In this document: piece by piece, positions 1 through 64,000 of the stretch
Layout of the letters: every line of letters begins with the position of its first letter
Numbering within the stretch: position 1 is the first letter of the stretch
Assembly (NCBI GenBank): GCA_016201275.1
Contig: JACQDB010000020.1
Span: forward strand, 1,443-65,442
DNA length: 64,000 nucleotides
Origin: Acidobacteriota bacterium
GTDB taxonomy: Bacteria; Acidobacteriota; Blastocatellia; UBA7656
Direction of reading: 5' to 3'
Notes under the pieces: generated by a model
The model's input: only the letters and a program-made list of their open reading frames with translations
What the model was told of the DNA's origin: nothing
Databases searched by the model: none
Program-made: the position numbers and the translations under genes

Positions 1-1030
1 GTTTCGCTGCTTCGATGGATGGCGCAGAAAATTTCTCTGCGGCCTTGTACTCCATCGTCTTGTAGTCCAGCACTTGAAATTCTGTCTTGCCGCCTTCGCC
101 TCTGGTCTTTTTATAAAAACCCTGTCCGGCTTTGTTGCCCGTCCAGCCGCGCTTCACCAGGTCGCGCAGGAAATCAGGCGCTTGCAAAGCTTCGCGGCGT
201 TCGTCATTCGGCACGGCTTTGTAGAGATTGTCTGCAACGTAGAGCGACACGTCCAAGCCGACAATATCCGTAGTTCTGAAGCTCGCGGATTTCGGGCGAC
301 CGATGAGCGGCCCGGTCATCGCATCAACTTCTTCAACCGTGTAGTCACCTTCAAGCATGACGTTGATGGTGTTCAATGAACTGAAGGTAGCGATGCGATT
401 GGCTATGAAGTTCGGCGTGTCTTTGGCAAACACTACACCTTTGCCCAAGCGTTTGTCACAGAAATCAGCGATGAAATTTACGACTTCGTTTTTGGTGTCC
501 GGCGTGGCAATCACTTCGAGAAGTTTCAAGTAACGTGGCGGATTGAAAAAGTGTGTGCCTAAAAAGTGCGCTCGAAAATCATCGGAGCGGCCTTCGCTCA
601 TCGCTGTGATCGAAATGCCGGAGGTGTTTGAACTGACGATAGCGCCGGGTTTGCGAACCCTTTCCAATTTCTCAAACAGGCCGCGCTTGATGTCCAGATT
701 TTCGATTACCGCTTCGATAAGCCAATCGGCTTTGCCAGCTTTTTCAAGGTCATCGTCAAAATTTCCAGTGGTTATTAAGCCGACCAACGATGGAGAAAAA
801 AAGGCGGCGGGTTTGATCTTTTTTGCTGCTTCGAGTCCGGCATTGGCGAGGCGGTTGCGTACCGGCCTGCTGTCAAGCGTCAAGCCTTTGGCCTCTTCAT
901 CTTTGGTCAAAGTTTTCGGCGCAATGTCTAACAGCAAAACTTCTATGCCGGCGTTTGCCAGATGCGCGGCGATCTGCGCCCCCATAGTCCCAGCGCCCAG
1001 CACCGCCGCTTTTTCAATCTTATAGCTCAC
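1..1030 (-). CDS. fadN: 3-hydroxyacyl-CoA dehydrogenase/enoyl-CoA hydratase (FadN-like), runs off the window start
   Basis: Absent from the ORF track; translated by hand from GTG at 1030 behind a GGAGG RBS: MSYKIEKAAVLGAGTMGAQIAAHLANAG (GxGxMG Rossmann motif). Later SNTSG and HFFNPPRY motifs. Confidence 0.9.
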   Translation of the reverse strand, partial: MSYKIEKAAVLGAGTMGAQIAAHLANAGIEVLLLDIAPKTLTKDEEAKGLTLDSRPVRNRLANAGLEAAKKIKPAAFFSPSLVGLITTGNFDDDLEKAGKADWLIEAVIENLDIKRGLFEKLERVRKPGAIVSSNTSGISITAMSEGRSDDFRAHFLGTHFFNPPRYLKLLEVIATPDTKNEVVNFIADFCDKRLGKGVVFAKDTPNFIANRIATFSSLNTINVMLEGDYTVEEVDAMTGPLIGRPKSASFRTTDIVGLDVSLYVADNLYKAVPNDERREALQAPDFLRDLVKRGWTGNKAGQGFYKKTRGEGGKTEFQVLDYKTMEYKAAEKFSAPSIEAAK

Positions 1031-1093
1031 CTTTTCTTCCTCCGTGTTGAATGCCTTGAAAAAATCGTCTGAGAAAAGCGGGAAGAAATATCA

Positions 1094-1154
1094 TATCGTT
1101 GAGAAGCGGTCTCGAACCGCTAGGCTGGCGATCAGAGACCGCTTCTCAACGATA
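1094..1154. repeat. REP-like palindrome with perfect 20-bp inverted arms
   Basis: TATCGTTGAGAAGCGGTCTC...GAGACCGCTTCTCAACGATA; related palindromes at 4487-4517 and inside both MITE copies (about 10340-10391 and 46612-46662). Confidence 0.8.
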
Positions 1155-1225
1155 AATATAAAATTTTATTTTCTTCCCCTTCCTTAACTATAGGCGTTAA
1201 GAAAAAGTTTTCTTCTGAAACGACC

Positions 1226-1310
1226 TGTACGGGCGACCCTGCGGTGGTTGCCCCTTGGTGAAATCCCTTGGCTTTGGAGAAGGGGCGACCCTGCGGTGGT
1301 CGCCCGTACA
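1226..1310. repeat. REP doublet (REPIN-like) with GTAC-GGGCGACC arms
   Basis: TGTACGGGCGACC...GGTCGCCCGTACA with two internal GGGCGACCCTGCGGTGGT units; related copy at 46124-46170. Confidence 0.7.
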
Positions 1311-1357
1311 AGGCTGCGGTTGATTTCTCCAGAAAAACATTTTCGTAAAAGCTAACT

Positions 1358-1720
1358 TTATATTTCGTTGTAATGAGACACCGACCGATAAGCTTTGCCC
1401 TCTTCATTCAAGAAGAAGACCTCTGCCGATAACTTCCCTAACACCGCTTTGTAATAAATCGTGATGCTCTCCATGCTCGACAGCACCTCTATGAGTTCAA
1501 AATGCAAATCCGGCAAACGCGACAACCCTAATGCCCAAAACTCTCTCACCTGGTCCTTGCCTTGCAATCTTCCCGAAGGTTCATTCATCGCTCGGACTAT
1601 GAACGGCGTGGTCAATTCAATGTCATCCGTGTAGTGACTCAAAATTTTTTCCAGGTCGTGCGCGTTCCATGCTGCAACCCATTCTTGAGCAAATTGTCTG
1701 GCCTCAACTGTGGTAATCAA
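1358..1720 (-). CDS. SnoaL-like / NTF2-fold protein
   Basis: FAQEWVAAWNAHDLEKILSHY and PDLHFE motifs, 120 aa. Confidence 0.85.
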   Translation of the reverse strand: MITTVEARQFAQEWVAAWNAHDLEKILSHYTDDIELTTPFIVRAMNEPSGRLQGKDQVREFWALGLSRLPDLHFELIEVLSSMESITIYYKAVLGKLSAEVFFLNEEGKAYRSVSHYNEI

Positions 1721-1741
1721 ACTCCACCTCCGTACTTTGAT

Positions 1742-3565
1742 TTACACTGCGACCATTCGTTCGCCGGTTTCGGCATACAACTTGTCAATCACCTCGGCAT
1801 ACTTGGTCTCAATAATTTTTCGACGCGGTTTCAGAGTCGGCGTCAACTCGCCCGATTCGGCGGTCATCTCTTTACTCAGCAGAGCGATTTTTTTGATGCG
1901 TTCGTACTTCGCTGTCTCTTGCGTGAATTTGTCAATCTGGCGCTGTAGCAAATCTATAATCTTCGCATTGCTCAATAACTCATCGTCGCTGCCATAGCGT
2001 ATGCCTTTCATCTCGGCATAGCTTTTGACCAGTTCCAGATTCGGCACAATCAAGGCCGCGACGAATTTGCGATTGTTGCCGATGACGACGACCTGAGAAA
2101 CGAAGCGGCTCGATTTGATTAAACTTTCGAGCGGTTGCGGCGCGACATATTTGCCGCCGCTGGTCTTCAACAAATCTTTCTTGCGGTCGGTGATGGATAA
2201 AAAGCCATCGTCATCGAATTGCCCTATATCGCCGGTGCGAAACCAGCCGTCTTCGGTAAACGATTCCTGATTGATCTCCGGGCGATGATAATAGCCCTGC
2301 ATCACGGTTTTGCCTTTAACTAAAATTTCACCGTCTTCGGCAATCTTGACGCTGACGCCATCAATCACGCGCCCGACCGTGCCTATGCGATTGTGCGCCT
2401 CGGTATTGCAGGTCATCGAAGGCGAAGTTTCGGTCAACCCATAGCCCTGCAAAATCAATATCCCCGCGCCGTAAAAGGCATAAGCGATTTCCGAAGCCAA
2501 CGGCGCGCCGCCGGAAATAAACGCACGCACGCGTCCGCCCATCGCCGCACGCCATTTTGTGAACACCAGCGCATCGGCAATTTTATGTTGCAGCGCGAGC
2601 CACGCGCTGATATTCAAGCCTCGGTCTTTTCTCTCCGCCCAACGCTTGCCAATGCCCAGCGACCATAGAAAAATCTGCCGCTTGGGAAAGCCTGCCGCCA
2701 AACCTTTTTCAACAATGCGTGCATAAAACTTTTCAAACATACGCGGCACACTGGTCATCACCGTCGGCTGCACTTCGGCAAGATTGGCGGCGACTGTATC
2801 AATGCTTTCGGCGTAGGCGATGACGGTGGCGCAATGCACATAGAGATACCATACGGCGCGCTCGAAGATGTGCGAAAACGGTAAGAAGGTCAACGCCACA
2901 TCCTCATATTTATCCAACGCCAACCATTCATATACATTCAAAACATTGACCGTCAAATTTTCATGCGAAAGCATCACGCCTTTCGGATCGCCTGTCGTAC
3001 CGGAGGTATAAATCAAGGTCGCCAAGGCTTCAGGCTTCACGCTTTTCCACAGGCTTTCATACAAATTCGGTTGACTCTGAAACACGACTCGCCCTTTGTC
3101 GGTCAACTCTTCCGCATTGAAGACGCTGGCAGATTTTTTTTCTTCCGCCAATGAATCGAAGGAAAAAATGAATTCCAAAGACGGCACACGCTCGCGCAAT
3201 GCCAACGCTTCATACAGAAAATCTGTGGAGATAAAAATCGCCCGCGTCTTGGCATCGTTCAAAATGTACTCGACGTTATGCCGCGATTGCGTGGTGTAGA
3301 TCGGCACATCCACTGCGCCCAGCGCCAGTATAGCTAAATCGGCGACGTTCCATTCCGGGCGATTCTCCGACCAGATGGCAATCTTGTCGCCCTGACGTAT
3401 GCCCAAATCATAAAGTCCCAACGCCAGTTCGCGCACCCGCTGCGCCATCTCGCCAAAGGTCAGCGACTGCCACTCAGCGGCTTTTTTAAAGCGCAACAAT
3501 TCCCTGTCGCGGTGGCATTCGACCGCACCGTTGAAGAGTTCGTTTAAGGTCGTTGGCTGATTCAT
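1742..3565 (-). CDS. fadD: Long-chain fatty acid-CoA ligase (FadD/FAA1-like)
   Basis: YTSGTTGDPKG, QGYGLTE, FRTGDIG, ELTPTLK motifs. Confidence 0.92.
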   Translation of the reverse strand: MNQPTTLNELFNGAVECHRDRELLRFKKAAEWQSLTFGEMAQRVRELALGLYDLGIRQGDKIAIWSENRPEWNVADLAILALGAVDVPIYTTQSRHNVEYILNDAKTRAIFISTDFLYEALALRERVPSLEFIFSFDSLAEEKKSASVFNAEELTDKGRVVFQSQPNLYESLWKSVKPEALATLIYTSGTTGDPKGVMLSHENLTVNVLNVYEWLALDKYEDVALTFLPFSHIFERAVWYLYVHCATVIAYAESIDTVAANLAEVQPTVMTSVPRMFEKFYARIVEKGLAAGFPKRQIFLWSLGIGKRWAERKDRGLNISAWLALQHKIADALVFTKWRAAMGGRVRAFISGGAPLASEIAYAFYGAGILILQGYGLTETSPSMTCNTEAHNRIGTVGRVIDGVSVKIAEDGEILVKGKTVMQGYYHRPEINQESFTEDGWFRTGDIGQFDDDGFLSITDRKKDLLKTSGGKYVAPQPLESLIKSSRFVSQVVVIGNNRKFVAALIVPNLELVKSYAEMKGIRYGSDDELLSNAKIIDLLQRQIDKFTQETAKYERIKKIALLSKEMTAESGELTPTLKPRRKIIETKYAEVIDKLYAETGERMVAV

Positions 3566-3568
3566 GAT

Positions 3569-3638
3569 TAGTCCGTAGTCAGTAGTCCTTAGTCCGTAGT
3601 CGTCAGCATTGAACTTTTATGCTAAGGACTACTGACTA
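3569..3638. repeat. Heptamer tandem repeat (TAGTCNN x5) with a 17-bp inverted copy
   Basis: TAGTCCG TAGTCAG TAGTCCT TAGTCCG TAGTCG; CTAAGGACTACTGACTA at 3622-3638 is the reverse complement of 3576-3592. Confidence 0.8.
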
Positions 3639-4247
3639 GCGGCGCGTGACGCCGTTCAAAAACACATCAATCACCGGTTCAGCGGTTGAAATCAAGCTAT
3701 AGCGTTTGTGCGCCAGCACCCAGTTGGTCACCATTTCGTCGAGCGCGCCGAACAAAATCTTGGCGACAATTCTGGTTTTCAACTCTTTGCGAAAGAGGCC
3801 ACGGCGCTGGCCTTCTTCGATGACGCCGCCAATCAAATCCAGATACTCGGTGACTTTGGTAGCCGAAAACTGTTCCATAAATTTTATCGAAGAGCGCAAC
3901 TCGACTTGAAAGACGATGGCCAGGTCGCGATCACGGGCGTACATTTCCAGATGGCCTTCAACTAGGCGACGCAACTTTTCCGCCGGGTCATCCAATTCCG
4001 CCAGCACCGTGCGCGCCTGGGTCAGCGCCTGCTCGGTAACGTGGTTGAATATCGAAACCAGTATATCGTCTTTGTTTTTGAAATAGAGATAGACCGTGCC
4101 ATCGGCGACCCCCGCTTCTCTGGCCACATCGGCGACCTTGGAATAGAAGAAGCCGCCTTTGGCAAACACCTTAATGGCAGCGCGCAGGATGGCTTCGTAC
4201 TTGCCGTTGGTCTTCTCTTTCGTTGCTGCTTTTTTTAATGATGACAT
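3636..4247 (-). CDS. TetR-family regulator of fatty-acid degradation (Bacillus-type FadR/YsiA-like)
   Basis: TetR HTH (VADVAREAGVADGTVYLYFKNKDDIL), LAIVFQVELR motif, first gene of the fad operon; start moved to MSSLKK. Confidence 0.88.
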   Translation of the reverse strand: MSSLKKAATKEKTNGKYEAILRAAIKVFAKGGFFYSKVADVAREAGVADGTVYLYFKNKDDILVSIFNHVTEQALTQARTVLAELDDPAEKLRRLVEGHLEMYARDRDLAIVFQVELRSSIKFMEQFSATKVTEYLDLIGGVIEEGQRRGLFRKELKTRIVAKILFGALDEMVTNWVLAHKRYSLISTAEPVIDVFLNGVTRR

Positions 4248-4258
4248 AATATAAAAAA

Positions 4259-4278
4259 ATGAATGATGGTTCATTCAT
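4259..4278. promoter_or_regulatory. FadR-box-like operator
   Basis: ATGAATGA-TGGT-TCATTCAT, perfect 8-bp arms 11 bp upstream of the TetR start; matches the Bacillus FadR box pattern TGAATGA-N4-TCATTCA. Confidence 0.75.
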
Positions 4279-4556
4279 CACCTGACGATTCAGTTTTACG
4301 CTAGATAGAGATTTCTTGCAAGTCGTTTTTGTTTAGGTGGTGGGGCAAAGGGGTGAGCGGTTCAGCGTACAAGCTTCAGCTTGCCTTTCTAAAGCTGCAA
4401 CCTAAAGAGTGAATGCTAAACCTGATATTTTCCGACTGACCCGCTAACTTTATAGCGAATTTCATTTGCCCGACCTACGACACCTGGTTGAGAGGCGGTC
4501 GGTGACCGCCCCTCAACTCATCGCCCACCTCGGCAAGCTGCTATAAACCTACTTCG

Positions 4557-5303
4557 TTACGAGCGCTGCCAATATATCCCCGTCCAATCAATCTGTCTGA
4601 TCTCATTGCTTATGCCCTGTGTCTTTCTGTAGTCATCCACGGCTCGGCGACAATTCGGAATCGCCCCGTAATCATCCACGATTAAGTAGCCCCCGCTAGA
4701 TAGCTTTGGGTATAGATGTACTAGCGCCTCCATAGTTGATTCGTACATATCCCCGTCTAAACGTATGAGGGCTAACTGTTCGACCGGTGCGTTTGGTAAA
4801 GTATCGCGGAACCATCCTTCCAAGAATCGCACTTGGTCATCAAGCAGATCATACTTCGCGAAGTTTGATTTCACTTGGTCAAGCGGCACCGCAAGCTCTT
4901 TGAATTCATGATGGCGATCTGCTGCATCGGCTGGATACTTTTCAGAGTTCGGAGTTGGCAAGCCTTGAAAAGAGTCTGCAACCCACACGAACCGATCTTT
5001 CACAGCATAGGCTTTCAGTATGGCTCTCATAAAAATTGTTGCTCCACCACGCCACACGCCAGTCTCTATCAGGTCACCAGGAACGCCTCTGGCCAGCATT
5101 TCTTCTACGCAGAATTGCAGATTATTGAGTCGCTTCATGCCAATCATAGTGTGAGCGTAAGTGGGCCAGTCTCGCCCCTCCAACCGTTTGGCTTCATCGA
5201 ACGGCTCAAACTGTAGATTCGGTTTTTCCTCAACGTCGGCATAGATTAGACCGATAAGGCATTTTTTCATTAAGTCTAGATACAAGTCTTTAGTGCTTCG
5301 CAT
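4557..5303 (-). CDS. TylF/MycF/NovP-family O-methyltransferase
   Basis: PGDLIETGVWRGG, ADSFQGLP, LDGDMYEST, IVDDY motifs. Confidence 0.92.
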   Translation of the reverse strand: MRSTKDLYLDLMKKCLIGLIYADVEEKPNLQFEPFDEAKRLEGRDWPTYAHTMIGMKRLNNLQFCVEEMLARGVPGDLIETGVWRGGATIFMRAILKAYAVKDRFVWVADSFQGLPTPNSEKYPADAADRHHEFKELAVPLDQVKSNFAKYDLLDDQVRFLEGWFRDTLPNAPVEQLALIRLDGDMYESTMEALVHLYPKLSSGGYLIVDDYGAIPNCRRAVDDYRKTQGISNEIRQIDWTGIYWQRS

Positions 5304-5404
5304 GGCTGATAGCTTAACAGTTGCTTGCACACCCGCAAGCAACGATTTGCTTGTCTGTACAGAGCAAAACTGTAGGTCAAAGCCACTACACATAAGAGCG
5401 TAAC

Positions 5405-5506
5405 CTCTAACGCGGAATTGACGCGGCGCGTTGAAGCCAGTTCATTTCGCCTACGCAATCCATGTAAAACTCGCGTACTGCGCTCTGCCGCTTGGAAGAG
5501 TTAGAC
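5405..5506 (+). mobile_element. Degenerate attC-like site
   Basis: CTCTAAC ... GTTAGAC boxes 102 bp apart; left arm GCGGAATTGACGCGGCGCG resembles attC; right arm pairs poorly. Confidence 0.35.
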
Positions 5507-5670
5507 GGCTTCGCCAAGTTTCGTTGAGTTCATTGTTCTTGATGAGCCTGCTGACTTTGAAATGTTAATCAATTGCGCTTTCCTCGCAGCCAACCACTCA
5601 ACCAAGCTCTCACTCCCTGACTTGCACAATTTTCTGGCTCGAATGCAAAAGCCTCGGTTGATTTGCTAAG

Positions 5671-8600
5671 ATGGATGCCGCTATGCAACGCAACGATTCG
5701 GAATCCAAAGACAAGCTCAAGCAGCATTTGAAAGATGCTGCCGGTAATGCTTTTGAAAATCTATTCAATCGCATCAGCGCGCTGCCTTATGAAGGCGTGT
5801 TAATTACTACTGATTTAGGCATCACCATAGCGGCCACCAATCTGCGCGCCGCGATTGAATTTTTGAAAGCGGCTCCCGATGTGGCGCGCTTACTTGACGC
5901 CGGTGACCTGCGCGTGTGGGGCGAGGCAGGCAAACGCATAGCCACCACCAGCGCCGATGCAGCGATAGATTTTTTTCAATCCAGCGCCTCAATCATCGGC
6001 GCTTTCCCTGCCGAATTGCGTTCGTTGTTGTTGAAATTAATCAATAAACAAGCGGCGTTGTCGGCCAATACGGCGCTCGAAAGTTTCCAGAGCGCACCAA
6101 CCATCATAGAAAAAATCGCCAGCCCCGCGCTGGCCGAAAAGGTGTTGTCCATCTGCATAGAGATTGCCCGCCATTCCATCAAACACAGCAACGATTTATT
6201 GCAAGCCGCGCCGCAGATCATCGCGCAATTGCAGACCGCTTATCACAGGCAAAGCGAAAGCCTCGTCACGCGAGCGCTGGCGTTGACCGCGAATTTCGCC
6301 TATCGGTCGGGCGGCACAGCTGCAGAGTTCTTTCTGGAATTGCCGAATGTAGCGCGGCTCAGTAAACCGGAAGTTATCGAATCGCTGTTCCACATTACGG
6401 AAGAATATCTGGAGCGCTCCGGCGGCGTCGCTTTGCAATACTTCAAAGCGGCCAGTCAAGTGTTGAAAATCGCCAATGAAGAAGCCTTCAAACGCTGGAC
6501 GGCGCTGGCTCAACAAGTCTCTTTGCAAGGCAATGCGGCAAGCTATCATTTTATGAAAGCCAGTCCGCAAATCATCGCCGAGTTGGGAGCGCGGTTTCCG
6601 CCGGACAGACGCGCTCAAGTGGTCTCTGCAGTTTTGGAAATCGTCGAAGAGTTGGCCGATAAAAATATGACCGCCGCGATTGAATGCTTCAAAGCCAGCC
6701 CGCTTGCCTTGCGCGCTTCGTCCATAGGACAGTTTCGGGCGTGGGCCTTGCGCGGCTTGGAGAAGGCCGGTGAAACGACGCGCCGCCTACAGGCTTATTA
6801 CGCTCTGGAATCGAAGGCCAGTCAACAGGCGCTGTTCAAAATCGAAGGCGGTTTGACGCTCGATGCCATTTCGCAAACCTTGCGCCTGTATGTAGAAGGC
6901 TTGACGGGGCGCGCCTTGAACATCGCCGCGTTAGGAGCAATTCCCGATGAATCGAAAATCAGCGATGGCAAGACAATTTATCTGCCCTCGGTGGTCGCTG
7001 AGTTTGAAGACGAGGCGGAAAATTTTCGCCTCTTCAAAGTGCTGGCAGCGCACGGCGCGGGGCAAATTGAATTTCACACCTACGCGCAAGGCACAGAGGA
7101 TTTGCTTGCCGCGTTCAGGGAAATTCGCGCCGTCTTCGACGCCAAAAAAGCGGCAATCAATAAGGGGAATTCACCAAGTGAAGAAGTTGCTTCGTTGGAC
7201 GCCCAGGCACCAAACGAAAGTCAGCAATCAACCCTCCGCAACGCGCAAGCCGCCAACCGCAATCGCAAAATTCTCAAGCCGCAGTCGGTAGATTTCCTAC
7301 GGGTGCTGGATGAATTCCCTAATAAAGAGATCGCCATGCGCTTGTTTACGACGATTGAAAACGGGCGCATAGATTTTCTCTTGCGAAAAACGTATCGCGG
7401 CATACGCCGCGACTTGGATTTTGTACGCTTGCGTTTATTGGAACGCCGTCCGCACCTCACCGATCTGCCGCCGGAATTTGTGCCGCTCGAATTATTATTT
7501 CAAATCTCCTTGTGCGGCGGCGCAACGCTCACGGCGCGGCGCGCTTATCCAGCGGTGGTGGCGCAACTGGAAGAAATTTTTGCCGCCAATATTTTTCAAG
7601 AGAACGCAACCTTGGGCGATTCGTTAATTGCGACTCGACACATCTACGAATTGTTGGTTGAGCAGCAGGCCAACGACGCCGCCGAGAGCGAGCCGCAGGC
7701 CAACGCCGCCGAAGCAGGCGAGATGCAAAACGATGCGGCTACAGACGATGAATCTACGGCAGAGGCGACGACGCAGGAGCAGGCGGAAGTGCGGCAAGAC
7801 CCGTTCAGTTTCTGGTCTTCTAATCAAGAGCAAGAGGCATCGCCGGAAGCCGATGTCTTTAATTCGATCAGCGGCGGCGAAAGCTCTGAACAGGATTTGG
7901 AAAAAGGCGACAAGGCATTTTTTTATGACGAGTGGGACCGAGAATTGGGCGACCACCGCACGCGCTGGTGTCGCATCATCGAACGCGCCGGAACCCGTGG
8001 CTCGCGCAGTTTCGTCGAGCTAACGCGGTCGCGGCATTCGGGCGTCATTTCATCCATACGCTATCAATTTCAGTTGATGCGCCCGGAAAACTTGCGCCGC
8101 ATACGTGGCGAAGTAGATGGCGAAGATTACGATCTGCAACGAGTCATAGACAACACCATAAACAAACGCAGCACCGGAATCATTGACGAACGCTTGTACA
8201 CGCGCAAGCTTCGCCGCGAACGTGAAGTCGCAGTGTCCTTCCTTTTGGATATGTCCAGTTCGACCGCACGCACCATCAGCCGTGTGCCGAACAAACCCTA
8301 TACGCAACCCGGCCAACGCATCATTGATATTGAAAAAGAGGGCTTGGTGTTGATGAGCGAAGCGTTGGAAGCGGTGGGCGATAATTATTCCATGCAAGGG
8401 TTCACCAGCGAAGGCCGCCGCAACGTCAAGTTTTATGTGATCAAAGATTTTTCCGAAAAGTATTCGCCCGATGTGGAAAAACGACTGGGCGGCATCACCT
8501 ATCAAAACAACACCCGATTAGGCGCGGCGATTCGTCACGCCATCACCCGTTTGTCAGCCCAGGATGAGCGGACCAAATTATTGATCGTGTTGTCGGATGG

Positions 8601-8829
8601 ACGGCCTTACGATCACGATTATGGCGACAGTCGTTATGCGCGGGAAGACACCCGCATGGCTTTGCGACAGGCGCGCATCGAAGGCATCACGCCGTTTTGC
8701 ATCACCATTGACCGGGATTCCGAAGACCAGTTGAAAGATATGTACGGCGAAGTCGGCTACACGATTATTGATGACGTTTTGAATTTGCCGGAACGACTGC
8801 CCGGCATTTATCGCAGATTGACAACCTAG
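5671..8829 (+). CDS. NorD/CbbO-like vWA protein with N-terminal helical repeats
   Basis: TDG-like [46 protein letters not shown]. Confidence 0.85.
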
Positions 8830-8927
8830 AAAGTAACGCCGACGGCGCGCTTGCGTTGCCAAGGCCTGAACCAATTCCACGCGCCAACCCGGCGTTTGCG
8901 CTACGGCTTTTCGAGGAGAAAATTTCC

Positions 8928-9467
8928 ATGCAGAAAAAAATATCCCCCATCGTCCATCGGTTAGTTGTGCTTCTGGCTATCGGCGCTTTGGTTCCCTGCT
9001 CTCCAGCACAGACGCCTTTGAAGGTTTGCCCGAACCCTGTAGCGCCGTGCAAAAGTAAGCACCGCGAGTTTTATCCTTACGATCTATCTTTCACGTTGCC
9101 AGCGAAAATCAAAGTGAATACCGATTATACCTCCGCACCGTTTTTTGCCGTGATGTTGAAGGATAAAATTCAGGTCGCCGAAAAAGAAGAATGCGATGGC
9201 GGCGAATTCCACACACGAGTCGAAAACGAACGCAAAAAAATTCAAACCCTCTTCCCGGATAAAAAAGTTTTCGCCTCGTATCAATGCCCGGATATGGGCG
9301 CGCTTTCCTATACGGTTTACGGCAAGCCGCTCAACGATAACTTCATTGCGCTTTATGCCGGCGACACTTTGGAAAAAGCCAATCAAACCTTAGCGCTGGC
9401 AAAAACCAAGTATCCGAAAGCGACGTTAAAAAAGATGCAGGTCGGCTATAACCAAATTGACCAATAA
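8928..9467 (+). CDS. Hypothetical secreted protein
   Basis: GAGGAG RBS, signal-peptide-like N-terminus, paired Cys. Confidence 0.7.
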   Translation: MQKKISPIVHRLVVLLAIGALVPCSPAQTPLKVCPNPVAPCKSKHREFYPYDLSFTLPAKIKVNTDYTSAPFFAVMLKDKIQVAEKEECDGGEFHTRVENERKKIQTLFPDKKVFASYQCPDMGALSYTVYGKPLNDNFIALYAGDTLEKANQTLALAKTKYPKATLKKMQVGYNQIDQ

Positions 9468-9507
9468 AGCGTGCCGGATAAATTCCTGATGATGGTGAAA
9501 AAATTTC

Positions 9508-10278
9508 ATGAGCGAATCAACCATCTGCAATTTTGCAGCAACGATTTGTCGAAAGCATGAAAACGCTGTCTATCGCCTAGCCCTCGAAGAAAAGCGCGGC
9601 GCGGGCAGCAACACCTACACCTATGGCGGGTTGGATTATCTATCGGATAAATTCGCCAGCACGCTTCAACAAGGCGGCGTCAAGCAAGGCGAAGTGGTTG
9701 CCGTGCGGTTGTCGCCATCGGCGGCTTTGGTCGTTGCACATCTAGGGGTATTGAAACTCGGCGCAGTGGTTGCGGCCATCCCCGTTCAGATGGAAACCAG
9801 TTTCATCAATCAAGTTCTTCAAGAGAGTCAGCCGCAAGCATTGGTTATAGATGAAGCGGAAAGCACTCGGTTGGCATCGCTGCTTGACCGTCCGAACACC
9901 GCGACCATTTTTATCGTCAGCGATTATGTCAGTAAGAATGATTTTGCCAATGGCTATAAAAATTTCTGGCGCGAAATCAATTTCGCCGATGCCGATGTTC
10001 AAATCGCCCAGACCGATGAAGCGTCCCTCGCCTACTATTTTTTTGCAGCAGATAAAAATCCGCAACTGAAAAAACTGACGGTCACACATGATGATTTACT
10101 TGCCGCTTCACAAGCAGCCGCTAGCGATGAAGATAGTTTTGGTGAGGACGAGCTTCCATTTCAAACTTCAAAGGATTGGGCGGCGATGGAGGTTTTGACT
10201 GGCGAAATCTTTCCGGTTTTATATCGTGGACAGTGCCTCTCAACAAGGGATTTTGATGTGAAAAAACTGTCACCTTAA
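9508..10278 (+). CDS. Truncated, degenerate AMP-binding (ANL) N-terminal domain protein
   Basis: TYGGLDYLSDKFA...GVKQGEVVAV...LKLGAV resembles the ANL N-terminus; P-loop and C-terminal half absent. Confidence 0.65.
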   Translation: MSESTICNFAATICRKHENAVYRLALEEKRGAGSNTYTYGGLDYLSDKFASTLQQGGVKQGEVVAVRLSPSAALVVAHLGVLKLGAVVAAIPVQMETSFINQVLQESQPQALVIDEAESTRLASLLDRPNTATIFIVSDYVSKNDFANGYKNFWREINFADADVQIAQTDEASLAYYFFAADKNPQLKKLTVTHDDLLAASQAAASDEDSFGEDELPFQTSKDWAAMEVLTGEIFPVLYRGQCLSTRDFDVKKLSP

Positions 10279-10290
10279 CACGAATGCAAC

Positions 10291-10658
10291 GTAACTACCC
10301 GGCCTAGAGCGGTTTTCATTGGGTGTACGGAACCCCCTATCGTTGAGCAGCGGTCTTCGACCGCGCGAAGGTCTTCGACCGCCGCTCAACGGGTTTGAGG
10401 TTTCCGTAATCTCAAACCAAAACCGCTCTAGTTGTGAGAGTTGAATGCTGTGCGGATGTGCCGCTTTGAGGTGCGGAGAGTCTATGACTCTGCGTTAGGC
10501 TGGTTCTCCTTTTTTGCGGCTGCGCCGCACCGGAGGCTGCGCCTCAGAAAAGCTTGGAGGGCGGCGTAGCTGCGAGAGTGGGGAGCATAGCTTACGGAAA
10601 GGCGTAGTCTCTCCGCATATCAAAGCGGCACAGCCGCAAGCACTGGCTGGGTCGTTAC
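10291..10658. mobile_element. MITE with 14-bp TIRs and 8-bp target duplication, carrying a nested second MITE
   Basis: TIRs GTAACTACCCGGCC / GGCTGGGTCGTTAC (12/14); AATGCAAC duplicated at 10283-10290 and 10659-10666; internal IR GTGCCGCTTTGA / TCAAAGCGGCAC. Confidence 0.85.
10307..10428. mobile_element. 122-bp TA-targeting MITE (copy 1)
   Basis: TA-GAGCGGTTTT...AAAACCGCTC-TA; closely similar inverted copy at 46575-46695. Confidence 0.88.
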
Positions 10659-10681
10659 AATGCAACACCATATAACTTCGC

Positions 10682-11482
10682 TCAGTTTTTCTTTTTAATG
10701 CGCTCTTTCATTGGCTCTATCAGTTGTAACAGCCTCAAAGGAATTACTGATGGGTCTATCTTTTCATCCGTAATAACCATTTCTCCCATTGTCGTGGCAA
10801 CCTCTAAAGCAACCGCTAAACTCAGGATTGAGGTCGAATTAAGTTTTACCTTTTCTAACCTTGTGACCTGAAAGCCTGGCGAGGATATTTCAATTTGATA
10901 AGTCCCTTGCGGGAGTGAATCAAATTGAAAAGTCCCTCTATCTCCAGTAAAAGAGGTGTATTCAATTTTGGTAATTTCATTGATGGCGCGAATCTTTGCG
11001 CCCACGATGACGGCTTCGTTCATATCGAACACAGTGCCTTTCAGCGTCGCTGGCATGACTGGCGGGTTTACCTCAGCAGCAGTTCGATCCTTTGTTTCTG
11101 GCGAAGCAATGCGAATCGTTTGCGAGCCATTTGTTGATCGAGAGTTTGCTACAACCGGACTGCTGAGGCTCAAGGCTGCGGTCACGACGGCGCTGGCAAT
11201 TTTTGAGGCACGCAGAGGAATTAAATTTAACCCCATAGATCGCGTAGCCGTTACCACCCTGCCATCCGCATCTCGAATGATTCGGGCGCAAACTCTGCCG
11301 CCGGTTTCCTTCAATAGTGCCTCAACCTCGACCCTTGTCATTGCCGAAAAGTTATACACCCGCTTTTGGCATTCAACGCAAAACCGGCTTCTCTCATCAC
11401 CGGCCATGCTCTCCCAATCGTTCGCGCAGGACTTGGCGATTTGCGCGGCGTCAAGATTGATGTTCCCTCTTTTCAATTGCAA
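10682..11482 (-). CDS. Carboxypeptidase-regulatory-like domain protein with N-terminal Cys motif
   Basis: C-x3-W-x2-M-x-G...RFC-x2-C motif, a hydrophobic segment, then GTVFD..GA..TGDRGTF..LPQGTY..PGF. Confidence 0.75.
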   Translation of the reverse strand: MQLKRGNINLDAAQIAKSCANDWESMAGDERSRFCVECQKRVYNFSAMTRVEVEALLKETGGRVCARIIRDADGRVVTATRSMGLNLIPLRASKIASAVVTAALSLSSPVVANSRSTNGSQTIRIASPETKDRTAAEVNPPVMPATLKGTVFDMNEAVIVGAKIRAINEITKIEYTSFTGDRGTFQFDSLPQGTYQIEISSPGFQVTRLEKVKLNSTSILSLAVALEVATTMGEMVITDEKIDPSVIPLRLLQLIEPMKERIKKKN

Positions 11483-11504
11483 TCCTCCGCGAACAATGGC
11501 CGAT

Positions 11505-13715
11505 TCAAATCACTCGATAAACTTTGCCTTTGTACACCACGACAACTTTTTTACCGAGTGAAAAGTATTCGGCAAGCTTAGGTTCTTTGACAATCAGATT
11601 GAAAAATTCATCGCTGCCGAATTGCAGTTCAACCTTGGGCAAGGTCAGCGTCTCTTTGAATTCGGTGTCCCTCCACACTTCGTTTTTCAGTTGAAAAGTT
11701 TTATCGCCCACCGCACGAATTGTCGTCACATCCGATTCGCTGACCTTGTCGGATTCCTTCATCTCTTTTTCCGCCTTGCTGTAGGCCACCGCAGAATCGC
11801 CGTAGGTTCTTCCATTCACAGGTAAACTACTAACACTTTGGTTCACGCCTGCTCCTACTCCGCCACTCACTCCCGGCGCAGCCTGCGCCATGCTGTCCAT
11901 AGCCCTGCGGCGTTCGGGCGACATATTCTGCATAGAGACGCGATTGTTGTCTTCGGTCACCAGATAAGAAGTGTAAGGTGTGACGATGCCAAAGCGCGTG
12001 CCTAGCGCGACAATTTCATCTTTCAATTCCCGATTCTCGCCGTTCAAACGAATCTGTTCGAGCAAGTAGCCGACGCGCCGCGTCGCCCACAATCTAGGCA
12101 AAAATTGATTGTCGGTCTTTTCGTGCGGAAAACTTTGATTGGCAAACGTGAAGGTCTGTTCGCGGCTTCCCATCTTGCCGGTCAATCTAACGGTCGCAGC
12201 GTTCAGCGAATTTTTATAACGCCCAACCAGAACCAACTGCGAATTCTTGAACAGATCGCCGATGCTTCGCGGATAAATCAAATCGGCTTCGACGCCGCCG
12301 AAATCCACCTTCAAATCGGACAACACCGGATAATTGACCCGCGCAAAAAAGTTCGACACTTTGACTTCAAGGTCTTCCTGCGGCTCTATGTAATCGCTGG
12401 TGCCGCGATTGTCCGCCGACAATTTGTCGAGCAGATTGGTGTTCACATCATAACCGACGCCAAACGAAAACAGCCGCACTTTGGCACGATTGGTCTCCGT
12501 GACATTTTTGATAATCTGTTTCGTGTCCGTCGTGCCTACGGTTGGCAAACCATCGGTTAAAAAAACAATCATCGCCGGGCGGTCGCTCGATTGAAATTGT
12601 TTGAAGGCGGCCACCAAGGCGTCATTGATATTGGTTCCCCCTTCGGCTCTGAGGTCTTCAATAAATTTCTGACCAACTCGCTTTCCCTCAGAACTGGCTT
12701 CTATCAGTGTGCCTTTCATCAAATGCTCTTCGCCGGAAAACGATACGATGTTGAAGCGATCACGCGGCGACAGCGAATCCACGCCGAATTTCAAAGCGGC
12801 GCGGGCTTTCTCTATCTTGTCGCCGCTCATCGAACCCGAAGTGTCCAGCACAAAAACAATGTCTTTGGCGACGCGCTCTTGTTCGCCGATATTCGTTTTG
12901 GGCGAAATCAGCATCAGAAAATAGCCGTCCTTGCCCGGCTCTCTATGAGTCAACAAAGACAAGCCAAAATCTTTTTCCGACAGCGAATAATAGAGGAGAA
13001 AATCTTTCTGGGTGTCTTCGCCTTTGCCCTCAAAGCTCAAACGGGCGCGGCGTTCGCCATCTTTCGACAGGGAAATTTTATGCGATGGTGAATAAATATT
13101 TTTCAAATCAATCGGCGAATTAATCTCTATGCTGGCGGCAATCTCTTTGCTCGGTTGCTGTTGAATGCGTCGCCCGGAGCCGAGTTCATAACGATAGCTC
13201 ACCGTGCCGCCTTCGTTCTTCAACACCTGCGAGTAGATGAGTTCAAGCTTTTTCGTGCTGCGCGGTTCGATGGGAAAAACACTGGCTTGAAATAAATCTT
13301 TGCCGACGTATTCGAGCAAGCCCGGGTCAATTTGTCGGCGCACGATTTCATTATAGATTTGTCGCGCTTTGGCCTTCTCCATCACTTCGCCGGACATTCG
13401 TTTGTCGCCGTCATAGATAGCGAAATCCGACAGCGTAGCGCTTTCCGGTATAGGGAAAAAGTAGGAACCTTCTAGGCGATAGGGCGTGTCGTTTTCAAAC
13501 ACCTGCTCGACTTTGGTGATGGCGACTTGGGAATCAATTTTCGTAGTGATTTTTACGGATTTGACGGTGAGAACGCGAGGCATCGGCACAGGTCTCGGCG
13601 GATGAGGAAGCGGCGGACAGCGATGACATTCATCAGGAATAATCACCCCTTGCCCGTAGGCCGCGCCACCAAAAAACAGCAATAGAGCAAGCAGCCCAAG
13701 CGTTCTGATTTTCAT
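11505..13715 (-). CDS. Secreted VIT + vWA domain protein (inter-alpha-trypsin inhibitor-like)
   Basis: Signal peptide, VIT motifs (EQVFEN, DPGLLE), MIDAS DTSGS, LTDG, LWA..R, IVTPYTS. Confidence 0.9.
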   Translation of the reverse strand: MKIRTLGLLALLLFFGGAAYGQGVIIPDECHRCPPLPHPPRPVPMPRVLTVKSVKITTKIDSQVAITKVEQVFENDTPYRLEGSYFFPIPESATLSDFAIYDGDKRMSGEVMEKAKARQIYNEIVRRQIDPGLLEYVGKDLFQASVFPIEPRSTKKLELIYSQVLKNEGGTVSYRYELGSGRRIQQQPSKEIAASIEINSPIDLKNIYSPSHKISLSKDGERRARLSFEGKGEDTQKDFLLYYSLSEKDFGLSLLTHREPGKDGYFLMLISPKTNIGEQERVAKDIVFVLDTSGSMSGDKIEKARAALKFGVDSLSPRDRFNIVSFSGEEHLMKGTLIEASSEGKRVGQKFIEDLRAEGGTNINDALVAAFKQFQSSDRPAMIVFLTDGLPTVGTTDTKQIIKNVTETNRAKVRLFSFGVGYDVNTNLLDKLSADNRGTSDYIEPQEDLEVKVSNFFARVNYPVLSDLKVDFGGVEADLIYPRSIGDLFKNSQLVLVGRYKNSLNAATVRLTGKMGSREQTFTFANQSFPHEKTDNQFLPRLWATRRVGYLLEQIRLNGENRELKDEIVALGTRFGIVTPYTSYLVTEDNNRVSMQNMSPERRRAMDSMAQAAPGVSGGVGAGVNQSVSSLPVNGRTYGDSAVAYSKAEKEMKESDKVSESDVTTIRAVGDKTFQLKNEVWRDTEFKETLTLPKVELQFGSDEFFNLIVKEPKLAEYFSLGKKVVVVYKGKVYRVI

Positions 13716-13887
13716 TGCATTTCTCTCCTGAACAAAGCTAAAGCGGGTGACTCAAAAAATTATCGCTAACATTCCAGCCCGTGCTCTGGTTGAGTCCCCC
13801 GCTACTTGTTTGAACGCCGATGGTTTCTATCCTTGCCAATTTTTTTTCATCTCTGATATTTTTCCAAACAAGTTGGGCTGACAACCT

Positions 13888-14772
13888 CTACTTGGCCGAA
13901 TTTACCCAGGCGGTGTACCAGAGATTGGCGAGCATCTGCGAACCAGCGGCCAGACGTTTGGCGACGAACTGTTTGGCTTCGGGGCTGCGATTGCGGTCGT
14001 CCCAACGAACGGTCTTGTCCATCTGATAGAGCGGCACAACCAGACGATTGGATTCAAATAAAAAATTCATGGTATCGGCAAACGGATCATTCAACTTTGT
14101 CGCGGTGTTGACCAGGCCGCTGAAATCTTCGGCCTTGAATTGGGCTTTCACATACTCGCCTTCAAAACGCCAGTGCAAAGGCTCACGCGTGAAGTTGTCG
14201 GGATTGGCACTGCCGCTCCAGCCATTGTAATGATTGGTCGCGTGCAATGGTTGTGAACCGTCAGCAACAAAATGCCCCAGCACACCGGCGTAATAAATAA
14301 TGTTCTGTTCAATCTGCGCCTTCTCTTCCACTGCTTGGGTGTTGCGCCAGAGTCGGAATAACACCTGCACCTTCTCGTAACCTTCGAGAATCGAATAAGG
14401 CAAATAGCCAATGTCTTTGGGGTCTTTGCCCTGTGCGCGCAGCCACTCACCATACTTGTAGCGGTCATTGGGCAGGTCGGCAAAATTTTCTGGCTTATCA
14501 ATATCTAAGAAATGGTCAGGCGCGTTGACTTCACGCAACGCTGAAAACAGTTCTTTGTTATCGCGCCAGCGGTCTGGCTCCGGCCCTAAAAATTCCAATC
14601 GAGCCACAGCATTTTTGAAAAAGGCAGGCATATCGTCCGGCATCTTTTGCGCCGCTACACGGTTGACGAAACGATGGCCTTCTTCGCCCCAAGCGAAGAC
14701 CGCAGGGGATGGCGCAAGCGCAACCATTCCGACCAGTAGAAAAAGAGCGGTAGTTTTGGTGTACATTTTCAT
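13888..14772 (-). CDS. S1/P1 nuclease / zinc-dependent phospholipase C family
   Basis: Signal peptide then WGEEGH; PD.WR, HFLD, HFVADGSQPLH, H..FE. Confidence 0.88.
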   Translation of the reverse strand: MKMYTKTTALFLLVGMVALAPSPAVFAWGEEGHRFVNRVAAQKMPDDMPAFFKNAVARLEFLGPEPDRWRDNKELFSALREVNAPDHFLDIDKPENFADLPNDRYKYGEWLRAQGKDPKDIGYLPYSILEGYEKVQVLFRLWRNTQAVEEKAQIEQNIIYYAGVLGHFVADGSQPLHATNHYNGWSGSANPDNFTREPLHWRFEGEYVKAQFKAEDFSGLVNTATKLNDPFADTMNFLFESNRLVVPLYQMDKTVRWDDRNRSPEAKQFVAKRLAAGSQMLANLWYTAWVNSAK

Positions 14773-14874
14773 GAAATATCCTCTGTTGATGTTGGCATTG
14801 AAAAGTTGGATTGTATAAGCAATCGTCCGGGTTTGCGAATCCTCGTCTGCATAGAAAGCCCTCAGCGATACGGC

Positions 14875-15693
14875 TCAATCCAGACCCTCGTCTTCGACGG
14901 TTGTCTTAAAGAGATTCGCAGTCAGCGCTTTGAAATAGAGGCTATAGAGCAAAACCAGCATCGTCATTCCGGTCATAAAGCCGACCACGATTTGCACCGT
15001 GAATTCCTGAATGGCGCGAAATCCCCGGAAATAGGTCGAGGTGTAGAGTCCCAGCAAGAGCGCATAAAACAGCGACAGAGAAATCAAACTGAGAATGATG
15101 CGCCTTTTCTCTGCCCCCGACAGGAACCCTTTCACTGCGGCCTTTCGCGGAGGTTGATTTTGCACCCACTGCATAGACCAATAGCCGACCACGCCCAACC
15201 CGATCAGGCTGCTGAGGTGTTGCAGAATTTTGTACAGCCTCACCTCGTGGGTTGAAAAGCGAAGCACCGTTTGCCGCAAAATCGCCCACCGCTCAACGCT
15301 CCAGCCATGTTCATGAGTAAACGAATCCCAGACAATATGAGTGAACGCGCCCACAAGTATGGCAAGGCAAATCCAGCCGAGACGACGAGGCGGCAAAAAA
15401 GCAAACTGTAGCGTCCGTGCCTCAAGCCGTTGCAGCACGCGCTCAGGCAAAAGCTGTACGACAGACTCTTTGACCAGGTAATGAAAGACCAGCAGTGCCA
15501 GCAGACCGAGCGGCAGGCAGAATAAAAACAGACCTTCAATTGAGTGACTGAAAGTTCGGGTTTGAATATCGGGGAAAAAGTAGCGGAAGTCAGGCGAAAA
15601 ACTGCCCATCAAAAGTGCCGAGAGCGGCAGATAATTTTCGATTTTTTTCGCAACCGGAAGCACCGCCGCAGCGTGCGACAACGTAAATGGCAT
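14875..15693 (-). CDS. DUF4184 family membrane protein
   Basis: MPFTLSHAAAVLP, GSFSPD, THIVWDSFTH, LQHLSS. Confidence 0.88.
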   Translation of the reverse strand: MPFTLSHAAAVLPVAKKIENYLPLSALLMGSFSPDFRYFFPDIQTRTFSHSIEGLFLFCLPLGLLALLVFHYLVKESVVQLLPERVLQRLEARTLQFAFLPPRRLGWICLAILVGAFTHIVWDSFTHEHGWSVERWAILRQTVLRFSTHEVRLYKILQHLSSLIGLGVVGYWSMQWVQNQPPRKAAVKGFLSGAEKRRIILSLISLSLFYALLLGLYTSTYFRGFRAIQEFTVQIVVGFMTGMTMLVLLYSLYFKALTANLFKTTVEDEGLD

Positions 15694-15803
15694 TCGACAA
15701 TTTCCTTTACAACAACGGCTATCGGACAAGTCCCCAATATCTTCTTTCGCCTTACAGATCAACAGCGGCAGCGGTTCCGGCACAACGCACAACGATCATA
15801 ATT

Positions 15804-16190
15804 TTAAGGCGGTGTCTGTATGACACACGGTTGATCTGAATCATAAAAGCCTGGACTGATATGAATTTCCTTTTTCTCAAAAGTAATGGTGTTGAAGGCG
15901 TCGCCTAAAGTGTCGTCAAAATCACTGTCGTAGAAAATCGTCTTTGCATATAACAGCTTGCCGTTTCTATCATAGATTTTGGCTATCGCGCCCATTCTAG
16001 GAAAGAACGGACGTGGACTCAGTCTTTTTTGAAAGACCATTACTGTCAAGTCACCGTTCGGGCTTATGGCTGAGGCGCGAAGTCGTGGAATATAATCTAG
16101 CAAACCCGTCACCACAACCAAACTAACGACCGCCCCAATCAGACAGAAGTAAAATATTACCAGTCTGGTTTTGCCAGTGATTCGATTCAT
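15804..16190 (-). CDS. Hypothetical membrane-anchored protein
   Basis: 128-aa ORF, N-terminal TM segment, AT-richer than neighbours. Confidence 0.6.
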   Translation of the reverse strand: MNRITGKTRLVIFYFCLIGAVVSLVVVTGLLDYIPRLRASAISPNGDLTVMVFQKRLSPRPFFPRMGAIAKIYDRNGKLLYAKTIFYDSDFDDTLGDAFNTITFEKKEIHISPGFYDSDQPCVIQTPP

Positions 16191-16283
16191 AGCCTTATAG
16201 TCTCAATCAAAATTTGGAACCATTTGCCCACGCTAAAATATATTCTCAATACAGAGTGGCCTTTTGCTTACCAAACGTAAGCC

Positions 16284-17696
16284 TCAATCTTCGGTGTGCT
16301 GGTCGCCATCGAAGTGCATCACCAACGGTTCATCGTCCACTACGGTCTCCAAATGCACATCGCGTCCCCACAACTTGAAAACATATTCCATGGTTTTGTG
16401 AGCGTACTTCATATCCAGTTCGACGCCCTCAAAGCGATGCCGCAGATACAACTCTCGATTGCGGTCATAATCGCCATCCATTACTTCTATGTAAGGAAAA
16501 CCGAAATTGGTCATGTTGGCAACCAGTTGATCGCGGACTTTTTCCCAACGCTTTTCGGTGATCGTCCACTCTTCTTCATCCACCAACTCGTAAACGAACA
16601 AGTCCAACTCTTCGCATAACTCTTCGGTCAGATAATTTCTGAGGAAAGAAATATCATTATCCATTTCGCGCACTTCAAATAATTTCTGTCGCCCTTCGCC
16701 GCCGACCCGGCCATATTTTTCGCGCTCTTCCTTTGTGGGATTGTCCCAGCGTCGCTCAATATCTTCAAAGATTTTATACCCCAGATAATACGGGTTGAGT
16801 TGCCCTTTATGCGGCGAGACGACCCCGGCGTGAAGTTCGGCAAATTCCAGATGATCGGCGGTAGGCAAATCCATTTCCCGCATGATACGTGAATGCCAGA
16901 ACGATGCGAATCCTTCATTCATGATCTTGGTCTGCATTTGCGGCACGAAGTATTCCATCTCTTCGTGCAGCATGGTCATGACTTCGCGCTGCCAGTCCTT
17001 GAGAATCGGCGAATGCTTCATGAGGTAATAGACCAAATCTTTTTCTGGCACTTCTTTGTTGAGCGGTTCGGCAAATGGATCAATGATGGCCTTGCCCAAT
17101 TCCGCATCGCTCATCAAATCGTCATAGCGGCCTTCGACTTTCGATGGCTTCTTTTCATCCTTTCGGTCTGGTTCGCGGTGCGATTTTCGTATGAAGAAAT
17201 TCGGGTCAATGTGTTCTTCGATGGAGAGGACGGCATCGAGAAATTCCTCTACGACTTTGCGCCCATAAGTAAATTCGTATTCCGCCATGCGGCGAGCGTG
17301 CAGCGCCGCTTCGTCAATCATGCGGCGATTGGTGTGCGAAAAATAGGCGTTGTTCTTGAAGAAATCTACATGGCCGAGAACGTGCGCGATGACCAGTTCG
17401 TTTTGTATCGGCGAATTGGTTTCCAATAAAAACGCATACGAAGGATTCGAGTTGATGACCACTTCATAAATCTTTGACAAACCAAAGTCATACATCATCT
17501 TCATGCGATTGTAGGCTTTGCCAAACGTCCAATGCGAATAACGCCCCGGCAAAGCATACGAGCCGACTTCGTACATCACAGTTGCCGGAACGATTTCAAA
17601 GCGCACAGGAAACGGATCGAGGCCGAATTTATTGGTCGCTATGTCCCAAATCTGCTCGACCGCTTTTTCCAGTTCTCTGACTTCTTTATCAACCAT
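16284..17696 (-). CDS. spoVR: SpoVR family protein
   Basis: [50 protein letters not shown]. Confidence 0.95.
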
Positions 17697-17743
17697 AACT
17701 TTTCTTCTGCCGAGTAATCGAGGTTTCGCCTCTGGGTTGGTGG

Positions 17744-20200
17744 TTACACTTCTTCGCCGCGTTTGCCGAAAAATTCTTTCAAGGCCGGATAGACATCCTC
17801 TTTTTCATCTATGCGAACGCCTATGAAGCGGTCTTGATTTTTCAAGCGGTCTTTGAAGATGGAAAGCAATGCGCCCGACGAACGCCGATAACTCAACGCG
17901 CCTTCTTCGCCAATTTCGCCATAGCCGAACAGATTACAGGTCGAAATTAATTCGTCGGCCAGTTTGATCGCCTCGTCATTGTCCGAATAATAATTGTCAC
18001 CATCGGAAAAATGAAACGGATAGATGTTCCAGTCTTTCGGCAGAAAGCGCTCCGTTATTAGATCAAGCGCCAGTTTGTAAGCCGACGACACGACTGTGCC
18101 GCCCGATTCGCCTTGCGTGAAGAATTGTTCTTCAGTGACCTCTTTGGCTTCTGTGTGATGGCTGATGAAGACGATCTTCACCTGATCGTATTTGGTCCGC
18201 AAAAACCGCACCATCCAGAAATAAAACGAGCGTGCGATATATTTCTTGAATTCGCTCATGCTGTTGTGGCTCAGTATGCCGTCAACGATGTAGTTGTGAT
18301 GATCGGCAACTTCAAAATCATAAACCTGGACGACTTCTTCAGAACGGGAAATCCTTTTTATTTTCGACACCAGCAGTTGACGATCCAGGACTTCCTGAAC
18401 GGCTAGGAAATCTTTTTCACTCGCCTTTGCGTCACGCGTGATGGTTTGCAACTGGCTGTAGGACAACGCATGAGCCGTCGGCTGGTAATAACTGTAGGTG
18501 CGCGTAGTGTTGAAAAGATGACCAAATTCATTTCGCCAATCAAACGGCATGATGAATTTGCTTCGCATGGCATTGATACCGGCTTGTTGTCGTGTTACCA
18601 GTGTGTCCAGCTTGGCGGATTTTTCCCTGCACGCAAAACCAATCTCTTCTTTGAAGCGAATCGCATCTTTGGCGTGAAGCGACAGAGCATAATAAGTTCC
18701 CGCTTTGAGAGGTTTTTCACCTAGCCTGTGCTGCTTCTGAACAATCTGGGTTATGCGGGCGCGCATTCCCCAATACGAGAGCAGATGTTTGACCTGCTTG
18801 ACCAGCATTCGACTGGATGAATTCAGCATCACGCTATGATGCGCGACCGTCCCTTCGGCATCGAATAAGCCGCGTAAAAATGCGGCGCGAACCACAGGCG
18901 ATTCCCTGTAGATCGAGCTTTCGATGTAGCGTTGCGGAGAGCGACGAGTCAGCATTGGATAATCGGCGGCTAGCCGCCGCACCAATTCAACGCTGTTGAC
19001 ATTGAGGCGTTGCCGCGAATTTTCGCTCTTCTTCAGTTTGATAATCCCGCACTTTGCAAATGCCCTCTGGAAAAGCTCTTTGTACATTTCCAGCCGGTCG
19101 AGATTTTCATCGGAGATAGACAGATAGGTTCCGTAGCTGCCAGCCTTTTTGGGAATTCGCAAGTGACCATCACCCAACAAAACGCCCGTCAGATATGCCT
19201 GTTCTGCGGTCAAAGAGGATGGCAAAGATTCCTCACGCCCGGCAATCTTTCCCCACGAATTCACCAGAATCAGTTTATCGCCTTCTTCCAGTTCATCCGC
19301 CCGCTTTTCAACAATGCGATTACTGATTTCATGGTAAACAAAAAACCGATGCGCGTCGGTAGCCTGAAATCGTCCGTCTTCCGCTTCAATAATCAACGTG
19401 CGGTTCACCGGTTTGGTAAAGGTCTCCGAAACGCTTGAAGCAGTCTTTTGATAACTGTACAAATCAACGCAGGCGACCTCGTCACCCACGCTGATTTCGG
19501 AGATGTCTTTATAAGAACCGTCGGCCATTTCAATCAGGTGACCGGCGGTAAAGCAGCCGCTGACATCCATCATTGCGATTACGACGGCGTTGGATTCAAA
19601 GCGAATCTCTTCTTCCCAGGTCTTGTAGCGCAGGTCTTCTTTTTTGAAGGCTCCGAGTTCGGCTTTGCCTTTTTCTCTGGCCTGACGTTTGATGTTTTCT
19701 AAAATGCTGCGGCGTTTATCGAGGTTCGACATGATGCCGGTGCGGCGAATCTCTGTGAACTTCGTGGTCTTGGATTCCACCGCCTGCTTGGCTTTTTCTT
19801 CAAGGAAAGGCAGATGCAAATCTTCAAAAATCAACTTGGCGATTTCATCTATCTCGACATCGGCTTCGTAATAATCCTGCCCCGCCTGATCGCCGGCCTT
19901 GTCGCCGCGCCCAGGCCCCTGCCCTTGCTGACCTTCGCGGGCAATCACGTCGCCGACCTGAGTTTTGCCATCGCCCGTGCCTACCTGTTTTTTCTTGCGA
20001 TAATCAAAGCGGAATTTATATTCATCGAGCGAGCGTATCGGCACTTTGACGACTTTTTTGCCATCGGAAAGAATGATGGATTCATTCGAGACGATGGAGC
20101 CTAGGTTCTTCTTGATCGCCTCTTTGACACGCTCTTTATGACGTTCCTGATCAATTTGACCTTTGCGTTGCAGCGACCAATCATTGCGTTGTACAGACAT
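17744..20200 (-). CDS. yeaH: YeaH/YhbH (DUF444) vWA-like protein, intein-containing (387 aa after splicing)
   Basis: DQERH..VKEAIK, DLRYKTW, MDVSG|intein|SM, ESGGT..SSAY, FSDGDN; lies between prkA and spoVR. Confidence 0.93.
18263..19555 (-). mobile_element. 431-aa intein with LAGLIDADG homing endonuclease
   Basis: Block A CFTAGH, block B ATDAHRF, LAGLIDADG motifs LTGVLLGDG and [10 protein letters not shown], block F VYDFEV, block G SHN followed by Ser+1. Confidence 0.95.
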
Positions 20201-20277
20201 AACTTTTTCCTAAACCGAAGCCCGCACATTCACAGCGAATGCGCGGGCTTCAGAAAAAAACGCTCACCGCCCGTGGC

Positions 20278-22203
20278 TTATCGGGACAACAACGTGCCTA
20301 CATAAGTCAGCAATTCATTGGCGCAAACGGTGCAATAGCCATGCTCACTGACTAGCCGATCAATGACATCGTTGATGCGGCGTTTCTGGTCAGTGTCCGG
20401 CGTCTTCGATGACGTGGTAATCTTCACCACATCCTTGAGGTCTGAGAAAATCTTCTTCTCGATAGCCTCTTTCAAGCGTTCGTGCGACTGATACTCGAAG
20501 GGCTTACCTTTCCGCGCATAAGTCGAAATGCGTATGAGAATTTCCTGGCGGAACGTATTCTTAGCGTTTTCGCTGATGCCGATCTGCTCTTCGATGGAAC
20601 GCATTAATTTTTCATCCGGCTCCATCTCTTCTTCGGTAATCGGGTCTTTGATTTTTTCCTTGTTGCAGTAAGCTTCGACGTTATCGAGATAGTTATTGCA
20701 GATGCCTTTGGCCATCTCTTCAAACGAATATACGAAAGCGCGTTGGACTTCTTTCTTGGCCACTTCGTCATATTCACGCCGCGCCGCCGAAACCAGATTC
20801 AAATAGGTTTCGCGCTGTTCGGAACTGATGCCAGTGTGTTGCTCAAAGCCGTCTTTAATGGCGCGCAAGGCATCAATCGGGTTGATGCAGGTGATGTTAT
20901 CTTTGACCAGCGCCCCTGAAAGCCTGTTGATAATGTAGCGTGGGCTGATGCCATCCATGCCTTCGCGCACTGTCTCTTCCTGCATCTCGCGCACGTCTTT
21001 CAGTTTGAAGCCCTCGACATCTTCGCCGTCATACAGTTTCATCTTTTTGACGATGTCGATGTTGGCTTTCTTCGGCACTTCCAAACGCGTCATCACGGCA
21101 AACATCGCGGCAATCTTCAAGGTGTTGGGCGCGATGTGAATATTCCGCAAGGCTTCGGATTGCTTGAGCAGTTTGTCGTAAATGCGTTCTTCCTGCGTGA
21201 CCTTGAGGTTGTAAGGAACCTTGACCAGAATGATGCGGTCTTGCAGGGCTTCGCTCTTGCGATTGGCCGCAAACGAGTTGTATTCGTTTTCGTTGGTGTG
21301 CGACAAAATCACTTCATCGGCATAAATCATGGCAAAGCGCCCGGTCTTGATATTCTGCTCCTGACTCAAGGTCAACAAACTGTAGAGGAACTTCTCGTCG
21401 CACTTTAACATTTCTATGAATTCCATCAAGCCGCGATTGGCGATGTTCAATTCGCCGTCAAAGCGATAGGCGCGAGGGTCGGACTCAACACCGACTTCAC
21501 CGATGGTGGAAAGATCAATCGAGCCGGTCAATTCGGTGATGTCCTGGGATTTTGGATCCGAGGGCGTGAAGGTGCCTATGCCTATGCGTTCCTTTTCGGA
21601 GAAGATGAGGCGATGCACCAGCACATCTTCGTGGCGACCTTTATAAACGTGTTCGAGATTATAACGGCATTGCGGACAGAGTTCGCCTTCGATATAAAGC
21701 CCGTAATGTTTGGCAATTTCGGGGCGCAATTCGGGCGGAATCAAGTGCAGCGGCTCCTCGTGCATAGGGCAATCTTTAATCGAATAGACTGCGCCTTTAT
21801 CGCTACGGCTATAGGCTTCCAAGCCGCGTTTCAAGAGCGTCACGATAGTGGATTTGCCGCCGCCGACCGGCCCCATCAAAAGCAATATGCGCTTGCGAAC
21901 CTCTAAGCGTTGGGCTGCGGATTTGAAGTATTCGACGATGCGAGCGATGGGCGATTCAATGCCATATAACTCATCGCTGAAAAAATTGAAGCGGGTGATT
22001 TCATCGCGGGAGCCTTCGTTGATCTTTTCGACTCCGGCATCCAAAATCATTTCGCAGATGCGCGCATGAGAAAGTTTGGCAAGATTCGGGTGTTGCGAGA
22101 CCAACTCGAAATAATCCCGGAATGTGCCTTCCCAAGCCAGTCGTTCACGGTCACGACGATGTGCTTCTAACAGTTCGCTGAGATTCATTTTGTCTTCGCC
22201 CAT
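20278..22203 (-). CDS. prkA: PrkA/YeaG AAA-type serine protein kinase
   Basis: GPVGGGKS Walker A, ESDPRAY.FDGELNIANRG, NEY, EALQDR, GISPRY. Confidence 0.95.
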   Translation of the reverse strand: MGEDKMNLSELLEAHRRDRERLAWEGTFRDYFELVSQHPNLAKLSHARICEMILDAGVEKINEGSRDEITRFNFFSDELYGIESPIARIVEYFKSAAQRLEVRKRILLLMGPVGGGKSTIVTLLKRGLEAYSRSDKGAVYSIKDCPMHEEPLHLIPPELRPEIAKHYGLYIEGELCPQCRYNLEHVYKGRHEDVLVHRLIFSEKERIGIGTFTPSDPKSQDITELTGSIDLSTIGEVGVESDPRAYRFDGELNIANRGLMEFIEMLKCDEKFLYSLLTLSQEQNIKTGRFAMIYADEVILSHTNENEYNSFAANRKSEALQDRIILVKVPYNLKVTQEERIYDKLLKQSEALRNIHIAPNTLKIAAMFAVMTRLEVPKKANIDIVKKMKLYDGEDVEGFKLKDVREMQEETVREGMDGISPRYIINRLSGALVKDNITCINPIDALRAIKDGFEQHTGISSEQRETYLNLVSAARREYDEVAKKEVQRAFVYSFEEMAKGICNNYLDNVEAYCNKEKIKDPITEEEMEPDEKLMRSIEEQIGISENAKNTFRQEILIRISTYARKGKPFEYQSHERLKEAIEKKIFSDLKDVVKITTSSKTPDTDQKRRINDVIDRLVSEHGYCTVCANELLTYVGTLLSR

Positions 22204-22368
22204 CTTACACCTCCGATGCCCACTGCGCGTGGGGTTCGAAACCGAAACTACACGGGGCTATGGATCGTAACGGCTTCAACAGTTACCTACCCAGAAGAAG
22301 TTGGATTGGATTCTTCGTTCCACCATTCCATCGTTGCTGCCAGAATTATAGCACGGTACGCAAGCGCC

Positions 22369-23343
22369 TCAATTCTTTGGCGATACAAAAACCGTTTTCG
22401 GCTTGATTACTCTTAACTCGGTGTCCCACTCGCCCAACGCTACCAGTTCGCCTGCCACATTGCACAAGCCAATGATTGCCGAAGCCTTGCCCCCACCACT
22501 AATAGTAGCCTCGGCCAATTCCGGTTCGTGCCAGCGCACCTCTCGACCATTTGCCAACCGATTCACCTGCTCGGTTGGCAGCGTCAATCGTGGCAAATGC
22601 GAAATCGTATCGGCCAAACTGATCAGATGCTCGCCTAACGCCCCGGCGGATTGTTGCTCTTCCACTGCCTGTAAACGCAAGGACTCTGCCAGGGTAAACC
22701 TGCCAACAGCGGTTCGCTGTAAAGCGGACAGATGCGCGCCGATTCCTAGCTGTGCGCCTATGTCATGCGCCAGCGTGCGAATGTACGTCCCCGATGAACA
22801 ACGCACACGCATCACGAAATCCATCGTGCCGTCCTCGTTCACCTTGCCGGTTCCGTCATTCAACAAGGCAAGCGAATGAATGGTAATGCCTACAGGCTGG
22901 CGCTCGATTTCGCGTCCGGCACGCGCCGCCTGATGCAGGCGCTGGCCATCAATTTTTTTCGCTGAAAACATGGGAGGCAGTTGCAACTGCTCACCTCGGA
23001 ACTCATTCAACACCGGCTCAAGGGTGGCGGCAGTCACACCCATTGGTGACACCAAAGGCGAAATTGGTTTGCCGGTGTAATCCTGCGTATCGGTGGCAAA
23101 ACCCAAACGCACAGTGGCGATATACTCCTTCTCTAAACCGACCAGGTATTGCACCAGTCTGGTCGCCGCGCCTACGCAGACGACGAGGACGCCGGTAGCG
23201 AAAGGGTCCAAGGTTCCGGCGTGACCGATTCGACGCTCGCCCAGTATGCGGCGCAATTTCGCCACGACATCATGCGAGGTCCAGTCTTCCGACTTGTTGA
23301 GGATCAAAGTTCCGTTGAGCGTTGGTTTGATTGCGGCTGCCAT
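22369..23343 (-). CDS. truB: tRNA pseudouridine(55) synthase
   Basis: TSHDVV, GHAGTLDPFATG, PPMFSAKK, CSSGTYIRTL. Confidence 0.96.
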   Translation of the reverse strand: MAAAIKPTLNGTLILNKSEDWTSHDVVAKLRRILGERRIGHAGTLDPFATGVLVVCVGAATRLVQYLVGLEKEYIATVRLGFATDTQDYTGKPISPLVSPMGVTAATLEPVLNEFRGEQLQLPPMFSAKKIDGQRLHQAARAGREIERQPVGITIHSLALLNDGTGKVNEDGTMDFVMRVRCSSGTYIRTLAHDIGAQLGIGAHLSALQRTAVGRFTLAESLRLQAVEEQQSAGALGEHLISLADTISHLPRLTLPTEQVNRLANGREVRWHEPELAEATISGGGKASAIIGLCNVAGELVALGEWDTELRVIKPKTVFVSPKN

Positions 23344-23453
23344 TCCGCATGATTGTACGCTACCTTTGCGGTTCCCGCACAACTTTCGCTGGCAGTCCAA
23401 CTCGCCACCAAACGCCCCATCGGCAGAGCGGCGTGAAAAGTTTTTCGCGTTGC

Positions 23454-24233
23454 TTATTTCGGTGCTATCGGAATATCTTTTTGCGTGGTGATGGGCGCGC
23501 CTTCCTGTTCCAGCGGCGCGACGAAATTAAAGAGGCGCAGCGCCAGCTTGCCTTTTTTTCCAAGCCTCGGATCAAATTCGTAAGCGGTCACCGAACAGTT
23601 GGCGATTTCATGGGTCCGATCCATTTCCATAATCTCTTCTTCGGTCAAATGCTCAAGCAGATAGCGAAAGCAATTGACGATGACTTGATGCGCGACAATC
23701 AAAACGCGCTCGCGGCGATGTTCGCGGCTGATCGTGTCCATCAAGCTGCGAAGCCGCAAGAGGACATCGCACCAGCTTTCGCCGCCCGGCGGACGATAAT
23801 AAAATTTACCCAACACGGTTCGCGCTTCAGCCTGCTCAGGATACAGTTGCTGAACCCCGGTCTTGGTTATCCGGTCAAAGATGCCAAACTCTTTTTCGCG
23901 CAGTCGCTCATCTACAATCAAGGCGAAATCGTCATCCTTCATAGCGGCGTTTTGCAGCACGATTTGCGCCGTATCGCGCGCCCGTTTATACGGTGAGACG
24001 AAAACCACCGACGGCCTCTCGACCTCCTGGAGCCGGCCAAACCAACGCCCCAAGGCCGCTGCCTGCTGTTTGCCCAACGCCGACAACGGCACTTCAACTT
24101 CGCGTTGTGGCAATTCGATAAATGATGTGCCGGTTTGTTCGGCTTCCCTGCGCGCCACGTTGCCTGCACTCTCGCCGTGCCGCACAATCCACATTACATC
24201 CGGCCATTTTTGGGTTTTTTCAAATTGAGTCAT
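23454..24233 (-). CDS. Histidine phosphatase (phosphoglycerate mutase family)
   Basis: RHGES, SPYKRARDTA, LREKEFG, GGES, VAH. Confidence 0.92.
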   Translation of the reverse strand: MTQFEKTQKWPDVMWIVRHGESAGNVARREAEQTGTSFIELPQREVEVPLSALGKQQAAALGRWFGRLQEVERPSVVFVSPYKRARDTAQIVLQNAAMKDDDFALIVDERLREKEFGIFDRITKTGVQQLYPEQAEARTVLGKFYYRPPGGESWCDVLLRLRSLMDTISREHRRERVLIVAHQVIVNCFRYLLEHLTEEEIMEMDRTHEIANCSVTAYEFDPRLGKKGKLALRLFNFVAPLEQEGAPITTQKDIPIAPK

Positions 24234-24447
24234 ACGCTCTCTGTCCCCAATTATTGATGCTGTAAATAGTTTGTGCGAAGAGTTCAGATAGGCGCGATCC
24301 GTCTCAAAACAATCTTCGCTGAACCTCTATGCAGCACGCACGAAAGCTTTACAGTAGCAAAATATTGGGTTGGTGATGAAAGTTTTTTTATGAGTTGATA
24401 ATCCTTGTGAGCGTTTTCCCTTGCCGTTGTGGCGCGCTACGCCATGC

Positions 24448-25686
24448 TCAAATAATCAAGATCGAGGGAACTTCTTCGAGATGGTAAAGCCGCAGATAAA
24501 AATAGCCGATGCCACTTAGTCCCAGCATCAAGTTTGGAGTTTCGCCAGCGCCAGGAACGCCGCACGGCCACGGCAAATCATTTTTTCGATACTGTTCAAT
24601 GCCGAAATCCCCCAGCCGCTCGACGGTCTCCAACGCTTCAGGATATTGCCAAAGGCGGTGCGCGTAAAGCAGTAACTCGGCATTGCCCGTATGTCCATGA
24701 CACAACGAAAAATTGGCTTGGCTGAAATAACTTGAATTCGCCAGCGTCTTGGTGGTCGAGCGAAGGGCGGCTTCGGCTTCCTGGCGATAGCCTTCGTCAC
24801 CGGTCAATTCCCAAGCGCGCAATCGCGCCAAGCCTATGCCGGGAGCGCCGTGACACCAGGCCATTGAATAGCTCAACTCCGCATTGGCGTTAGGCATCGC
24901 TTCGCCAAAGGTACGAAAGTCAGGCCAGTTGTCCTGTTCAGCACTGAACCAATGCTGTTCATAACGGCAAGCTTGGGTGGCGGCAACTTGAAATTTCTCT
25001 TCTCCGGTGACGCCATAGAGTTCCAAAAACGCCCAGCCAATGCCCGCCGTGCCATGAGAAAACCCGGTTAGATTACGCGGCGTATTCAGGGTATTCCAAG
25101 ACCAGCCTTCATCGCTCTTCAGGGCGGTGTCAAGCAAATGATTGCCGTGTCGAATGGCCAACTCAACAAGAAAATCTTGCGGCTGTTTTTGATGAAGATA
25201 GAGCAAAGCGGGAATCGCGCCAGCGCTGCCGGAGATAACATCCAAGCCTTGCTGCATCGGATCATCTTTACTCAACTCTTCGGCGAGGCGCAGCGCCTGT
25301 TCAATTAAATATTGACTAGCAAATATTTCAGCAAGCTGAACCAAGCTATAGGCAATGCCGCTCCACCCCGAATAAAAACCGCTGCGCGCCGCTGGCGACA
25401 GTTGCTCGCAACGTGACAACGCCTGCGCGATCCCGCCTTCCGCCGTCAAGCGGTGAATTTTGTCATGGGTGAATTTATACAGGTGCGCGAGAAACAAAGC
25501 GATGCCGGCGGTGCCACTGTAGAGGTCCGCGCCATAAGCGCGATGCACCGCCATCCAGGCATTGTCGGTAAACTCCATCGAAGGCCCCAGCCAATTGCAC
25601 CGCTGCTCGTGCCATACCGCATCGCGGCACACTTTGGCACCGATAAAAGTTGCAGTTTCAAGAAAGGCTTCCTTGGTGTGATTCAT
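24448..25686 (-). CDS. LanC-type lanthionine cyclase
   Basis: LYSGTAGI, GFSHGTAG (catalytic His), WCHG and LCHG zinc ligands, LMLGLSGIG. Confidence 0.92.
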   Translation of the reverse strand: MNHTKEAFLETATFIGAKVCRDAVWHEQRCNWLGPSMEFTDNAWMAVHRAYGADLYSGTAGIALFLAHLYKFTHDKIHRLTAEGGIAQALSRCEQLSPAARSGFYSGWSGIAYSLVQLAEIFASQYLIEQALRLAEELSKDDPMQQGLDVISGSAGAIPALLYLHQKQPQDFLVELAIRHGNHLLDTALKSDEGWSWNTLNTPRNLTGFSHGTAGIGWAFLELYGVTGEEKFQVAATQACRYEQHWFSAEQDNWPDFRTFGEAMPNANAELSYSMAWCHGAPGIGLARLRAWELTGDEGYRQEAEAALRSTTKTLANSSYFSQANFSLCHGHTGNAELLLYAHRLWQYPEALETVERLGDFGIEQYRKNDLPWPCGVPGAGETPNLMLGLSGIGYFYLRLYHLEEVPSILII

Positions 25687-26714
25687 AGTTGGTCAATTCG
25701 CGATTCCGGGAAATCAAAATAATCTTGGGAGCCAGGATTCAAGTACGGATGGTCTAGCGACAAGCCGTGATGAGCAAATTGGGCGCGGACTTCCTGCAAG
25801 CGTTTGACCTCTGGAAGCACGCCTTTTTCATACGCCTGCCACACGCCTTCGGCAAAAATGCGGCACCGATGCTGCCCAAAACTTTCCCCGTTGCCGGGCT
25901 CTTCGGCAAGTCCCAGTCCGTAAGCTAAGCGTTTCGTAAACAGCGGCGTGTCCGTGCCTAGATAGTCTTTAATCAAGGGGTGAAGGTCGGCTAGCAAGGC
26001 GACGGTGATTTTATAAAAGCGCTTGCCCACGTACAGAACAGCGGCATCCGAGCGTTGAAAAAATGAGCGATTGGTCAAGGTCTTGAAGCGAAACGGTATC
26101 TGAAAGCGATTGAGTTCCTGCGTGATGAAGCGTACTAACTTGGCAGCCCCAGCCTGCTTGATATGCCAATAAAATCGCACGATTTGATAATCATCCTGTT
26201 GATCGGGAATGGATTCACTGAAGGCAAAATAGAAGCCCGGCTGCATGGTCTGCGATTCTTTCGGCGCGAATAAACTGATGTTAGCGCCTTCACGCGGCGG
26301 CACTCCCGGCCCTTCGTGAGAGACAAACTCCCCCGGCCACAACAATCGGGTGCGCCCGTTTTTGTGCGCGACAATTTGACCGGATGGCAGCAAACGAAAA
26401 GTTTGCCAACCGGCGTCCCAATGCTCGCGGCTCATATTGGAAGCCGCGAGTTCACCCAATAGATTATCATCAGCGGTTTGCTCCGACGGCTGCATCGGCT
26501 GCACCTCGCCGGTGAATTTTCTACAATAGCAATGCTGATAGAGTTGCTGTGCCAGTTGCGCGACCAAGGGATTCGGGGCGGGGAAAATCGGCAACTGCGT
26601 CATCGTCCGTTCCGATGCCGAGAAGGTTTCACCCGCCAATGAGAAAGTAGTTGCGGAAAGAATCTTTATGGCGCGCAAAATTTTCACATACTGTTTTTGG
26701 GCTACATCTTTCAT
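25683..26714 (-). CDS. HopA1-domain protein, LanY-like phosphoSer/Thr lyase
   Basis: RFYWH, PFRFK, RSDAAVLYV, PLFTK.L..GLGLAEEP, SFGQHRC; overlaps the lanC start. Confidence 0.85.
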   Translation of the reverse strand: MKDVAQKQYVKILRAIKILSATTFSLAGETFSASERTMTQLPIFPAPNPLVAQLAQQLYQHCYCRKFTGEVQPMQPSEQTADDNLLGELAASNMSREHWDAGWQTFRLLPSGQIVAHKNGRTRLLWPGEFVSHEGPGVPPREGANISLFAPKESQTMQPGFYFAFSESIPDQQDDYQIVRFYWHIKQAGAAKLVRFITQELNRFQIPFRFKTLTNRSFFQRSDAAVLYVGKRFYKITVALLADLHPLIKDYLGTDTPLFTKRLAYGLGLAEEPGNGESFGQHRCRIFAEGVWQAYEKGVLPEVKRLQEVRAQFAHHGLSLDHPYLNPGSQDYFDFPESRIDQL

Positions 26715-26730
26715 AAGTCGTAGGTCGCTT

Positions 26731-27831
26731 TCACATCTCCAATAAATCACTGATGGCTTCTTGCGGACTCTTCAAAATGTTCATGCTCACTTGCAACATA
26801 TAGAGAACCGGAAGAGTGATATGCGGTGAATACTGCAAATACTCGTAGGCCGTTTGAATCATGCGCGCCGCGCCAAATTTCACGCAGCGTTCCAGCAAGT
26901 TGCGCCTTTGCTCGACAGCAATCTGCCGGGTCTCTATATAGGTTTTCCAAAAGGCATGAATCGCCGGTAACATCGCTTCAAGGGGAAACTGCGCCATCTC
27001 GATGAGTTGTGCAGGCGCGGCGCGTGTCTCCATAGGAATAGACATGATCCAAAAGGCCAGATAGGCTTGAAGAATCGCGCCGACATCCCAACACGCATCG
27101 CCAATGTCAGCGAGTTCCCAATCCACCACCTTAAAATCCAAATCCGCCGCGCCCTGCTGACCGGCAAAGACCATGCAATTATCCCATTTCATGTCCCCGT
27201 GAATGAGGCTGTCAAATTGCCATTGGTCGCGTATATCATCAAGCGCCTGATGAAACTCAGGATATTTTTGCACGATGTTCAGGAGCTCCGAATTGCCCGC
27301 GCTCAGAGCATTGAACAACTGTGCGCGTTGTTGGTTGGCAGACAAAATCCAGGGAACCTGTTTGGGAAAGACTGAATTTTGCACCGCGTCATTGAGGCTG
27401 GAGATCGTCTGATGATGATAGGTTCCTAACGCTTGACCCAGTTTCTCGGCAATGGCGACCGGAAACTTGCCCAGCCGACGTTGATGCTCCGACAGGTTTT
27501 CGCCTTCCTGCAACAACTCCGTCACCAGTATGTGGCGCGCTGAATCATAAAGAAAATACTTGGGCATCAGCGCCGCCAGAGGAGCAAGCTCGGCCTCCTG
27601 TTGCGCCAGTTGGTAACAGGTCGCCTCGCGTTGCAAGGTCGCAATCGCCAGCGGCTCCCAGTTCTGAATCTGCTTGAGAAAAAAACTTTGCTGCTGATGG
27701 CGAATGATTTTGAAATTGCGGTTGCGCCGCGTCACCTCGACAATCATTAGATCACCATCCACAACGGATTGAGTAGAAACGAGTCCTTTATCAATCAGGT
27801 AGTAGGAGAGGTTGGCAGGTGTAATCATCAT
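26731..27831 (-). CDS. APH-family phosphotransferase, LanK-like Ser/Thr kinase
   Basis: RRNRNF, FLKQ, RE, LIHGDMKWDN, VDWE, GDACWDVG. Confidence 0.88.
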   Translation of the reverse strand: MMITPANLSYYLIDKGLVSTQSVVDGDLMIVEVTRRNRNFKIIRHQQQSFFLKQIQNWEPLAIATLQREATCYQLAQQEAELAPLAALMPKYFLYDSARHILVTELLQEGENLSEHQRRLGKFPVAIAEKLGQALGTYHHQTISSLNDAVQNSVFPKQVPWILSANQQRAQLFNALSAGNSELLNIVQKYPEFHQALDDIRDQWQFDSLIHGDMKWDNCMVFAGQQGAADLDFKVVDWELADIGDACWDVGAILQAYLAFWIMSIPMETRAAPAQLIEMAQFPLEAMLPAIHAFWKTYIETRQIAVEQRRNLLERCVKFGAARMIQTAYEYLQYSPHITLPVLYMLQVSMNILKSPQEAISDLLEM

Positions 27832-27931
27832 ATTGTTGTTTAACAAAAATAATGCAGTAAGACAAATCCTGAAGCCTGAAGGTTCGCCATCGCAGCCGCG
27901 CCAAGACGGCAACTCTTTCTCCGCTAGGGTT

Positions 27932-27972
27932 GGAGTAAGTCTCATCGTCAGATGGGCGACAAGACTTACTCC
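27932..27972. other. Intergenic hairpin between substrate gene and modifying enzymes
   Basis: 11-bp inverted repeat GGAGTAAGTCT...AGACTTACTCC; no U-tract. Confidence 0.55.
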
Positions 27973-27998
27973 TGGAACCGTCAGTCGTGGGCGCTGAC

Positions 27999-29051
27999 TT
28001 ATTGATTAATGGGACCTCCTCCCGGTCCGCAAGCCAACGTCACGCCGCAAGCTATGCTTTGCGGGCCGCAAGCCAAACCGGTCGGGCAGGCAACGCCGCC
28101 GGAAACCGGAGGACAATGCACCCCTGGCAACGTCGGACAGTGCGCCGTCTGCAAGTTACAGATTATGGGGTTGGTCGGATGACAAATAATCTGATGCGAC
28201 GGACACACCGGGGTCGGACACGCCGGAGTCGGTGGATGACACACAGGAGGATGTGTGCATAAAGGCGTCGGACAGCCATGCACAGGCGTCAGTGGCGGAC
28301 AGCATAGCGAAGGCGCTACATGAGTTGGGCAACACAGCGTCGGCCCAGTCGGACAGCCAAGTAGTGGCGTATGCGGCGGACAACCGTGCAACGGCGTATG
28401 CGGCGGACAACCATGCAAGGGGGTAAACGGCGGACAGCCATGGAATGGCGTAAATGGCGGACAGCCAAACTGTGGCGTATGCGGCGGACAGCCATGCAAG
28501 GGTGTGAATGGCGGACACAGCACCGGCGGAGTGGGACAGCCGTGGAATGGTGTATGCAGACAACCCGGAGGTAAGGTTACCGGCGGACAGCCATGCAATG
28601 GACTCGGAGGCGGACATTCAATTTGTGAAACGCAAATATGCCCTACCGATGGGCAATGCGCGGGTTGCGTCGGACACAAGATAGTTGGGGGTGGAATCGG
28701 CGCAGCCGCTGCCTGTGCCGCCGCCTGGGCAATCGGCCCTTCAAAAAATTTGGCCTTGGTGCGCTGTGGTCCAGCCTTGCCGTGAATGACTTCAGCATCT
28801 TGCTTAATCCACACAAAGCTTTCCCCAAGAGGTGACTGTTCTTTGGGTACGTCTTCTTCATGAAGAATCGCATCATCGGGAATCTCTACGTAGCTGCTGA
28901 GGGTGGCGTCGAAATACAACCGCGTATGTTCCGCTTCTGATGATTCGCCCAGATACCCTCGCAACAACAACGTATCGGGAGGAGAATCGGGATTCTTCAC
29001 AATCTTAGAGACGAAATTTTCCTTTCGTGGTTTTGTTTTACGATCTGCCAT
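27999..29051 (-). CDS. Putative giant RiPP precursor: 122-aa Cys-free N-domain plus 228-aa Pro/Cys/Thr/His-rich core
   Basis: AGGAGA RBS before ATG 29051; core has 31 Cys and 31 Ser/Thr in matched order; directly upstream of kinase, lyase and cyclase genes. Confidence 0.85.
   Translation of the reverse strand: MADRKTKPRKENFVSKIVKNPDSPPDTLLLRGYLGESSEAEHTRLYFDATLSSYVEIPDDAILHEEDVPKEQSPLGESFVWIKQDAEVIHGKAGPQRTKAKFFEGPIAQAAAQAAAAPIPPPTILCPTQPAHCPSVGHICVSQIECPPPSPLHGCPPVTLPPGCLHTPFHGCPTPPVLCPPFTPLHGCPPHTPQFGCPPFTPFHGCPPFTPLHGCPPHTPLHGCPPHTPLLGCPTGPTLCCPTHVAPSLCCPPLTPVHGCPTPLCTHPPVCHPPTPACPTPVCPSHQIICHPTNPIICNLQTAHCPTLPGVHCPPVSGGVACPTGLACGPQSIACGVTLACGPGGGPINQ
28356..28517 (-). repeat. 27-bp x6 coding tandem repeat, CPP(F/H)TPxxG
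   Basis: CPPFTPLHG CPPHTPQFG CPPFTPFHG CPPFTPLHG CPPHTPLHG CPPHTPLLG. Confidence 0.95.
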
Positions 29052-29240
29052 ATGCAATCTCCTATACAACAACCCCGTTGCTCACGGGGGTGGGGGTAAG
29101 CGAGAGAAAGTTGTAGATAACTTGGTCTCGGCGCTCACATTGGTTATTGGTAATGACTGAGTGAGGAAAGAGCCGTATTCCACTTTGTAGAATACTTGGA
29201 ATCTCACAGTGTAGTGAGACCTCAGTCATAAAGCGGTCAG

Positions 29241-29269
29241 ATATTATAAACCCTTAAATCAAATGTCAA
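29241..29269 (-). promoter_or_regulatory. Near-consensus sigma70 promoter for the RiPP operon
   Basis: TTGACA-N17-TAATAT (overlapping TATAAT at N15), about 190 bp upstream of the ATG. Confidence 0.6.
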
Positions 29270-29504
29270 CCAATACAGGTAAAAACATCCGGCAAAATTA
29301 ATCAATCTTTCTGAAGAGGAAATAACAACAGGCCGCATAGCTAAAAAGTAAGTTCACCTATCAACCTATCTGCCGACCTATATTCCTTTTTGGCTATACA
29401 TAGAAATAGCGAAGGTTTGGCAAAGTTCAATTGCCCAAAACCACAAGCGTCAAGTTCATTTTACCGGCGCGGCGTAACTCGCAGTTTGTTGTATAGGGCA
29501 AGCT

Positions 29505-31715
29505 TTATTGTCTGGTCAAGCGTTCTTCCAGCCCTTTCAAGGAGCCGTTAAGTTTTTTATACAAGGCTTCGATTTGAGCTTTGCGAACCTTTTCGCTGCT
29601 GGCTCCCGGCTCGTAACTGGCGATGTAAAACTCCAGCGCGTTGCGGTCATCTCCGGCTTCTTCGGTAGCCAGTGCCAAATGCCACAAGGCATTTTTGCGT
29701 TCCGGGCTGGGCAGATAAACCTCTACCGACTTCGATAAATTTTCGATGGCGTTGCGCGTGTCGCCTTTCTTAAACAACGTCCAACCCAACACATCATAAG
29801 TTCGGCCCAGAAAAACCGCACGGCGTCCATCACGATCTAACAAAGGCGCATCGCGCATGGAGTTATCCGGCTCGGTCGCCGCCTCCGCTATCGCCAGCGC
29901 TCGCCGCGCCAGTTGCTCCGCCGCATCCAGTGCCAAGCCGCCTTCGGTTAAACGTCGCGCCGCCCAAACCATGCGAAAGGCTTGGCGGCCATCATCCAAA
30001 GTCGTAAAGGTGGTGATGGCGCGCAGCAATTCTTCCATGCCTTCGAGGTGAGCATCGCGCCCAGCCGATAACGCTTCATTGGCCGACACCGCCGTGCCAG
30101 CAGCGCGACGCGGGCGCGTTGCCAACGCTGCTTCTTCGCTGCTACGTTTCGCCGAAGCGCTGCCTTTTCCAGCACCTGCCGCCGGACGTTTTTTAGTCGT
30201 GGCGGTCGCCGTCGTCATTGCTGATTTTTTTGCTGCTGCCGCCACCTGCAAATATTTATTGATGCGGCCAAGCGCTTCGGCTAAACGATATTGCAGCGTT
30301 GTGGTCGGGCCTTCATTCAAAAACAGCGCCGCTTGTCTTTCGCGTTCGATCAATAAATCGAGGCGTTGCGAACGCGCTTTGGAAACGCCGCCCAGCAGGG
30401 TTTCAAATTCTCCGTCGGCAGTCACCGTAAAGGCTTTGCCCATGACTTCGAGCGCCTGATCATAACCATCCACGGCCATCAACATCTTGACGAGTTCAAA
30501 ATTCATGGTGGCGAATTGGCCGAACTCCTGCGCCGCAATCATGGTCGAAAGCGCGTCGCCATATTTATTCTCCAACAAATCGGCGTTGGCTTTGGCGATA
30601 TGTATCCAGCCCAAGCGCGGCACGATGTGCGCCACGCGATCAATCAAAGGGCGCGCCTGTGCCGGTTTTTTGCGATTCAAAAAAAAGAAGGCCAGTTGCG
30701 TAGGAATGCGATAATCATTCGGGTCAAGCTTCATAGCGGTTTGAAATTCCGCTTCGGCCTGCTCCTCGCGCCCCAAGGCATACAAAGTCAAAGCCAAGCC
30801 GCCGTGTGCTTCGGCATCGTCGGGTTTCAACTTCAGGTGTTGGCGATAAGCTGATTCGGCGCGTTCATAATCGCCCGTGCTTCGCAGCAGATTGGCGAGA
30901 TTCAAATTGGCAAACTCATCTTTGGGATTTAGCTCCAAAGCTTTTTCGTACTCTGCCATCGCGTCATTCAAGCGCAAATTAATCAGGTAGGCATTGCCCA
31001 GCGCGTTATGCGCTCGATGATCTTCGGGTGCCAGCTTAACGGCGTATTCCAAAATCCGCACGGCCTCCAGCGGCGCTTCAATCTGAACATAGAAAAAGCC
31101 GATCTGCACCAAGCGATTGGCATCCTTGTCAAAACGCTTTTCAAAAGCGCGCATCAATTCAACCGACTCGGCGCGAAAACCGAAAGCGCTCATCGCTACA
31201 GGCATAGGAAAGATGTACTGGTCAAAAATTTTGTCGCCCATCTTTTCGGGAGCCAGTCGCAGCACCGCCGAAAAATCCTGCGCGGCATTTTGCGGATTGC
31301 CTTCGCGCAACGATTGTTCGCCGCGCAAAGTGTATTCGCGCATCAACAACTCTCTGGCCTGCTGCACCCCTTCGCCGCGTTGGGTGACGATGAATTTTTC
31401 CAAAGCGTTGATGCGGTCTTTTTGCGAAGCCATTGCGCGTATGCGCTCCAAAGCATCAGGAGCCGTCACGTCAACGGTTTCGCCGCCCGCCTCGTCAATC
31501 GGTTGGGGGTCTTTTTTAGGCGTCGCAGCCGCAGGTTTAGGCGCAGTCTTGACTGGCGCAGTCGTTTTTTTCGGCGCGGTTTTCACCGGCTTCGGCGTAC
31601 TCTTCGCGCCTTTTTTGCTTTGCCCGAAGCTGACCGAACTGCTTGCCATCAATTGACCGACGAGAATCAGAATGGCAATAAAAAATTTTGCCCTGCTTTT
31701 ATCATTCAACATCAT
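29505..31715 (-). CDS. Secreted tetratricopeptide-repeat protein
   Basis: Signal peptide, Lys/Pro/Ala linker, TPRs (AHNALGNAY..A...YEKALELNP; DVLGWTLFKKG). Confidence 0.88.
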   Translation of the reverse strand: MMLNDKSRAKFFIAILILVGQLMASSSVSFGQSKKGAKSTPKPVKTAPKKTTAPVKTAPKPAAATPKKDPQPIDEAGGETVDVTAPDALERIRAMASQKDRINALEKFIVTQRGEGVQQARELLMREYTLRGEQSLREGNPQNAAQDFSAVLRLAPEKMGDKIFDQYIFPMPVAMSAFGFRAESVELMRAFEKRFDKDANRLVQIGFFYVQIEAPLEAVRILEYAVKLAPEDHRAHNALGNAYLINLRLNDAMAEYEKALELNPKDEFANLNLANLLRSTGDYERAESAYRQHLKLKPDDAEAHGGLALTLYALGREEQAEAEFQTAMKLDPNDYRIPTQLAFFFLNRKKPAQARPLIDRVAHIVPRLGWIHIAKANADLLENKYGDALSTMIAAQEFGQFATMNFELVKMLMAVDGYDQALEVMGKAFTVTADGEFETLLGGVSKARSQRLDLLIERERQAALFLNEGPTTTLQYRLAEALGRINKYLQVAAAAKKSAMTTATATTKKRPAAGAGKGSASAKRSSEEAALATRPRRAAGTAVSANEALSAGRDAHLEGMEELLRAITTFTTLDDGRQAFRMVWAARRLTEGGLALDAAEQLARRALAIAEAATEPDNSMRDAPLLDRDGRRAVFLGRTYDVLGWTLFKKGDTRNAIENLSKSVEVYLPSPERKNALWHLALATEEAGDDRNALEFYIASYEPGASSEKVRKAQIEALYKKLNGSLKGLEERLTRQ

Positions 31716-31782
31716 GAAAAATTCCTATACTCCAAGTTGCAAAAATAATGGTGAATCAAAATCGCCGTTTACTGTTTCCTTT

Positions 31783-33474
31783 TTACTTATCGGCAAGCGG
31801 CAACACCCGTCCATAGCGATTCGATGGCAACTCGATTCGCAGCAGCGAAGCCAGCGTCGGCGCAATGTCAGAGGGCGAGCATTCCATTGAAAAACGGCCT
31901 TTCTGTATGCCTTTGCCAAAGAAGATAACCGGAACGTGCGTGTCATAATTGTAAGGCGAACCATGCGTTGTCGCTATGCTGCCTTCGGTAAAAAAGGAGA
32001 AGGGCTTGATAATCACCCACACATCGCCCGACCGTGCGCGGTTGAAGCCGTTGGTCACCCGTCGCGCCAAAGCGGTGTTCGGCAGATCGCCCTCAAGGAT
32101 TTGCGAGCGCGTAAAATAGTTGACCACGCCGGGAGTTTTCAGCGCCGCATCCCCGGCGATTTTCTCCACTTCTTCGGCGTCGGCTTTGACTGCTGCAAGC
32201 AGTTTCTGATCGAGATAAAGTTGGTCGTTGACAAACGACTGCACCCATTTTTCATTTTTGTTATAGCGCTCGTTCAAGGCTTTATTGACCGCTTCGATTA
32301 ACGCTTGAGTCGGAACACGCGCCGCGTCATAGCCCAGTTTCGCTAGATATTCGGGAACCGGCGAAACGCCGTGGTCGCCGGTCAGCGCAATCACCGTATT
32401 GGTCAAACCAACCTTGGCGTCTATGAAGTTCAACAAATCGGCGACAACTTGATCCAAACGCACATAGGTGTCCAGCACTTCGGCGCTATCCGGCCCGTAA
32501 GCGTGACCGATTAAATCGGGAGCCGAAAAACTGACCGATAAAAAATCGGTGAAGTCATCCGCGCCCAAAGCTTCGGCGGTGATAGCGGCTTTGGCTAAAG
32601 CGGCAAGGTGTTCGGTCGCAAACGGCGTCAACTCGAAGAGGTTATAAAATTTCGTTCCTGGCTTCTCTTCGCCGCCGGTGAGAGTGTAGGGGAATTTGTC
32701 ACCGAGGGCGGTTTTTTGCAAGGGCGTGTAGTCTTTTTGAGTGCGCGCATAAGCAGCATCGGGCAACAGGTGTTCCCACTTTTTGCCGAAATATTTATCC
32801 GGTCGGTTTTTGGTATTGAACGTCTGCACCCAAGCCGGTAGGGTCTGAAAATAATAATCGCTGGAAATATAAGTGCCGTCGCTGCTCTGATACCAGAAGA
32901 CGCCGTTGGGATGTTGGCCGCCGGGTAAAACCGCGCCTCTGTCTTTCTGTGAAATCGCTATGACTTTGGCTTGTTGATTGGTGGCCAGACGCATTTGATC
33001 GCCGAGGGTGGTGCCGATCAAGGCTCTGGGACTAGGCGCGCCAACCTGCGTTTGCACGCCCGTCATGGTCACGTTCTTCGCTTTCAAATCGGAGACCATC
33101 ACGCGAACCTTGCCCAAGTCGCGGTCAAACCAGGTATTGCCGACGATGCCGTTTTGTGCAGGCACCGAACCCGTGGCAATCGCCGCGTGACCGGGAGCCG
33201 TATAAGTCGGCACATAATCATAATTGGCGTTGGTGAAAAACGCGCCGTTATTGATCAGGCGCTTGAATCCGCCGACGCCGAAAAGGTCTTCAAAGCGCTC
33301 CAGAAAATCGTAGCGAAATTGATCTATGACAATTAAGACGACCAGTTTCGGTTTAGCGTTTGTTGCCGCCTTTTTCTTTGGACGGACGGTCTGCCCTGAC
33401 GTGAAAGAGGAAAAGGCAAAGGTCAGAACAAGCACTACAGTAGCCAGCCGTTGGAAATTGTTTTTCTGTTTCAT
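31783..33474 (-). CDS. Alkaline phosphatase family protein (PafA-like)
   Basis: IDQFR, TAPGH, D..GHAYGP, GDHG, HGSPYNYDTHVP. Confidence 0.93.
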   Translation of the reverse strand: MKQKNNFQRLATVVLVLTFAFSSFTSGQTVRPKKKAATNAKPKLVVLIVIDQFRYDFLERFEDLFGVGGFKRLINNGAFFTNANYDYVPTYTAPGHAAIATGSVPAQNGIVGNTWFDRDLGKVRVMVSDLKAKNVTMTGVQTQVGAPSPRALIGTTLGDQMRLATNQQAKVIAISQKDRGAVLPGGQHPNGVFWYQSSDGTYISSDYYFQTLPAWVQTFNTKNRPDKYFGKKWEHLLPDAAYARTQKDYTPLQKTALGDKFPYTLTGGEEKPGTKFYNLFELTPFATEHLAALAKAAITAEALGADDFTDFLSVSFSAPDLIGHAYGPDSAEVLDTYVRLDQVVADLLNFIDAKVGLTNTVIALTGDHGVSPVPEYLAKLGYDAARVPTQALIEAVNKALNERYNKNEKWVQSFVNDQLYLDQKLLAAVKADAEEVEKIAGDAALKTPGVVNYFTRSQILEGDLPNTALARRVTNGFNRARSGDVWVIIKPFSFFTEGSIATTHGSPYNYDTHVPVIFFGKGIQKGRFSMECSPSDIAPTLASLLRIELPSNRYGRVLPLADK

Positions 33475-33725
33475 GGTTGAACCTGATTGGGAATATTTAC
33501 AGAGCAAAACCGTAATTCAGGCAAGCCAACCATGTCAACCTGAAACGCCTGCAACGACAATGACAAATCGGAGTTGACCAATCCAAGCGGTGTCGCCGTG
33601 CGAATCTCATTGGCTTTCGCGGTTCGCTATATAGCAAGTTGCAGAGGTGTGCGCTTGATTGAGAGGCGGCCTCCGACCGCCGCTACGATTGCGCTAAAAA
33701 AGTGTCGGAAAGAAACTGTTGTTCA

Positions 33726-33777
33726 GTGTCCGGTATCTGTAACCAGACGCCGGACACCAGACTAAAGACTGGAGACT
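33726..33777. repeat. Heptamer tandem repeat with inverted arm
   Basis: CCAGACG CCGGACA CCAGACT AAAGACT GGAGACT; GTGTCCGGTATCTG pairs with CAGACGCCGGACAC. Confidence 0.6.
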
Positions 33778-33782
33778 GCCGC

Positions 33783-35864
33783 TTATTCATCTTCAACAAC
33801 GCGAATGCGGCCTTCTTCCTGCGCCTTCTGAATAATCTTCTGCGCGATGGAAGCCGGTACTTCATCATAATGATCCAGTTCCATAGTGTACGAACCGCGC
33901 GCTCCGGTTATCGAGTTCAAGGTTGATTGATACGACAGCATTTCCGACAACGGCACTTGCGCTTTGACCACTGCTTGATTGCCCTTCGAGTCCATGCCGG
34001 AGACGCGACCACGGCGGGAATTAATGTCGCCCAGGATGTCGCCAGAATTTTCCTGCGGCACAGTGATCTCCACGTTCATGATGGGTTCGAGCAACACCGC
34101 TTTCAACTTTTCTTTGGCGGCGCGAAAGGCTTTGCGTCCGGCAACCTGAAACGAAAAGTCGTCCGAATCCACCGAGTGATATTTGCCGTCTATCAATTCG
34201 ACTTTGAAATCTATGACCGGATACCCGGCAATCGCGCCTTGCGCGGCGGCGTCTTTGACGCCCTTTTCAACCGCCGGTCGCCATTGCTGAGGAATCGAAC
34301 CGCCAAAAATTTTATCCACGAATTCAAAGCCGCTGCCACGCGGCAAGCCTTCAAAGATGCAGGTCGCTTCACCGAATTGGCCGCGCCCGCCCGATTGTTT
34401 CTTATGCCGCCCGACGATTTCCGCGCGTCCCTTCAGGGTTTCCAGATAAGCGACTTTCGGCGGATGCAACGCGACTTCGACGCCATAGCGTTTCTTCAAT
34501 TTATTGACCGCGACTTCGATGTGAACCTGGCCTGTGCCTGACAACAAAAATTCTTTGGTCTGCGGGTCGCGGGTAAAGTTCAAAGCCAAATCTTCTTCGA
34601 GCATCTTGTGCAGGGCTTGCGACAACTTGTCTTCATCGTTACGCGATTTCGGTTCGATGGCAAACGAGATCGCCGGAGTCGGAAACTTCACGGCGTCGTA
34701 ACTGATCTGCGAAGCTTTATCGCAGAAGGTATCGCCGGTGGTGGTCTCTCGCAACTTGGTGACGGCAACGATGTCACCGGCTTTGGCTTCGGCAATTTTT
34801 TCGAGGTTCTTGCCTTGTATGACGTGCAAGGGGCCTAGTCGCTCCTGCGCGCTCTTGGTGCAGTTCATCACTGTCGCATCGGATTTCACCGTGCCGGAAT
34901 AGATTTTGAAAATGTTAATGCGTCCGGCAAACGGGTCGGCGACGGTCTTAAAAACGAAAGCCGAAAAGGGCGCGACATCGCGGATTTCGCGTTCAATCTC
35001 TTCGCCTCTGGTGTCTTTGCCCTTGACGACGAGGAATTCATCGGGCGCGGGGACCAGTTCGACAATCTCGGTCAACAATGGTTGAATGCCAATGTTTTGC
35101 GTAGCCGAAGTGACAAAGACCGGAAAGATGCGGCGTTCTTTGACCGCCGCGTGTATGCCGGGAATCAAATCTTCATCGCTGAGGGTACCATCGGCGAAAT
35201 ATTTTTCCATCAATTCTTCGGAGGCTTCGGCAACCACATCAATGATTTTTTCCCGCGCTGTCTGCGCCGCGTCTTTCATCTCTTCGGGAATTTCTGTAGC
35301 TTTGCCATCAGCGTAATAGGCTTTGTAATGCACCAGGTCTATGACGCCTTTGAAGTTCAATTCGCTGCCGATGGGAATTTGCAGAGGCACAACGCGGCGT
35401 CCCCAAGTCTCGATGATCTGTTCAACCGTCTGCTCGAAGTTGGCGCGTTCTTTGTCCATTTTGTTGATGACCAGCAAACGCGGGATAGCAAATTCCTGGG
35501 CATAGCCCCAAGCTTTTTCGGCCTGCACTTCGACGCCGTTGACCGCGTCTATGACGACGATGGCGGCTTCGGCGGCGCGCAAAGCGGCTTTGGCGTCCAG
35601 TATGAATGCGGCGTATCCTGGCGTATCAATGATATTGATTTTCTTGTCCTTCCACTCGCAATGAGCCAGAGCGCTGGTAATGGTGATTTTCCTGGCCACC
35701 TCGTCTTCATCGTAATCGGTAACCGTTGAGCCATCATCTACGCGACCCAATCGTGGTGTTGCGCCGGTGTCAAATAACATGGCCGCGACCAGCGAAGTTT
35801 TGCCGGCGTGACCATGACCTACAATGCCAATGTTTCTAATCTCCTTAGTATCAAAGACCCTCAT
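33783..35864 (-). CDS. fusA: Elongation factor G paralogue (EF-G2-like)
   Basis: GHGHAGKT, RKITI (canonical RGITI), DTPG, NKMD, KKQSGGRGQF, LLEPIM; not in an rpsL-rpsG-tuf context. Confidence 0.9.
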   Translation of the reverse strand: MRVFDTKEIRNIGIVGHGHAGKTSLVAAMLFDTGATPRLGRVDDGSTVTDYDEDEVARKITITSALAHCEWKDKKINIIDTPGYAAFILDAKAALRAAEAAIVVIDAVNGVEVQAEKAWGYAQEFAIPRLLVINKMDKERANFEQTVEQIIETWGRRVVPLQIPIGSELNFKGVIDLVHYKAYYADGKATEIPEEMKDAAQTAREKIIDVVAEASEELMEKYFADGTLSDEDLIPGIHAAVKERRIFPVFVTSATQNIGIQPLLTEIVELVPAPDEFLVVKGKDTRGEEIEREIRDVAPFSAFVFKTVADPFAGRINIFKIYSGTVKSDATVMNCTKSAQERLGPLHVIQGKNLEKIAEAKAGDIVAVTKLRETTTGDTFCDKASQISYDAVKFPTPAISFAIEPKSRNDEDKLSQALHKMLEEDLALNFTRDPQTKEFLLSGTGQVHIEVAVNKLKKRYGVEVALHPPKVAYLETLKGRAEIVGRHKKQSGGRGQFGEATCIFEGLPRGSGFEFVDKIFGGSIPQQWRPAVEKGVKDAAAQGAIAGYPVIDFKVELIDGKYHSVDSDDFSFQVAGRKAFRAAKEKLKAVLLEPIMNVEITVPQENSGDILGDINSRRGRVSGMDSKGNQAVVKAQVPLSEMLSYQSTLNSITGARGSYTMELDHYDEVPASIAQKIIQKAQEEGRIRVVEDE

Positions 35865-36242
35865 AGATACGGTCTCCTTTCCTGTAAATTGATGTTGATT
35901 GCGAAGAATAAAACTACGGCTGATGTCTCTGTGCTATTTGGTTGAGATGACACTGCGTCCTTCTCAAAGCGTTTTCATGAAAATGTGTTGCGGCGCGAAA
36001 ACGCTGGTTGTCCACTGCAAAAATTTCCGCTGCTGAAACTCGTCGAATCGGAAACTGGAAACGGTTTTTGCAAATCTCTACAGCGGTTGTCGTTTGCGAG
36101 TACGGAAACCTCAAAGCGGTTGAGCGGCAGGCTTTGACCGTGCGCCGGTCAAAGCCTGCGGCTTAACCAGAGGAGGCTCCGCACAATGCAAATCGCTCAT
36201 CTTGTGAGCGCAAAAAAATTTCTTCGCGCCGCACCTGCCGCA

Positions 36243-36764
36243 CTATTTTTCCAGCGGCGTAAAGCTGCGCGCCATGCGGTCGGTGATATTGCGTATGGTA
36301 TCGAGTACGCCGCGCCTACCAGTGAAGCGCAACACCCAGACGTATTCCCCGTCCTGCAAATAATAAAAAGCGCTGGCGGCTTTGCGGCCACCGTCGGCGC
36401 TGTAAAAAGCGAAGCGTATGCCATCCAGCGGCCCGGCATCGAAATGCTCGTTGGTGGCACGCTCGAACCCGGCACGGTACATACGCAAATTCTCTTCTTC
36501 TTCTCTGGCCTTGCCCGCCAGATTCAAACCGTTCAATTTTTCTCTGGTAATCTTTAACAAGCCCTCCGCACGGTCGCCGTACACAAATTCCAGTTTCGCT
36601 CTGCCGACCGCATCATTGTAGGAAACGGCGCGCCAATCGCCTAGCAAAGTGAATTTGTATTTTCCGGCGGGGTCGGTGAATTCCTGCGCGGCTTGAGCAA
36701 ACCCCCAACCCGGAATCCCCAACAGCATCAAGGCGGTCAAGACCAAAAGACCGGTGATTTTCAT
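36243..36764 (-). CDS. Hypothetical secreted protein (possibly PsbP/DcrB-like fold)
   Basis: GGAGG RBS, signal peptide, FTDP..KYKFTL..DW...MARSF pattern. Confidence 0.65.
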   Translation of the reverse strand: MKITGLLVLTALMLLGIPGWGFAQAAQEFTDPAGKYKFTLLGDWRAVSYNDAVGRAKLEFVYGDRAEGLLKITREKLNGLNLAGKAREEEENLRMYRAGFERATNEHFDAGPLDGIRFAFYSADGGRKAASAFYYLQDGEYVWVLRFTGRRGVLDTIRNITDRMARSFTPLEK

Positions 36765-36949
36765 ACTTCCTCCAGCAATCTTGAATACACGGGCAATCCG
36801 CAATGATTATCTACAAATTTCGTTGACTTGAATAGAGCGCAAGCGGCACCTCGGCGACCCGCCAGATTGAAACTCTGCCATCGGGATATGATTTCCCTTC
36901 ACCCCGAACTGCAATAGGGAAGTTGTGGTTCTTGGCGATTGCCAATCGT

Positions 36950-37414
36950 TTAGTCAACGGGAAACACCTGTATGTCGCCGGGCTTGCGAAGCATCTTGTT
37001 GACTTCGCCTAAATGCAATTCTTCTTCATAAATCATCTGGCGGGCATACTCTTCCAACACGACCGATTGATCTTTTACCAGCGCCAGCAGGTCTTTATAA
37101 AGCTGCAAGCCTTGGCGTTCGCTGTCCAGCGATTCCAGCAGTATATCGTTGATTTCGTGCTGATGCGTTTCCAGCAAATTGCCGATTTTCAACGACGGAT
37201 GTTCGCCAAAATGAGTCACCATTTCGCCAGCCGCATGAGCGTGCGCCAGACCGCTGGCGGCCTGTTCGCGCAACCACGAAACAATCGGTATGCGGCTGTG
37301 GCCAAAGACCATAAACGAGTAATGCGTATAACGCACCACCCCGGCCAACTCGGCTTCTAAAATCTCGTTCAACAAGGCCATCACTTTCGCTTTGTCAAAA
37401 TTCTGTTCCGCCAT
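36950..37414 (-). CDS. bfr: Bacterioferritin / ferritin-like protein
   Basis: LNEILEAELAGVVRYTHY, GEHPSL, E..H ferroxidase motif (EEELH). Confidence 0.85.
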   Translation of the reverse strand: MAEQNFDKAKVMALLNEILEAELAGVVRYTHYSFMVFGHSRIPIVSWLREQAASGLAHAHAAGEMVTHFGEHPSLKIGNLLETHQHEINDILLESLDSERQGLQLYKDLLALVKDQSVVLEEYARQMIYEEELHLGEVNKMLRKPGDIQVFPVD

Positions 37415-37526
37415 TTTCTCTCCTTGATTTCCGTGATTGGAGTAGTTGAGAAAACCCCGCCGGATGATTGATTTCCCAGCGACTCGCTGTGCTTTCAATC
37501 ACCGCAGCGCTGTTTGCCATCCGGTT

Positions 37527-38579
37527 TTACGCGACCACCAACTCCAAGCCATGTTGATGGCTGTGCCAGTGCTGCGCGTCTCTTGAGGTCTTTTGCGTTT
37601 CCGGGAATTTCTGTCCGGTCATTTCCATAAAAACTTTTTCCGACTGCGCCATCAACAAACGCTCGCTCACATAGCGTGCAATCTGCGCGTTGGCCTTCAA
37701 CTCCGTTGCCAGTTGGGCGACCGAATCTTTCACCTGTTGCGGACTTTTTTTGACTTTCACCAATTTGCCTATGCCTTCGCGCAAGGCTTTGAAGAAGGCT
37801 TGCTGATCGGCCAGCAAGCTTTCCGCACCGAACACGCCATGCCCCGGACAGACAAATTTTGCCCCCAGTTGGCGCGCCAACTCAAGCGTGGCAATCCATT
37901 TTTCAATATCGCCATCACCGACGAAATTGTAAGGCCCGTTGACACAGGCATCGCCGGTAAACAGTATCTTTTCGTTCGGCAACCACGCCAAGGCATCGCC
38001 ATGCGTGTGCGCTATGCCCAAGTGCATCAACTCGACGCGATGTTTGCCATCATCGAAAATCAAATCCTTCGGAAACAATAAGGACGGCGGTTTCAATTTC
38101 GCTGCGGCAACATCCTTGCGCTGTTTCGCGGTGTCTTCCCAACGTCCGGGCGACCCGCCATAATAGCCGGTTTCGTATTTCTTCATCTCGTCAACAACGC
38201 CGGTGTGCGCCAGCGGCGTCGCGCCATTTTCAATCCACACTTGATTGCCGTAGGCGTGGTCGCCGTGATGATGGGTGTTGAAGGCGAAGCGAATTGGTTT
38301 GTCGGTCAAGGCGCGAATTTTGGGCAGTATGACCTGCGCGCCGGAAGGGAAATTGGCGTCAATAACTAACACGTAATCGGCAAAAATAATCCAGCCGTTG
38401 TTGCAATGACCGAGCGCCAGATTGCCTTCGTGAAAATAGATGTCGGGCGCAAGGTTTTCGACTTTGCCGACTTCGACAGGCGGCGACGCCGGGTTCGCCA
38501 GAGCTTTGGGATGAGTCGCCGTAAGCGTTATAGCGGCGGCGCTGCCGAGTAACATTTTCCTGCGAGAGATTTGACACAT
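37527..38579 (-). CDS. Tat-exported MBL-fold metallohydrolase
   Basis: SRRKML signal, THHHGDH, AHTHGD, FTGD, PGHG. Confidence 0.9.
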   Translation of the reverse strand: MCQISRRKMLLGSAAAITLTATHPKALANPASPPVEVGKVENLAPDIYFHEGNLALGHCNNGWIIFADYVLVIDANFPSGAQVILPKIRALTDKPIRFAFNTHHHGDHAYGNQVWIENGATPLAHTGVVDEMKKYETGYYGGSPGRWEDTAKQRKDVAAAKLKPPSLLFPKDLIFDDGKHRVELMHLGIAHTHGDALAWLPNEKILFTGDACVNGPYNFVGDGDIEKWIATLELARQLGAKFVCPGHGVFGAESLLADQQAFFKALREGIGKLVKVKKSPQQVKDSVAQLATELKANAQIARYVSERLLMAQSEKVFMEMTGQKFPETQKTSRDAQHWHSHQHGLELVVA

Positions 38580-38634
38580 TGTCGGTTCCTCCTGAGCAAG
38601 TAATGAAGACTGCGCTTGAATGAATGACTTGAGC

Positions 38635-39366
38635 TTATCGCAAATCGCCGAGCAAGGCTTTCTGTTTATCCACGATCTGGGCGCTGCCTGCCGCCGCCAG
38701 TTCGAGCATACGATCCATCTGATCTTTATTGAACGGCTTGGATTCGGCGGTGCCTTGAATCTCTATGAATTGCCCCGCGCCGGTGCGAACGATGTTCATA
38801 TCTACTTCGGCTTTCGAGTCCTCTTCATAGGCCAAATCCAACATCGGCTCGCCATTGAGAATGCCTACGGAGACCGCCGCTACATAATCGGTGACCGGAA
38901 TCGGCGCGGCAATCTTGCCGTTGTCATAAAGTTTTCGCAAAGCCAAGACCAAAGCGCAGAAGGCTCCTGAAATCGAAGCCGTGCGCGTGCCGCCATCGGC
39001 TTGTATGACATCGCAATCAATGTAAATGGTGCGTTCGCCCAAACGGTTGAACTGCACGACGGCGCGCAACGAGCGCCCGATGAGGCGTTGAATTTCCTGG
39101 GTGCGCCCGGAGATTTGACCGCGTGAATCGCGCTGGGTTCGGGTCTCGGTGGCGCGTGGCAGCATGGAGTATTCCGCCGTGACCCAGCCTTTGCCCTGAT
39201 TGCGTAAAAACATCGGCACGCGCTCGTCTATAGATGCCGTGCAGATGACCCGCGTCTGACCGACTTCGATTAGCACAGAGCCTTCAGCATAGCGCGTGTA
39301 GTTGGGGGTGATGACCACTGGTCTCAAGGCGTCGTTGGCGCGTCCATCTTTTCGTTTATAACTCAT
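38635..39366 (-). CDS. rph: Ribonuclease PH
   Basis: [42 protein letters not shown]. Confidence 0.97.
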
Positions 39367-40229
39367 AATTGTCCTAACTCTATGGTTTCAAGGGATTCAA
39401 TCGGGCGACCTAAAAAGTATTCGGCGACTTTGCGAAAGCGTCGGGCCGAATCGGTGACATAAAACTGTTCGCTGCGCGGTGCGGCGCTCTGCCGCATCAA
39501 GCCTTCGGCGCACAGCCTTTCGGCGACCACATCGGCAACCGCTTCGCCGGAATCAATCAAGCTGACAGCATCGCCCATCACCTGCTGAATAACATTTTTC
39601 AGAATCGGATAATGCGTGCAACCCAACACCAGCGTGTCTATTTCGGTGTGGCGAAAATCCTCTAAATATTCGGTAGCGACCTGGCGCGTAACAGGATGCT
39701 CCATCCAGCCTTCTTCTGCAAGTGGAACCAACAGCGGACAGGCACGCGAGATAATTTTCAAGCCATCGCGCAAACTCATCATGGCCTTTTCATAGGCACC
39801 GCTGGCGATGGTCGCTTCCGTACCAATCACGCCAACGCGCCCGTTGCGCGACTGTTGGACAGCGCGCCGCGACCCCGGACCGATGACGCCCAAAACGGGA
39901 ACTTCACAAGCCTCGCGTAAGCGATGGGCAGCCACCGAAGAGACGGTGTTGCAGGCGATGACGATGGCCTTGACGTTTTTCGCTTGAATGAAGGCAGCGT
40001 CTTCCAAGGCGTAGCGTTCGATGGTTTCCTTTGAACGCGTGCCGTAAGGAATGCGCGCCGTATCGCCCAGGTAGATCAAGCTTTCATTGGGCAGACGTTT
40101 TTCCAGAGCGCGAAACACCGTCAAGCCGCCGACCCCCGAATCAAAAATGCCGATGGGCGCATCGGCATTTGCGGGTGACGAATGGCGGATGGTGAATGGC
40201 GGCTCGTTCTCTTGTCGGTTGAAATCCAT
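39363..40229 (-). CDS. murI: Glutamate racemase
   Basis: [26 protein letters not shown]. Confidence 0.96.
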
Positions 40230-40400
40230 GAATCTTTCCGGGCAAAGCGGCAACTCAAAAATATGAAGCTAACGAAAACCCGTTTCCGCCTTCTGCCGGA
40301 GGCGATCTAGGCGAAGGGCCGTAGGCGTAACGCTACCCAGATCGAAACGGACGATACGCACAACGGACGAAACGCACTTGGCGCGTTGCGGTCGAACCGT

Positions 40401-40859
40401 TTACCGGTCAGCCGTGAAGTTGCGGCTCGCCTCACCTTCCATCAGTGGCAGTAAGCGCGAATCCTCTAACGCCGCGACTCTATGCCCTACCCCTTGCATA
40501 TATTCTGCATTCGAGGCAAAGGCCATAAAGTCCTTGACGCTGCGTTGGCGAACCAGCATCACCGCATCCCAGCGCTCGTCGGTTGGGCCAATCAAAAAGT
40601 TTCCCCCTGCGCCCATGAAGATCACTTCACCACCGGATTTTTCCAGATGCGGGAGCGTGTGTTCGATGTAGAGTTGGTAGGCGGCTTTGCCACTTATCGC
40701 CTCAGCAGGTGCGAGATCAGGGGTGGCGGAATAATCAGCAAACTCTCTGAAGCGAAGCAAATTCAGCATCACTACACTTCCCAAAATACCACGAGCAATA
40801 AAGGTTCGGCCTGCTTCTTGAGATGGTTCTAGGTATGTTTTGATTTGATTTTCCAGCAT
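40401..40859 (-). CDS. DUF1330 family protein
   Basis: VVMLNLLRFR, SG..AY..Y, WD.VMLV, HR.AALEDSRL. Confidence 0.8.
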   Translation of the reverse strand: MLENQIKTYLEPSQEAGRTFIARGILGSVVMLNLLRFREFADYSATPDLAPAEAISGKAAYQLYIEHTLPHLEKSGGEVIFMGAGGNFLIGPTDERWDAVMLVRQRSVKDFMAFASNAEYMQGVGHRVAALEDSRLLPLMEGEASRNFTADR

Positions 40860-40905
40860 TGATCTCTCCAATTGGCGAGCCAGCAGGCAGGGCTGGTTTT
40901 CTTGT

Positions 40906-41012
40906 GAATCAACTCCCAATCCGCCAGCCGCTACGGCCAGCAGGCGCGGCATGAAATCTTGGGAGTAAGCGAAATCTCCGTTGGCCGCGCTCCGCTGCAT
41001 TGGTTGTTGGGC
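40906..41012 (-). mobile_element. Degenerate attC-like site downstream of the DUF6326 gene
   Basis: Minus strand GCCCAAC-AACCAATGCAGCGGAGCGCGGC...GCCGCGCCTGCTG..ATTGG; R' box eroded. Confidence 0.45.
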
Positions 41013-41056
41013 GGCGCACTTAGTGGCGACGTGCGCGACCGGCATATGCTCCCCTT

Positions 41057-41479
41057 TTATGCTGCTTCCCGCCTAGGCCAACTCCATGCATACCACACAA
41101 TGAGTGCCGTAAGTACGACTTCAATGATTCCCAAGAATATGAAGAACGCCCAATCCCACATCGTGATAAGTATGATCACTGTATAGATCACGCCAAAGAT
41201 GATGTTCACCCAGCGATTCAGGTTAGGCTTTAATGCCAGCGAGAGGAAAATCATGACACTCGGAATCGCCATCATGAGTGACGTTCCCAACAAAATCCCT
41301 TGAGTCGTCGGCCCGAATGGTCCCATTTTTCCTTCCAACATCCTTTGCAACGCCCCCGGCACGTAGAGGCCAAAATAATCTCCATAGATGTAACAGAACA
41401 TCACGCTTGCCCACAACGCCGAAATCTTGATCCTCACATGGATCTTCATGTCGTCTAAGGCTGTTCCGGCTTTCTTCAT
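41057..41479 (-). CDS. DUF6326 family membrane protein
   Basis: KISALWASVMFCYIYGD, IPSVMIFLS..L...NRWVNI, AWSWP. Confidence 0.8.
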   Translation of the reverse strand: MKKAGTALDDMKIHVRIKISALWASVMFCYIYGDYFGLYVPGALQRMLEGKMGPFGPTTQGILLGTSLMMAIPSVMIFLSLALKPNLNRWVNIIFGVIYTVIILITMWDWAFFIFLGIIEVVLTALIVWYAWSWPRREAA

Positions 41480-41596
41480 TGAGTCCAATTGATTTTTCCT
41501 TCCTTCGATTCCACCATGTAAGGTAAGTGTAAAGCGGCATAAGGTGGACGCGGGTTAGTCCAAAGCAGATACAAGAGTAATGCTCTAGCGCCACAA

Positions 41597-42334
41597 CTAT
41601 GCTCCGCTAATTTGCCAAGCGCTTGCTTTCTCTTCCCACTTTAGAACATTTACTCCCATCATCATCAGCCACAGTGTAAGTGATAGTTCCCCAATGCCGC
41701 CGAGCATCCCAAGGTCGGGAAGACGGTCTGCGAGCGCAGGCAAAAGAAACACCACGAAGCTATCAGTCACAAAGCTCACGCCTCCAATCGCCATCAGTGC
41801 CCCCACGATTCGAGGTAGAAAGCCTGACCTGAAAGCAAGGTATCCGATCATGAGGCAGTAAATCCCGAAAAATACACTGCTGATGCTGTAGCCCCGCGTA
41901 TGCATTTTGAGAGACATAAGCGCAAGGGTTTGCAACTGAGTCGTTTCAAATGCGCTCAGGTAGTGAGCGCTTCCCAGAAAGACGAGAGGGGCTAGGTGGT
42001 TGAGGGAGTTGACAGCCAAGACGGCGATCCCCACTAAGCTGAAGAACGCGGCGAGCAAAGAGAGGCTCCGGCCCACTGGCTTGAACAAGCCATAGAAGAG
42101 GAGCGTCACAACGATATAGCACGCGAGCATTATCAGATCGGCGGCCAAGCCGAAACGGTACAACGACTCGTGTGCCAGAATATTCGTCGCTGTTGCTGCG
42201 GCGTCATCACGCACGACAAGCGCGCCGCGAACAAAGACTTCGGCGAACACGCCCATGATGATGGTGATCAAGTAGAAGGTGCCGGCGATTCTGGCCCCTA
42301 GGCGCGGCGATGTTTTAACATCTCTGTCCATCAT
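41597..42334 (-). CDS. DUF4386 family membrane protein
   Basis: ARIAG..YL, DAAATATNILAH..L.R, Y.LFKPV, SGFLPR, GELSLTLWL. Confidence 0.85.
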   Translation of the reverse strand: MMDRDVKTSPRLGARIAGTFYLITIIMGVFAEVFVRGALVVRDDAAATATNILAHESLYRFGLAADLIMLACYIVVTLLFYGLFKPVGRSLSLLAAFFSLVGIAVLAVNSLNHLAPLVFLGSAHYLSAFETTQLQTLALMSLKMHTRGYSISSVFFGIYCLMIGYLAFRSGFLPRIVGALMAIGGVSFVTDSFVVFLLPALADRLPDLGMLGGIGELSLTLWLMMMGVNVLKWEEKASAWQISGA

Positions 42335-42379
42335 TTTGGTCCCCTTGCAAGTGTGGCCTCGTCTGTGACGCTCAACGCC

Positions 42380-42775
42380 TCAATGGCCGCGAGAGGGTTT
42401 GCAGTTGCCGTCCAGCACGAGCCCCGAAATGCGTTCGATTTCGTCTTCCACTTCGGCCATAGTGTCGTCCAGGCTGCCGGATTCAAAGGCCAAGGTCACC
42501 GATTCCCGGCTCAGGCTTTCCAGACCGCTGGCGATTTCGCGCACTTCGGCTTCCAGCAAACGGACTTGCGCGAAGGCGATTTCGGTCAGATGGTCGGTGA
42601 GAAAATCTACCGAGGCACGCGCTGTCAAAGCGCGATTGCCGGAGGTCAGAACCAGCGCACGCAATTTGTCGAGGCGCTGTAGAATCGCTTGACGGCTGGA
42701 TTCGAGTTCTTCGATTTCGTGTGATAGTTCAGCTAACTTGATGGCAGTTGATTGTGCAGTAAAGGGGTCTGTCAT
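42380..42775 (-). CDS. Hypothetical coiled-coil protein
   Basis: 131-aa acidic, heptad-rich ORF just downstream of tmRNA. Confidence 0.6.
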   Translation of the reverse strand: MTDPFTAQSTAIKLAELSHEIEELESSRQAILQRLDKLRALVLTSGNRALTARASVDFLTDHLTEIAFAQVRLLEAEVREIASGLESLSRESVTLAFESGSLDDTMAEVEDEIERISGLVLDGNCKPSRGH

Positions 42776-42879
42776 TAAAATAAAATCTCTTTCCTGAATG
42801 AGCCATTGCGGCCAGGCGCGCCTTTGCTTGCGCCGCCAGACCGCTGCCAAGATATAAATCTTTTATCGGCAAAAAGCAA

Positions 42880-43231
42880 TGGAGGTGGAGAGAATCGAAC
42901 TCTCGTCCGAGAGCCATCAGCGCTGAACTCTACATGCTTGTTTGCTTCACTAAGGATTCGCCCGTTCAGACCGTGGAAGCAACTAAGCATCCAAACGGGC
43001 TAGCTCAGATTAGCTTTCCCGTTACCCCCCTGAACACGGGAGCAACGAGGCATCCTGTTAAGTGACGACTCATCCTGAACCACAGGCACTTTCAAGTGAA
43101 TCGTGGCGGCCTTAAGCTGCCAGTGCTAATTCGCTATTCGCGATTGTGTTTTCCAAGCTTAGTAACGCGGGGCGTGGGCCGCGGCATGCATTCAACACCT
43201 CAGAGTACCCCCGTCGAAACCTGGCACCCCC
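42880..43231 (-). ncRNA. ssrA: tmRNA, tag peptide (A)ANSELALAA
   Basis: 5' GGGGGTG..TTCGAC, 3' T-arm GAGAGTTCGATTCTC then CACCTCC-A acceptor strand; tag ORF GCG AAT AGC GAA TTA GCA CTG GCA GCT TAA at 43141-43112. Confidence 0.97.
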
Positions 43232-43243
43232 TGACAAAAAAAT

Positions 43244-43273
43244 AGTCTAACATTAGCGTTTTTACAGCGTCAA
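43244..43273 (-). promoter_or_regulatory. sigma70 promoter of ssrA
   Basis: TTGACG-N18-TAGACT with extended -10 TG. Confidence 0.65.
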
Positions 43274-43457
43274 GAATTCCCTCCTTGCCGCTTCGCAAAC
43301 GCCCGTGGAAAAAACTATAGCAAAATATTGTTTGCCCCTTTACACTACTCTACTGCAACGAAATAACAAAGGAAAAACATCAAAAGCCCTCAGCAGAATA
43401 AGGACACGCGCACCAAAGTCTCACCGCTGGTGCCAACTATCTTGCAGGAGAAAATTC

Positions 43458-45611
43458 ATGAAATTATTTACTAAGAGGTCAATCTATAAGGTTCTCCCTG
43501 TACTGTTGGCCGTATTTTTTTTCACCACGAAAAGCCACGCCACCACTGCCATTTTGCTTACCGATGAGCAACTGGTGACCAGTTCCCGCGTCATCCTGAC
43601 CGGCGAAGTGCAGGCGGTGAAAGCGGCCTTCGATGCCAATCAGGGAAACATTTATACCTATGTAAAAATTCAGGTCGCCGGAGTTTTGAAAGGCCATTTG
43701 CAGAATCAACAAATTGTCTTCAAACAATTGGGCGGCACTGTTGGCGATCATTCCACCGTCATTTTTGGCGCGCCCGATTATCAAATCGGCGACCAGGTGC
43801 TACTGTTTCTGGACACCGCTTCAGACGGCACTTTACGAATCGCGCACCTGTTTCAAGGAAAGTACGACATCGCTTATGACGCCAGCCAAGATCGCCATAT
43901 CGTCAAACGCGACCTCGATGGCGGCACCATCAATCTGCTCGGCGTTACCGCAAGCCCGGAGATTACCAACCAGGCGTCGCTGGCCAAATTTAACAAGAGA
44001 ATCCGCAAGCTTCTCAACAGCCACGCGCTGGAAGTGCAGAGCTATGACGAGAAATACGCGCCCACCCCTATCGTAGAAATTCCGCCGGAGTATGTAGATG
44101 ATCCGCCCGGTTCGATCAATCCGCAATACACTTTTTTAGGCAGCGGGTATCGCTGGACCGAACCGGACAGCAATCAACCCGTAGTCTATCGCGTCAACCC
44201 GACCGGAGCGCCCACGCCGGGTGGCGGCAACACCGAGATCAATCAGGCGCTGGCGGCCTGGACGAATGTGCAAACCACCGCGCTGGTCTTACAAAATGGC
44301 GGCAGCACCACCTCTGGCGGCTTCAAAGCCGATGGCGTGACCGCCATCTCTTTCAATGATCCGAACAACCAAATCACCGACCCCGTAGGCTGCGCCGGCA
44401 TACTGGCCATCGGCGGCGTCTCCAGCGCCGGAGGCCCTTCGACCGTCATCGGCGGCAAAAGTTTCTATAAAATCTATGAAGGCGATGTCGTCTTCAATAA
44501 CGGCTTTTCATGTTTTCTAGGCAAATCCGCCAATCTGGCGGAAGTCGCTTGTCACGAAATTGGGCATACGCTGGGCTTCGGTCACAGCACGGATACAGCA
44601 GCCATCATGTACGCCTCGGCGCATGGCAACGGTCGCGGAGCCACCCTGGGAACCGATGATGTAGCTGTCGTCACCTTCCTCTATCCGGGTTCCAAGAGTG
44701 GCGGAACGCCGAGTGCGCCGAGTGCACCGACCGGCTTGAGCGCCGCCGCCAGCGGCAATACTTCGATCAATCTTTCGTGGCTCGATACCAGCACCAACGA
44801 ACAGGGGTTTCGCTTGGAAAGAAAACTCGGCTCCGGCGGAACCTACGCGCAAATCGCCGACCTTCCGGCCAATCAAAATACCTTTGCGGATTCCGGCCTG
44901 CAAAGTAGCTCGACCTATTTTTATCGCGTCAGAGCCTATAACGCTGTAGGCGTTTCCGGCTACTCGAACGAAGCCTTTGCCACCACCGCCGCCGCCGCGC
45001 CTGCCGCAGATAATGCCGCCTTCGTGTCGCAAGTGGTGTCATCGTCCATGTCGCCCGGTCAAGCGGTTGGGGTTTCCGTGACCATGCAAAACACCGGCAC
45101 GACGACTTGGACAGCGAACAGCGTTTACAAACTCGGTTCGCAAAATCCCCAGGACAACACCACTTGGGGTTTGAATCGCGTCAATCTGACTGCATCGGTT
45201 GCGCCGGGCGCAAGCGTCACCTTCAGCTTCACAGTGACGGCTCCGGTCAATGCGGGAAATTACAATTTTCAATGGCGCATGATTAAAGAAGGAACCGCTT
45301 ACTTCGGCTCGGCTTCCACCAATGTAGTGGTCAACGTCGCCGCGTCGGGAACGCCGGTTTCGATTACCACAACATTCTTGCCCTCGGCAACGCGGGGGCA
45401 ACTCTACAGCCAGCAATTAGCGGCTACCGGCGGCACCCCGCCTTACGTCTGGTCGGTGAGCAGTGGAACACTGCCTCCCGGCTTGACCTTGAGCAGCGGC
45501 GGACTGTTAAGAGGCATACCTACCGTTGGCGGCACTTACTATTTCACGCTGACGGCGCGTGACCAAAACAGCCGCACCGCTTCCATGAGTTTCAAGATGG
45601 CGGTTCGCTAA
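43458..45611 (+). CDS. Secreted matrixin-family (M10) metalloprotease with FN3 and Ig-like domains
   Basis: HEIGHTLGFGH, Met-turn AIMY, FN3 (PSAPTGLSA..LSW..YRVRAYN), NBR1-like Ig (MQNTGTTTW), C-terminal Ig (GGTPPYVWS..GTLPPGL). Confidence 0.9.
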   Translation: MKLFTKRSIYKVLPVLLAVFFFTTKSHATTAILLTDEQLVTSSRVILTGEVQAVKAAFDANQGNIYTYVKIQVAGVLKGHLQNQQIVFKQLGGTVGDHSTVIFGAPDYQIGDQVLLFLDTASDGTLRIAHLFQGKYDIAYDASQDRHIVKRDLDGGTINLLGVTASPEITNQASLAKFNKRIRKLLNSHALEVQSYDEKYAPTPIVEIPPEYVDDPPGSINPQYTFLGSGYRWTEPDSNQPVVYRVNPTGAPTPGGGNTEINQALAAWTNVQTTALVLQNGGSTTSGGFKADGVTAISFNDPNNQITDPVGCAGILAIGGVSSAGGPSTVIGGKSFYKIYEGDVVFNNGFSCFLGKSANLAEVACHEIGHTLGFGHSTDTAAIMYASAHGNGRGATLGTDDVAVVTFLYPGSKSGGTPSAPSAPTGLSAAASGNTSINLSWLDTSTNEQGFRLERKLGSGGTYAQIADLPANQNTFADSGLQSSSTYFYRVRAYNAVGVSGYSNEAFATTAAAAPAADNAAFVSQVVSSSMSPGQAVGVSVTMQNTGTTTWTANSVYKLGSQNPQDNTTWGLNRVNLTASVAPGASVTFSFTVTAPVNAGNYNFQWRMIKEGTAYFGSASTNVVVNVAASGTPVSITTTFLPSATRGQLYSQQLAATGGTPPYVWSVSSGTLPPGLTLSSGGLLRGIPTVGGTYYFTLTARDQNSRTASMSFKMAVR

Positions 45612-45631
45612 ACCCTGAACACTGATTCAGC

Positions 45632-45673
45632 AAAAGAGAAAGGCAGCCTTCAAAAGCTGCCTTTCTCTTTTTT
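45632..45673 (+). terminator. Intrinsic terminator (likely bidirectional)
   Basis: AAAAGAGAAAGGCAGC-loop-GCTGCCTTTCTCTTTTTT. Confidence 0.88.
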
Positions 45674-45885
45674 CATGGCACCAAGTGCAGAGGAATTTCA
45701 TGCACAAGCCGGTTTCCTGTAAGGCTCTTGGCTCGACTTTGTACAATTTCAGATTGGACAACACCAATCAAGAACTGACATTGCGGCTCGCGCTTGGAAT
45801 GATTGAACCTCACCTCAACAAGCTGAGGTTCAATCATTCCAAGGGGTGAAAAAGCCAATGAAATCAGGCTGTTTTGCCACTAAAA

Positions 45886-45995
45886 AATCTCCCAACGGAG
45901 AGCCGAGGCGGTTAGGCAATTCATCTGAATCCCCCAACGGAGAGCCGAGGCAGTTAGGCAATTCATCGGAATCCCCCCAACGGTAGTTGGGGGAT
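45886..45995. repeat. 42-bp tandem duplicate plus REP-like hairpin
   Basis: Two near-identical AATC(T/C)CCCAACGGAGAGCCGAGGC(G/A)GTTAGGCAATTCATC units, then ATCCCCCCAACGGTAGTTGGGGGAT. Confidence 0.75.
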
Positions 45996-46176
45996 GCTTA
46001 AAGTCCTACCTACACACCCAGCAAGCAAAGTTTTTTTGCCAGCCATCGGCGGGATTAGCAAGGCTGCTTCGCCTCTGAAAAATGTACAATGTCGAGCTTG
46101 GGATGGTGGATGAAATAAAGTGCAATGCTCTGTACGGGCGACCACCGCAGGGCCGTGCGTACAGAGCATTGGAAAA

Positions 46177-47124
46177 TCACTCATGGGCTGATGAAATTTC
46201 TTTGGTAAATTTGGTGCGCGCATAGACCACTTGAAAGCCTTGGCGTTCAACATTTTTTTGCGACAGACTGCCGGGCAACGTCGTCACCATCGCCCACGGA
46301 CAGCCTAGCGCCTGCGCGTAGCGTAAACGCATCTTCAACAAATCGGTTTGAATTCCCTGCCGACGGAATTGCGGCAAGGTGCTGGCACCGCCAAAAATGG
46401 CTACCTCATCGCACATAAAAACCGCGCCGCCGCCTGCCGCTGTCTGCTTCACCCGCGCACCAAAGATCGCGCAATTCGCTTGCTGAAAACAGGTGATAAA
46501 CAACTCTTTGAACGCTTGCGGAATCGCCGGGCTTTCCAAAGAACCTTGCGAGATTACCGCTGCAAACGCCTCTAGAGCGGTTTTTGTTTGGGATTACTGA
46601 AACCTCAAACCCGTTGAGCGGCGGTCTCTGACCGGCGCGGTCGAAGACCGCTGCTCAACGATAAGGGGTTCCGTACACCCATATGAAAACCGCTCTATAT
46701 CTTCTTCACCGACTCGTTGCACATGATTTGACAAGGCATCAGAAAACACTTCGTCACTGCCAATGCGCCGGGCTAGAACATTAGAAACTTCGCTGATTTG
46801 ATAGCCGCGCCGGATTAACATTTTTAACAGATTAATGTCCGCCAGATGACAGACCTCGACATTCACCGCCGCCTTGCGCTGTTGATAAAAAGCTTCCAGC
46901 CGATCAAGCTGGGCTTCACTGAAATCGTCATCAAATCCCAACGCGAAAATCTGCGTCAACGGCGACTCCACTCCGGCAAAGACCGCATAACCGCTGCCGA
47001 TCTTTTCATAACCCGCTGTCGAATCGGCAAACAAGCGCTGGTGCGTCCGCACAAATTCAAGCTGGTTGAGAGCCTCGGCGGTTTCCAGTTTTACGGCCAG
47101 TTCTTTGGTTGTATGAATTTTCAT
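46177..47124 (-). pseudogene. GNAT N-acetyltransferase split by a MITE
   Basis: Removing 46575-46695 plus one TA fuses the two ORFs in frame (EEDIE|AFAAVISQG), 274 aa, with acetyl-CoA motif FRRQGIQ. Confidence 0.9.
46575..46695. mobile_element. 121-bp TA-targeting MITE (copy 2)
   Basis: TIRs GAGCGGTTTT/AAAACCGCTC, TA duplicated at 46573-74 and 46696-97. Confidence 0.92.
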
Positions 47125-47247
47125 GCAGCACTGTCCCTGATTGAATTGGGGAAAGGTGAACCGATTGGTGGCGTTACGATTGACGAATCAGCGGCAAACC
47201 CGTGATGGTCAATAGACCTACTTCCTGCTGGCTCGCAGTCCGCTGGC

Positions 47248-48288
47248 TTATCCCGCTTGCAGAGTTTGGGTGTTGATATTCTGCATATGTCTGACGGCGG
47301 CTTGATAGCGTTCCAGGTAGAGGGAAAAATCTTCTTGCGATGACGGGAACATACCGTACCAGAAATAATCGAAACGGTCGGTCATATAACTCATCGCCGG
47401 AAGGAGCGAGGAAAACTTTGCCACCATCGAAAGGTATTCGCGGTTCGTCGCATGAGTATGCAATTCGATTAAATTGCGCTCCGACATTTCATACAAAAAC
47501 GCGATGTACAGTTTGCGAACCCCCAGACGAAAATCTCCGGCCTTGGCTGCCGCCATCGCGGCCTCGGCCAAATCGCTCGGACTGGCATCTTCTTCGATCT
47601 CTTCGCCCAGCACCGTCTTCTTTTTCGCTTTCTTCTTCGTCGGTTTGTATTTCCAGATCATGTGAATGATGAAATAGGCGACGATGGCCGCCACCACGAA
47701 GAAGATGAATTTGAATAAACCGCTGCCCGCATTGCCCGCCCCAAAGAGCGCCGTCATGATGCGCGTCCAGATTCTCGTAATTAGGTCCAACACCGCTTTG
47801 CGAAGCTTTTTGATCTTTGCGGCGAGGGGATTTTCTTTCTTGTCGCGATACTGTTCCTGCGCCAATATGTTTTTCAAGCGCTCTTGCATGGCGGCTTTAT
47901 TGGCGTCCGCCCGCGAAATGTCCTCGGCATCTTGCAGATGATGATCGAGCGCCTCCAGCCAGCCCCGAACTTCGGTCAACAACAGATCGCGTGCGGCTTT
48001 CTGTTTTTCCGCCACGGCTAAATCCAGATGCTGATGCAACCATTCGTTATCCACGTTGATGACGCGGCCTTGCAATTCAACCGGCTCGGTTTTCGGCAAC
48101 AACTTTTTCACGTAGTCCACGCCTTCTTCGGCGTAGTTGTCATCTTTTTGTATGCGCTTGATCTGCTCGGCGGCTCTGGCAACGCGCTTTTCATAGTCCA
48201 ACAACGAGGCGGCGGCGGCAGCTATGCCAACGCACCACAGCAGCAGACCAATTGTCATCAACACTCTTTTCATCGAATCAGTATTCAC
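47248..48288 (-). CDS. DUF4129 domain membrane protein
   Basis: C-terminal GDFR.GVR.LY..L, TNREY, FDYFWYG. Confidence 0.85.
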   Translation of the reverse strand: MNTDSMKRVLMTIGLLLWCVGIAAAAASLLDYEKRVARAAEQIKRIQKDDNYAEEGVDYVKKLLPKTEPVELQGRVINVDNEWLHQHLDLAVAEKQKAARDLLLTEVRGWLEALDHHLQDAEDISRADANKAAMQERLKNILAQEQYRDKKENPLAAKIKKLRKAVLDLITRIWTRIMTALFGAGNAGSGLFKFIFFVVAAIVAYFIIHMIWKYKPTKKKAKKKTVLGEEIEEDASPSDLAEAAMAAAKAGDFRLGVRKLYIAFLYEMSERNLIELHTHATNREYLSMVAKFSSLLPAMSYMTDRFDYFWYGMFPSSQEDFSLYLERYQAAVRHMQNINTQTLQAG

Positions 48289-48346
48289 AAGAAAAATTAG
48301 CGATGCGCTCGTTCAATTTACCAGAATCAGCCACGGCTGGCGAACC

Positions 48347-49627
48347 TTACAGCAGCGCTGGCGTGCCACAACGCATACAAAATCTGGCTTCTGGTTCGAA
48401 CTTCGCGCCGCATTGAAAACAGAACTGCGCCGCTTCCGGGGACGCCCACTGACCCGCTGCACTCTTCAATGGTGGAGCGGTTGGCCGATTCTCGTGCGCT
48501 GGCGCAGGCGTTGGCGTTGCAACATTCGGCGGCACGGGATGCGGCGGCGGTCGCCAACCGGCAAGCCCCAACGGACTGGTCTGCACGAAAACTCGCCCCT
48601 GCGGATTGGCATACGGTACGGGATAACCCATCACCACTGTCTGCCTGGGCGCTTGCCAATAAAATCCGGGGTTCACTTCTCGCGCCAGCAGTTCCAAATC
48701 ATACGCCTCTTTACGCACTCGACTATCGAAATACAACAAGGTGTAAGCGACAATCCAAATCGGCAGCGCCAGCAGATTCGAGATCTGACTGAACGAGGTG
48801 TAAAGAATATTCCAGGTCGGCGAAACCATAAACTCGGCGGTCAGTATGCCCGTCATATACAGCCCCGTCATTACCGGCAAAGTCAGCGCCGCCAGCAAAG
48901 ACAACGACACGAAGTAAGTAAACAAAACGATGCCGCCGACGCGATACCAGTTCCCTTTGCCTAAATTCATCGCCCGCCCCAACGATAGCCCGGCGCTCTG
49001 CCCTTCGATCATCATCACCTGCGGCAGAAACACGATGCGAGCAATCACCCACAACGCCCCGGCGATGCCTAAACCAACGGCAACCAAGGCGGCGATGCCG
49101 GTGAAGGTGGCGACCAGCCACGGCGGCATTTCTGAAGAAGCCGTTACGCCGATTAACACGGCGGCAATTAAAAAGACGATGATAAAAATTACCGACAGGA
49201 TGAAATAGACCACTATCAAAATGACGATGCTCAACAAGCCCAGCAAAAAGATGTCGCCGATTCGTTTGCGCGCTGCCGCAAAGCATTTGCGAAAGGTGAT
49301 GCTTTCGTCAAGCATGATGTGATCGCCAATGACGCGGGACATTCCGCACACCGTCAACAGCAGGATAAATAGCCACACCGGATAAAGCAGTCCGCCCACC
49401 GCCATCATCATTATGGCGACCGGCGAAGTTTCCGGCACGCCCGCTTCGACGCTGCCGAGAACCACTTTGGAATAGCCAAACAAAAAGGTTGTCGAAGCGA
49501 GATAGCCGATAAAACTGGGAACCGCAACGATGGACAGCAAGGGCGCAAAGTTACGCCGATAAATCCGCACCGCACGGTCTATCACATCGCCTGTGGACAT
49601 GGGTTCGAGTATAGTGAAATTCGCCAT
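48347..49627 (-). CDS. Multi-pass membrane protein (GDPD membrane-domain-like) with C-terminal double zinc ribbon
   Basis: PMSTGDVIDRAVRIYRRNF, LLYFDSRVRKEAYDL, FCFQCG..FCMRCG. Confidence 0.8.
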   Translation of the reverse strand: MANFTILEPMSTGDVIDRAVRIYRRNFAPLLSIVAVPSFIGYLASTTFLFGYSKVVLGSVEAGVPETSPVAIMMMAVGGLLYPVWLFILLLTVCGMSRVIGDHIMLDESITFRKCFAAARKRIGDIFLLGLLSIVILIVVYFILSVIFIIVFLIAAVLIGVTASSEMPPWLVATFTGIAALVAVGLGIAGALWVIARIVFLPQVMMIEGQSAGLSLGRAMNLGKGNWYRVGGIVLFTYFVSLSLLAALTLPVMTGLYMTGILTAEFMVSPTWNILYTSFSQISNLLALPIWIVAYTLLYFDSRVRKEAYDLELLAREVNPGFYWQAPRQTVVMGYPVPYANPQGRVFVQTSPLGLAGWRPPPHPVPPNVATPTPAPAHENRPTAPPLKSAAGQWASPEAAQFCFQCGAKFEPEARFCMRCGTPALL

Positions 49628-49731
49628 CGGGTTTCCGGCTTCAGCTTTCGCTTGCGACTTTCCGATTCTTTCCGTTCAAGCATAAACCGGAACCGTAGAA
49701 ACGCAATAACAAAAACCGACTCGTGAATTTT

Positions 49732-51813
49732 TTACTTTGCATCAGGCGGGACAGCCGCCGGGTTGTGGTTCAAATATTTATCGAACCAATACAATTGCCA
49801 GTTCAAGCTTTCGACCAGGTGGCGCGGTTCGCCGGTGCGCGTCAAGTTGTGATTCTCGCGCGGAAAGATAACCAACTCCGCTGTCGCGCCATAAAACTTC
49901 AAAGCGCGAAACCACTGCTCGCCCTGTTCAAGCGGCACGCGATAATCGTTGTCCGAATGTAGTATCAAAATCGGCGTCTTCACATTCTTGGCATATTGCA
50001 AAGGCGAACGCTCCCAATAAAGTTCGAACTTCTCGAACAGGTCGCCGCCAAAATCACGCTTGTGGCCATAAGCGCCGTCGCGTGTGCCTTCGTCACTGAT
50101 GAAATTCACCACGCTGCGAAGCGTCACCGCTGCCTTGAACAGTTGGGTGTGACCGACTATCCAGTTGGTCAAAAAACCGCCGTAGCTGCCGCCCGTCACA
50201 CCCAATCGCTCGCGGTCTATCCAGTCGTACTTTTTCAAAATCGTTTCGACGCCGTTCATCACGTCCACATAATCTTTGCCGCCCCATTCGTTCTTGATGC
50301 CGCGCTCGAATTTTTCGCCGTAGCCGGTTGAGCCGCGCGGATTGGTGAAAAATACCGCCCAGCCGTTGGCCGCATAGACTTGAAATTCATGCAGCCACTC
50401 CACGCCGTACATTCCCGCCGGGCCGCCGTGAATGCTCAACACCATAGGATATTTTGCGCCAGCTTTCCAACCTCTGGGCTTGACGAAAAATCCGTCAACG
50501 TCCCAACCATCCGCGCCCTTGTAGCTCAGGCGCTCGACCTCCATCAATTCCAGTTGCGGCCACCATCGCTCATTCAAATGGGTCAGCTTTCTGCCCGTCG
50601 TTGCGCTGGTGTCGGCGACCATATCCAACACATATAGATCATCGAGATGGGTGAAATCGTTGGCCATAAAAACCAGCTTGCGCGTTTTATCGCTGATGAC
50701 GAAATTGCGAACGGCGTGTGCGCCTTTGGTGATTGGCTTTAACTCTTGGCTCGCCACAGCAACGCGAAAGACCTGCGTTTCGCCTTTCACACCGGCATCA
50801 AAATAGAGCGCCTTGCCGTCTTCCGCCCACGTCAAATTGGCGGGGATCAAATCGAGATCGTTCACCGCCAGAATTGCCGCGCTATTGCCGACGCTTGCGG
50901 CCAGCCAGATTTTCGGATGACTGCTCTCAACGACGCTGCCTATAAAAGCGAGGGTCTTGCCATCGGGCGACCAGCGCGGCGAGTAGTCTGGTTCCGGGTG
51001 ATCGGAAATTTTCGTGAGTGGTCCGCCGTCCGCCGGAATGACGAAAACATCGGTGTTGCGGTCGCCATCGAAAGCCTTGCCGGTGCGATTCGAGACAAAC
51101 GCTAGGTGTGCGCCATCGGGCGACCATTGCGGGTCGCTGTCGTCCCAATCGTTGCCCGAAGTAAGCACTTTGGTGTTGCCGTTTTCAACCTCAACCACAA
51201 AGAGGTGGCTGCGTTTATCATCGAACCAGCCGCTGTCGTTGAATTTGTAGGAGATGTGTTTGTAGTGGCGCACGTCGCTGCGTTCGCGGTTGTCGGTGCG
51301 GTTGTCGCTGGGGCCGACGCGGCTCACGCAGACCAGGCGTTTGCCATCCGGCGACCATTGAAAACTGCTCACGCCATTTTTGAAACTGGTGAGGCGATGC
51401 GGTTCGCCGCCCTGCATGGACAACGACCAGACCTGCGGCCTCACTGTCTCGCCAGTCTCGTTTGCCGAGGGTCGCGCCGAAATGAAAGCGAGAGCTTGGC
51501 CGTCTGGACTCCAGCGCGGCGCATGGGAAGATAGATGACTCGCGGTCAATTGTCGCGGCGGCGTTGCGCTATCCAGAGGGGTCAGCCATATAGATGAAAA
51601 GCGGCGGTTCTGTTTGCGATCAACGGTGGTGACGACATAAGCGACGCGCTCGCCATCGGGGGCCATTTGCGGGTCGCTCAAAAATTGAAAGGCATAATAA
51701 TCTTCCGGGGTGATACCGCGTTTGTTGGCCTGCTGCGAAGTTCCCGCCATCAGGCTCGATGAAATAATCAGCGCGATCAAGAGCGCGACTGAGAGTTTCA
51801 AAATTCTTTTCAT
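49732..51813 (-). CDS. S9 family peptidase (acylaminoacyl-peptidase-like)
   Basis: WSPDG repeats, HGGP, NPRGSTGYG, GGSYGG, D.RVP, ENH. Confidence 0.94.
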   Translation of the reverse strand: MKRILKLSVALLIALIISSSLMAGTSQQANKRGITPEDYYAFQFLSDPQMAPDGERVAYVVTTVDRKQNRRFSSIWLTPLDSATPPRQLTASHLSSHAPRWSPDGQALAFISARPSANETGETVRPQVWSLSMQGGEPHRLTSFKNGVSSFQWSPDGKRLVCVSRVGPSDNRTDNRERSDVRHYKHISYKFNDSGWFDDKRSHLFVVEVENGNTKVLTSGNDWDDSDPQWSPDGAHLAFVSNRTGKAFDGDRNTDVFVIPADGGPLTKISDHPEPDYSPRWSPDGKTLAFIGSVVESSHPKIWLAASVGNSAAILAVNDLDLIPANLTWAEDGKALYFDAGVKGETQVFRVAVASQELKPITKGAHAVRNFVISDKTRKLVFMANDFTHLDDLYVLDMVADTSATTGRKLTHLNERWWPQLELMEVERLSYKGADGWDVDGFFVKPRGWKAGAKYPMVLSIHGGPAGMYGVEWLHEFQVYAANGWAVFFTNPRGSTGYGEKFERGIKNEWGGKDYVDVMNGVETILKKYDWIDRERLGVTGGSYGGFLTNWIVGHTQLFKAAVTLRSVVNFISDEGTRDGAYGHKRDFGGDLFEKFELYWERSPLQYAKNVKTPILILHSDNDYRVPLEQGEQWFRALKFYGATAELVIFPRENHNLTRTGEPRHLVESLNWQLYWFDKYLNHNPAAVPPDAK

Positions 51814-52018
51814 AGCTTTTTCTTTTTCAAAATTGATTGAGTAATTTTGTGAACCAAGGCTCGGCAACAAGCCTTGGATTTTGCGAGTCTTGGCGGCTTG
51901 GCGGCTTGGTGCGAACCGGCGGTATCACCAGCGCCCCTCAATATTCACGCCAAGCCGCCAAGCAAACGCAAAGCAATGAACAAAGAAGGGCGATTATTGA
52001 TCGCCCTCTGAAATCAAT

Positions 52019-54151
52019 CTAACGTCCTGCTTGAGCGGCCAACGGGCGTTTGAATACTTTGGTCGTCGTAACGTGCTTCAACAATTCCGCCTTGTCCAAA
52101 AAGTAACTGGGCGCGGCTATGCTCTTGCTGAATAATTTTTCGGCTTGATCGTCCCAATGGCCGCTCTCTTTATGGTCGCTTTCGCCCAAAGGAATAATCG
52201 CGTAAGACTGCGGCGGGTTCGTCATCACGACAACCTGTGTAGAAGTCTGGCCGCCCTGCCCGACCATCTCTTTGCCGACCGGCGCGAAGCTAATGGCGCG
52301 CGGCGTAGCCATGCCGACCGCCTGCAAAGAGCCGCCGCCCACCGGCCAGGTCTTGTCGCCGCCTCGCCTGCCGACACGGAAATAGGTGCCATATGGCACG
52401 CGCACCGCACCGAAGGTCGTCTTGAGCCATTCAGCCGCTTGGCCTAACGCATCAAGAAGTTTTTCATCCGTGATCGTCGCCGGTGGTTCCACCTCTTTCG
52501 CCAGGTCGCCCAGCCCTTTCTTGAACGCATAAAATGCCATAGCGCCTGGTGAATCGGCATCGCTGCGACGATTCCAGTTTTGAATCAATTGATAAACCTC
52601 GAAAGCCTCGCCGGGTTTCATCATCGCTTTGGCCAATGCCTCTTTCAAACGCGCCTGCCAAGTTTCGGCTTTCCACACTGTCGGATTGAAAGCGATAGCC
52701 AGCGCCTGTTCGAGATTGACCTTGGTGGCTGCGTCCAAAAGCTGCGTCATCATTTCGCCGCGTTGATGGCGCGGAGCCTTGCGACTGGCATTGTACAAAT
52801 ACGGTGCGGCTGCGTAAGTTTCCGGCTGCAATTCTTTCGGCACCTCTTTCATCATGGCAAAAGGTGTGACGTTGCAATTGTGCATATAGCCGCTTGCCGG
52901 ATTGGTGATTTGCACGAGGTCTGAGAAAGGATGCAGCCCTTGCCATTCAGTCGCCGACGTATTGCCCGGAACCGGCTGCGACGCATCAACACCTTTGGCG
53001 CGAATCGGCACGCGACCATCGCGGACATAAAACAGATCGCCCTGCACAGTGGCGACCATGACGTTTTGCTGCATCAACTGCAACCGCGATAATGCCTTCT
53101 TCATTTCCGCAAGATTTTTTGCGGTCAGCATTTCATAAATTTCATCGCTGAGGCCAACCTCTTCAGCATAAGGAATGGCAAACGCATAGGCCTTGCCATT
53201 TTTGTGGGCAACGACTGCGCCGTGATGGGTGTATTCGATTTCGACCTCTTTGACCGCGAAGCCTTTGTCGGTCTTGACGCCAATCTTCTGTTTGCGAATC
53301 GTCATCTCGCGCCACTTGCCATCATATTTATATTGCCGGGGATTTTGCGGGTTGAGTTCTTCTTCATAAACATCCGAAGTATCAGGGCCGCCTGTGGTCA
53401 TGGCTATGGAACACCAGCGACTGTGACCAAGCGACGGAATCGGCATACCGAGAATCGAGACGCCCGCGACATTGAATTCCGGCGCATAGATTCGCACCTG
53501 ATAAAAACGAAACTCGTCGTACCAACTTAAATGCGGATCAATCACCGCTATGGGCGCGTTGAGCGTGGTGCGTTTGGCGGCAATCAACATTTGATTCGAG
53601 CCGCGATAAGCCATCGGGTCGGGTTGAATTCCGGCTCTTGATAAATCACCAGCCGCTTCGCCCAACGGCCAGCCGAAAATGATGTAGCGCGACAAGGCTA
53701 TGACATCCCAGGGGTGAATTTCCTGCGCCCAGGCAGGCACTTGTTCGGGATGCTCTTGCATAAATTGTTTGATGCCCTCTTGATACGACTCGATGACGGC
53801 GCGCATTTTGGGGCTGATGGTGGAATATTTTTCGCGGCTGATTTCTGAATGCCGCCACATTCGTTGAAGTAAATCATCGCGGAAATATTTATCGCCAAAG
53901 ACCTCTGACATAGTACCGTTGGCGCGGCGATAATTCTTTAACAACTCTTCCAGACGGTCTTCGGCCTGCGCGTAGCCGATGGCGTAAGCGGCAGCTTCAA
54001 GCGAGGGCGCAAAGATATGCGGGATGCCGTATTCATCGCGGTACATGGTGGTGTCGCCGTTGCTCTTGGCGGTTCGGTTGAGCGCCGCCGTAGAGAGCGC
54101 AAACGGCAGCAAAAACCCGATCAGCAGCACGAACGCATAAAGCTTTTTCAT
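52019..54151 (-). CDS. Penicillin acylase family (Ntn hydrolase)
   Basis: [18 protein letters not shown]|SN autocleavage site, DPH, NP.SGY..NCN. Confidence 0.92.
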
Positions 54152-54400
54152 AGCCAAACTCCTGGTCTCGAAAGGTGAAAGCATCCACGGTTGAGCGCAG
54201 CGATGATAAGCCATGCAAAGTTCGCTTGTCCACTTGTCGGTTTTGGTTTTTGCGGACGGGCGTGGGCTTGGCTTTTCAACTTGTAGGCGGTTTGAAAAAT
54301 GATTATGCTTTTGGCGTCCAATCCAAAATCACTAGCATCGCCGCACTCCTCCATTTTCGGATGGCTGATTTATGGTTTCGCAGTTAGGTCGGGCAATCGT

Positions 54401-55300
54401 ATGAACAGAAGACAAGCACTTTTTTCGCTGGCGGCAATGGGTGCCACAGCGTTATTCAAATCCGCTTCCTTACTCAACTTCAATGACAGCAAAGCGCTGC
54501 TACGCTTTGCCGTCATCGGCGATTGGGGAACCGGCGACCGCACCGAAGGAGAGTTGGCGAAAACCATGTTTGAAACCCACCAGCGCGACCCTTTTGAATT
54601 TATACTGACGGTTGGTGACAACATCTATCCAGACGGCAAGCCCGAACATTTCGTCAAGAAATTCGAGAAACCGTTTGAAGCTTTGTTACGCGCTCAGGTG
54701 CCGTTTTACGCAACCTTGGGCAATCACGATGTCGAAGGCGGACGCCAGGCGCAGGTTGCTTATCCTTTATTTCACATGAACGGCGAGAGCTATTATCAAT
54801 TGAGCAAAGCCAACGGCCTGATTGAAGCGTTCATGATTGATTCGACCGCATTCAACGAGCGGCAAAGGTCGTGGCTGGAAGCGGCGTTGAAATCGTCAAC
54901 CGCCAAATGGAAAGTGGCCTGCTTCCATCACCCGCTCTATTCATCAGGCAAAAAGCATGGCTCGCAGGATGACTTGAGAAAACTGCTGGAGCCGCTCTTA
55001 ATGAATTACGGCGTCAAGGTTGTGTTTTCCGGTCACGATCATTTTTATGAACGCTTGAAGGTGAAAAACGACATTCAGTATTTTGTCACGGGCGCGGGCG
55101 GGTCGTTGCGACGTGGCGGCTTGAATCAACATAGCGGCCTGACTGCCGCCAGTTATGACCAAGACAATCATTTCATGGTCATCGAAATGAACGAGACGGA
55201 AATTTCCTTTCGCGCCATCAACCGCATCGGCGACATCGTGGACAAGGGGCTGCTTCAAAAAACTCCGGCGGCGGTGGTCGGCGCGATGGCTGGATTTTAA
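54401..55300 (+). CDS. Tat-exported metallophosphoesterase (purple acid phosphatase-like)
   Basis: NRRQAL signal, GDWG, GDNIY, GNHD, HHP, GHDH. Confidence 0.92.
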   Translation: MNRRQALFSLAAMGATALFKSASLLNFNDSKALLRFAVIGDWGTGDRTEGELAKTMFETHQRDPFEFILTVGDNIYPDGKPEHFVKKFEKPFEALLRAQVPFYATLGNHDVEGGRQAQVAYPLFHMNGESYYQLSKANGLIEAFMIDSTAFNERQRSWLEAALKSSTAKWKVACFHHPLYSSGKKHGSQDDLRKLLEPLLMNYGVKVVFSGHDHFYERLKVKNDIQYFVTGAGGSLRRGGLNQHSGLTAASYDQDNHFMVIEMNETEISFRAINRIGDIVDKGLLQKTPAAVVGAMAGF

Positions 55301-55303
55301 GCC

Positions 55304-55357
55304 GCTTGATGAAGGTGGCGAAAATCGCTTCACGGTTTTCCGCCACCTTCATCAAGC
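55304..55357. terminator. Long hairpin between convergent genes
   Basis: 17-bp IR GCTTGATGAAGGTGGCG / CGCCACCTTCATCAAGC. Confidence 0.65.
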
Positions 55358-55966
55358 CCCGGTAGTCGAAGCGGCGCGGGCTTGGCGAAGCAATTCATCG
55401 CTATGAATTACTTGCGCGCCGCGCTTGAGCACTTCGCCAATGGCTCGTTCCCCATCGCCTTCCTGCACTTCGACAGCGCGAATCGCATCGCCGATCACCA
55501 CAACCTCATAACCATTTTGCAAAGCCGCAAGCGCCGTAACCTTGACGCAATAATCGGTCGCCAGCCCGGCGATAAAAACTTTCTCTATGCCCTTCTTTTG
55601 CAGATACGGATGCAACGAATCGCCGGCTTCATTGCGGCCATCGAAGCCGGAATAGGAATCGTCTGCGGGGGTGTAGGCTTTGCGGAAATAGTCGTCTATG
55701 CGGGTTTGCTGAAGCGCCCTATGCAGGGCTGCGCCGTTGCTGTGCTGCACACAATGCGGCGGCCACATCCCGCCGTACTGACGAAAGGAGCAGTGATTGA
55801 ACGGATGCCAATCCAAGGTAGCGACAACCACAGGAAATAACCGCATCAAGCGATTGACCACTTCAACAACCGCATCGCCATCGTTGACTGCCAGCGCCCC
55901 GCCGGGGCAAAAATCATTTTGTATATCCACCAAAATTAATGCGGACTGCTGAAATAGCCGATTCAT
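55352..55966 (-). CDS. pncA: Nicotinamidase/pyrazinamidase
   Basis: VDIQNDFCPGGALAV, DWHP..H.SF, WPPHCVQ, GLATDYCV. Confidence 0.93.
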   Translation of the reverse strand: MNRLFQQSALILVDIQNDFCPGGALAVNDGDAVVEVVNRLMRLFPVVVATLDWHPFNHCSFRQYGGMWPPHCVQHSNGAALHRALQQTRIDDYFRKAYTPADDSYSGFDGRNEAGDSLHPYLQKKGIEKVFIAGLATDYCVKVTALAALQNGYEVVVIGDAIRAVEVQEGDGERAIGEVLKRGAQVIHSDELLRQARAASTTGA

Positions 55967-56053
55967 AAATTCTCTCCCGCGCAAATGGCTTTCCATCCCC
56001 TGTATTGTAGCGGCACTTTTCGCCCAGCCCAACCCCTGCCCTAAGCCGTGCTT

Positions 56054-56842
56054 TCAATGTTCCTTAAAAAAGTTAAGCATCTCGCGGTGAGAAATTTCCG
56101 TCTGGTCGGTCATAAAAATGTGACTGGCATTTTTGAGCATGAGCAATTTCGCCTGGGGGATTAAAGCGGCAATCAGTCGGCCATTTTCAGGCGGCACCAG
56201 GGCATCGCTTTCGCCGTGAATCACCAAAGTCGGCGCGGTGATTTGCGACAGGCGCTGGCGCGATTCCCAAGACAAAATCGCGCCAAGCTGTCCGTAATAC
56301 CCGGCCTCGGTCGGAAACCATTGCATACGAATCTGCAAATCTTCTTCGACCTTTTCACGCGGCGTCCCGGCATCGTAAATAAACGGAACCATCGCATAAG
56401 CGCCATCTTTGGGCGTCATCGAGCCACGGGCTTTCAAAATTTCCAGCACCTTCGGGGCGGCGGTTTTGACGCTTTTGCCGCCGAAATTGGTGCAGCCCAA
56501 AATCAGCGCACGCACGCGCTCAGGATAACTCAAGGCGAATTCCTGGGCGATCATACCGCCCATCGAAATGCCGAACACGCGAGCTTGTTCGATATTGGCA
56601 GCATCCATAACCGCTTTGACATCTGCCGCCATGGCGGCGATGGAATAGGGCGGCGGCGGCACACTGCTGCGCCCGACACCGCGATTTTCTATGACGAGGG
56701 TGCGGAAATGCTCGGCCATCAACGGGCGCGTGCGATGCCACATATCAATGCTCGAAGCCAAGCCCATGATTAGCACCAACGGTTCGCCTTTGCCCGCTTC
56801 TTCCCAATAAATTTTGGCACCGGAATTTTCGATGTATGGCAT
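56054..56842 (-). CDS. Alpha/beta hydrolase
   Basis: NRGVGRS, GISMGG, HGESD, ASH; start overlaps the upstream stop (TGATG). Confidence 0.92.
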   Translation of the reverse strand: MPYIENSGAKIYWEEAGKGEPLVLIMGLASSIDMWHRTRPLMAEHFRTLVIENRGVGRSSVPPPPYSIAAMAADVKAVMDAANIEQARVFGISMGGMIAQEFALSYPERVRALILGCTNFGGKSVKTAAPKVLEILKARGSMTPKDGAYAMVPFIYDAGTPREKVEEDLQIRMQWFPTEAGYYGQLGAILSWESRQRLSQITAPTLVIHGESDALVPPENGRLIAALIPQAKLLMLKNASHIFMTDQTEISHREMLNFFKEH

Positions 56843-57801
56843 CAGTCCCGTCCTTTCGTATGGTGCTTGAGCCATGCCGTCAACTCACTTTTGTTTTTGA
56901 AATCGAGTAAGGCGATGGCCAGTCTTTCAAGCTGCTTTACGGAAAGTGCATCAATCTGTTTGCGAACCGGCAGCGCGAGTTTACCAAAGCGGCGCGTCAA
57001 CAGACGTACTACCAGCTTTCTCTCTCCTTGCTCCAAGCCTTGCTCCAAGCCTTGCTCCAAGCCTTGCTCCAAGCCTTGCTCCAAGCCTTGCTCCAAGCCC
57101 CGCTCCAAGCCTTGTTGCAAGCCTTGCTCCAAGCCTCTTTGAATCCAATCTTGAACCACCACTGATTCTTCCAACATATCGCCCTCCTTCAATATCCGAT
57201 AAATCAAGTTTCTATCATAGCGCAAGCCAGCCAGAGCCTGCGACATGGTGATCAACTCGCGGCGTTCCTGCACCACCTGCTGTTTGGCGATTGCCGAGGC
57301 CACCCGGCGCAATAGTTTTTCACCCGAAGCGGTCTGACAAATCGTCGCCAAGGGCAACAAACCGACATACGGCAACAGCTCTTCCGGGTCTTCCTGCCAC
57401 ATCCGTTTCACCTTGAAACGATGCAGCGTATCTTCATCCTCATACGTCTCCGGCACTGCTTCACCGCTGTCTTTTAATACCAACACCACTTGCCGAATTC
57501 GCTGCTCTTCATAAATTCGCTTAAAGCCGACTTTATAATCCAGCATACGCAGAGGCAGCGGCGGCTGACTCTTTGCCGAGGTTTGAAATTCGATATGAAA
57601 CAACTCGCCTGCGGCGCTGAATTGAATCGCCGCATCAGCGCGAATCGGCTCGCGGCTCAATTCCGTTTTGACGATTTCTAGCGTCTCTGCTTGAATGCCA
57701 AACAGCCAGGCAACAAATTGTTCAGGATATTTTTCCGCTAGTTTCTTACACAGGTTATCGCTCGGCAAAAGCTTCTGCCGAGCAGTCAGTTGCGGCTCCA
57801 T
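56842..57801 (-). CDS. Rpn-like PD-(D/E)xK nuclease with DUF4351 C-terminus
   Basis: TELS.EPIRAD, HIEFQT, P.RMLDY, GLEQ repeats, L.RRFG.L....I..LS..QLE.L..ALLDF. Confidence 0.85.
   Translation of the reverse strand: MEPQLTARQKLLPSDNLCKKLAEKYPEQFVAWLFGIQAETLEIVKTELSREPIRADAAIQFSAAGELFHIEFQTSAKSQPPLPLRMLDYKVGFKRIYEEQRIRQVVLVLKDSGEAVPETYEDEDTLHRFKVKRMWQEDPEELLPYVGLLPLATICQTASGEKLLRRVASAIAKQQVVQERRELITMSQALAGLRYDRNLIYRILKEGDMLEESVVVQDWIQRGLEQGLQQGLERGLEQGLEQGLEQGLEQGLEQGLEQGERKLVVRLLTRRFGKLALPVRKQIDALSVKQLERLAIALLDFKNKSELTAWLKHHTKGRD
57028..57135 (-). repeat. 12-bp x9 coding tandem repeat (GLEQ)
   Basis: TTGCTCCAAGCC repeated nine times, two variant units. Confidence 0.95.
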
Positions 57802-57858
57802 AGGGATCTGTGGTTTCTTCAATACTCGGCATCCTGGGGTTGACGATACCCTTGGCCT

Positions 57859-59364
57859 TTAGCGCTTCACGGGGTCGCCCCACTGCACTTCCTGACGCAG
57901 TTTCGGCTTCACAATTTTGCCATTCGGATTCCTCGGCAGCGGCGTCGCACTGATGCTCACATACTGCGGCACTTTGAAGTCAGCAATCAATTCTCTCGTA
58001 AAAGCGCACAATTCTTTGGGGTCGAGCGCTTGCCCAGGCTTCGGAAAAATCACCGCGCCGACCTTTTCGCCCATCACTTCATCAGGAACGCCTAGCACCG
58101 CCACTTCAAACACCGCAGGATGCGCGGCTATCGCATTCTCGACCTCCACGCAATAAACATTTTCGCCGCCACGACAAATCATGTCTTTCTTGCGATCAAC
58201 AATCTGCACGAAGCCGTCCGCATCTATGCGCGCCATATCGCCAGTGTGCAACCAGCCGTCAACAAAGGCCGCCGCTGTCGCTTCCGCTTTGTTCCAATAC
58301 CCGGCAACAATATTCTGCCCGCGAATCAACAACTCGCCCGCGCCGGTCTCTTCATCAATTTCAAACAATTGCAAATCCACCACCGGCGCAGCAAAGCCCA
58401 CAGTTTCGGCGCGTGTCTTCGCATAATCGTGGGGCAGGAAAGTTGACACCGAAGAAGTTTCGGACAAGCCGAAACCATTGCCCAGACGCGCCTGCGGATA
58501 GGCTTCCATCAATTGCGCGACCAGTTCCGGCGCGGTCGGCGCGCCGCCATAGGTCACCCAACGCACGTGCGACACATCCAGCGTTTGAAATTGCGGTTGA
58601 TTAATCGCCAGCCAATGAATCGCCGGAACCGAAGTCAGCAAATCGCAGCGCTCCTCTTTGATAGCGCGCAAAAAATCCTGCACATTGAACGAAGGCATGA
58701 TCACCGTCGTGCCGCCGCCATCAAGCGTCGGTAAAAACTGGCTATTGCAACCCGTCACATGAAAGAGCGGCACTGAAACCAGATTGCGAACATTGTCATA
58801 ACGCGCCATGCGATTGATGCGCTGACAGGTTTCGACATTGGATAAAAAATTTTCCTGCGTGGTCATCGCGCCTTTGGGAAATCCCGTCGTGCCGCTGGTA
58901 TAAAAGATTGCCGCCACCTCTTCGCGTCGCACATCATCCAGCACGAACGGCGTCCCAGTGGGCAAGGCTTCGCCGGTTTGAAAGACAAATTTCGCGCCGG
59001 AATCATTAACTACATATTCGACTTCGGCTGCGCTGAAGCGCGTGTTGACGGGTACGGCAATCGCGCCAATCATCTGCGCGCCATAAAACGCCAGACACCA
59101 ATCCACACCGTTTGGCAGATGAATTCCTACGCGGTCGCCGCGCTTTACGCCCAAGGCTTTCAAGCCCCCGGCCACGCGAGTCGCTTCGTCCCAAAATTCC
59201 TGATAGCGCAAACGCCTGCCGCCCAATTCAACCAACGCTTCGTGCTGCGGCGTTCGCTCAACCGGCACGCGCAGCATCTCAATCAAATTATTCGGCAAAT
59301 TCGTGTAACGAGCGATGCCCTGTGCATCGCGTTCAACGCCGCTTCTATCGAACGGATATTCCAT
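57859..59364 (-). CDS. Acyl-CoA synthetase (AMP-binding)
   Basis: YTSGTTGFPKG, GFGLSE, LHTGD, RGGENV, LPRNPNGK. Confidence 0.93.
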   Translation of the reverse strand: MEYPFDRSGVERDAQGIARYTNLPNNLIEMLRVPVERTPQHEALVELGGRRLRYQEFWDEATRVAGGLKALGVKRGDRVGIHLPNGVDWCLAFYGAQMIGAIAVPVNTRFSAAEVEYVVNDSGAKFVFQTGEALPTGTPFVLDDVRREEVAAIFYTSGTTGFPKGAMTTQENFLSNVETCQRINRMARYDNVRNLVSVPLFHVTGCNSQFLPTLDGGGTTVIMPSFNVQDFLRAIKEERCDLLTSVPAIHWLAINQPQFQTLDVSHVRWVTYGGAPTAPELVAQLMEAYPQARLGNGFGLSETSSVSTFLPHDYAKTRAETVGFAAPVVDLQLFEIDEETGAGELLIRGQNIVAGYWNKAEATAAAFVDGWLHTGDMARIDADGFVQIVDRKKDMICRGGENVYCVEVENAIAAHPAVFEVAVLGVPDEVMGEKVGAVIFPKPGQALDPKELCAFTRELIADFKVPQYVSISATPLPRNPNGKIVKPKLRQEVQWGDPVKR

Positions 59365-59372
59365 TAAATTCT

Positions 59373-59420
59373 CTCCCTCTCTCCCTGTCTCCCCTTCTCC
59401 TTGTCTCTTCTACTCCCCTT
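59373..59420. repeat. Octamer tandem repeat x6
   Basis: CTCCCTCT CTCCCTGT CTCCCCTT CTCCTTGT CTCTTCTA CTCCCCTT. Confidence 0.75.
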
Positions 59421-59421
59421 C

Positions 59422-60399
59422 TCAATATGCGCCCTGAGTTGCAAAAATCCGGCGCGGGTTTTCCACCAGCATCATCTGAATTTGTTGCTCGCTGACGCCC
59501 TGTTCCTGCAACGCCGGAATGACATCGTTATGAATGTGGAGAAAATGCCAACGCGGTAAGATAATCGGCAAGCTCTCTTCCGGCAACCAGTCGTTGAAAC
59601 AAGCGGCATCCTGCGACAACACCATTTTATTAGCGTGTCCGCGATGGCACATTTCCGCGACGGTCCTGACGCGGTCTTCAAAGGGCAGCAGAACATCTAT
59701 GCCGAATCTGTCCATGCCCAGATACGAGCCTTGCGCGATGAGTTTTTCCAGATACGCTATATCTGTTGTGTCGCCCGAATGACCGATGATGACGCGAGAT
59801 AAATCCACGCCCTCTTCGGCAAAGATACGTTGCTGTTCAAGGCCGCGTTCGGTGTGCGCGTGAGTATGCGTAGAGATCGGCACGCCGGTTTGGCGATGCG
59901 CTTTGGCAACGGCGCGCAGCACGCGCTCGACGCCTTCGGTGACGCCTTGCCGATCCGTAGCGCATTTCAAGATCGCCGCTTTGACGCCGGTTCCGGCAAT
60001 GCCTTCTTCGATGTCGCGGACAAACATCTCGGTCATGATTTCCGGGCCATTGAGAATGGTGTCGGGACCGCGATATTGAAAATACATAGGAATATCGTTG
60101 TAGGTATAAACCCCTGTGGCCACGATGATGTTGATGTCGGTCTGGGCGGCGATGCGTTGAATGCGCGGGATGTAGCGCCCCAAACCGAGGACGGTTAAAT
60201 CAACCACGGAGTCAACGCCACGCGCTTTCAATTCATTGAGCCGCGTGATGGCGTCATTGATGCGCTGCTCTTCATCGCCCCAAATTTCGGGGAAGTTTTG
60301 ATTGATCTCTGTCGAAAGCACAAAGATATGTTCGTGCATCAAGGTCTGCCCTAATTGGTCAGTCCCGATTGCGCCTTTTACGGTGTTTATCTGTGGCAT
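59422..60399 (-). CDS. Phosphotriesterase-like lactonase (Php family)
   Basis: TLMHEH, GLGR, LKCATD, PISTHT, IGHSGD, GMDRFG. Confidence 0.93.
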   Translation of the reverse strand: MPQINTVKGAIGTDQLGQTLMHEHIFVLSTEINQNFPEIWGDEEQRINDAITRLNELKARGVDSVVDLTVLGLGRYIPRIQRIAAQTDINIIVATGVYTYNDIPMYFQYRGPDTILNGPEIMTEMFVRDIEEGIAGTGVKAAILKCATDRQGVTEGVERVLRAVAKAHRQTGVPISTHTHAHTERGLEQQRIFAEEGVDLSRVIIGHSGDTTDIAYLEKLIAQGSYLGMDRFGIDVLLPFEDRVRTVAEMCHRGHANKMVLSQDAACFNDWLPEESLPIILPRWHFLHIHNDVIPALQEQGVSEQQIQMMLVENPRRIFATQGAY

Positions 60400-60419
60400 T
60401 TTTCCTCCTAGCGAAAACT

Positions 60420-60713
60420 TTACAATTCAATTTTTAACTTGCGAATTCTCTTGGTGGCGATTCGATGCCCTAATAACCCGCCAGCCAATCCGCCTCCCAA
60501 ATATCCAAACAAAAAGCCAAAGCCATGCTCTACAAGAAAGAGCAATCCTAGAGAGAGAGTGAAGGCTCCCAATCCTGCATAGAAGGCGGAGAAAGAGTAT
60601 AAAAGAATACTTCTCGAATAAGGGTCAACACGAGTAGTGGCTATGTGGACTAAACTACCCAAGCCACCAAAAACCATTAGCGCAAATGTAAAGCCCATCA
60701 TTGGAAGTAACAT
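60420..60713 (-). CDS. Hypothetical small membrane protein
   Basis: AGGAGA RBS, three hydrophobic segments, AT-rich. Confidence 0.6.
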   Translation of the reverse strand: MLLPMMGFTFALMVFGGLGSLVHIATTRVDPYSRSILLYSFSAFYAGLGAFTLSLGLLFLVEHGFGFLFGYLGGGLAGGLLGHRIATKRIRKLKIEL

Positions 60714-60734
60714 TGGGGCTCTCCTGTAATGCTA

Positions 60735-60833
60735 TTAAACAATCGTCATGCCATCATCAACAACTATCGCTTGACCTGCGATGTAGTTTGAAGCGTCAGT
60801 CGCTAAAAACACTGCTACGCCTTTTCAACTCGC
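60735..60833 (-). pseudogene. Stranded copy of the SDR gene 3' end (older relic)
   Basis: Aligns to 63426-63523 with 4 amino-acid changes and a 1-nt insertion. Confidence 0.9.
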
Positions 60834-62060
60834 TTGGCGTATCTTTTCTTTTTCATCAACCAATTCTATCTTTGAATATTTATGACTTTGCAACCAATCC
60901 TCTATCAACAAATCGTAAGCATCTATGACCAGCAAGCTCTCGTCTTCTTCCGGCGCGAAAAGATAATCGCTCTGCCTGTGGGTTCTCACCAAGATCATCA
61001 AAGCGCATTTTTTAGATTTGCTCGCGGCAATCAATTTGCTCTTGGCATCTTCCAAGTCTTCGCCGCTCTTTTGCACTCGCACAGCAACCGGACGATGATT
61101 CACATATAACTTGAGAAAACCGTCAATGCCGTTGTTGCGCTCAACCGGAATCGCCTCAAGAGTCTTCAGTATCGCTCGTTCATAATCTGATTTTTCGAGA
61201 TAGCTTTCTTCGCCCACTGTCAAAAGATGCGACTCTGTTTTAATCGGTTCCAGCAGTCTTCGCTCTGCCAACTGCACGGCTTCGGCTGATATATCAAACC
61301 CTAAATAATTTCGCTCAAGCAATTTTGCGGCAATCAGCGTAGTGCCGCTGCCGCAAAATGGATCAAGCACACAGTCGCCTTTGTCTGTGGCTATTTCAAC
61401 GATGCGCTCAAGCAATAAAATAGGCTTCTGCGTTGGGTAGCCAACACGCTCTTTGGCTTTCGGATTCAAGAAAGGGATATTCCAGACATCAGAAAATGGA
61501 ACGCCTCTCTTTTCTTTGCCGGTCACGGTGTTGCCATCTTCGTCGCGTTGATAAATAGCCTTGCCGGATTCGTTCCGAACTCTGGCTTGCAGAATTTGAT
61601 CTACATTGGTGGTCGGCGAATAGTCTGTGTACCGTGTGTTGAATTTAAAATTTTCCGTCTTGCTGTAAAAGAAAATCGTTTGATGTGCGTTCAGTAATCC
61701 TTTTTTTGCATTAGACCAACGCTTGTATGCCCAAATGATTTCGCTTTGAAAATTCTCGCTGCCAAACACTTCATCCAACAAAACGCGCAAGTGATGCGAC
61801 GCAGATTTATCGCAGTGTAAAAACAGGCTCCCATCATTTTTGAGAAGCCTACGGCACTCTGTAAGCACTTCACGCAGAAACGCAAGGTAGTCGGTGAGCG
61901 AATCCCAACGGTCTGCGAAACTGTACTCTGTGGCATTGTCTCGCGTTCGCAACGAGTGCGACTTTTGCGTAAAGAATGGCGGGTCGAGATAAACAAGCTG
62001 CACGCTCGCGTCGTCAAGCTTCGGCAAATTCACCAGACAGTCCCCGTGTAAAATGCTCAT
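60825..62060 (-). CDS. Beta-class N4/N6 DNA methyltransferase with C-terminal extension
   Basis: DPPF (motif IV) precedes YPTQKP and DPFCGSGTT (motif I). Confidence 0.93.
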   Translation of the reverse strand: MSILHGDCLVNLPKLDDASVQLVYLDPPFFTQKSHSLRTRDNATEYSFADRWDSLTDYLAFLREVLTECRRLLKNDGSLFLHCDKSASHHLRVLLDEVFGSENFQSEIIWAYKRWSNAKKGLLNAHQTIFFYSKTENFKFNTRYTDYSPTTNVDQILQARVRNESGKAIYQRDEDGNTVTGKEKRGVPFSDVWNIPFLNPKAKERVGYPTQKPILLLERIVEIATDKGDCVLDPFCGSGTTLIAAKLLERNYLGFDISAEAVQLAERRLLEPIKTESHLLTVGEESYLEKSDYERAILKTLEAIPVERNNGIDGFLKLYVNHRPVAVRVQKSGEDLEDAKSKLIAASKSKKCALMILVRTHRQSDYLFAPEEDESLLVIDAYDLLIEDWLQSHKYSKIELVDEKEKIRQAS

Positions 62061-62701
62061 TGTTTCCCCTGATTTTTATTGCCTTCAGCTATTTCAAGCA
62101 GTATGGCTTTCAGATCAATTTTCGTGCGTTTGCGAAGATAATTCCAAGCTTCGTCACCCGCAAAATATTCTCCACCGACTCCGGCGTAGAGTGTTTTCAG
62201 GGTCTCCTGAATCCTACGCGATTGCTCTCGGTTCGGATAGAAAAACATCAGGCGAATCGGTTTGAAGCCGTTTGCTTTGATGGCTTTTATCCGAGTGTGT
62301 TCTTTGGTTATGTGGTCTCCATCTGTCGTTGCGTCTCGCCATTTAATTTCAACTGCGTCTTTACCAATCAAGCAATCTATTTCAAATTGCTTTGGCTTTT
62401 GTCCCAAGGTGTTTTCAACTTGCGTTCTTCTTGCATCAGGGAATTTTTCTTTGATACACAGCAAAGCTGCATATTCCAAAAACTTCCCTGCATAGTTGTA
62501 CAGAAATCGTCCTTTGTTTTGATAGCTATCAATGAGTGCGCCTTCTTCATCGGATATGCCCAAAACTTGATAGATGAGATAGTGCGACAGATCATCTTTT
62601 TTCATCTCATCAATTCGTAATGCAATCTTTCTCTCAAGTTCATTCGCATACTTATCAGCGAGTCTGCGGATAGATTCTTTGATTGAAATTTCGTTGGTCA
62701 T
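62057..62701 (-). CDS. Type II restriction endonuclease, ApaLI-like family
   Basis: YQNKGRFLY.YAG.FLE, EIDC...EIKWRDATTDGDH; overlaps the MTase start (ATGA). Confidence 0.8.
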   Translation of the reverse strand: MTNEISIKESIRRLADKYANELERKIALRIDEMKKDDLSHYLIYQVLGISDEEGALIDSYQNKGRFLYNYAGKFLEYAALLCIKEKFPDARRTQVENTLGQKPKQFEIDCLIGKDAVEIKWRDATTDGDHITKEHTRIKAIKANGFKPIRLMFFYPNREQSRRIQETLKTLYAGVGGEYFAGDEAWNYLRKRTKIDLKAILLEIAEGNKNQGKQ

Positions 62702-62713
62702 CGCAAACCGCCT

Positions 62714-62785
62714 TTAAACAATCGTTGTGCCGCCATCAACGACTATCGCTTGACCCGTGATGTAGTTTGAAGCGTCGGCAGTTAA
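62714..62785 (-). pseudogene. Stranded copy of the SDR gene 3' end (younger relic)
   Basis: 65/72 nt identical to 63426-63497; encodes LTADASNYITGQAIVVDGGTTIV*. Confidence 0.92.
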
Positions 62786-62789
62786 AATT

Positions 62790-63140
62790 TTATAAGCTCG
62801 TCCAAGTGCTTTGAACGGCATCTCTCATCGCGACGGTTAAGCCTTGCCATTCGTGTTCTGAAAATTGCTTTATGGCTTGCATAACTCGTGCATGAATCTT
62901 TTGTTCATTAGGTTGGCGAAGACGAATAATTAAAATCCCGAAGTGCGATTCATCTCGACGATGAATGAAACCTTTGTCCGTAGTGATAACCATTCGTTGC
63001 TCGGCTTGCGCCTTTTGCCACAACAATTCGTCATCCATTCCTTGTTCATCGGTTCCGCGAATATCTAAAACATCGTGTCCGAGAGTCTGCAACTCTGCGA
63101 CCGTGCGATTCGGAATGTTTTCGTCCACAAAGATTTTCAT
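62790..63140 (-). CDS. DUF5615 PIN-like toxin
   Basis: MKIFVDENIP, GHDV, DD..W..A..E.R..IT.DKGF. Confidence 0.88.
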   Translation of the reverse strand: MKIFVDENIPNRTVAELQTLGHDVLDIRGTDEQGMDDELLWQKAQAEQRMVITTDKGFIHRRDESHFGILIIRLRQPNEQKIHARVMQAIKQFSEHEWQGLTVAMRDAVQSTWTSL

Positions 63141-63143
63141 ACC

Positions 63144-63371
63144 TCACGCGACTTCTTCGATAGGAGTAATTTGTTCTTCAGCAAGCGCCGCAGCGTATTC
63201 CAAACAAGCTGAAATATCTTCACGTTCTATCGAAGGGTATGCTCTGAGCAACTCGTCTATCGTGTCGCCGTTCGCCATCATGCCAATGATTTGATAAACC
63301 GGGATGCGAGTCCCTTTGATGCAAGCTTGCCCGTGATAAATTTTGGGGTTGATGGAAATTCTGTCGTGCAT
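63144..63371 (-). CDS. DUF433 antitoxin
   Basis: RISINP....G..CIKGTRIPV, YPSI..EDI.ACL.YAA. Confidence 0.92.
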   Translation of the reverse strand: MHDRISINPKIYHGQACIKGTRIPVYQIIGMMANGDTIDELLRAYPSIEREDISACLEYAAALAEEQITPIEEVA

Positions 63372-63425
63372 AATTCAGCCTCCTTTTCATCGTTCGCCTG
63401 AGCCATTATCGCCAGTGTTTCTCCA

Positions 63426-64000
63426 TTAAACAATCGTCGTGCCGCCGTCAACGACTATCGCTTGCCCGGTGATGTAGTTTGAAGCGTCTGCCGCTAAGAA
63501 CACCGCTACGCCTTTCAACTCGCCGGGGTTGCCTATGCGTCCCATCGGCGAAGACGACCTGATTGACGCGCCCGCCCCTTCAATTATTTTGTCCGCCATT
63601 CTTGAGGAAAAGAAGCCCGGACAAATGGCGTTGACGCGAATATTGTGGTGCGCCCATTCTGCCGCTAAGGCTCGGGTCAACGACAGCAAGCCGCCTTTGG
63701 CAGCGTTGTATGCCGAGGTCTGTTGGATGTCCGGCATGGCGGCGATCAACCCGGCAATCGAAGCGACGTTAATAATGCGCCCGTATTGCTGTTTGATCAT
63801 CTCGCGGCCTGCGGCCTGGGAAAATAAAAAGGCTCCGGTCAAATCAATATCCAGAACCATCTTCCATTTTTCGAGGGCTAAATTTTCTGCCGCTTCGCCC
63901 CACGCAACCCCTGCGTTGTTGACTAAAATATCCACCTTGCCAAAAGCGTCAAGGGTTTGGTTGACGGCGTTTTGTACGTGGTCGGGATTGGCGACATCGC
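63426..64000 (-). CDS. Short-chain dehydrogenase/reductase (gluconate 5-dehydrogenase-like), 5' end beyond the window
   Basis: DILVNNAG, YNAAK, IRVNAICPG, YITGQ..VDGG. Confidence 0.93.
   Translation of the reverse strand, partial: DVANPDHVQNAVNQTLDAFGKVDILVNNAGVAWGEAAENLALEKWKMVLDIDLTGAFLFSQAAGREMIKQQYGRIINVASIAGLIAAMPDIQQTSAYNAAKGGLLSLTRALAAEWAHHNIRVNAICPGFFSSRMADKIIEGAGASIRSSSPMGRIGNPGELKGVAVFLAADASNYITGQAIVVDGGTTIV

Follow-up and report, generated by a model that had tools for sequence, protein, structure and literature searches.

A four-gene operon that probably makes a protein-sized, many-ringed class Vb-type lanthipeptide

Introduction

What becomes of a protein whose long tail matches 31 Cys to 31 Ser/Thr residues, when its gene is followed by genes for a kinase, a lyase, and a LanC cyclase? 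The question arose in a 64,000-nt stretch of Acidobacteriota DNA (the window; the source genome is metagenome-assembled). A first-pass annotation, made from the letters of the DNA, had read the locus as four co-oriented genes (substrate, APH kinase, HopA1 protein, and LanC) whose product would consist of about 31 (methyl)lanthionine rings in a row. We consider it likely that these genes form a self-contained operon making a protein-sized class Vb-type lanthipeptide, and the substrate is probably related to lantibiotic peptides, though giant and with many rings.

Results

Organization of the cassette

Four ORFs on the minus strand of the window follow one another in the order substrate, kinase, lyase, and cyclase; the ORF list and Pfam matches bear out the four co-oriented genes of the first-pass annotation.

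29241..29269, minus strand: promoter-like site TTGACA-17-TAATAT, ~190 nt upstream of the substrate gene (consensus match)
29059..29063, minus strand: ribosome-binding site AGGAG, 7 nt ahead of the ATG at 29051 (direct sequence reading)
27999..29051, minus strand: substrate gene A, 350 aa plus stop, ATG at 29051 (longest ORF 27999-29072, 357 aa)
26731..27945, minus strand: LanK-type APH kinase (longest ORF 404 aa; PF01636)
25683..26750, minus strand: LanY-type HopA1 phospho-Ser/Thr lyase, 355 aa, 20-nt overlap with the kinase gene (PF17914)
24448..25686, minus strand: LanC zinc cyclase, 412 aa, 4-nt overlap with the lyase gene (PF05147)

The kinase probably starts at the ATG at 27831, since this is where homology to the orthologues sets in (the first query residue aligned by tblastn is 17-39). 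Reading the site at 29241..29269 as the promoter of the substrate gene is only suggestive, because the scanned region held three promoter-like sites against 4.6 expected by chance. This site sits in a gap of ~450 nt behind an upstream TPR gene. The substrate gene is single copy in its own genome, the LanC of the operon is the only LanC-like gene of that genome, and no protease is found within ~10 kb of the cassette in the window.

The enzymes resemble a split class V dehydratase and a zinc cyclase

The kinase matches PF01636 (E 1.9e-6) and scores 99.7 bits against NCBIfam NF038156 (LxmK), under the equivalog cut-off of 315; by sequence it is an LxmK homologue and distant relative, not an equivalog. 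The lyase matches PF17914 (E 6.7e-41). Their sole sequence matches in the PDB are the two chains of one entry, 9DK1 (kinase to 9dk1_A, E 1.7e-5; lyase to 9dk1_B, E 4.6e-11). According to a review, that entry is the heterodimer of LxmK and LxmY, the dehydratase of lexapeptide, a class V lanthipeptide (PMC12141560). For cacaoidin, an APH kinase and a HopA1 lyase are reported to carry out dehydration in vitro (PMC9486802), and this precedent together with the 9DK1 matches supports the earlier reading of the pair as a class V split dehydratase.

Catalytic residues are conserved in all three enzymes. All 15 kinase orthologues compared carry H-G-D-x-K-W-D-N and D-W-E unchanged, and lyase K223 is invariant in 12 of 12, with Tyr240 following 17 residues on in a D-A-A-V-L-Y-V consensus. 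LanC matches PF05147 (LANC_like, E 1.5e-68) and scores 313 bits against the LanM cyclase region model TIGR03897 (cut-off 304). Its SHG, WCHG, and LCHG motifs align to NisC (2g02) and LicM2 (6st5). All 12 orthologues compared keep the motif residues H211, C278-H279, and C329-H330, which we take to supply the zinc-binding Cys, Cys, and His as well as the active-site His. The LanC assignment thus holds up on both alignment and conservation.

Each Cys of the core is matched by an upstream Ser/Thr

The core of the substrate has the following layout.

28002..28685, minus strand: core, Pro-rich with almost no charge; 31 Cys, 31 Ser/Thr (counts and AF2)
28350..28517, minus strand: tandem array inside the core, ~6 units of 27 nt (9 aa) of the type P-P-x-T-P-x-x-G-C

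Recounting the 232 residues past residue 125 of the 357-aa ORF gave 31 Cys, 24 Thr, and 7 Ser, identical to the first count; re-reading returned the same core coordinates, and the first 125 ORF residues contain no Cys, as had been said of the N-domain. Asp, Lys, Arg, Met, Trp, and Tyr are absent from the core, which has one Glu and 20 His and is disordered in the AF2 model (pLDDT ~41-54). The core divides into 31 inter-Cys segments. A single Ser/Thr is present in 27 of these, two more segments contain two each, and the last two are empty; both two-donor segments precede a Cys-Cys doublet, as claimed earlier, and it is these doublets that produce the empty segments. The Ser/Thr-to-Cys distance, first given as 3-6 residues, is so for 28 of 31 pairs. 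The other three (2, 2, and 7) all fall inside the two doublet units and widen the range to 2-7.

This arrangement was not reproduced by shuffling. In 200,000 shuffled cores the number of one-donor segments averaged 7.9 and peaked at 20, never attaining 27, and none kept the balance of Ser/Thr minus Cys between 0 and 2. Since the tandem array spans only 28350-28517, recent duplication of a single unit does not account for most of the pairs. The predicted rings would be separated by segments of 1-3 residues, in which there is no conserved recognition or cleavage sequence.

A folded N-domain with a predicted kinase-docking motif

Three further features concern the N-terminal part of the substrate and the kinase surface on which it is predicted to dock.

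28737..29051, minus strand: folded, Cys-free, charge-rich N-domain, residues 1-105 (AlphaFold2, conservation)
28707..28766, minus strand: conserved motif, residues 96-115, around K-A-K-F-F-E-G-P-I (predicted kinase-docking segment)
26743..26814, minus strand: kinase C-terminal helices, predicted to hold the substrate motif (model interface residues 341-364)

AlphaFold2 predicts one helix and seven strands for the N-domain, with pLDDT 93-96 over residues 21-90; the topology was the same, though less confidently predicted, from an alignment of 22 sequences. Two Foldseek runs against the PDB returned no match to this fold at E<=0.001, and the substrate had no hit among PDB sequences. No variation was seen at G32, R44, or W81 among 150 sequences.

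A predicted complex of kinase, lyase, and substrate residues 1-125 reached an ipSAE of 0.71 (0.70-0.72 in three runs; best control 0.21). Among solved complexes 58 of 80 reach this mark, and among mismatched pairs 2 of 110 do; the calibration holds only roughly, because the prediction used custom alignments and three chains. The runs share at least 45% of their contacts, with partner pLDDT of at least 59. On the substrate side, the contacts are residues 96-108, 110-111, and 115. The modelled interface maps to invariant positions of both partners: F102 and G105 of the motif in 22 of 22 sequences, and kinase L347, Q348, S350, N352, A360, and L364 in 15 of 15 orthologues. The model thus predicts that the C-terminal motif of the N-domain docks on the kinase. 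The kinase-lyase part of the model resembles a solved complex.

The family is large and travels with the three enzymes

A word-indexed search found 137 substrate homologues at E<=1e-3, and 1,603 representative clusters (50% identity) matched at E<=1e-3 (717 at E<=1e-10). The substrate matched no Pfam or NCBIfam family, NHLP and Nif11 leaders included. We found no match to the N-domain at E<=1e-5 in 400 other genomes of the same phylum; the family is rare in the phylum of the window. It is present in many bacterial phyla.

Gene linkage was assessed at 19 loci from species-representative genomes of several phyla. At 15 of them the kinase gene comes right after the substrate gene on the same strand, and the lyase and cyclase genes are next wherever the contig continues. 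Three of the remaining four are cut by contig ends; the last has no enzymes beside the substrate, and its genome carries a complete substrate-kinase-lyase-cyclase cassette on another contig. The four cassette genes are the only ones conserved among the loci: no other candidate substrate gene is conserved, no protease is conserved across 20 loci, and near the cassette no conserved gene encodes a protease, an exporter, or an immunity protein.

The pairing rule also extends to the family (201 homologues, 5,685 Cys). At least one Ser/Thr is present in the preceding inter-Cys segment for 96.8% of Cys, and exactly one for 76.0%; 3.2% have no donor in the adjacent segment. The running count of Ser/Thr minus Cys never becomes negative in 200 of 201 real proteins versus 45 of 201 shuffled ones. 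The next-best single residue in this test was Pro (143/201), despite 1.7 Pro per Cys, and pooled Ala and Gly, at 1.71 per Cys, reached 159/201. Total Ser/Thr is lower than Cys in none of the 201, and the two counts rise together (r = 0.92, slope 1.10). Of the 4,318 single-donor segments, 4,269 have a donor-to-Cys span of i+3 to i+6, the ring sizes usual in lanthipeptides. A 26-aa indel comprising three whole Thr...Cys units separates two alleles of 92% identity, so that 31/31 becomes 28/28. The first-pass annotation had pointed to 1:1 pairing and enzyme linkage in homologues as checks on its reading, and both are conserved. Ser/Thr residues number 1.25 per Cys, with a surplus in most homologues; because of this surplus and the donor-less Cys, a simple neighbour-ring model does not accommodate every residue.

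Cys number has a median of 27 and a maximum of 63 in the family, and the same N-domain precedes everything from 3-Cys cores of ~30 residues (two loci) to cores with 57-63 Cys. A constant N-domain followed by cores of varying size is, judged from these sequences, the behaviour of a leader.

Discussion

Relation to known systems

The combination of LanK, LanY, and LanC already has a name, class Vb; by 2024 a single product of this class had been characterised, mSmoA with three rings (Pei et al., JACS 2022; via PMC11186320, PMC12291118). The trio of enzymes is therefore not new, but in the available literature we found no protein-sized substrate with ~31 rings. Our locus shares with class Vb an APH-fold kinase (PF01636), a HopA1 lyase (PF17914), and a zinc LanC, all stand-alone, and has no LanD or LanX; its products are predicted to hold only (Me)Lan cross-links. 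By sequence it combines a LanK with catalytic residues, a LanY with Lys and Tyr, the LanC motifs, and a leader-core precursor at ring-forming spacing, as expected of class V(b). The likeness to SmoK, SmoY, SmoC, and SmoA is drawn from published descriptions. The differences lie in the substrate, which has 31 predicted rings against three in mSmoA, and 350 aa with a folded domain of ~100 aa belonging to no known family. Known class V(b) members have short precursors (tens of residues, a handful of rings), which is a habit, not a formal definition. What is new, as far as the available literature goes, is thus substrate size, predicted ring number, and the absence of a protease or exporter.

Kinship to the class Va and thioamitide dehydratases (LxmK-LxmY, CaoK-CaoY, TvaC-TvaD) is distant. 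The kinase residues H-x-D...N and D-W-E are common to both, and the Lys...Tyr spacing of 17 in our lyase is that described for CaoY (Lys219/Tyr236; PMC9486802); here LanC stands in place of LanX/LanD, and no C-terminal AviCys is expected.

Proteusins and prochlorosins have large, structured leaders of the NHLP/Nif11 type (PMC12537861). In them, as in our substrate, a long, folded, constant N-terminal part precedes hypervariable cores of differing length and probably serves enzyme recognition. Our substrate differs in matching neither profile and no PDB fold. Genome mining has also noted HopA1-LanC clusters and proposed lanthionine formation (Eyles et al. 2021, PMC8153245). That work networked short RiPPER peptides; its available text mentions no protein-sized substrate, and its figures S27-S32 may show the same clusters.

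A model for the product, and alternatives

The gene content and order, the catalytic residues, and the pairing rule with its conservation are sequence evidence, from which we infer the dehydration, thioethers, and ring topology of the tail. The substrate would comprise a charged, folded N-domain of ~105 residues, a short Ala-rich linker, and a disordered, Pro-rich, nearly charge-free tail. In our model, the K-A-K-F-F-E-G-P-I motif would dock on the C-terminal helices of LanK, acting as a heterodimer with LanY like LxmK-LxmY. LanK would phosphorylate each Ser/Thr of the tail and LanY would remove the phosphate by elimination, leaving Dha/Dhb, in as many as 31 rounds. LanC would then add the thiol of every Cys to the dehydro residue that lies 3-6 positions before it. 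The result would be ~27 consecutive small (methyl)lanthionine rings with Pro-containing linkers, and two double-ring units at the Cys-Cys doublets. We found no literature precedent for one enzyme set iterating over 31 sites, many of them Thr-Pro.

The same enzymes could instead make the rings on a multi-core precursor, which an unlinked protease (for example, one cutting after Pro) would divide into small mono- or bicyclic lanthipeptides, as in cyanobactin or fungal RiPP multi-core precursors. The 9-aa tandem units, the differing unit number of close alleles, and the existence of conventional 3-Cys cores all speak for this. We nevertheless think it unlikely: the inter-ring segments are very short and share no motif, the core lacks Lys, Arg, and Asp and has a single Glu, the greater part of it is not repetitive, and no protease is conserved at the loci or encoded near the cassette in the window. 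Incomplete or different chemistry is quite unlikely: here the tail would be dehydrated, with many Dha/Dhb left free or reacting with His or other nucleophiles, forming intermolecular cross-links, or receiving small thiols from LanC, in place of ~31 neighbour rings. It would suit the Ser/Thr surplus of most homologues and the 20 His of the core, and His-to-butyrine cross-links have been reported in other RiPPs (PMC10206099). However, His is present at only 0.37 per Cys in the family and is not conserved, and the strict local pairing (a single donor for each Cys at i+3 to i+6, donors never fewer than Cys in 201/201) is predicted by neighbour rings and would otherwise be superfluous.

Very improbable, in our view, is that the substrate is an unmodified metal binder of the metallothionein kind, and that the adjacent enzymes act on something else. 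A tail with 31 Cys and 20 His in 232 residues, of low complexity and without aromatic residues, does invite the comparison. Such a role would leave the 1:1 Ser/Thr pairing unexplained, and the Cys are mostly 4-9 residues apart throughout the family, not in C-x-C or C-x-x-C arrangement, with only two C-C doublets in this substrate. There is no profile match to metallothioneins or any other family; the protein has a folded N-domain, and its linkage to the three lanthionine enzymes is obligate and holds across phyla with no other candidate substrate gene conserved.

No protease or exporter travels with the cassette, so the product would retain this domain as an intact, block-amphiphilic protein with a charged head and an uncharged, thioether-stapled tail. 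A surface-active, structural, or membrane-directed role for it is a guess. More broadly, and tentatively, the family may consist of intact "lanthionine-stapled proteins", each a charged folded head on an almost uncharged rod of dozens of successive thioether rings (3 to >60 in the family), made without leader cleavage or secretion by a portable four-gene cassette of soil and groundwater bacteria in at least five or six phyla, with a role unlike that of lantibiotics (surface-active, structural, membrane-directed, or metal-related).

We know of no lanthipeptide with more than a handful of rings. If true, ~31 back-to-back thioether rings in a 230-residue tail would mean extreme enzymatic processivity and a new protein architecture. 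The family is large, unannotated, outside Pfam and NCBIfam, and missed by miners of short RiPP peptides, and so marks a blind spot of genome mining. As the four-gene cassette is compact and self-contained, the hypothesis is directly testable, and the cassette may serve as a tool to install many staples in designed Pro-rich sequences. A lanthionine-stapled protein, if it exists as proposed, would represent a novel type of protein material or amphiphile, assembled post-translationally.

An operon with a paired Cys-rich substrate

The operon consists of four ORFs:

27999-29072, minus strand: substrate ORF (ATG at 29051, giving 350 aa; no Pfam family)
26731-27945, minus strand: kinase ORF, 404 aa (Pfam APH, PF01636)
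25683-26750, minus strand: lyase ORF, 355 aa (Pfam HopA1, PF17914, E 6.7e-41; 20-nt overlap with the 404-aa ORF)
24448-25686, minus strand: cyclase ORF, 412 aa (Pfam LANC_like, PF05147, E 1.5e-68; 4-nt overlap with the 355-aa ORF)

The substrate gene has an AGGAG 7 nt ahead of the ATG at 29051. A promoter-like site (TTGACA-17-TAATAT), a consensus match only, lies ~190 nt upstream, inside a ~450-nt gap behind a TPR gene. The genome carries a single substrate gene and a single LanC-like gene. A look for sequencing runs listed four DNA runs from one groundwater-metagenome study, two of them possibly the source, and no RNA run.

The substrate consists of a Cys-free N-domain and a Cys-rich tail, or core. 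Residues 1-125 hold 36 charged residues and no Cys. In the tail we counted 31 Cys along with 24 Thr, 7 Ser and a single Glu; Asp, Lys, Arg, Met, Trp and Tyr are absent. Exactly one Ser/Thr, the putative ring donor, occurs in 27 of the inter-Cys segments, and both Cys-Cys doublets are preceded by a segment holding two. When the core was shuffled 200,000 times, the number of one-donor segments averaged 7.9 and peaked at 20, versus the 27 observed, which no shuffle reached. A 27-nt tandem array (28350-28517) accounts for only ~6 of the core units. The first-pass annotation had reported 31 matched Ser/Thr-Cys pairs in this tail; its counts and coordinates were correct on recount, and the pattern is confirmed. 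It had also placed a donor 3-6 residues ahead of every single Cys; taking all donors together, this distance to the next Cys holds for all but three, each of them within a doublet unit.

We tried two flanking genes as additional operon members and rejected both: the upstream TPR gene (29505-31715), which lies across the ~450-nt gap, and a downstream His_Phos_1 gene (23454-24233, minus strand), 214 nt beyond LanC. Neither is conserved in other loci, and the His_Phos_1 gene is therefore probably unrelated to the cassette. It lies on the same strand as LanC and has its own promoter-like site (24279-24250). The wider neighborhood is housekeeping in character (PrkA, DUF444, SpoVR, TruB, EF-G, RNase PH). 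The DUF444 (YeaH/YhbH-like) gene at 17744-20200 (minus strand), part of a PrkA-DUF444-SpoVR triad (16284-22203), carries an in-frame intein with a LAGLIDADG homing-endonuclease domain; Pfam splits DUF444 into two stretches and places Intein_splicing at 224-646 and LAGLIDADG_3 at 438-521.

Ser/Thr-Cys pairing across the substrate family

A word-indexed search returned 137 substrate homologues (E<=1e-3); none has a name other than "hypothetical", and one bears a Bryobacteraceae label. When 1.84 billion cluster representatives were searched exhaustively, 1,603 matched at E<=1e-3, of which 717 passed E<=1e-10. For analysis of pairing we assembled 229 sequences, all with the N-domain, and kept the 201 in which the domain end aligned and was followed by at least 8 Cys. 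We left out 26 whose Cys number was below 8 (many of them fragments or with frameshifted tails) and 2 with an unaligned domain end.

Among the 5,685 Cys of these 201 proteins, 96.8% directly follow a segment that contains one or more Ser/Thr, and for 76.0% that segment contains exactly one. Reading along each tail, the cumulative count of Ser/Thr minus Cys stayed at zero or above in 200 of 201 proteins, versus 45 of 201 when each was shuffled once. The same count stayed non-negative in 143 of 201 proteins for Pro (1.7 per Cys), with 16.7% of segments empty, and in 159 of 201 for the pooled Ala+Gly class (1.71 per Cys); no single residue matches Ser/Thr in pairing behavior. Ser/Thr were outnumbered by Cys in none of the 201 proteins, and the two counts correlate closely (r = 0.92, slope 1.10). 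In single-donor segments the Cys follows 3 to 6 residues past the donor in 4,269 of 4,318 cases, the donor being Thr in 2,865 and Ser in 1,453. Pairing of the kind first described for the window's substrate is thus conserved in its homologues. Selection for intramolecular (methyl)lanthionine rings would predict such family-wide pairing as these sequences show, and we know of no alternative reason for it.

The metagenome proteins P0002 and P0006 are two alleles with 92% identity; one 26-residue indel between them takes out exactly three Thr...Cys units. Slippage by whole units seems to be how ring number evolves.

Many members, including P0001, P0003, P0005, P0010 and P0026, carry a Gly-rich tail of the G-G-G-G-I-N-Q or G-G-G-P-Q-F type past the last Cys. 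The commonest form, GGGINQ, occurs in 5 of 201 proteins. This tail could be a recognition or sorting signal. In a few homologues (P0057, P0096 and P0197) a short Cys-rich stretch gives way to an Arg-rich or Cys-poor tail; their appearance suggests frameshifting or misassembly within the repetitive core and not real variation.

The three enzymes retain catalytic motifs

The kinase scored 99.7 bits against the NCBIfam model for the class V subunit LxmK, below the cut-off of 315, and the cyclase scored 313 bits against the LanM cyclase region (cut-off 304). In a sequence search of the PDB, kinase and lyase had one match each, chains A and B of 9DK1, identified in a review as the heterodimeric LxmK-LxmY enzyme that dehydrates the precursor of lexapeptide (PMC12141560). 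The kinase motifs H-G-D-x-K-W-D-N and D-W-E are invariant (15/15). Lys223 of the lyase is likewise invariant (12/12) and is followed 17 residues further on by a Tyr, the same spacing as in the catalytic pair reported for CaoY, Lys219/Tyr236 (PMC9486802). The cyclase has the motifs S-H-G, W-C-H-G and L-C-H-G, which line up with NisC and LicM2 in the alignment and are unchanged across all 12 sequences compared. On these motifs, all three enzymes look active.

The cassette is conserved but patchily distributed

We scanned species-representative genomes for related loci. With the single window protein as query, the scan found no relative; with two degenerate peptide patterns derived from a 13-sequence alignment it found 19 loci. 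According to the labels of the metagenome-assembled genomes (MAGs), which are fallible, these belong to Alphaproteobacteria (6, one of them Acetobacteraceae), Acidobacteriota (5), Verrucomicrobiota (2), Sideroxydans (2), Caldilineaceae (1), Chitinophagaceae (1), Burkholderiaceae (1) and Clostridia (1). The nearest cassette, in an Acidobacteria gp4 MAG (L007), is 56-63% identical in all four proteins.

Linkage to the three enzymes proved to be conserved. The kinase gene comes next after the substrate gene, on the same strand, in 15 of 19 loci, and in three others (L006, L010 and L014) the contig stops within or just after the substrate gene. The lyase is present in 14 loci and the cyclase in 14, wherever the contig runs on. 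The sole true gap is L017, and its genome has a complete cassette on another contig (L024). The orphan substrate copy (L017:2004-2897; 297 aa, 20 Cys) lies far from that cassette, whose own substrate (L024:2523-4535) has 671 aa and 57 Cys. We considered a 983-aa ORF after the L017 substrate as another class of synthetase and rejected it, since it lacks a Pfam match, has an Arg content of 15.7%, includes X residues and shares its span with ORFs on the opposite strand. It is probably spurious.

All-against-all ORF clustering of 20 loci, the window included, recovered as conserved only the four cassette genes and their antisense shadows; no protease, exporter, immunity, His-phosphatase or TPR gene accompanies the cassette in this set. 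A search with the N-domain against 400 other genomes sampled from the window's phylum gave no match at E<=1e-5. Given this result and the single-copy genes in the window's genome, the cassette is patchy and probably mobile between lineages.

Several loci vary the arrangement. L009 has two substrate genes in tandem (8001-9194 and 9408-10544). In Sideroxydans (L020:7983-8408 and L021:3184-3606) the same N-domain sits on a ~30-residue core of conventional size with 3 Cys, and this short-core gene is followed by a longer substrate-like ORF and then the kinase-lyase-cyclase set. These two loci offer a natural pairing of small and large cores for experiments. At the Candidatus Angelobacter locus L003, a 901-aa class III/IV-type synthetase (287-2992, plus strand; RamC_N, Pkinase and LANC_like) lies ~5 kb upstream of the cassette, giving two lanthionine systems at that locus.

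The N-domain is predicted to dock on the kinase

The substrate matched no family in Pfam or NCBIfam and no PDB sequence at E<=1. Foldseek searches of the PDB with the full model and the N-domain model each gave no match at E<=0.001; recurring Hcp/tube-like rows were weak and non-significant. In the ESM Atlas, residues 1-118 matched unnamed clusters only, with a best score of 0.88, below the 0.9 lead threshold. AlphaFold2 (150 sequences) predicted an N-domain of one helix and seven strands, with pLDDT 93-96 over residues 21-90, a further helix at 106-116 and a disordered tail (pLDDT ~41-54). A model from a 22-sequence alignment had identical topology at lower confidence. The final conserved stretch of the domain reads approximately K-A-K-F-F-E-G-P-I, with F102 and G105 invariant (22/22).

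Prediction of a complex of kinase, lyase and substrate residues 1-125 gave a score of 0.71 (runs 0.70-0.72) versus 0.21 for the best control. Among solved complexes 58 of 80 attain this mark, and among mismatched pairs 2 of 110, a calibration that is approximate here because we used our own alignments and a three-chain job. At least 45% of contacts agreed between runs, and partner pLDDT was at least 59. The confident predicted contacts lie between substrate residues 96-115 and kinase residues 341-364; six positions in the kinase stretch are invariant. The substrate side has no solved relative, which makes a memorized known structure an unlikely source of that part of the model. The prediction supports binding of the N-domain to the kinase. 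Across the family, one N-domain carries cores ranging from ~30 residues with 3 Cys, at the two Sideroxydans loci, to 57-63 Cys, which is how a leader or docking domain would be expected to behave.

Discussion

Class V lanthipeptides are defined by stand-alone LanK (PF01636) and LanY (PF17914). Class Va products contain AviMeCys and their clusters have no LanC; class Vb products contain only (Me)Lan and are made with LanC (PMC11186320, PMC12291118). Eyles et al., in an analysis based on a network of short peptides, found LanC close by or fused in the case of 20% of HopA1-like proteins, and Figs S27-S32 of that paper may show related HopA1-LanC clusters (PMC8153245). The enzyme trio is thus of a known kind. 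In the main text of openly accessible papers, we found no report of a giant or poly-lanthionine protein or of this N-domain, nor of a substrate of protein size with many rings and a folded domain of its own, a bare four-gene cassette or a family of this breadth.

The components and the pairing rule can be read from the sequences, and they suggest the following scheme. The N-domain motif would dock the substrate onto LanK-LanY, as the complex model predicts. The kinase would phosphorylate Ser/Thr of the tail, presumably processively, and the lyase would eliminate the phosphate. LanC would then join each Cys to the dehydro residue 3-6 positions upstream, and the outcome would be a series of ~27 successive rings, together with two double-ring units. 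The first-pass annotation had proposed that kinase, lyase and LanC act together on the paired tail to form about 31 rings; this interpretation is supported to the extent that sequence allows, and we regard a poly-lanthionine product as rather probable. Since the cassette comes without a protease or exporter, we infer that the N-domain stays attached to the product. With its N-domain retained, the product would be a block amphiphile whose head is charged and whose stapled tail is nearly free of charge.

Follow-up and report, generated by a model that had tools for sequence, protein, structure and literature searches.

The 64,000-nucleotide stretch of Acidobacteriota DNA analysed here (the window) carries on its minus strand a four-gene cassette whose order and intact catalytic residues can be seen directly: a precursor gene, followed by genes for a kinase, a lyase and a LanC protein. 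The ORF listing places the three enzyme genes (LanC, HopA1-domain protein and APH kinase) inside 24448-27831. The precursor gene (27999..29051, minus strand), an ORF of 350 codons supported by its homologues and by an ATG with AGGAGA upstream, lies outside the interval covered by the initial annotation (24448..27831). On either side, the profile search identified genes for a TPR protein, a His phosphatase and truB. Two genomes from the same family (L134 and L135) have these three genes directly next to each other, indicating that the four genes constitute an insertion and ruling out by synteny the His phosphatase, TPR and truB genes as members of the cassette. In line with what had been noted initially, the gene listing and profile search revealed no decarboxylase, protease or exporter beside the trio, and neither LanD nor LanX is encoded at the locus. 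The host genome (98.7% complete) contains a single HopA1 gene, a single LanC-like gene and a single copy of the leader. Its two flavoproteins are encoded on other contigs, its one C39-like ORF is short and lacks an ABC transporter fusion, and a papain-like protease query yielded no match in it. Additional substrates were found there neither by leader search nor by a scan for motif plus alternation. A sigma-70-like site (TTGACA-17-TAATAT; 29241..29269, minus strand) about 190 bases upstream of the precursor is a weak lead, as the three such sites found do not exceed the 4.4 expected by chance; promoter and terminator scans likewise remained at chance level.

The three enzymes can be assigned by profile, and PF01636, PF17914 and PF05147 were all matched in the HMM search that the initial annotation had recommended. 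The LanK-type APH Ser/Thr kinase (366 aa; 26731..27831, minus strand) matches PF01636 with 29 bits (cut-off 23.2), and its score of 100.1 bits against NF038156 falls below the cut-off of 315 for an LxmK equivalog. Its sole PDB match is 9dk1_A, from the lexapeptide dehydratase complex (E 1.4e-5), and K53, E69, D213, N218 and D237 are identical in 47 of 47 homologous stretches. The LanY-type (HopA1-like) phospho-Ser/Thr lyase (343 aa; 25683..26714, minus strand) matches PF17914 with 140 bits and 9dk1_B with an E value of 4.5e-11; R180, K211 and R221 are identical in 43/43 homologues and Y228 in 41/43, at a spacing that corresponds to R187/K219/R229/Y236 of CaoY. The stand-alone zinc-type LanC cyclase (412 aa; 24448..25686, minus strand; PF05147, 231 bits) retains the catalytic His and the zinc ligands, as originally reported: GFSHG (H211), WCHG (C278) and LCHG (C329, H330) align with their equivalents in NisC and LicM2, and these residues, together with D149 and R258, are identical in all 39 aligned homologous LanC stretches. 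Its best score is to the cyclase half of LanM (TIGR03897, 313 bits, model positions 544-930, above the cut-off), compared to 135 bits against class IV LanL (NF038150, cut-off 650). By sequence, the cyclase is thus closer to LanM than to LanL. The LanM dehydratase domain (PF13575) gave no match at the locus, so that LanM is matched by its cyclase part alone and the trio is not a class II LanM.

Class Vb lanthipeptide clusters are defined (PMC12291118) by LanK, LanY and a stand-alone LanC without LanD. The cassette shares with them the stand-alone PF01636 kinase, the PF17914 lyase with its catalytic Arg, Lys, Arg and Tyr, and the LanC; it has no LanD or LanX, and its precursor has no C-terminal Cys for AviMeCys. 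Judged by the published gene-set definition, the trio is the class Vb set and not a new hybrid, and the novelty that the initial annotation had seen in the enzyme combination does not stand. The split kinase/lyase dehydratase is also found in class Va (lexapeptide LxmKY, cacaoidin CaoKY, pristinin, triantimycins), where LxmKY (9dk1) is the best match of both proteins and CaoY provides the conserved catalytic residues. In contrast to the class Va set (LanK, LanY, LanD and LanX, no LanC), the cassette encodes LanC and lacks LanD, LanX and AviMeCys. No second kinase-like gene was detected, and the leader differs from the short type-A leader. The trio had also been described as a three-protein equivalent of a class IV enzyme. 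The division of kinase, lyase and zinc cyclase functions among three proteins follows the logic of LanL, but it is distributed over separate genes, employs APH and HopA1 folds instead of the LanL kinase and lyase domains, and ends in a cyclase that is nearest to the LanM cyclase half, without the LanM dehydratase domain. Twenty percent of HopA1-like proteins have previously been reported near or fused to LanC, and clusters containing HopA1, a phosphotransferase and LanC were described by Eyles et al., 2021 (PMC8153245). These contain the same gene trio, including HopA1-LanC fusions; however, the survey gathered short peptides, whereas the precursor here is giant. FFEGP and FLEGP, forms of the motif discussed below, are absent from two of its supplements.

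What sets the locus apart is its substrate, since a protein of 350 residues is far beyond the short peptides known for such enzymes. It comprises a folded leader, a recognition motif, an Ala/Gln linker, a core with 31 Cys and a Gly-rich tail. The C-terminus reads GPGGGPINQ and ends in Gln rather than Cys, so that no AviCys is expected, as had been pointed out from the start. No Pfam or NCBIfam family matches the precursor, including the leader of about 105 residues. AlphaFold2 predicts a small beta-barrel of one short helix and six strands for residues 11-92 (28776..29021, minus strand), with a pLDDT of 83-93 across residues 11-90. Structural comparison of this model gave a best Z of 3.1 (40 residues, 1.7 A, an Hfq chain) and nothing at Z of at least 5, Foldseek returned nothing at E 0.001, and matches in the ESM Atlas were all under 0.9. 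With 1,695 relatives found as representatives at 50% identity, the leader domain defines an extensive family that carries no annotation. It was detected in 2 of 300 genomes from the class, and a search of 400 further genomes sampled from the phylum gave no match. NHLP leaders are helical and end in a double-Gly site. The structured NHLP leaders (PMC12537861) resemble the domain in being long, folded and shared between different types of modifying enzyme, but differ from it in that the domain here is predicted to be a small beta-barrel and matches no leader family in Pfam. Downstream of the domain, the conserved FFEGPI motif (residues 102-107; 28731..28748, minus strand) has low pLDDT in the monomer model. 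The motif class is present in 150 of 151 homologues, and precursors with short leaders begin with a related motif; FFEGPI is likely to be an enzyme-docking element.

The core itself (T123-C341; 28029..28685, minus strand) contains 24 Thr, 7 Ser and 31 Cys, about 64 Pro, 20 His and no Lys or Arg. Paired in order, the 31 Cys and 31 Ser/Thr would give rings of 4-8 residues. Exactly one Ser/Thr lies in 26 of the 28 scored Cys-to-Cys intervals, compared to a maximum of 21 in 10,000 shuffles, and a six-frame scan of the host genome (94,851 segments) found no other segment with more than 8 scored intervals that matches this rate. The same pattern extends to homologues: 151 cores were evaluated from 181 homologues, after exclusion of 30 with fewer than 100 aa or 8 Cys. 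Across their 3,791 intervals, exactly one Ser/Thr occurs in 78.9% (38.8% when shuffled) and none in 2.2% (35% when shuffled), although relatedness among the homologues means that these figures are not independent samples. Ten control residue sets gave 24-43% single-residue intervals, and the 57 non-repetitive cores still reach 75.9% for Ser/Thr, versus 39.1% shuffled. A Ser/Thr precedes the first Cys in all 151 cores, and in nearly all single-Ser/Thr intervals the next Cys follows 3-6 residues after it. Among relatives, length extends to 1,377 residues and the Cys count to 144. In some subfamilies (L021, L026, L058 and L087) Ser/Thr are about twice as frequent as Cys, and one-to-one pairing is therefore not universal.

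Composition of the core is linked throughout the family to the neighbouring enzymes. Homologous loci, which derive from Acidobacteriota, Planctomycetota and metagenomes, were collected by a degenerate DNA pattern, as alignment-based scans provided no usable conserved stretch; this pattern matches about 111 of 200 family proteins and thus samples the family unevenly. Among the 45 complete precursors for which 600 or more downstream bases are available, 37 have the kinase as the next gene, and HopA1-LanC fusions occur in 8 loci. Three precursors with alternating cores (L059, L077 and L095) lack a kinase gene in the next position. Four loci serve as a natural control: the same leader there heads Cys-rich but Ser/Thr-poor cores, which are followed by ThiF or ThiF-YcaO genes instead of the kinase. 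It also heads a core located beside LanB and LanC.

Class V chemistry begins with phosphorylation of Ser/Thr by LanK; LanY then removes the phosphate by elimination, leaving Dha/Dhb, to which LanC adds Cys thiols. We propose, with a probability of roughly 0.68, that a class Vb-type cassette makes about 31 small (methyl)lanthionine rings on the 350-residue protein, followed by removal of the leader by a protease encoded elsewhere. Kinase, lyase and LanC would dock on the FFEGPI motif, LanK would phosphorylate the core Ser/Thr, LanY would convert them to Dha/Dhb by phosphate elimination, and LanC would add the Cys thiols, each Cys presumably closing on a Ser/Thr 3-7 residues before it. The predicted layout is 27 separate rings, with each of the two Cys-Cys sites giving a pair that overlaps, and full conversion would remove 31 waters, lowering the mass of 36,533 Da by about 558 Da. 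Finally, the ringed core would probably be released from its folded leader by the protease. We infer all of this product chemistry from homology and the sequence pattern; the ring chemistry appears highly probable on these grounds and leader cleavage has about even odds. The least certain elements are whether the product is cleaved, where it is located and what biological role it has. A core rich in Pro (about 26%) may block modification at some sites. Several observations count against our reading: the kinase score far below the LxmK cut-off, the abundance of Pro, the non-universal pairing, and the missing kinase after L059, L077 and L095.

The same chemistry could also operate on a protein that is never cleaved, giving a thioether-stitched intracellular product in which the folded N-terminal domain acts in assembly or anchoring. 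We consider this possible but unlikely. A directly adjacent protease gene in the same direction accompanies 10 of 41 full cassettes (the other 31 lack one, some of them ending at contig edges) and no exporter recurs among the family loci; homologous clusters therefore do not consistently encode either, in agreement with the initial proposal. A C39-ABC transporter was rejected as the family exporter, as it follows a separate LanM gene and occurs only in the related loci L002 and L004. Besides this scarcity, cores with up to 144 Cys would fit an uncleaved protein, and so would the strong conservation of the beta domain among homologues although ten Thermoanaerobaculia cassettes have giant cores carrying just the short motif, which suggests that the domain may have a function other than enzyme docking. 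Unclustered proteases are common, however, with about one third of lanthipeptide clusters lacking a protease gene nearby (PMC8960859), and a papain-like protease is encoded in line with, and directly upstream of, the precursor at 11 loci, all from one clade. Moreover, cores of three distinct chemistries are preceded by this domain, which in this respect behaves like a disposable leader.

That papain-like protease accompanies the largest precursors and could instead point to a multi-unit precursor, cut after modification into many peptides of one or two rings. The window core contains repeats such as CPPHTPLHG, and 99 of 151 cores have Cys-free spacers of at least 16 residues; both features would suit such processing. 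We nevertheless regard it as improbable for this locus, which has no protease and where no Cys-free gap between the first and last Cys exceeds 9 residues; the predicted rings are spaced by 0-3 mostly Pro residues, leaving little to cut. Least probable is a core that is sparsely modified or unmodified and binds metal in a metallothionein-like manner through free Cys and His. The 31 Cys and 20 His would be suited to this, and the His fraction of the window core is the highest among the 151 cores. However, His content ranges from 0 to 8% across the family, 10 of the 151 cores have no His at all, and Cys spacings of 1-3 account for just 108 of 4,048. Metal binding also fails to explain why Ser/Thr and Cys alternate so strictly and why the cyclase residues are invariant, and the metal-binding role considered initially would be unlikely for the Cys if their thiols are consumed in rings.

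The only class Vb member known as of 2024, mSmoA (the product of SmoA/SmoC; PMC11186320, PMC12291118 and PMC12328550), has three rings, two of which overlap. In comparison, the 350-residue substrate with a folded leader proposed here would carry about 31 mostly non-overlapping rings per chain, and its relatives up to about 140. If this is true, processivity and direction of lanthionine synthesis could be tested beyond the scale covered in the literature surveyed, and the cassette could supply a compact set of three enzymes with which to staple long proteins. More tentatively, the family might represent soil-bacterial 'lanthiproteins' of 250-1,400 residues with tens to more than 100 consecutive thioether rings. 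Such proteins would stay attached to a folded leader exchanged between class Vb, class I (LanB/LanC) and YcaO enzymes, and would act as a polymer-like material with a structural or ligand-binding role instead of as a small antibiotic. Published mining has applied filters for short peptides of under 110 residues. Given that the leader marks class I and YcaO clusters as well, it provides a handle for mining RiPPs that such filters have missed.

The cassette comprises four minus-strand genes encoding a 350-aa precursor ORF (27999-29051), an APH kinase (26731-27831), a HopA1-domain protein as the putative lyase (25683-26714), and a LanC cyclase (24448-25686). There is an overlap between the lyase stop and the LanC start; the remaining gaps measure 16 and 167 bases. 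The enzyme anatomy proposed in the initial annotation is borne out: kinase, HopA1 protein and LanC are found with intact catalytic residues. Kinase K53, E69, D213, N218, and D237 are identical in 47/47 homologous stretches, lyase R180, K211, and R221 in 43/43 (Y228 in 41/43), and LanC D149, H211, R258, C278, C329, and H330 each in 39/39. The lyase residues are spaced like R187, K219, R229, and Y236 of the class Va lyase CaoY (PMC9486802), and two chains of PDB entry 9dk1, titled lexapeptide dehydratase complex LxmKY, are the best PDB sequence matches of kinase and lyase. The nearest match of the LanC protein is the cyclase half of class II LanM (313 bits), with class IV LanL much less similar (135 bits).

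By every feature testable here, the window enzymes are class Vb. Over 240 such clusters were reportedly found by Pei and colleagues in 2022. In PMC12291118, stand-alone LanK (PF01636) and LanY (PF17914) are the defining proteins of class V, within which class Vb uses LanC and forms (Me)Lan only. Since this kinase, lyase and LanC set had already been described, the "hybrid" of the earlier interpretation is therefore class Vb; the enzyme functions fit that class, but the claimed novelty does not stand. mSmoA, with its three rings, is named as the sole class Vb member in PMC11186320, SmoC and SpcC have been described (PMC12328550), and 20% of HopA1-like proteins lie near or are fused to LanC (PMC8153245).

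What is new is the substrate, which is protein-sized, strictly alternating, and carried on a portable folded leader. The conserved leader spans residues 1-107 and lacks a Pfam or NCBIfam match, but a set of representatives at 50% identity contains 1,695 relatives. In the AlphaFold2 model, residues 11-92 form a confidently predicted helix and six strands (the beta domain), with 94-112 disordered, and structure searches returned no clear match for this model. The leader closes with FFEGPI, a motif class present in 150/151 long homologues. The core contains 31 Cys, 24 Thr, 7 Ser, and 20 His, and neither Lys nor Arg. Exactly one Ser/Thr occupies 26/28 scored Cys-to-Cys intervals, compared to a maximum of 21 in 10,000 shuffles, and in-order Ser/Thr-Cys pairing would give rings of 4-8 residues, from T123-C126 through T338-C341, that overlap at two Cys-Cys sites only. 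A Gly-rich tail (27999-28028, minus strand) follows the last Cys; at least three Gly lie past the last Cys in 77/151 homologous cores.

The same pattern recurs across the family. In 151 of 181 homologues (core of at least 100 residues and at least 8 Cys; related sequences rather than independent samples), exactly one Ser/Thr was found in 78.9% of 3,791 Cys-to-Cys intervals versus 38.8% when Cys positions were fixed and the remaining residues permuted, and no Ser/Thr in 2.2% versus 35%; ten control residue sets gave 24-43%. Repeats do not account for the alternation, given that 57 non-repetitive cores still reach 75.9% versus 39.1%. A Ser/Thr precedes the first Cys in 151/151 cores, and a Ser/Thr and the Cys after it are almost always 3-6 apart. 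A strict one-to-one rule is contradicted by some subfamilies, in which Ser/Thr outnumber Cys about two to one. Among four-residue units, TPLC, TPAC, and TPFC are the most frequent; ring B of nisin is TPGC. We consider (Me)Lan-type ring chemistry on the window precursor likely, and our confidence in the interpretation as a whole, of which the fate of the product is the least certain part, is roughly 0.7.

Searching with a DNA pattern of the leader yielded 106 metagenome loci, each confirmed by tblastn. The kinase is the next gene after 37 of 45 complete precursors with at least 600 bases downstream (metagenome loci plus three genome loci), and the order kinase, lyase, LanC holds in 41/41 loci with three enzymes, 8 of which fuse lyase and LanC. 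The eight exceptions include three orphan alternating cores lacking an adjacent kinase (L059, L077, L095), a short divergent precursor (L052), and a probable frameshift (L086). Named records belong to Acidobacteriota and Pirellulaceae, and for the enzymes also to Gemmatimonadota. Precursors reach 1,377 residues and 144 Cys; two loci (L076, L105) hold precursor genes in tandem. Cys-poor candidate precursors lie beside the same enzymes at L019:3778-4299 (minus strand; 173 aa, 2 Cys) and L015:8453-8809 (plus strand; about 80 aa, no beta domain). Of 11 Thermoanaerobaculia loci scanned, 10 encode cores with 41-86 Cys that open with a short EGPLTQ-type motif only; one of them, L001:6515-8759 (plus strand), encodes the beta domain as a separate ORF upstream of its approximately 600-aa, 86-Cys core. 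The motif rather than the beta domain may therefore serve as the enzyme docking site.

The same leader also occurs with other machineries, providing natural controls. The remaining exceptions (L054, L055, L088), together with L085, which lies outside the 45-precursor count with 539 bases downstream, join the leader domain to Cys-rich cores, of poly-(Cys-Pro) or Cys/Pro/His type, with nearly no Ser/Thr between Cys, and a ThiF-like gene comes next. At L054:6075-10170 (minus strand) this gene encodes a complete ThiF-YcaO, with a nitroreductase after it. These loci likely represent a poly-thiazole system; their leaders split into two distinct groups in a tree whose backbone is weak. L130:6079-11511 (plus strand) is a class I version, in which a divergent leader and an alternating 32-Cys core precede LanC and LanB; its genome, G665, additionally encodes two class Vb cassettes, one short-leader and one full-leader, as well as a LanM cluster. 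Because of the ThiF-linked loci and L130, the leader is shared by three machineries, with core make-up following the chemistry predicted from the neighbouring genes.

Protease and export genes were sought in the 50 loci that span 5 kb or more (612 ORFs called by a simple script), with Pfam scans at 1e-9 of 204/219 neighbour representatives (15 short ORFs omitted) and 6 others, 20 being rescanned at 0.01. These neighbours included no LanD flavoprotein or methyltransferase family and no recurring exporter; 2/41 full cassettes (L002, L004) adjoin a LanM cluster that includes a C39-ABC transporter. In 11 loci (L030, L040, L042, L045, L065, L078, L083, L084, L090, L093, L097), a papain-like C1 protease is encoded immediately upstream of the precursor and behind an AraC regulator. 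Their precursors are all among the largest (about 870-1,380 residues where complete), and those placed in the tree fall within one well-supported clade, of which L020, L094, and L129 lack this protease. Such a protease accompanies 7/41 full cassettes and an S8-cluster gene 1/41 (L098); the papain-like query had no match in this genome. Given that roughly a third of lanthipeptide clusters have no nearby protease gene (PMC8960859), its absence here is not proof of an uncleaved product. The metal-binding product suggested earlier is disfavoured as far as Cys ligands are concerned, because close Cys spacings number 108/4,048 in homologous cores and His content ranges from 0 to 8.2%. The window core is the richest in His, and a His-plus-thioether metal site is possible in this member.

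The cassette is flanked by the TPR, His phosphatase, and truB genes, as initially annotated. It was inserted between them, given that in L134 and L135, two of the 19 TPR loci examined in relatives, His phosphatase and truB come straight after TPR, and that the leader is absent from all 19. Its distribution is patchy: HopA1 exceeds the cut-off in 2/52 other genomes of the family, and the same two carry the leader. One relative has a second HopA1-family gene (G105:C7:201062-201568, plus strand) away from its leader-bearing cassette.

A literature search covering few subscription papers turned up no description of long class Vb precursors or of this leader. Two surveys, one being PMC8153245, are confined to short peptides, and FFEGP and FLEGP are absent from two supplements of PMC8153245. 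Another RiPP class has very long Cys-repeat precursors (PMC12452194), and folded leaders are known from another system (PMC12537861). Elsewhere in the window, a prkA-yeaH-spoVR set includes a DUF444 (YeaH-like) gene (17744-20200, minus strand) that contains an intein bearing a LAGLIDADG domain, and a lower-GC stretch (60825-62701, minus strand) encodes a DNA methylase paired with an ApaLI-like restriction endonuclease.
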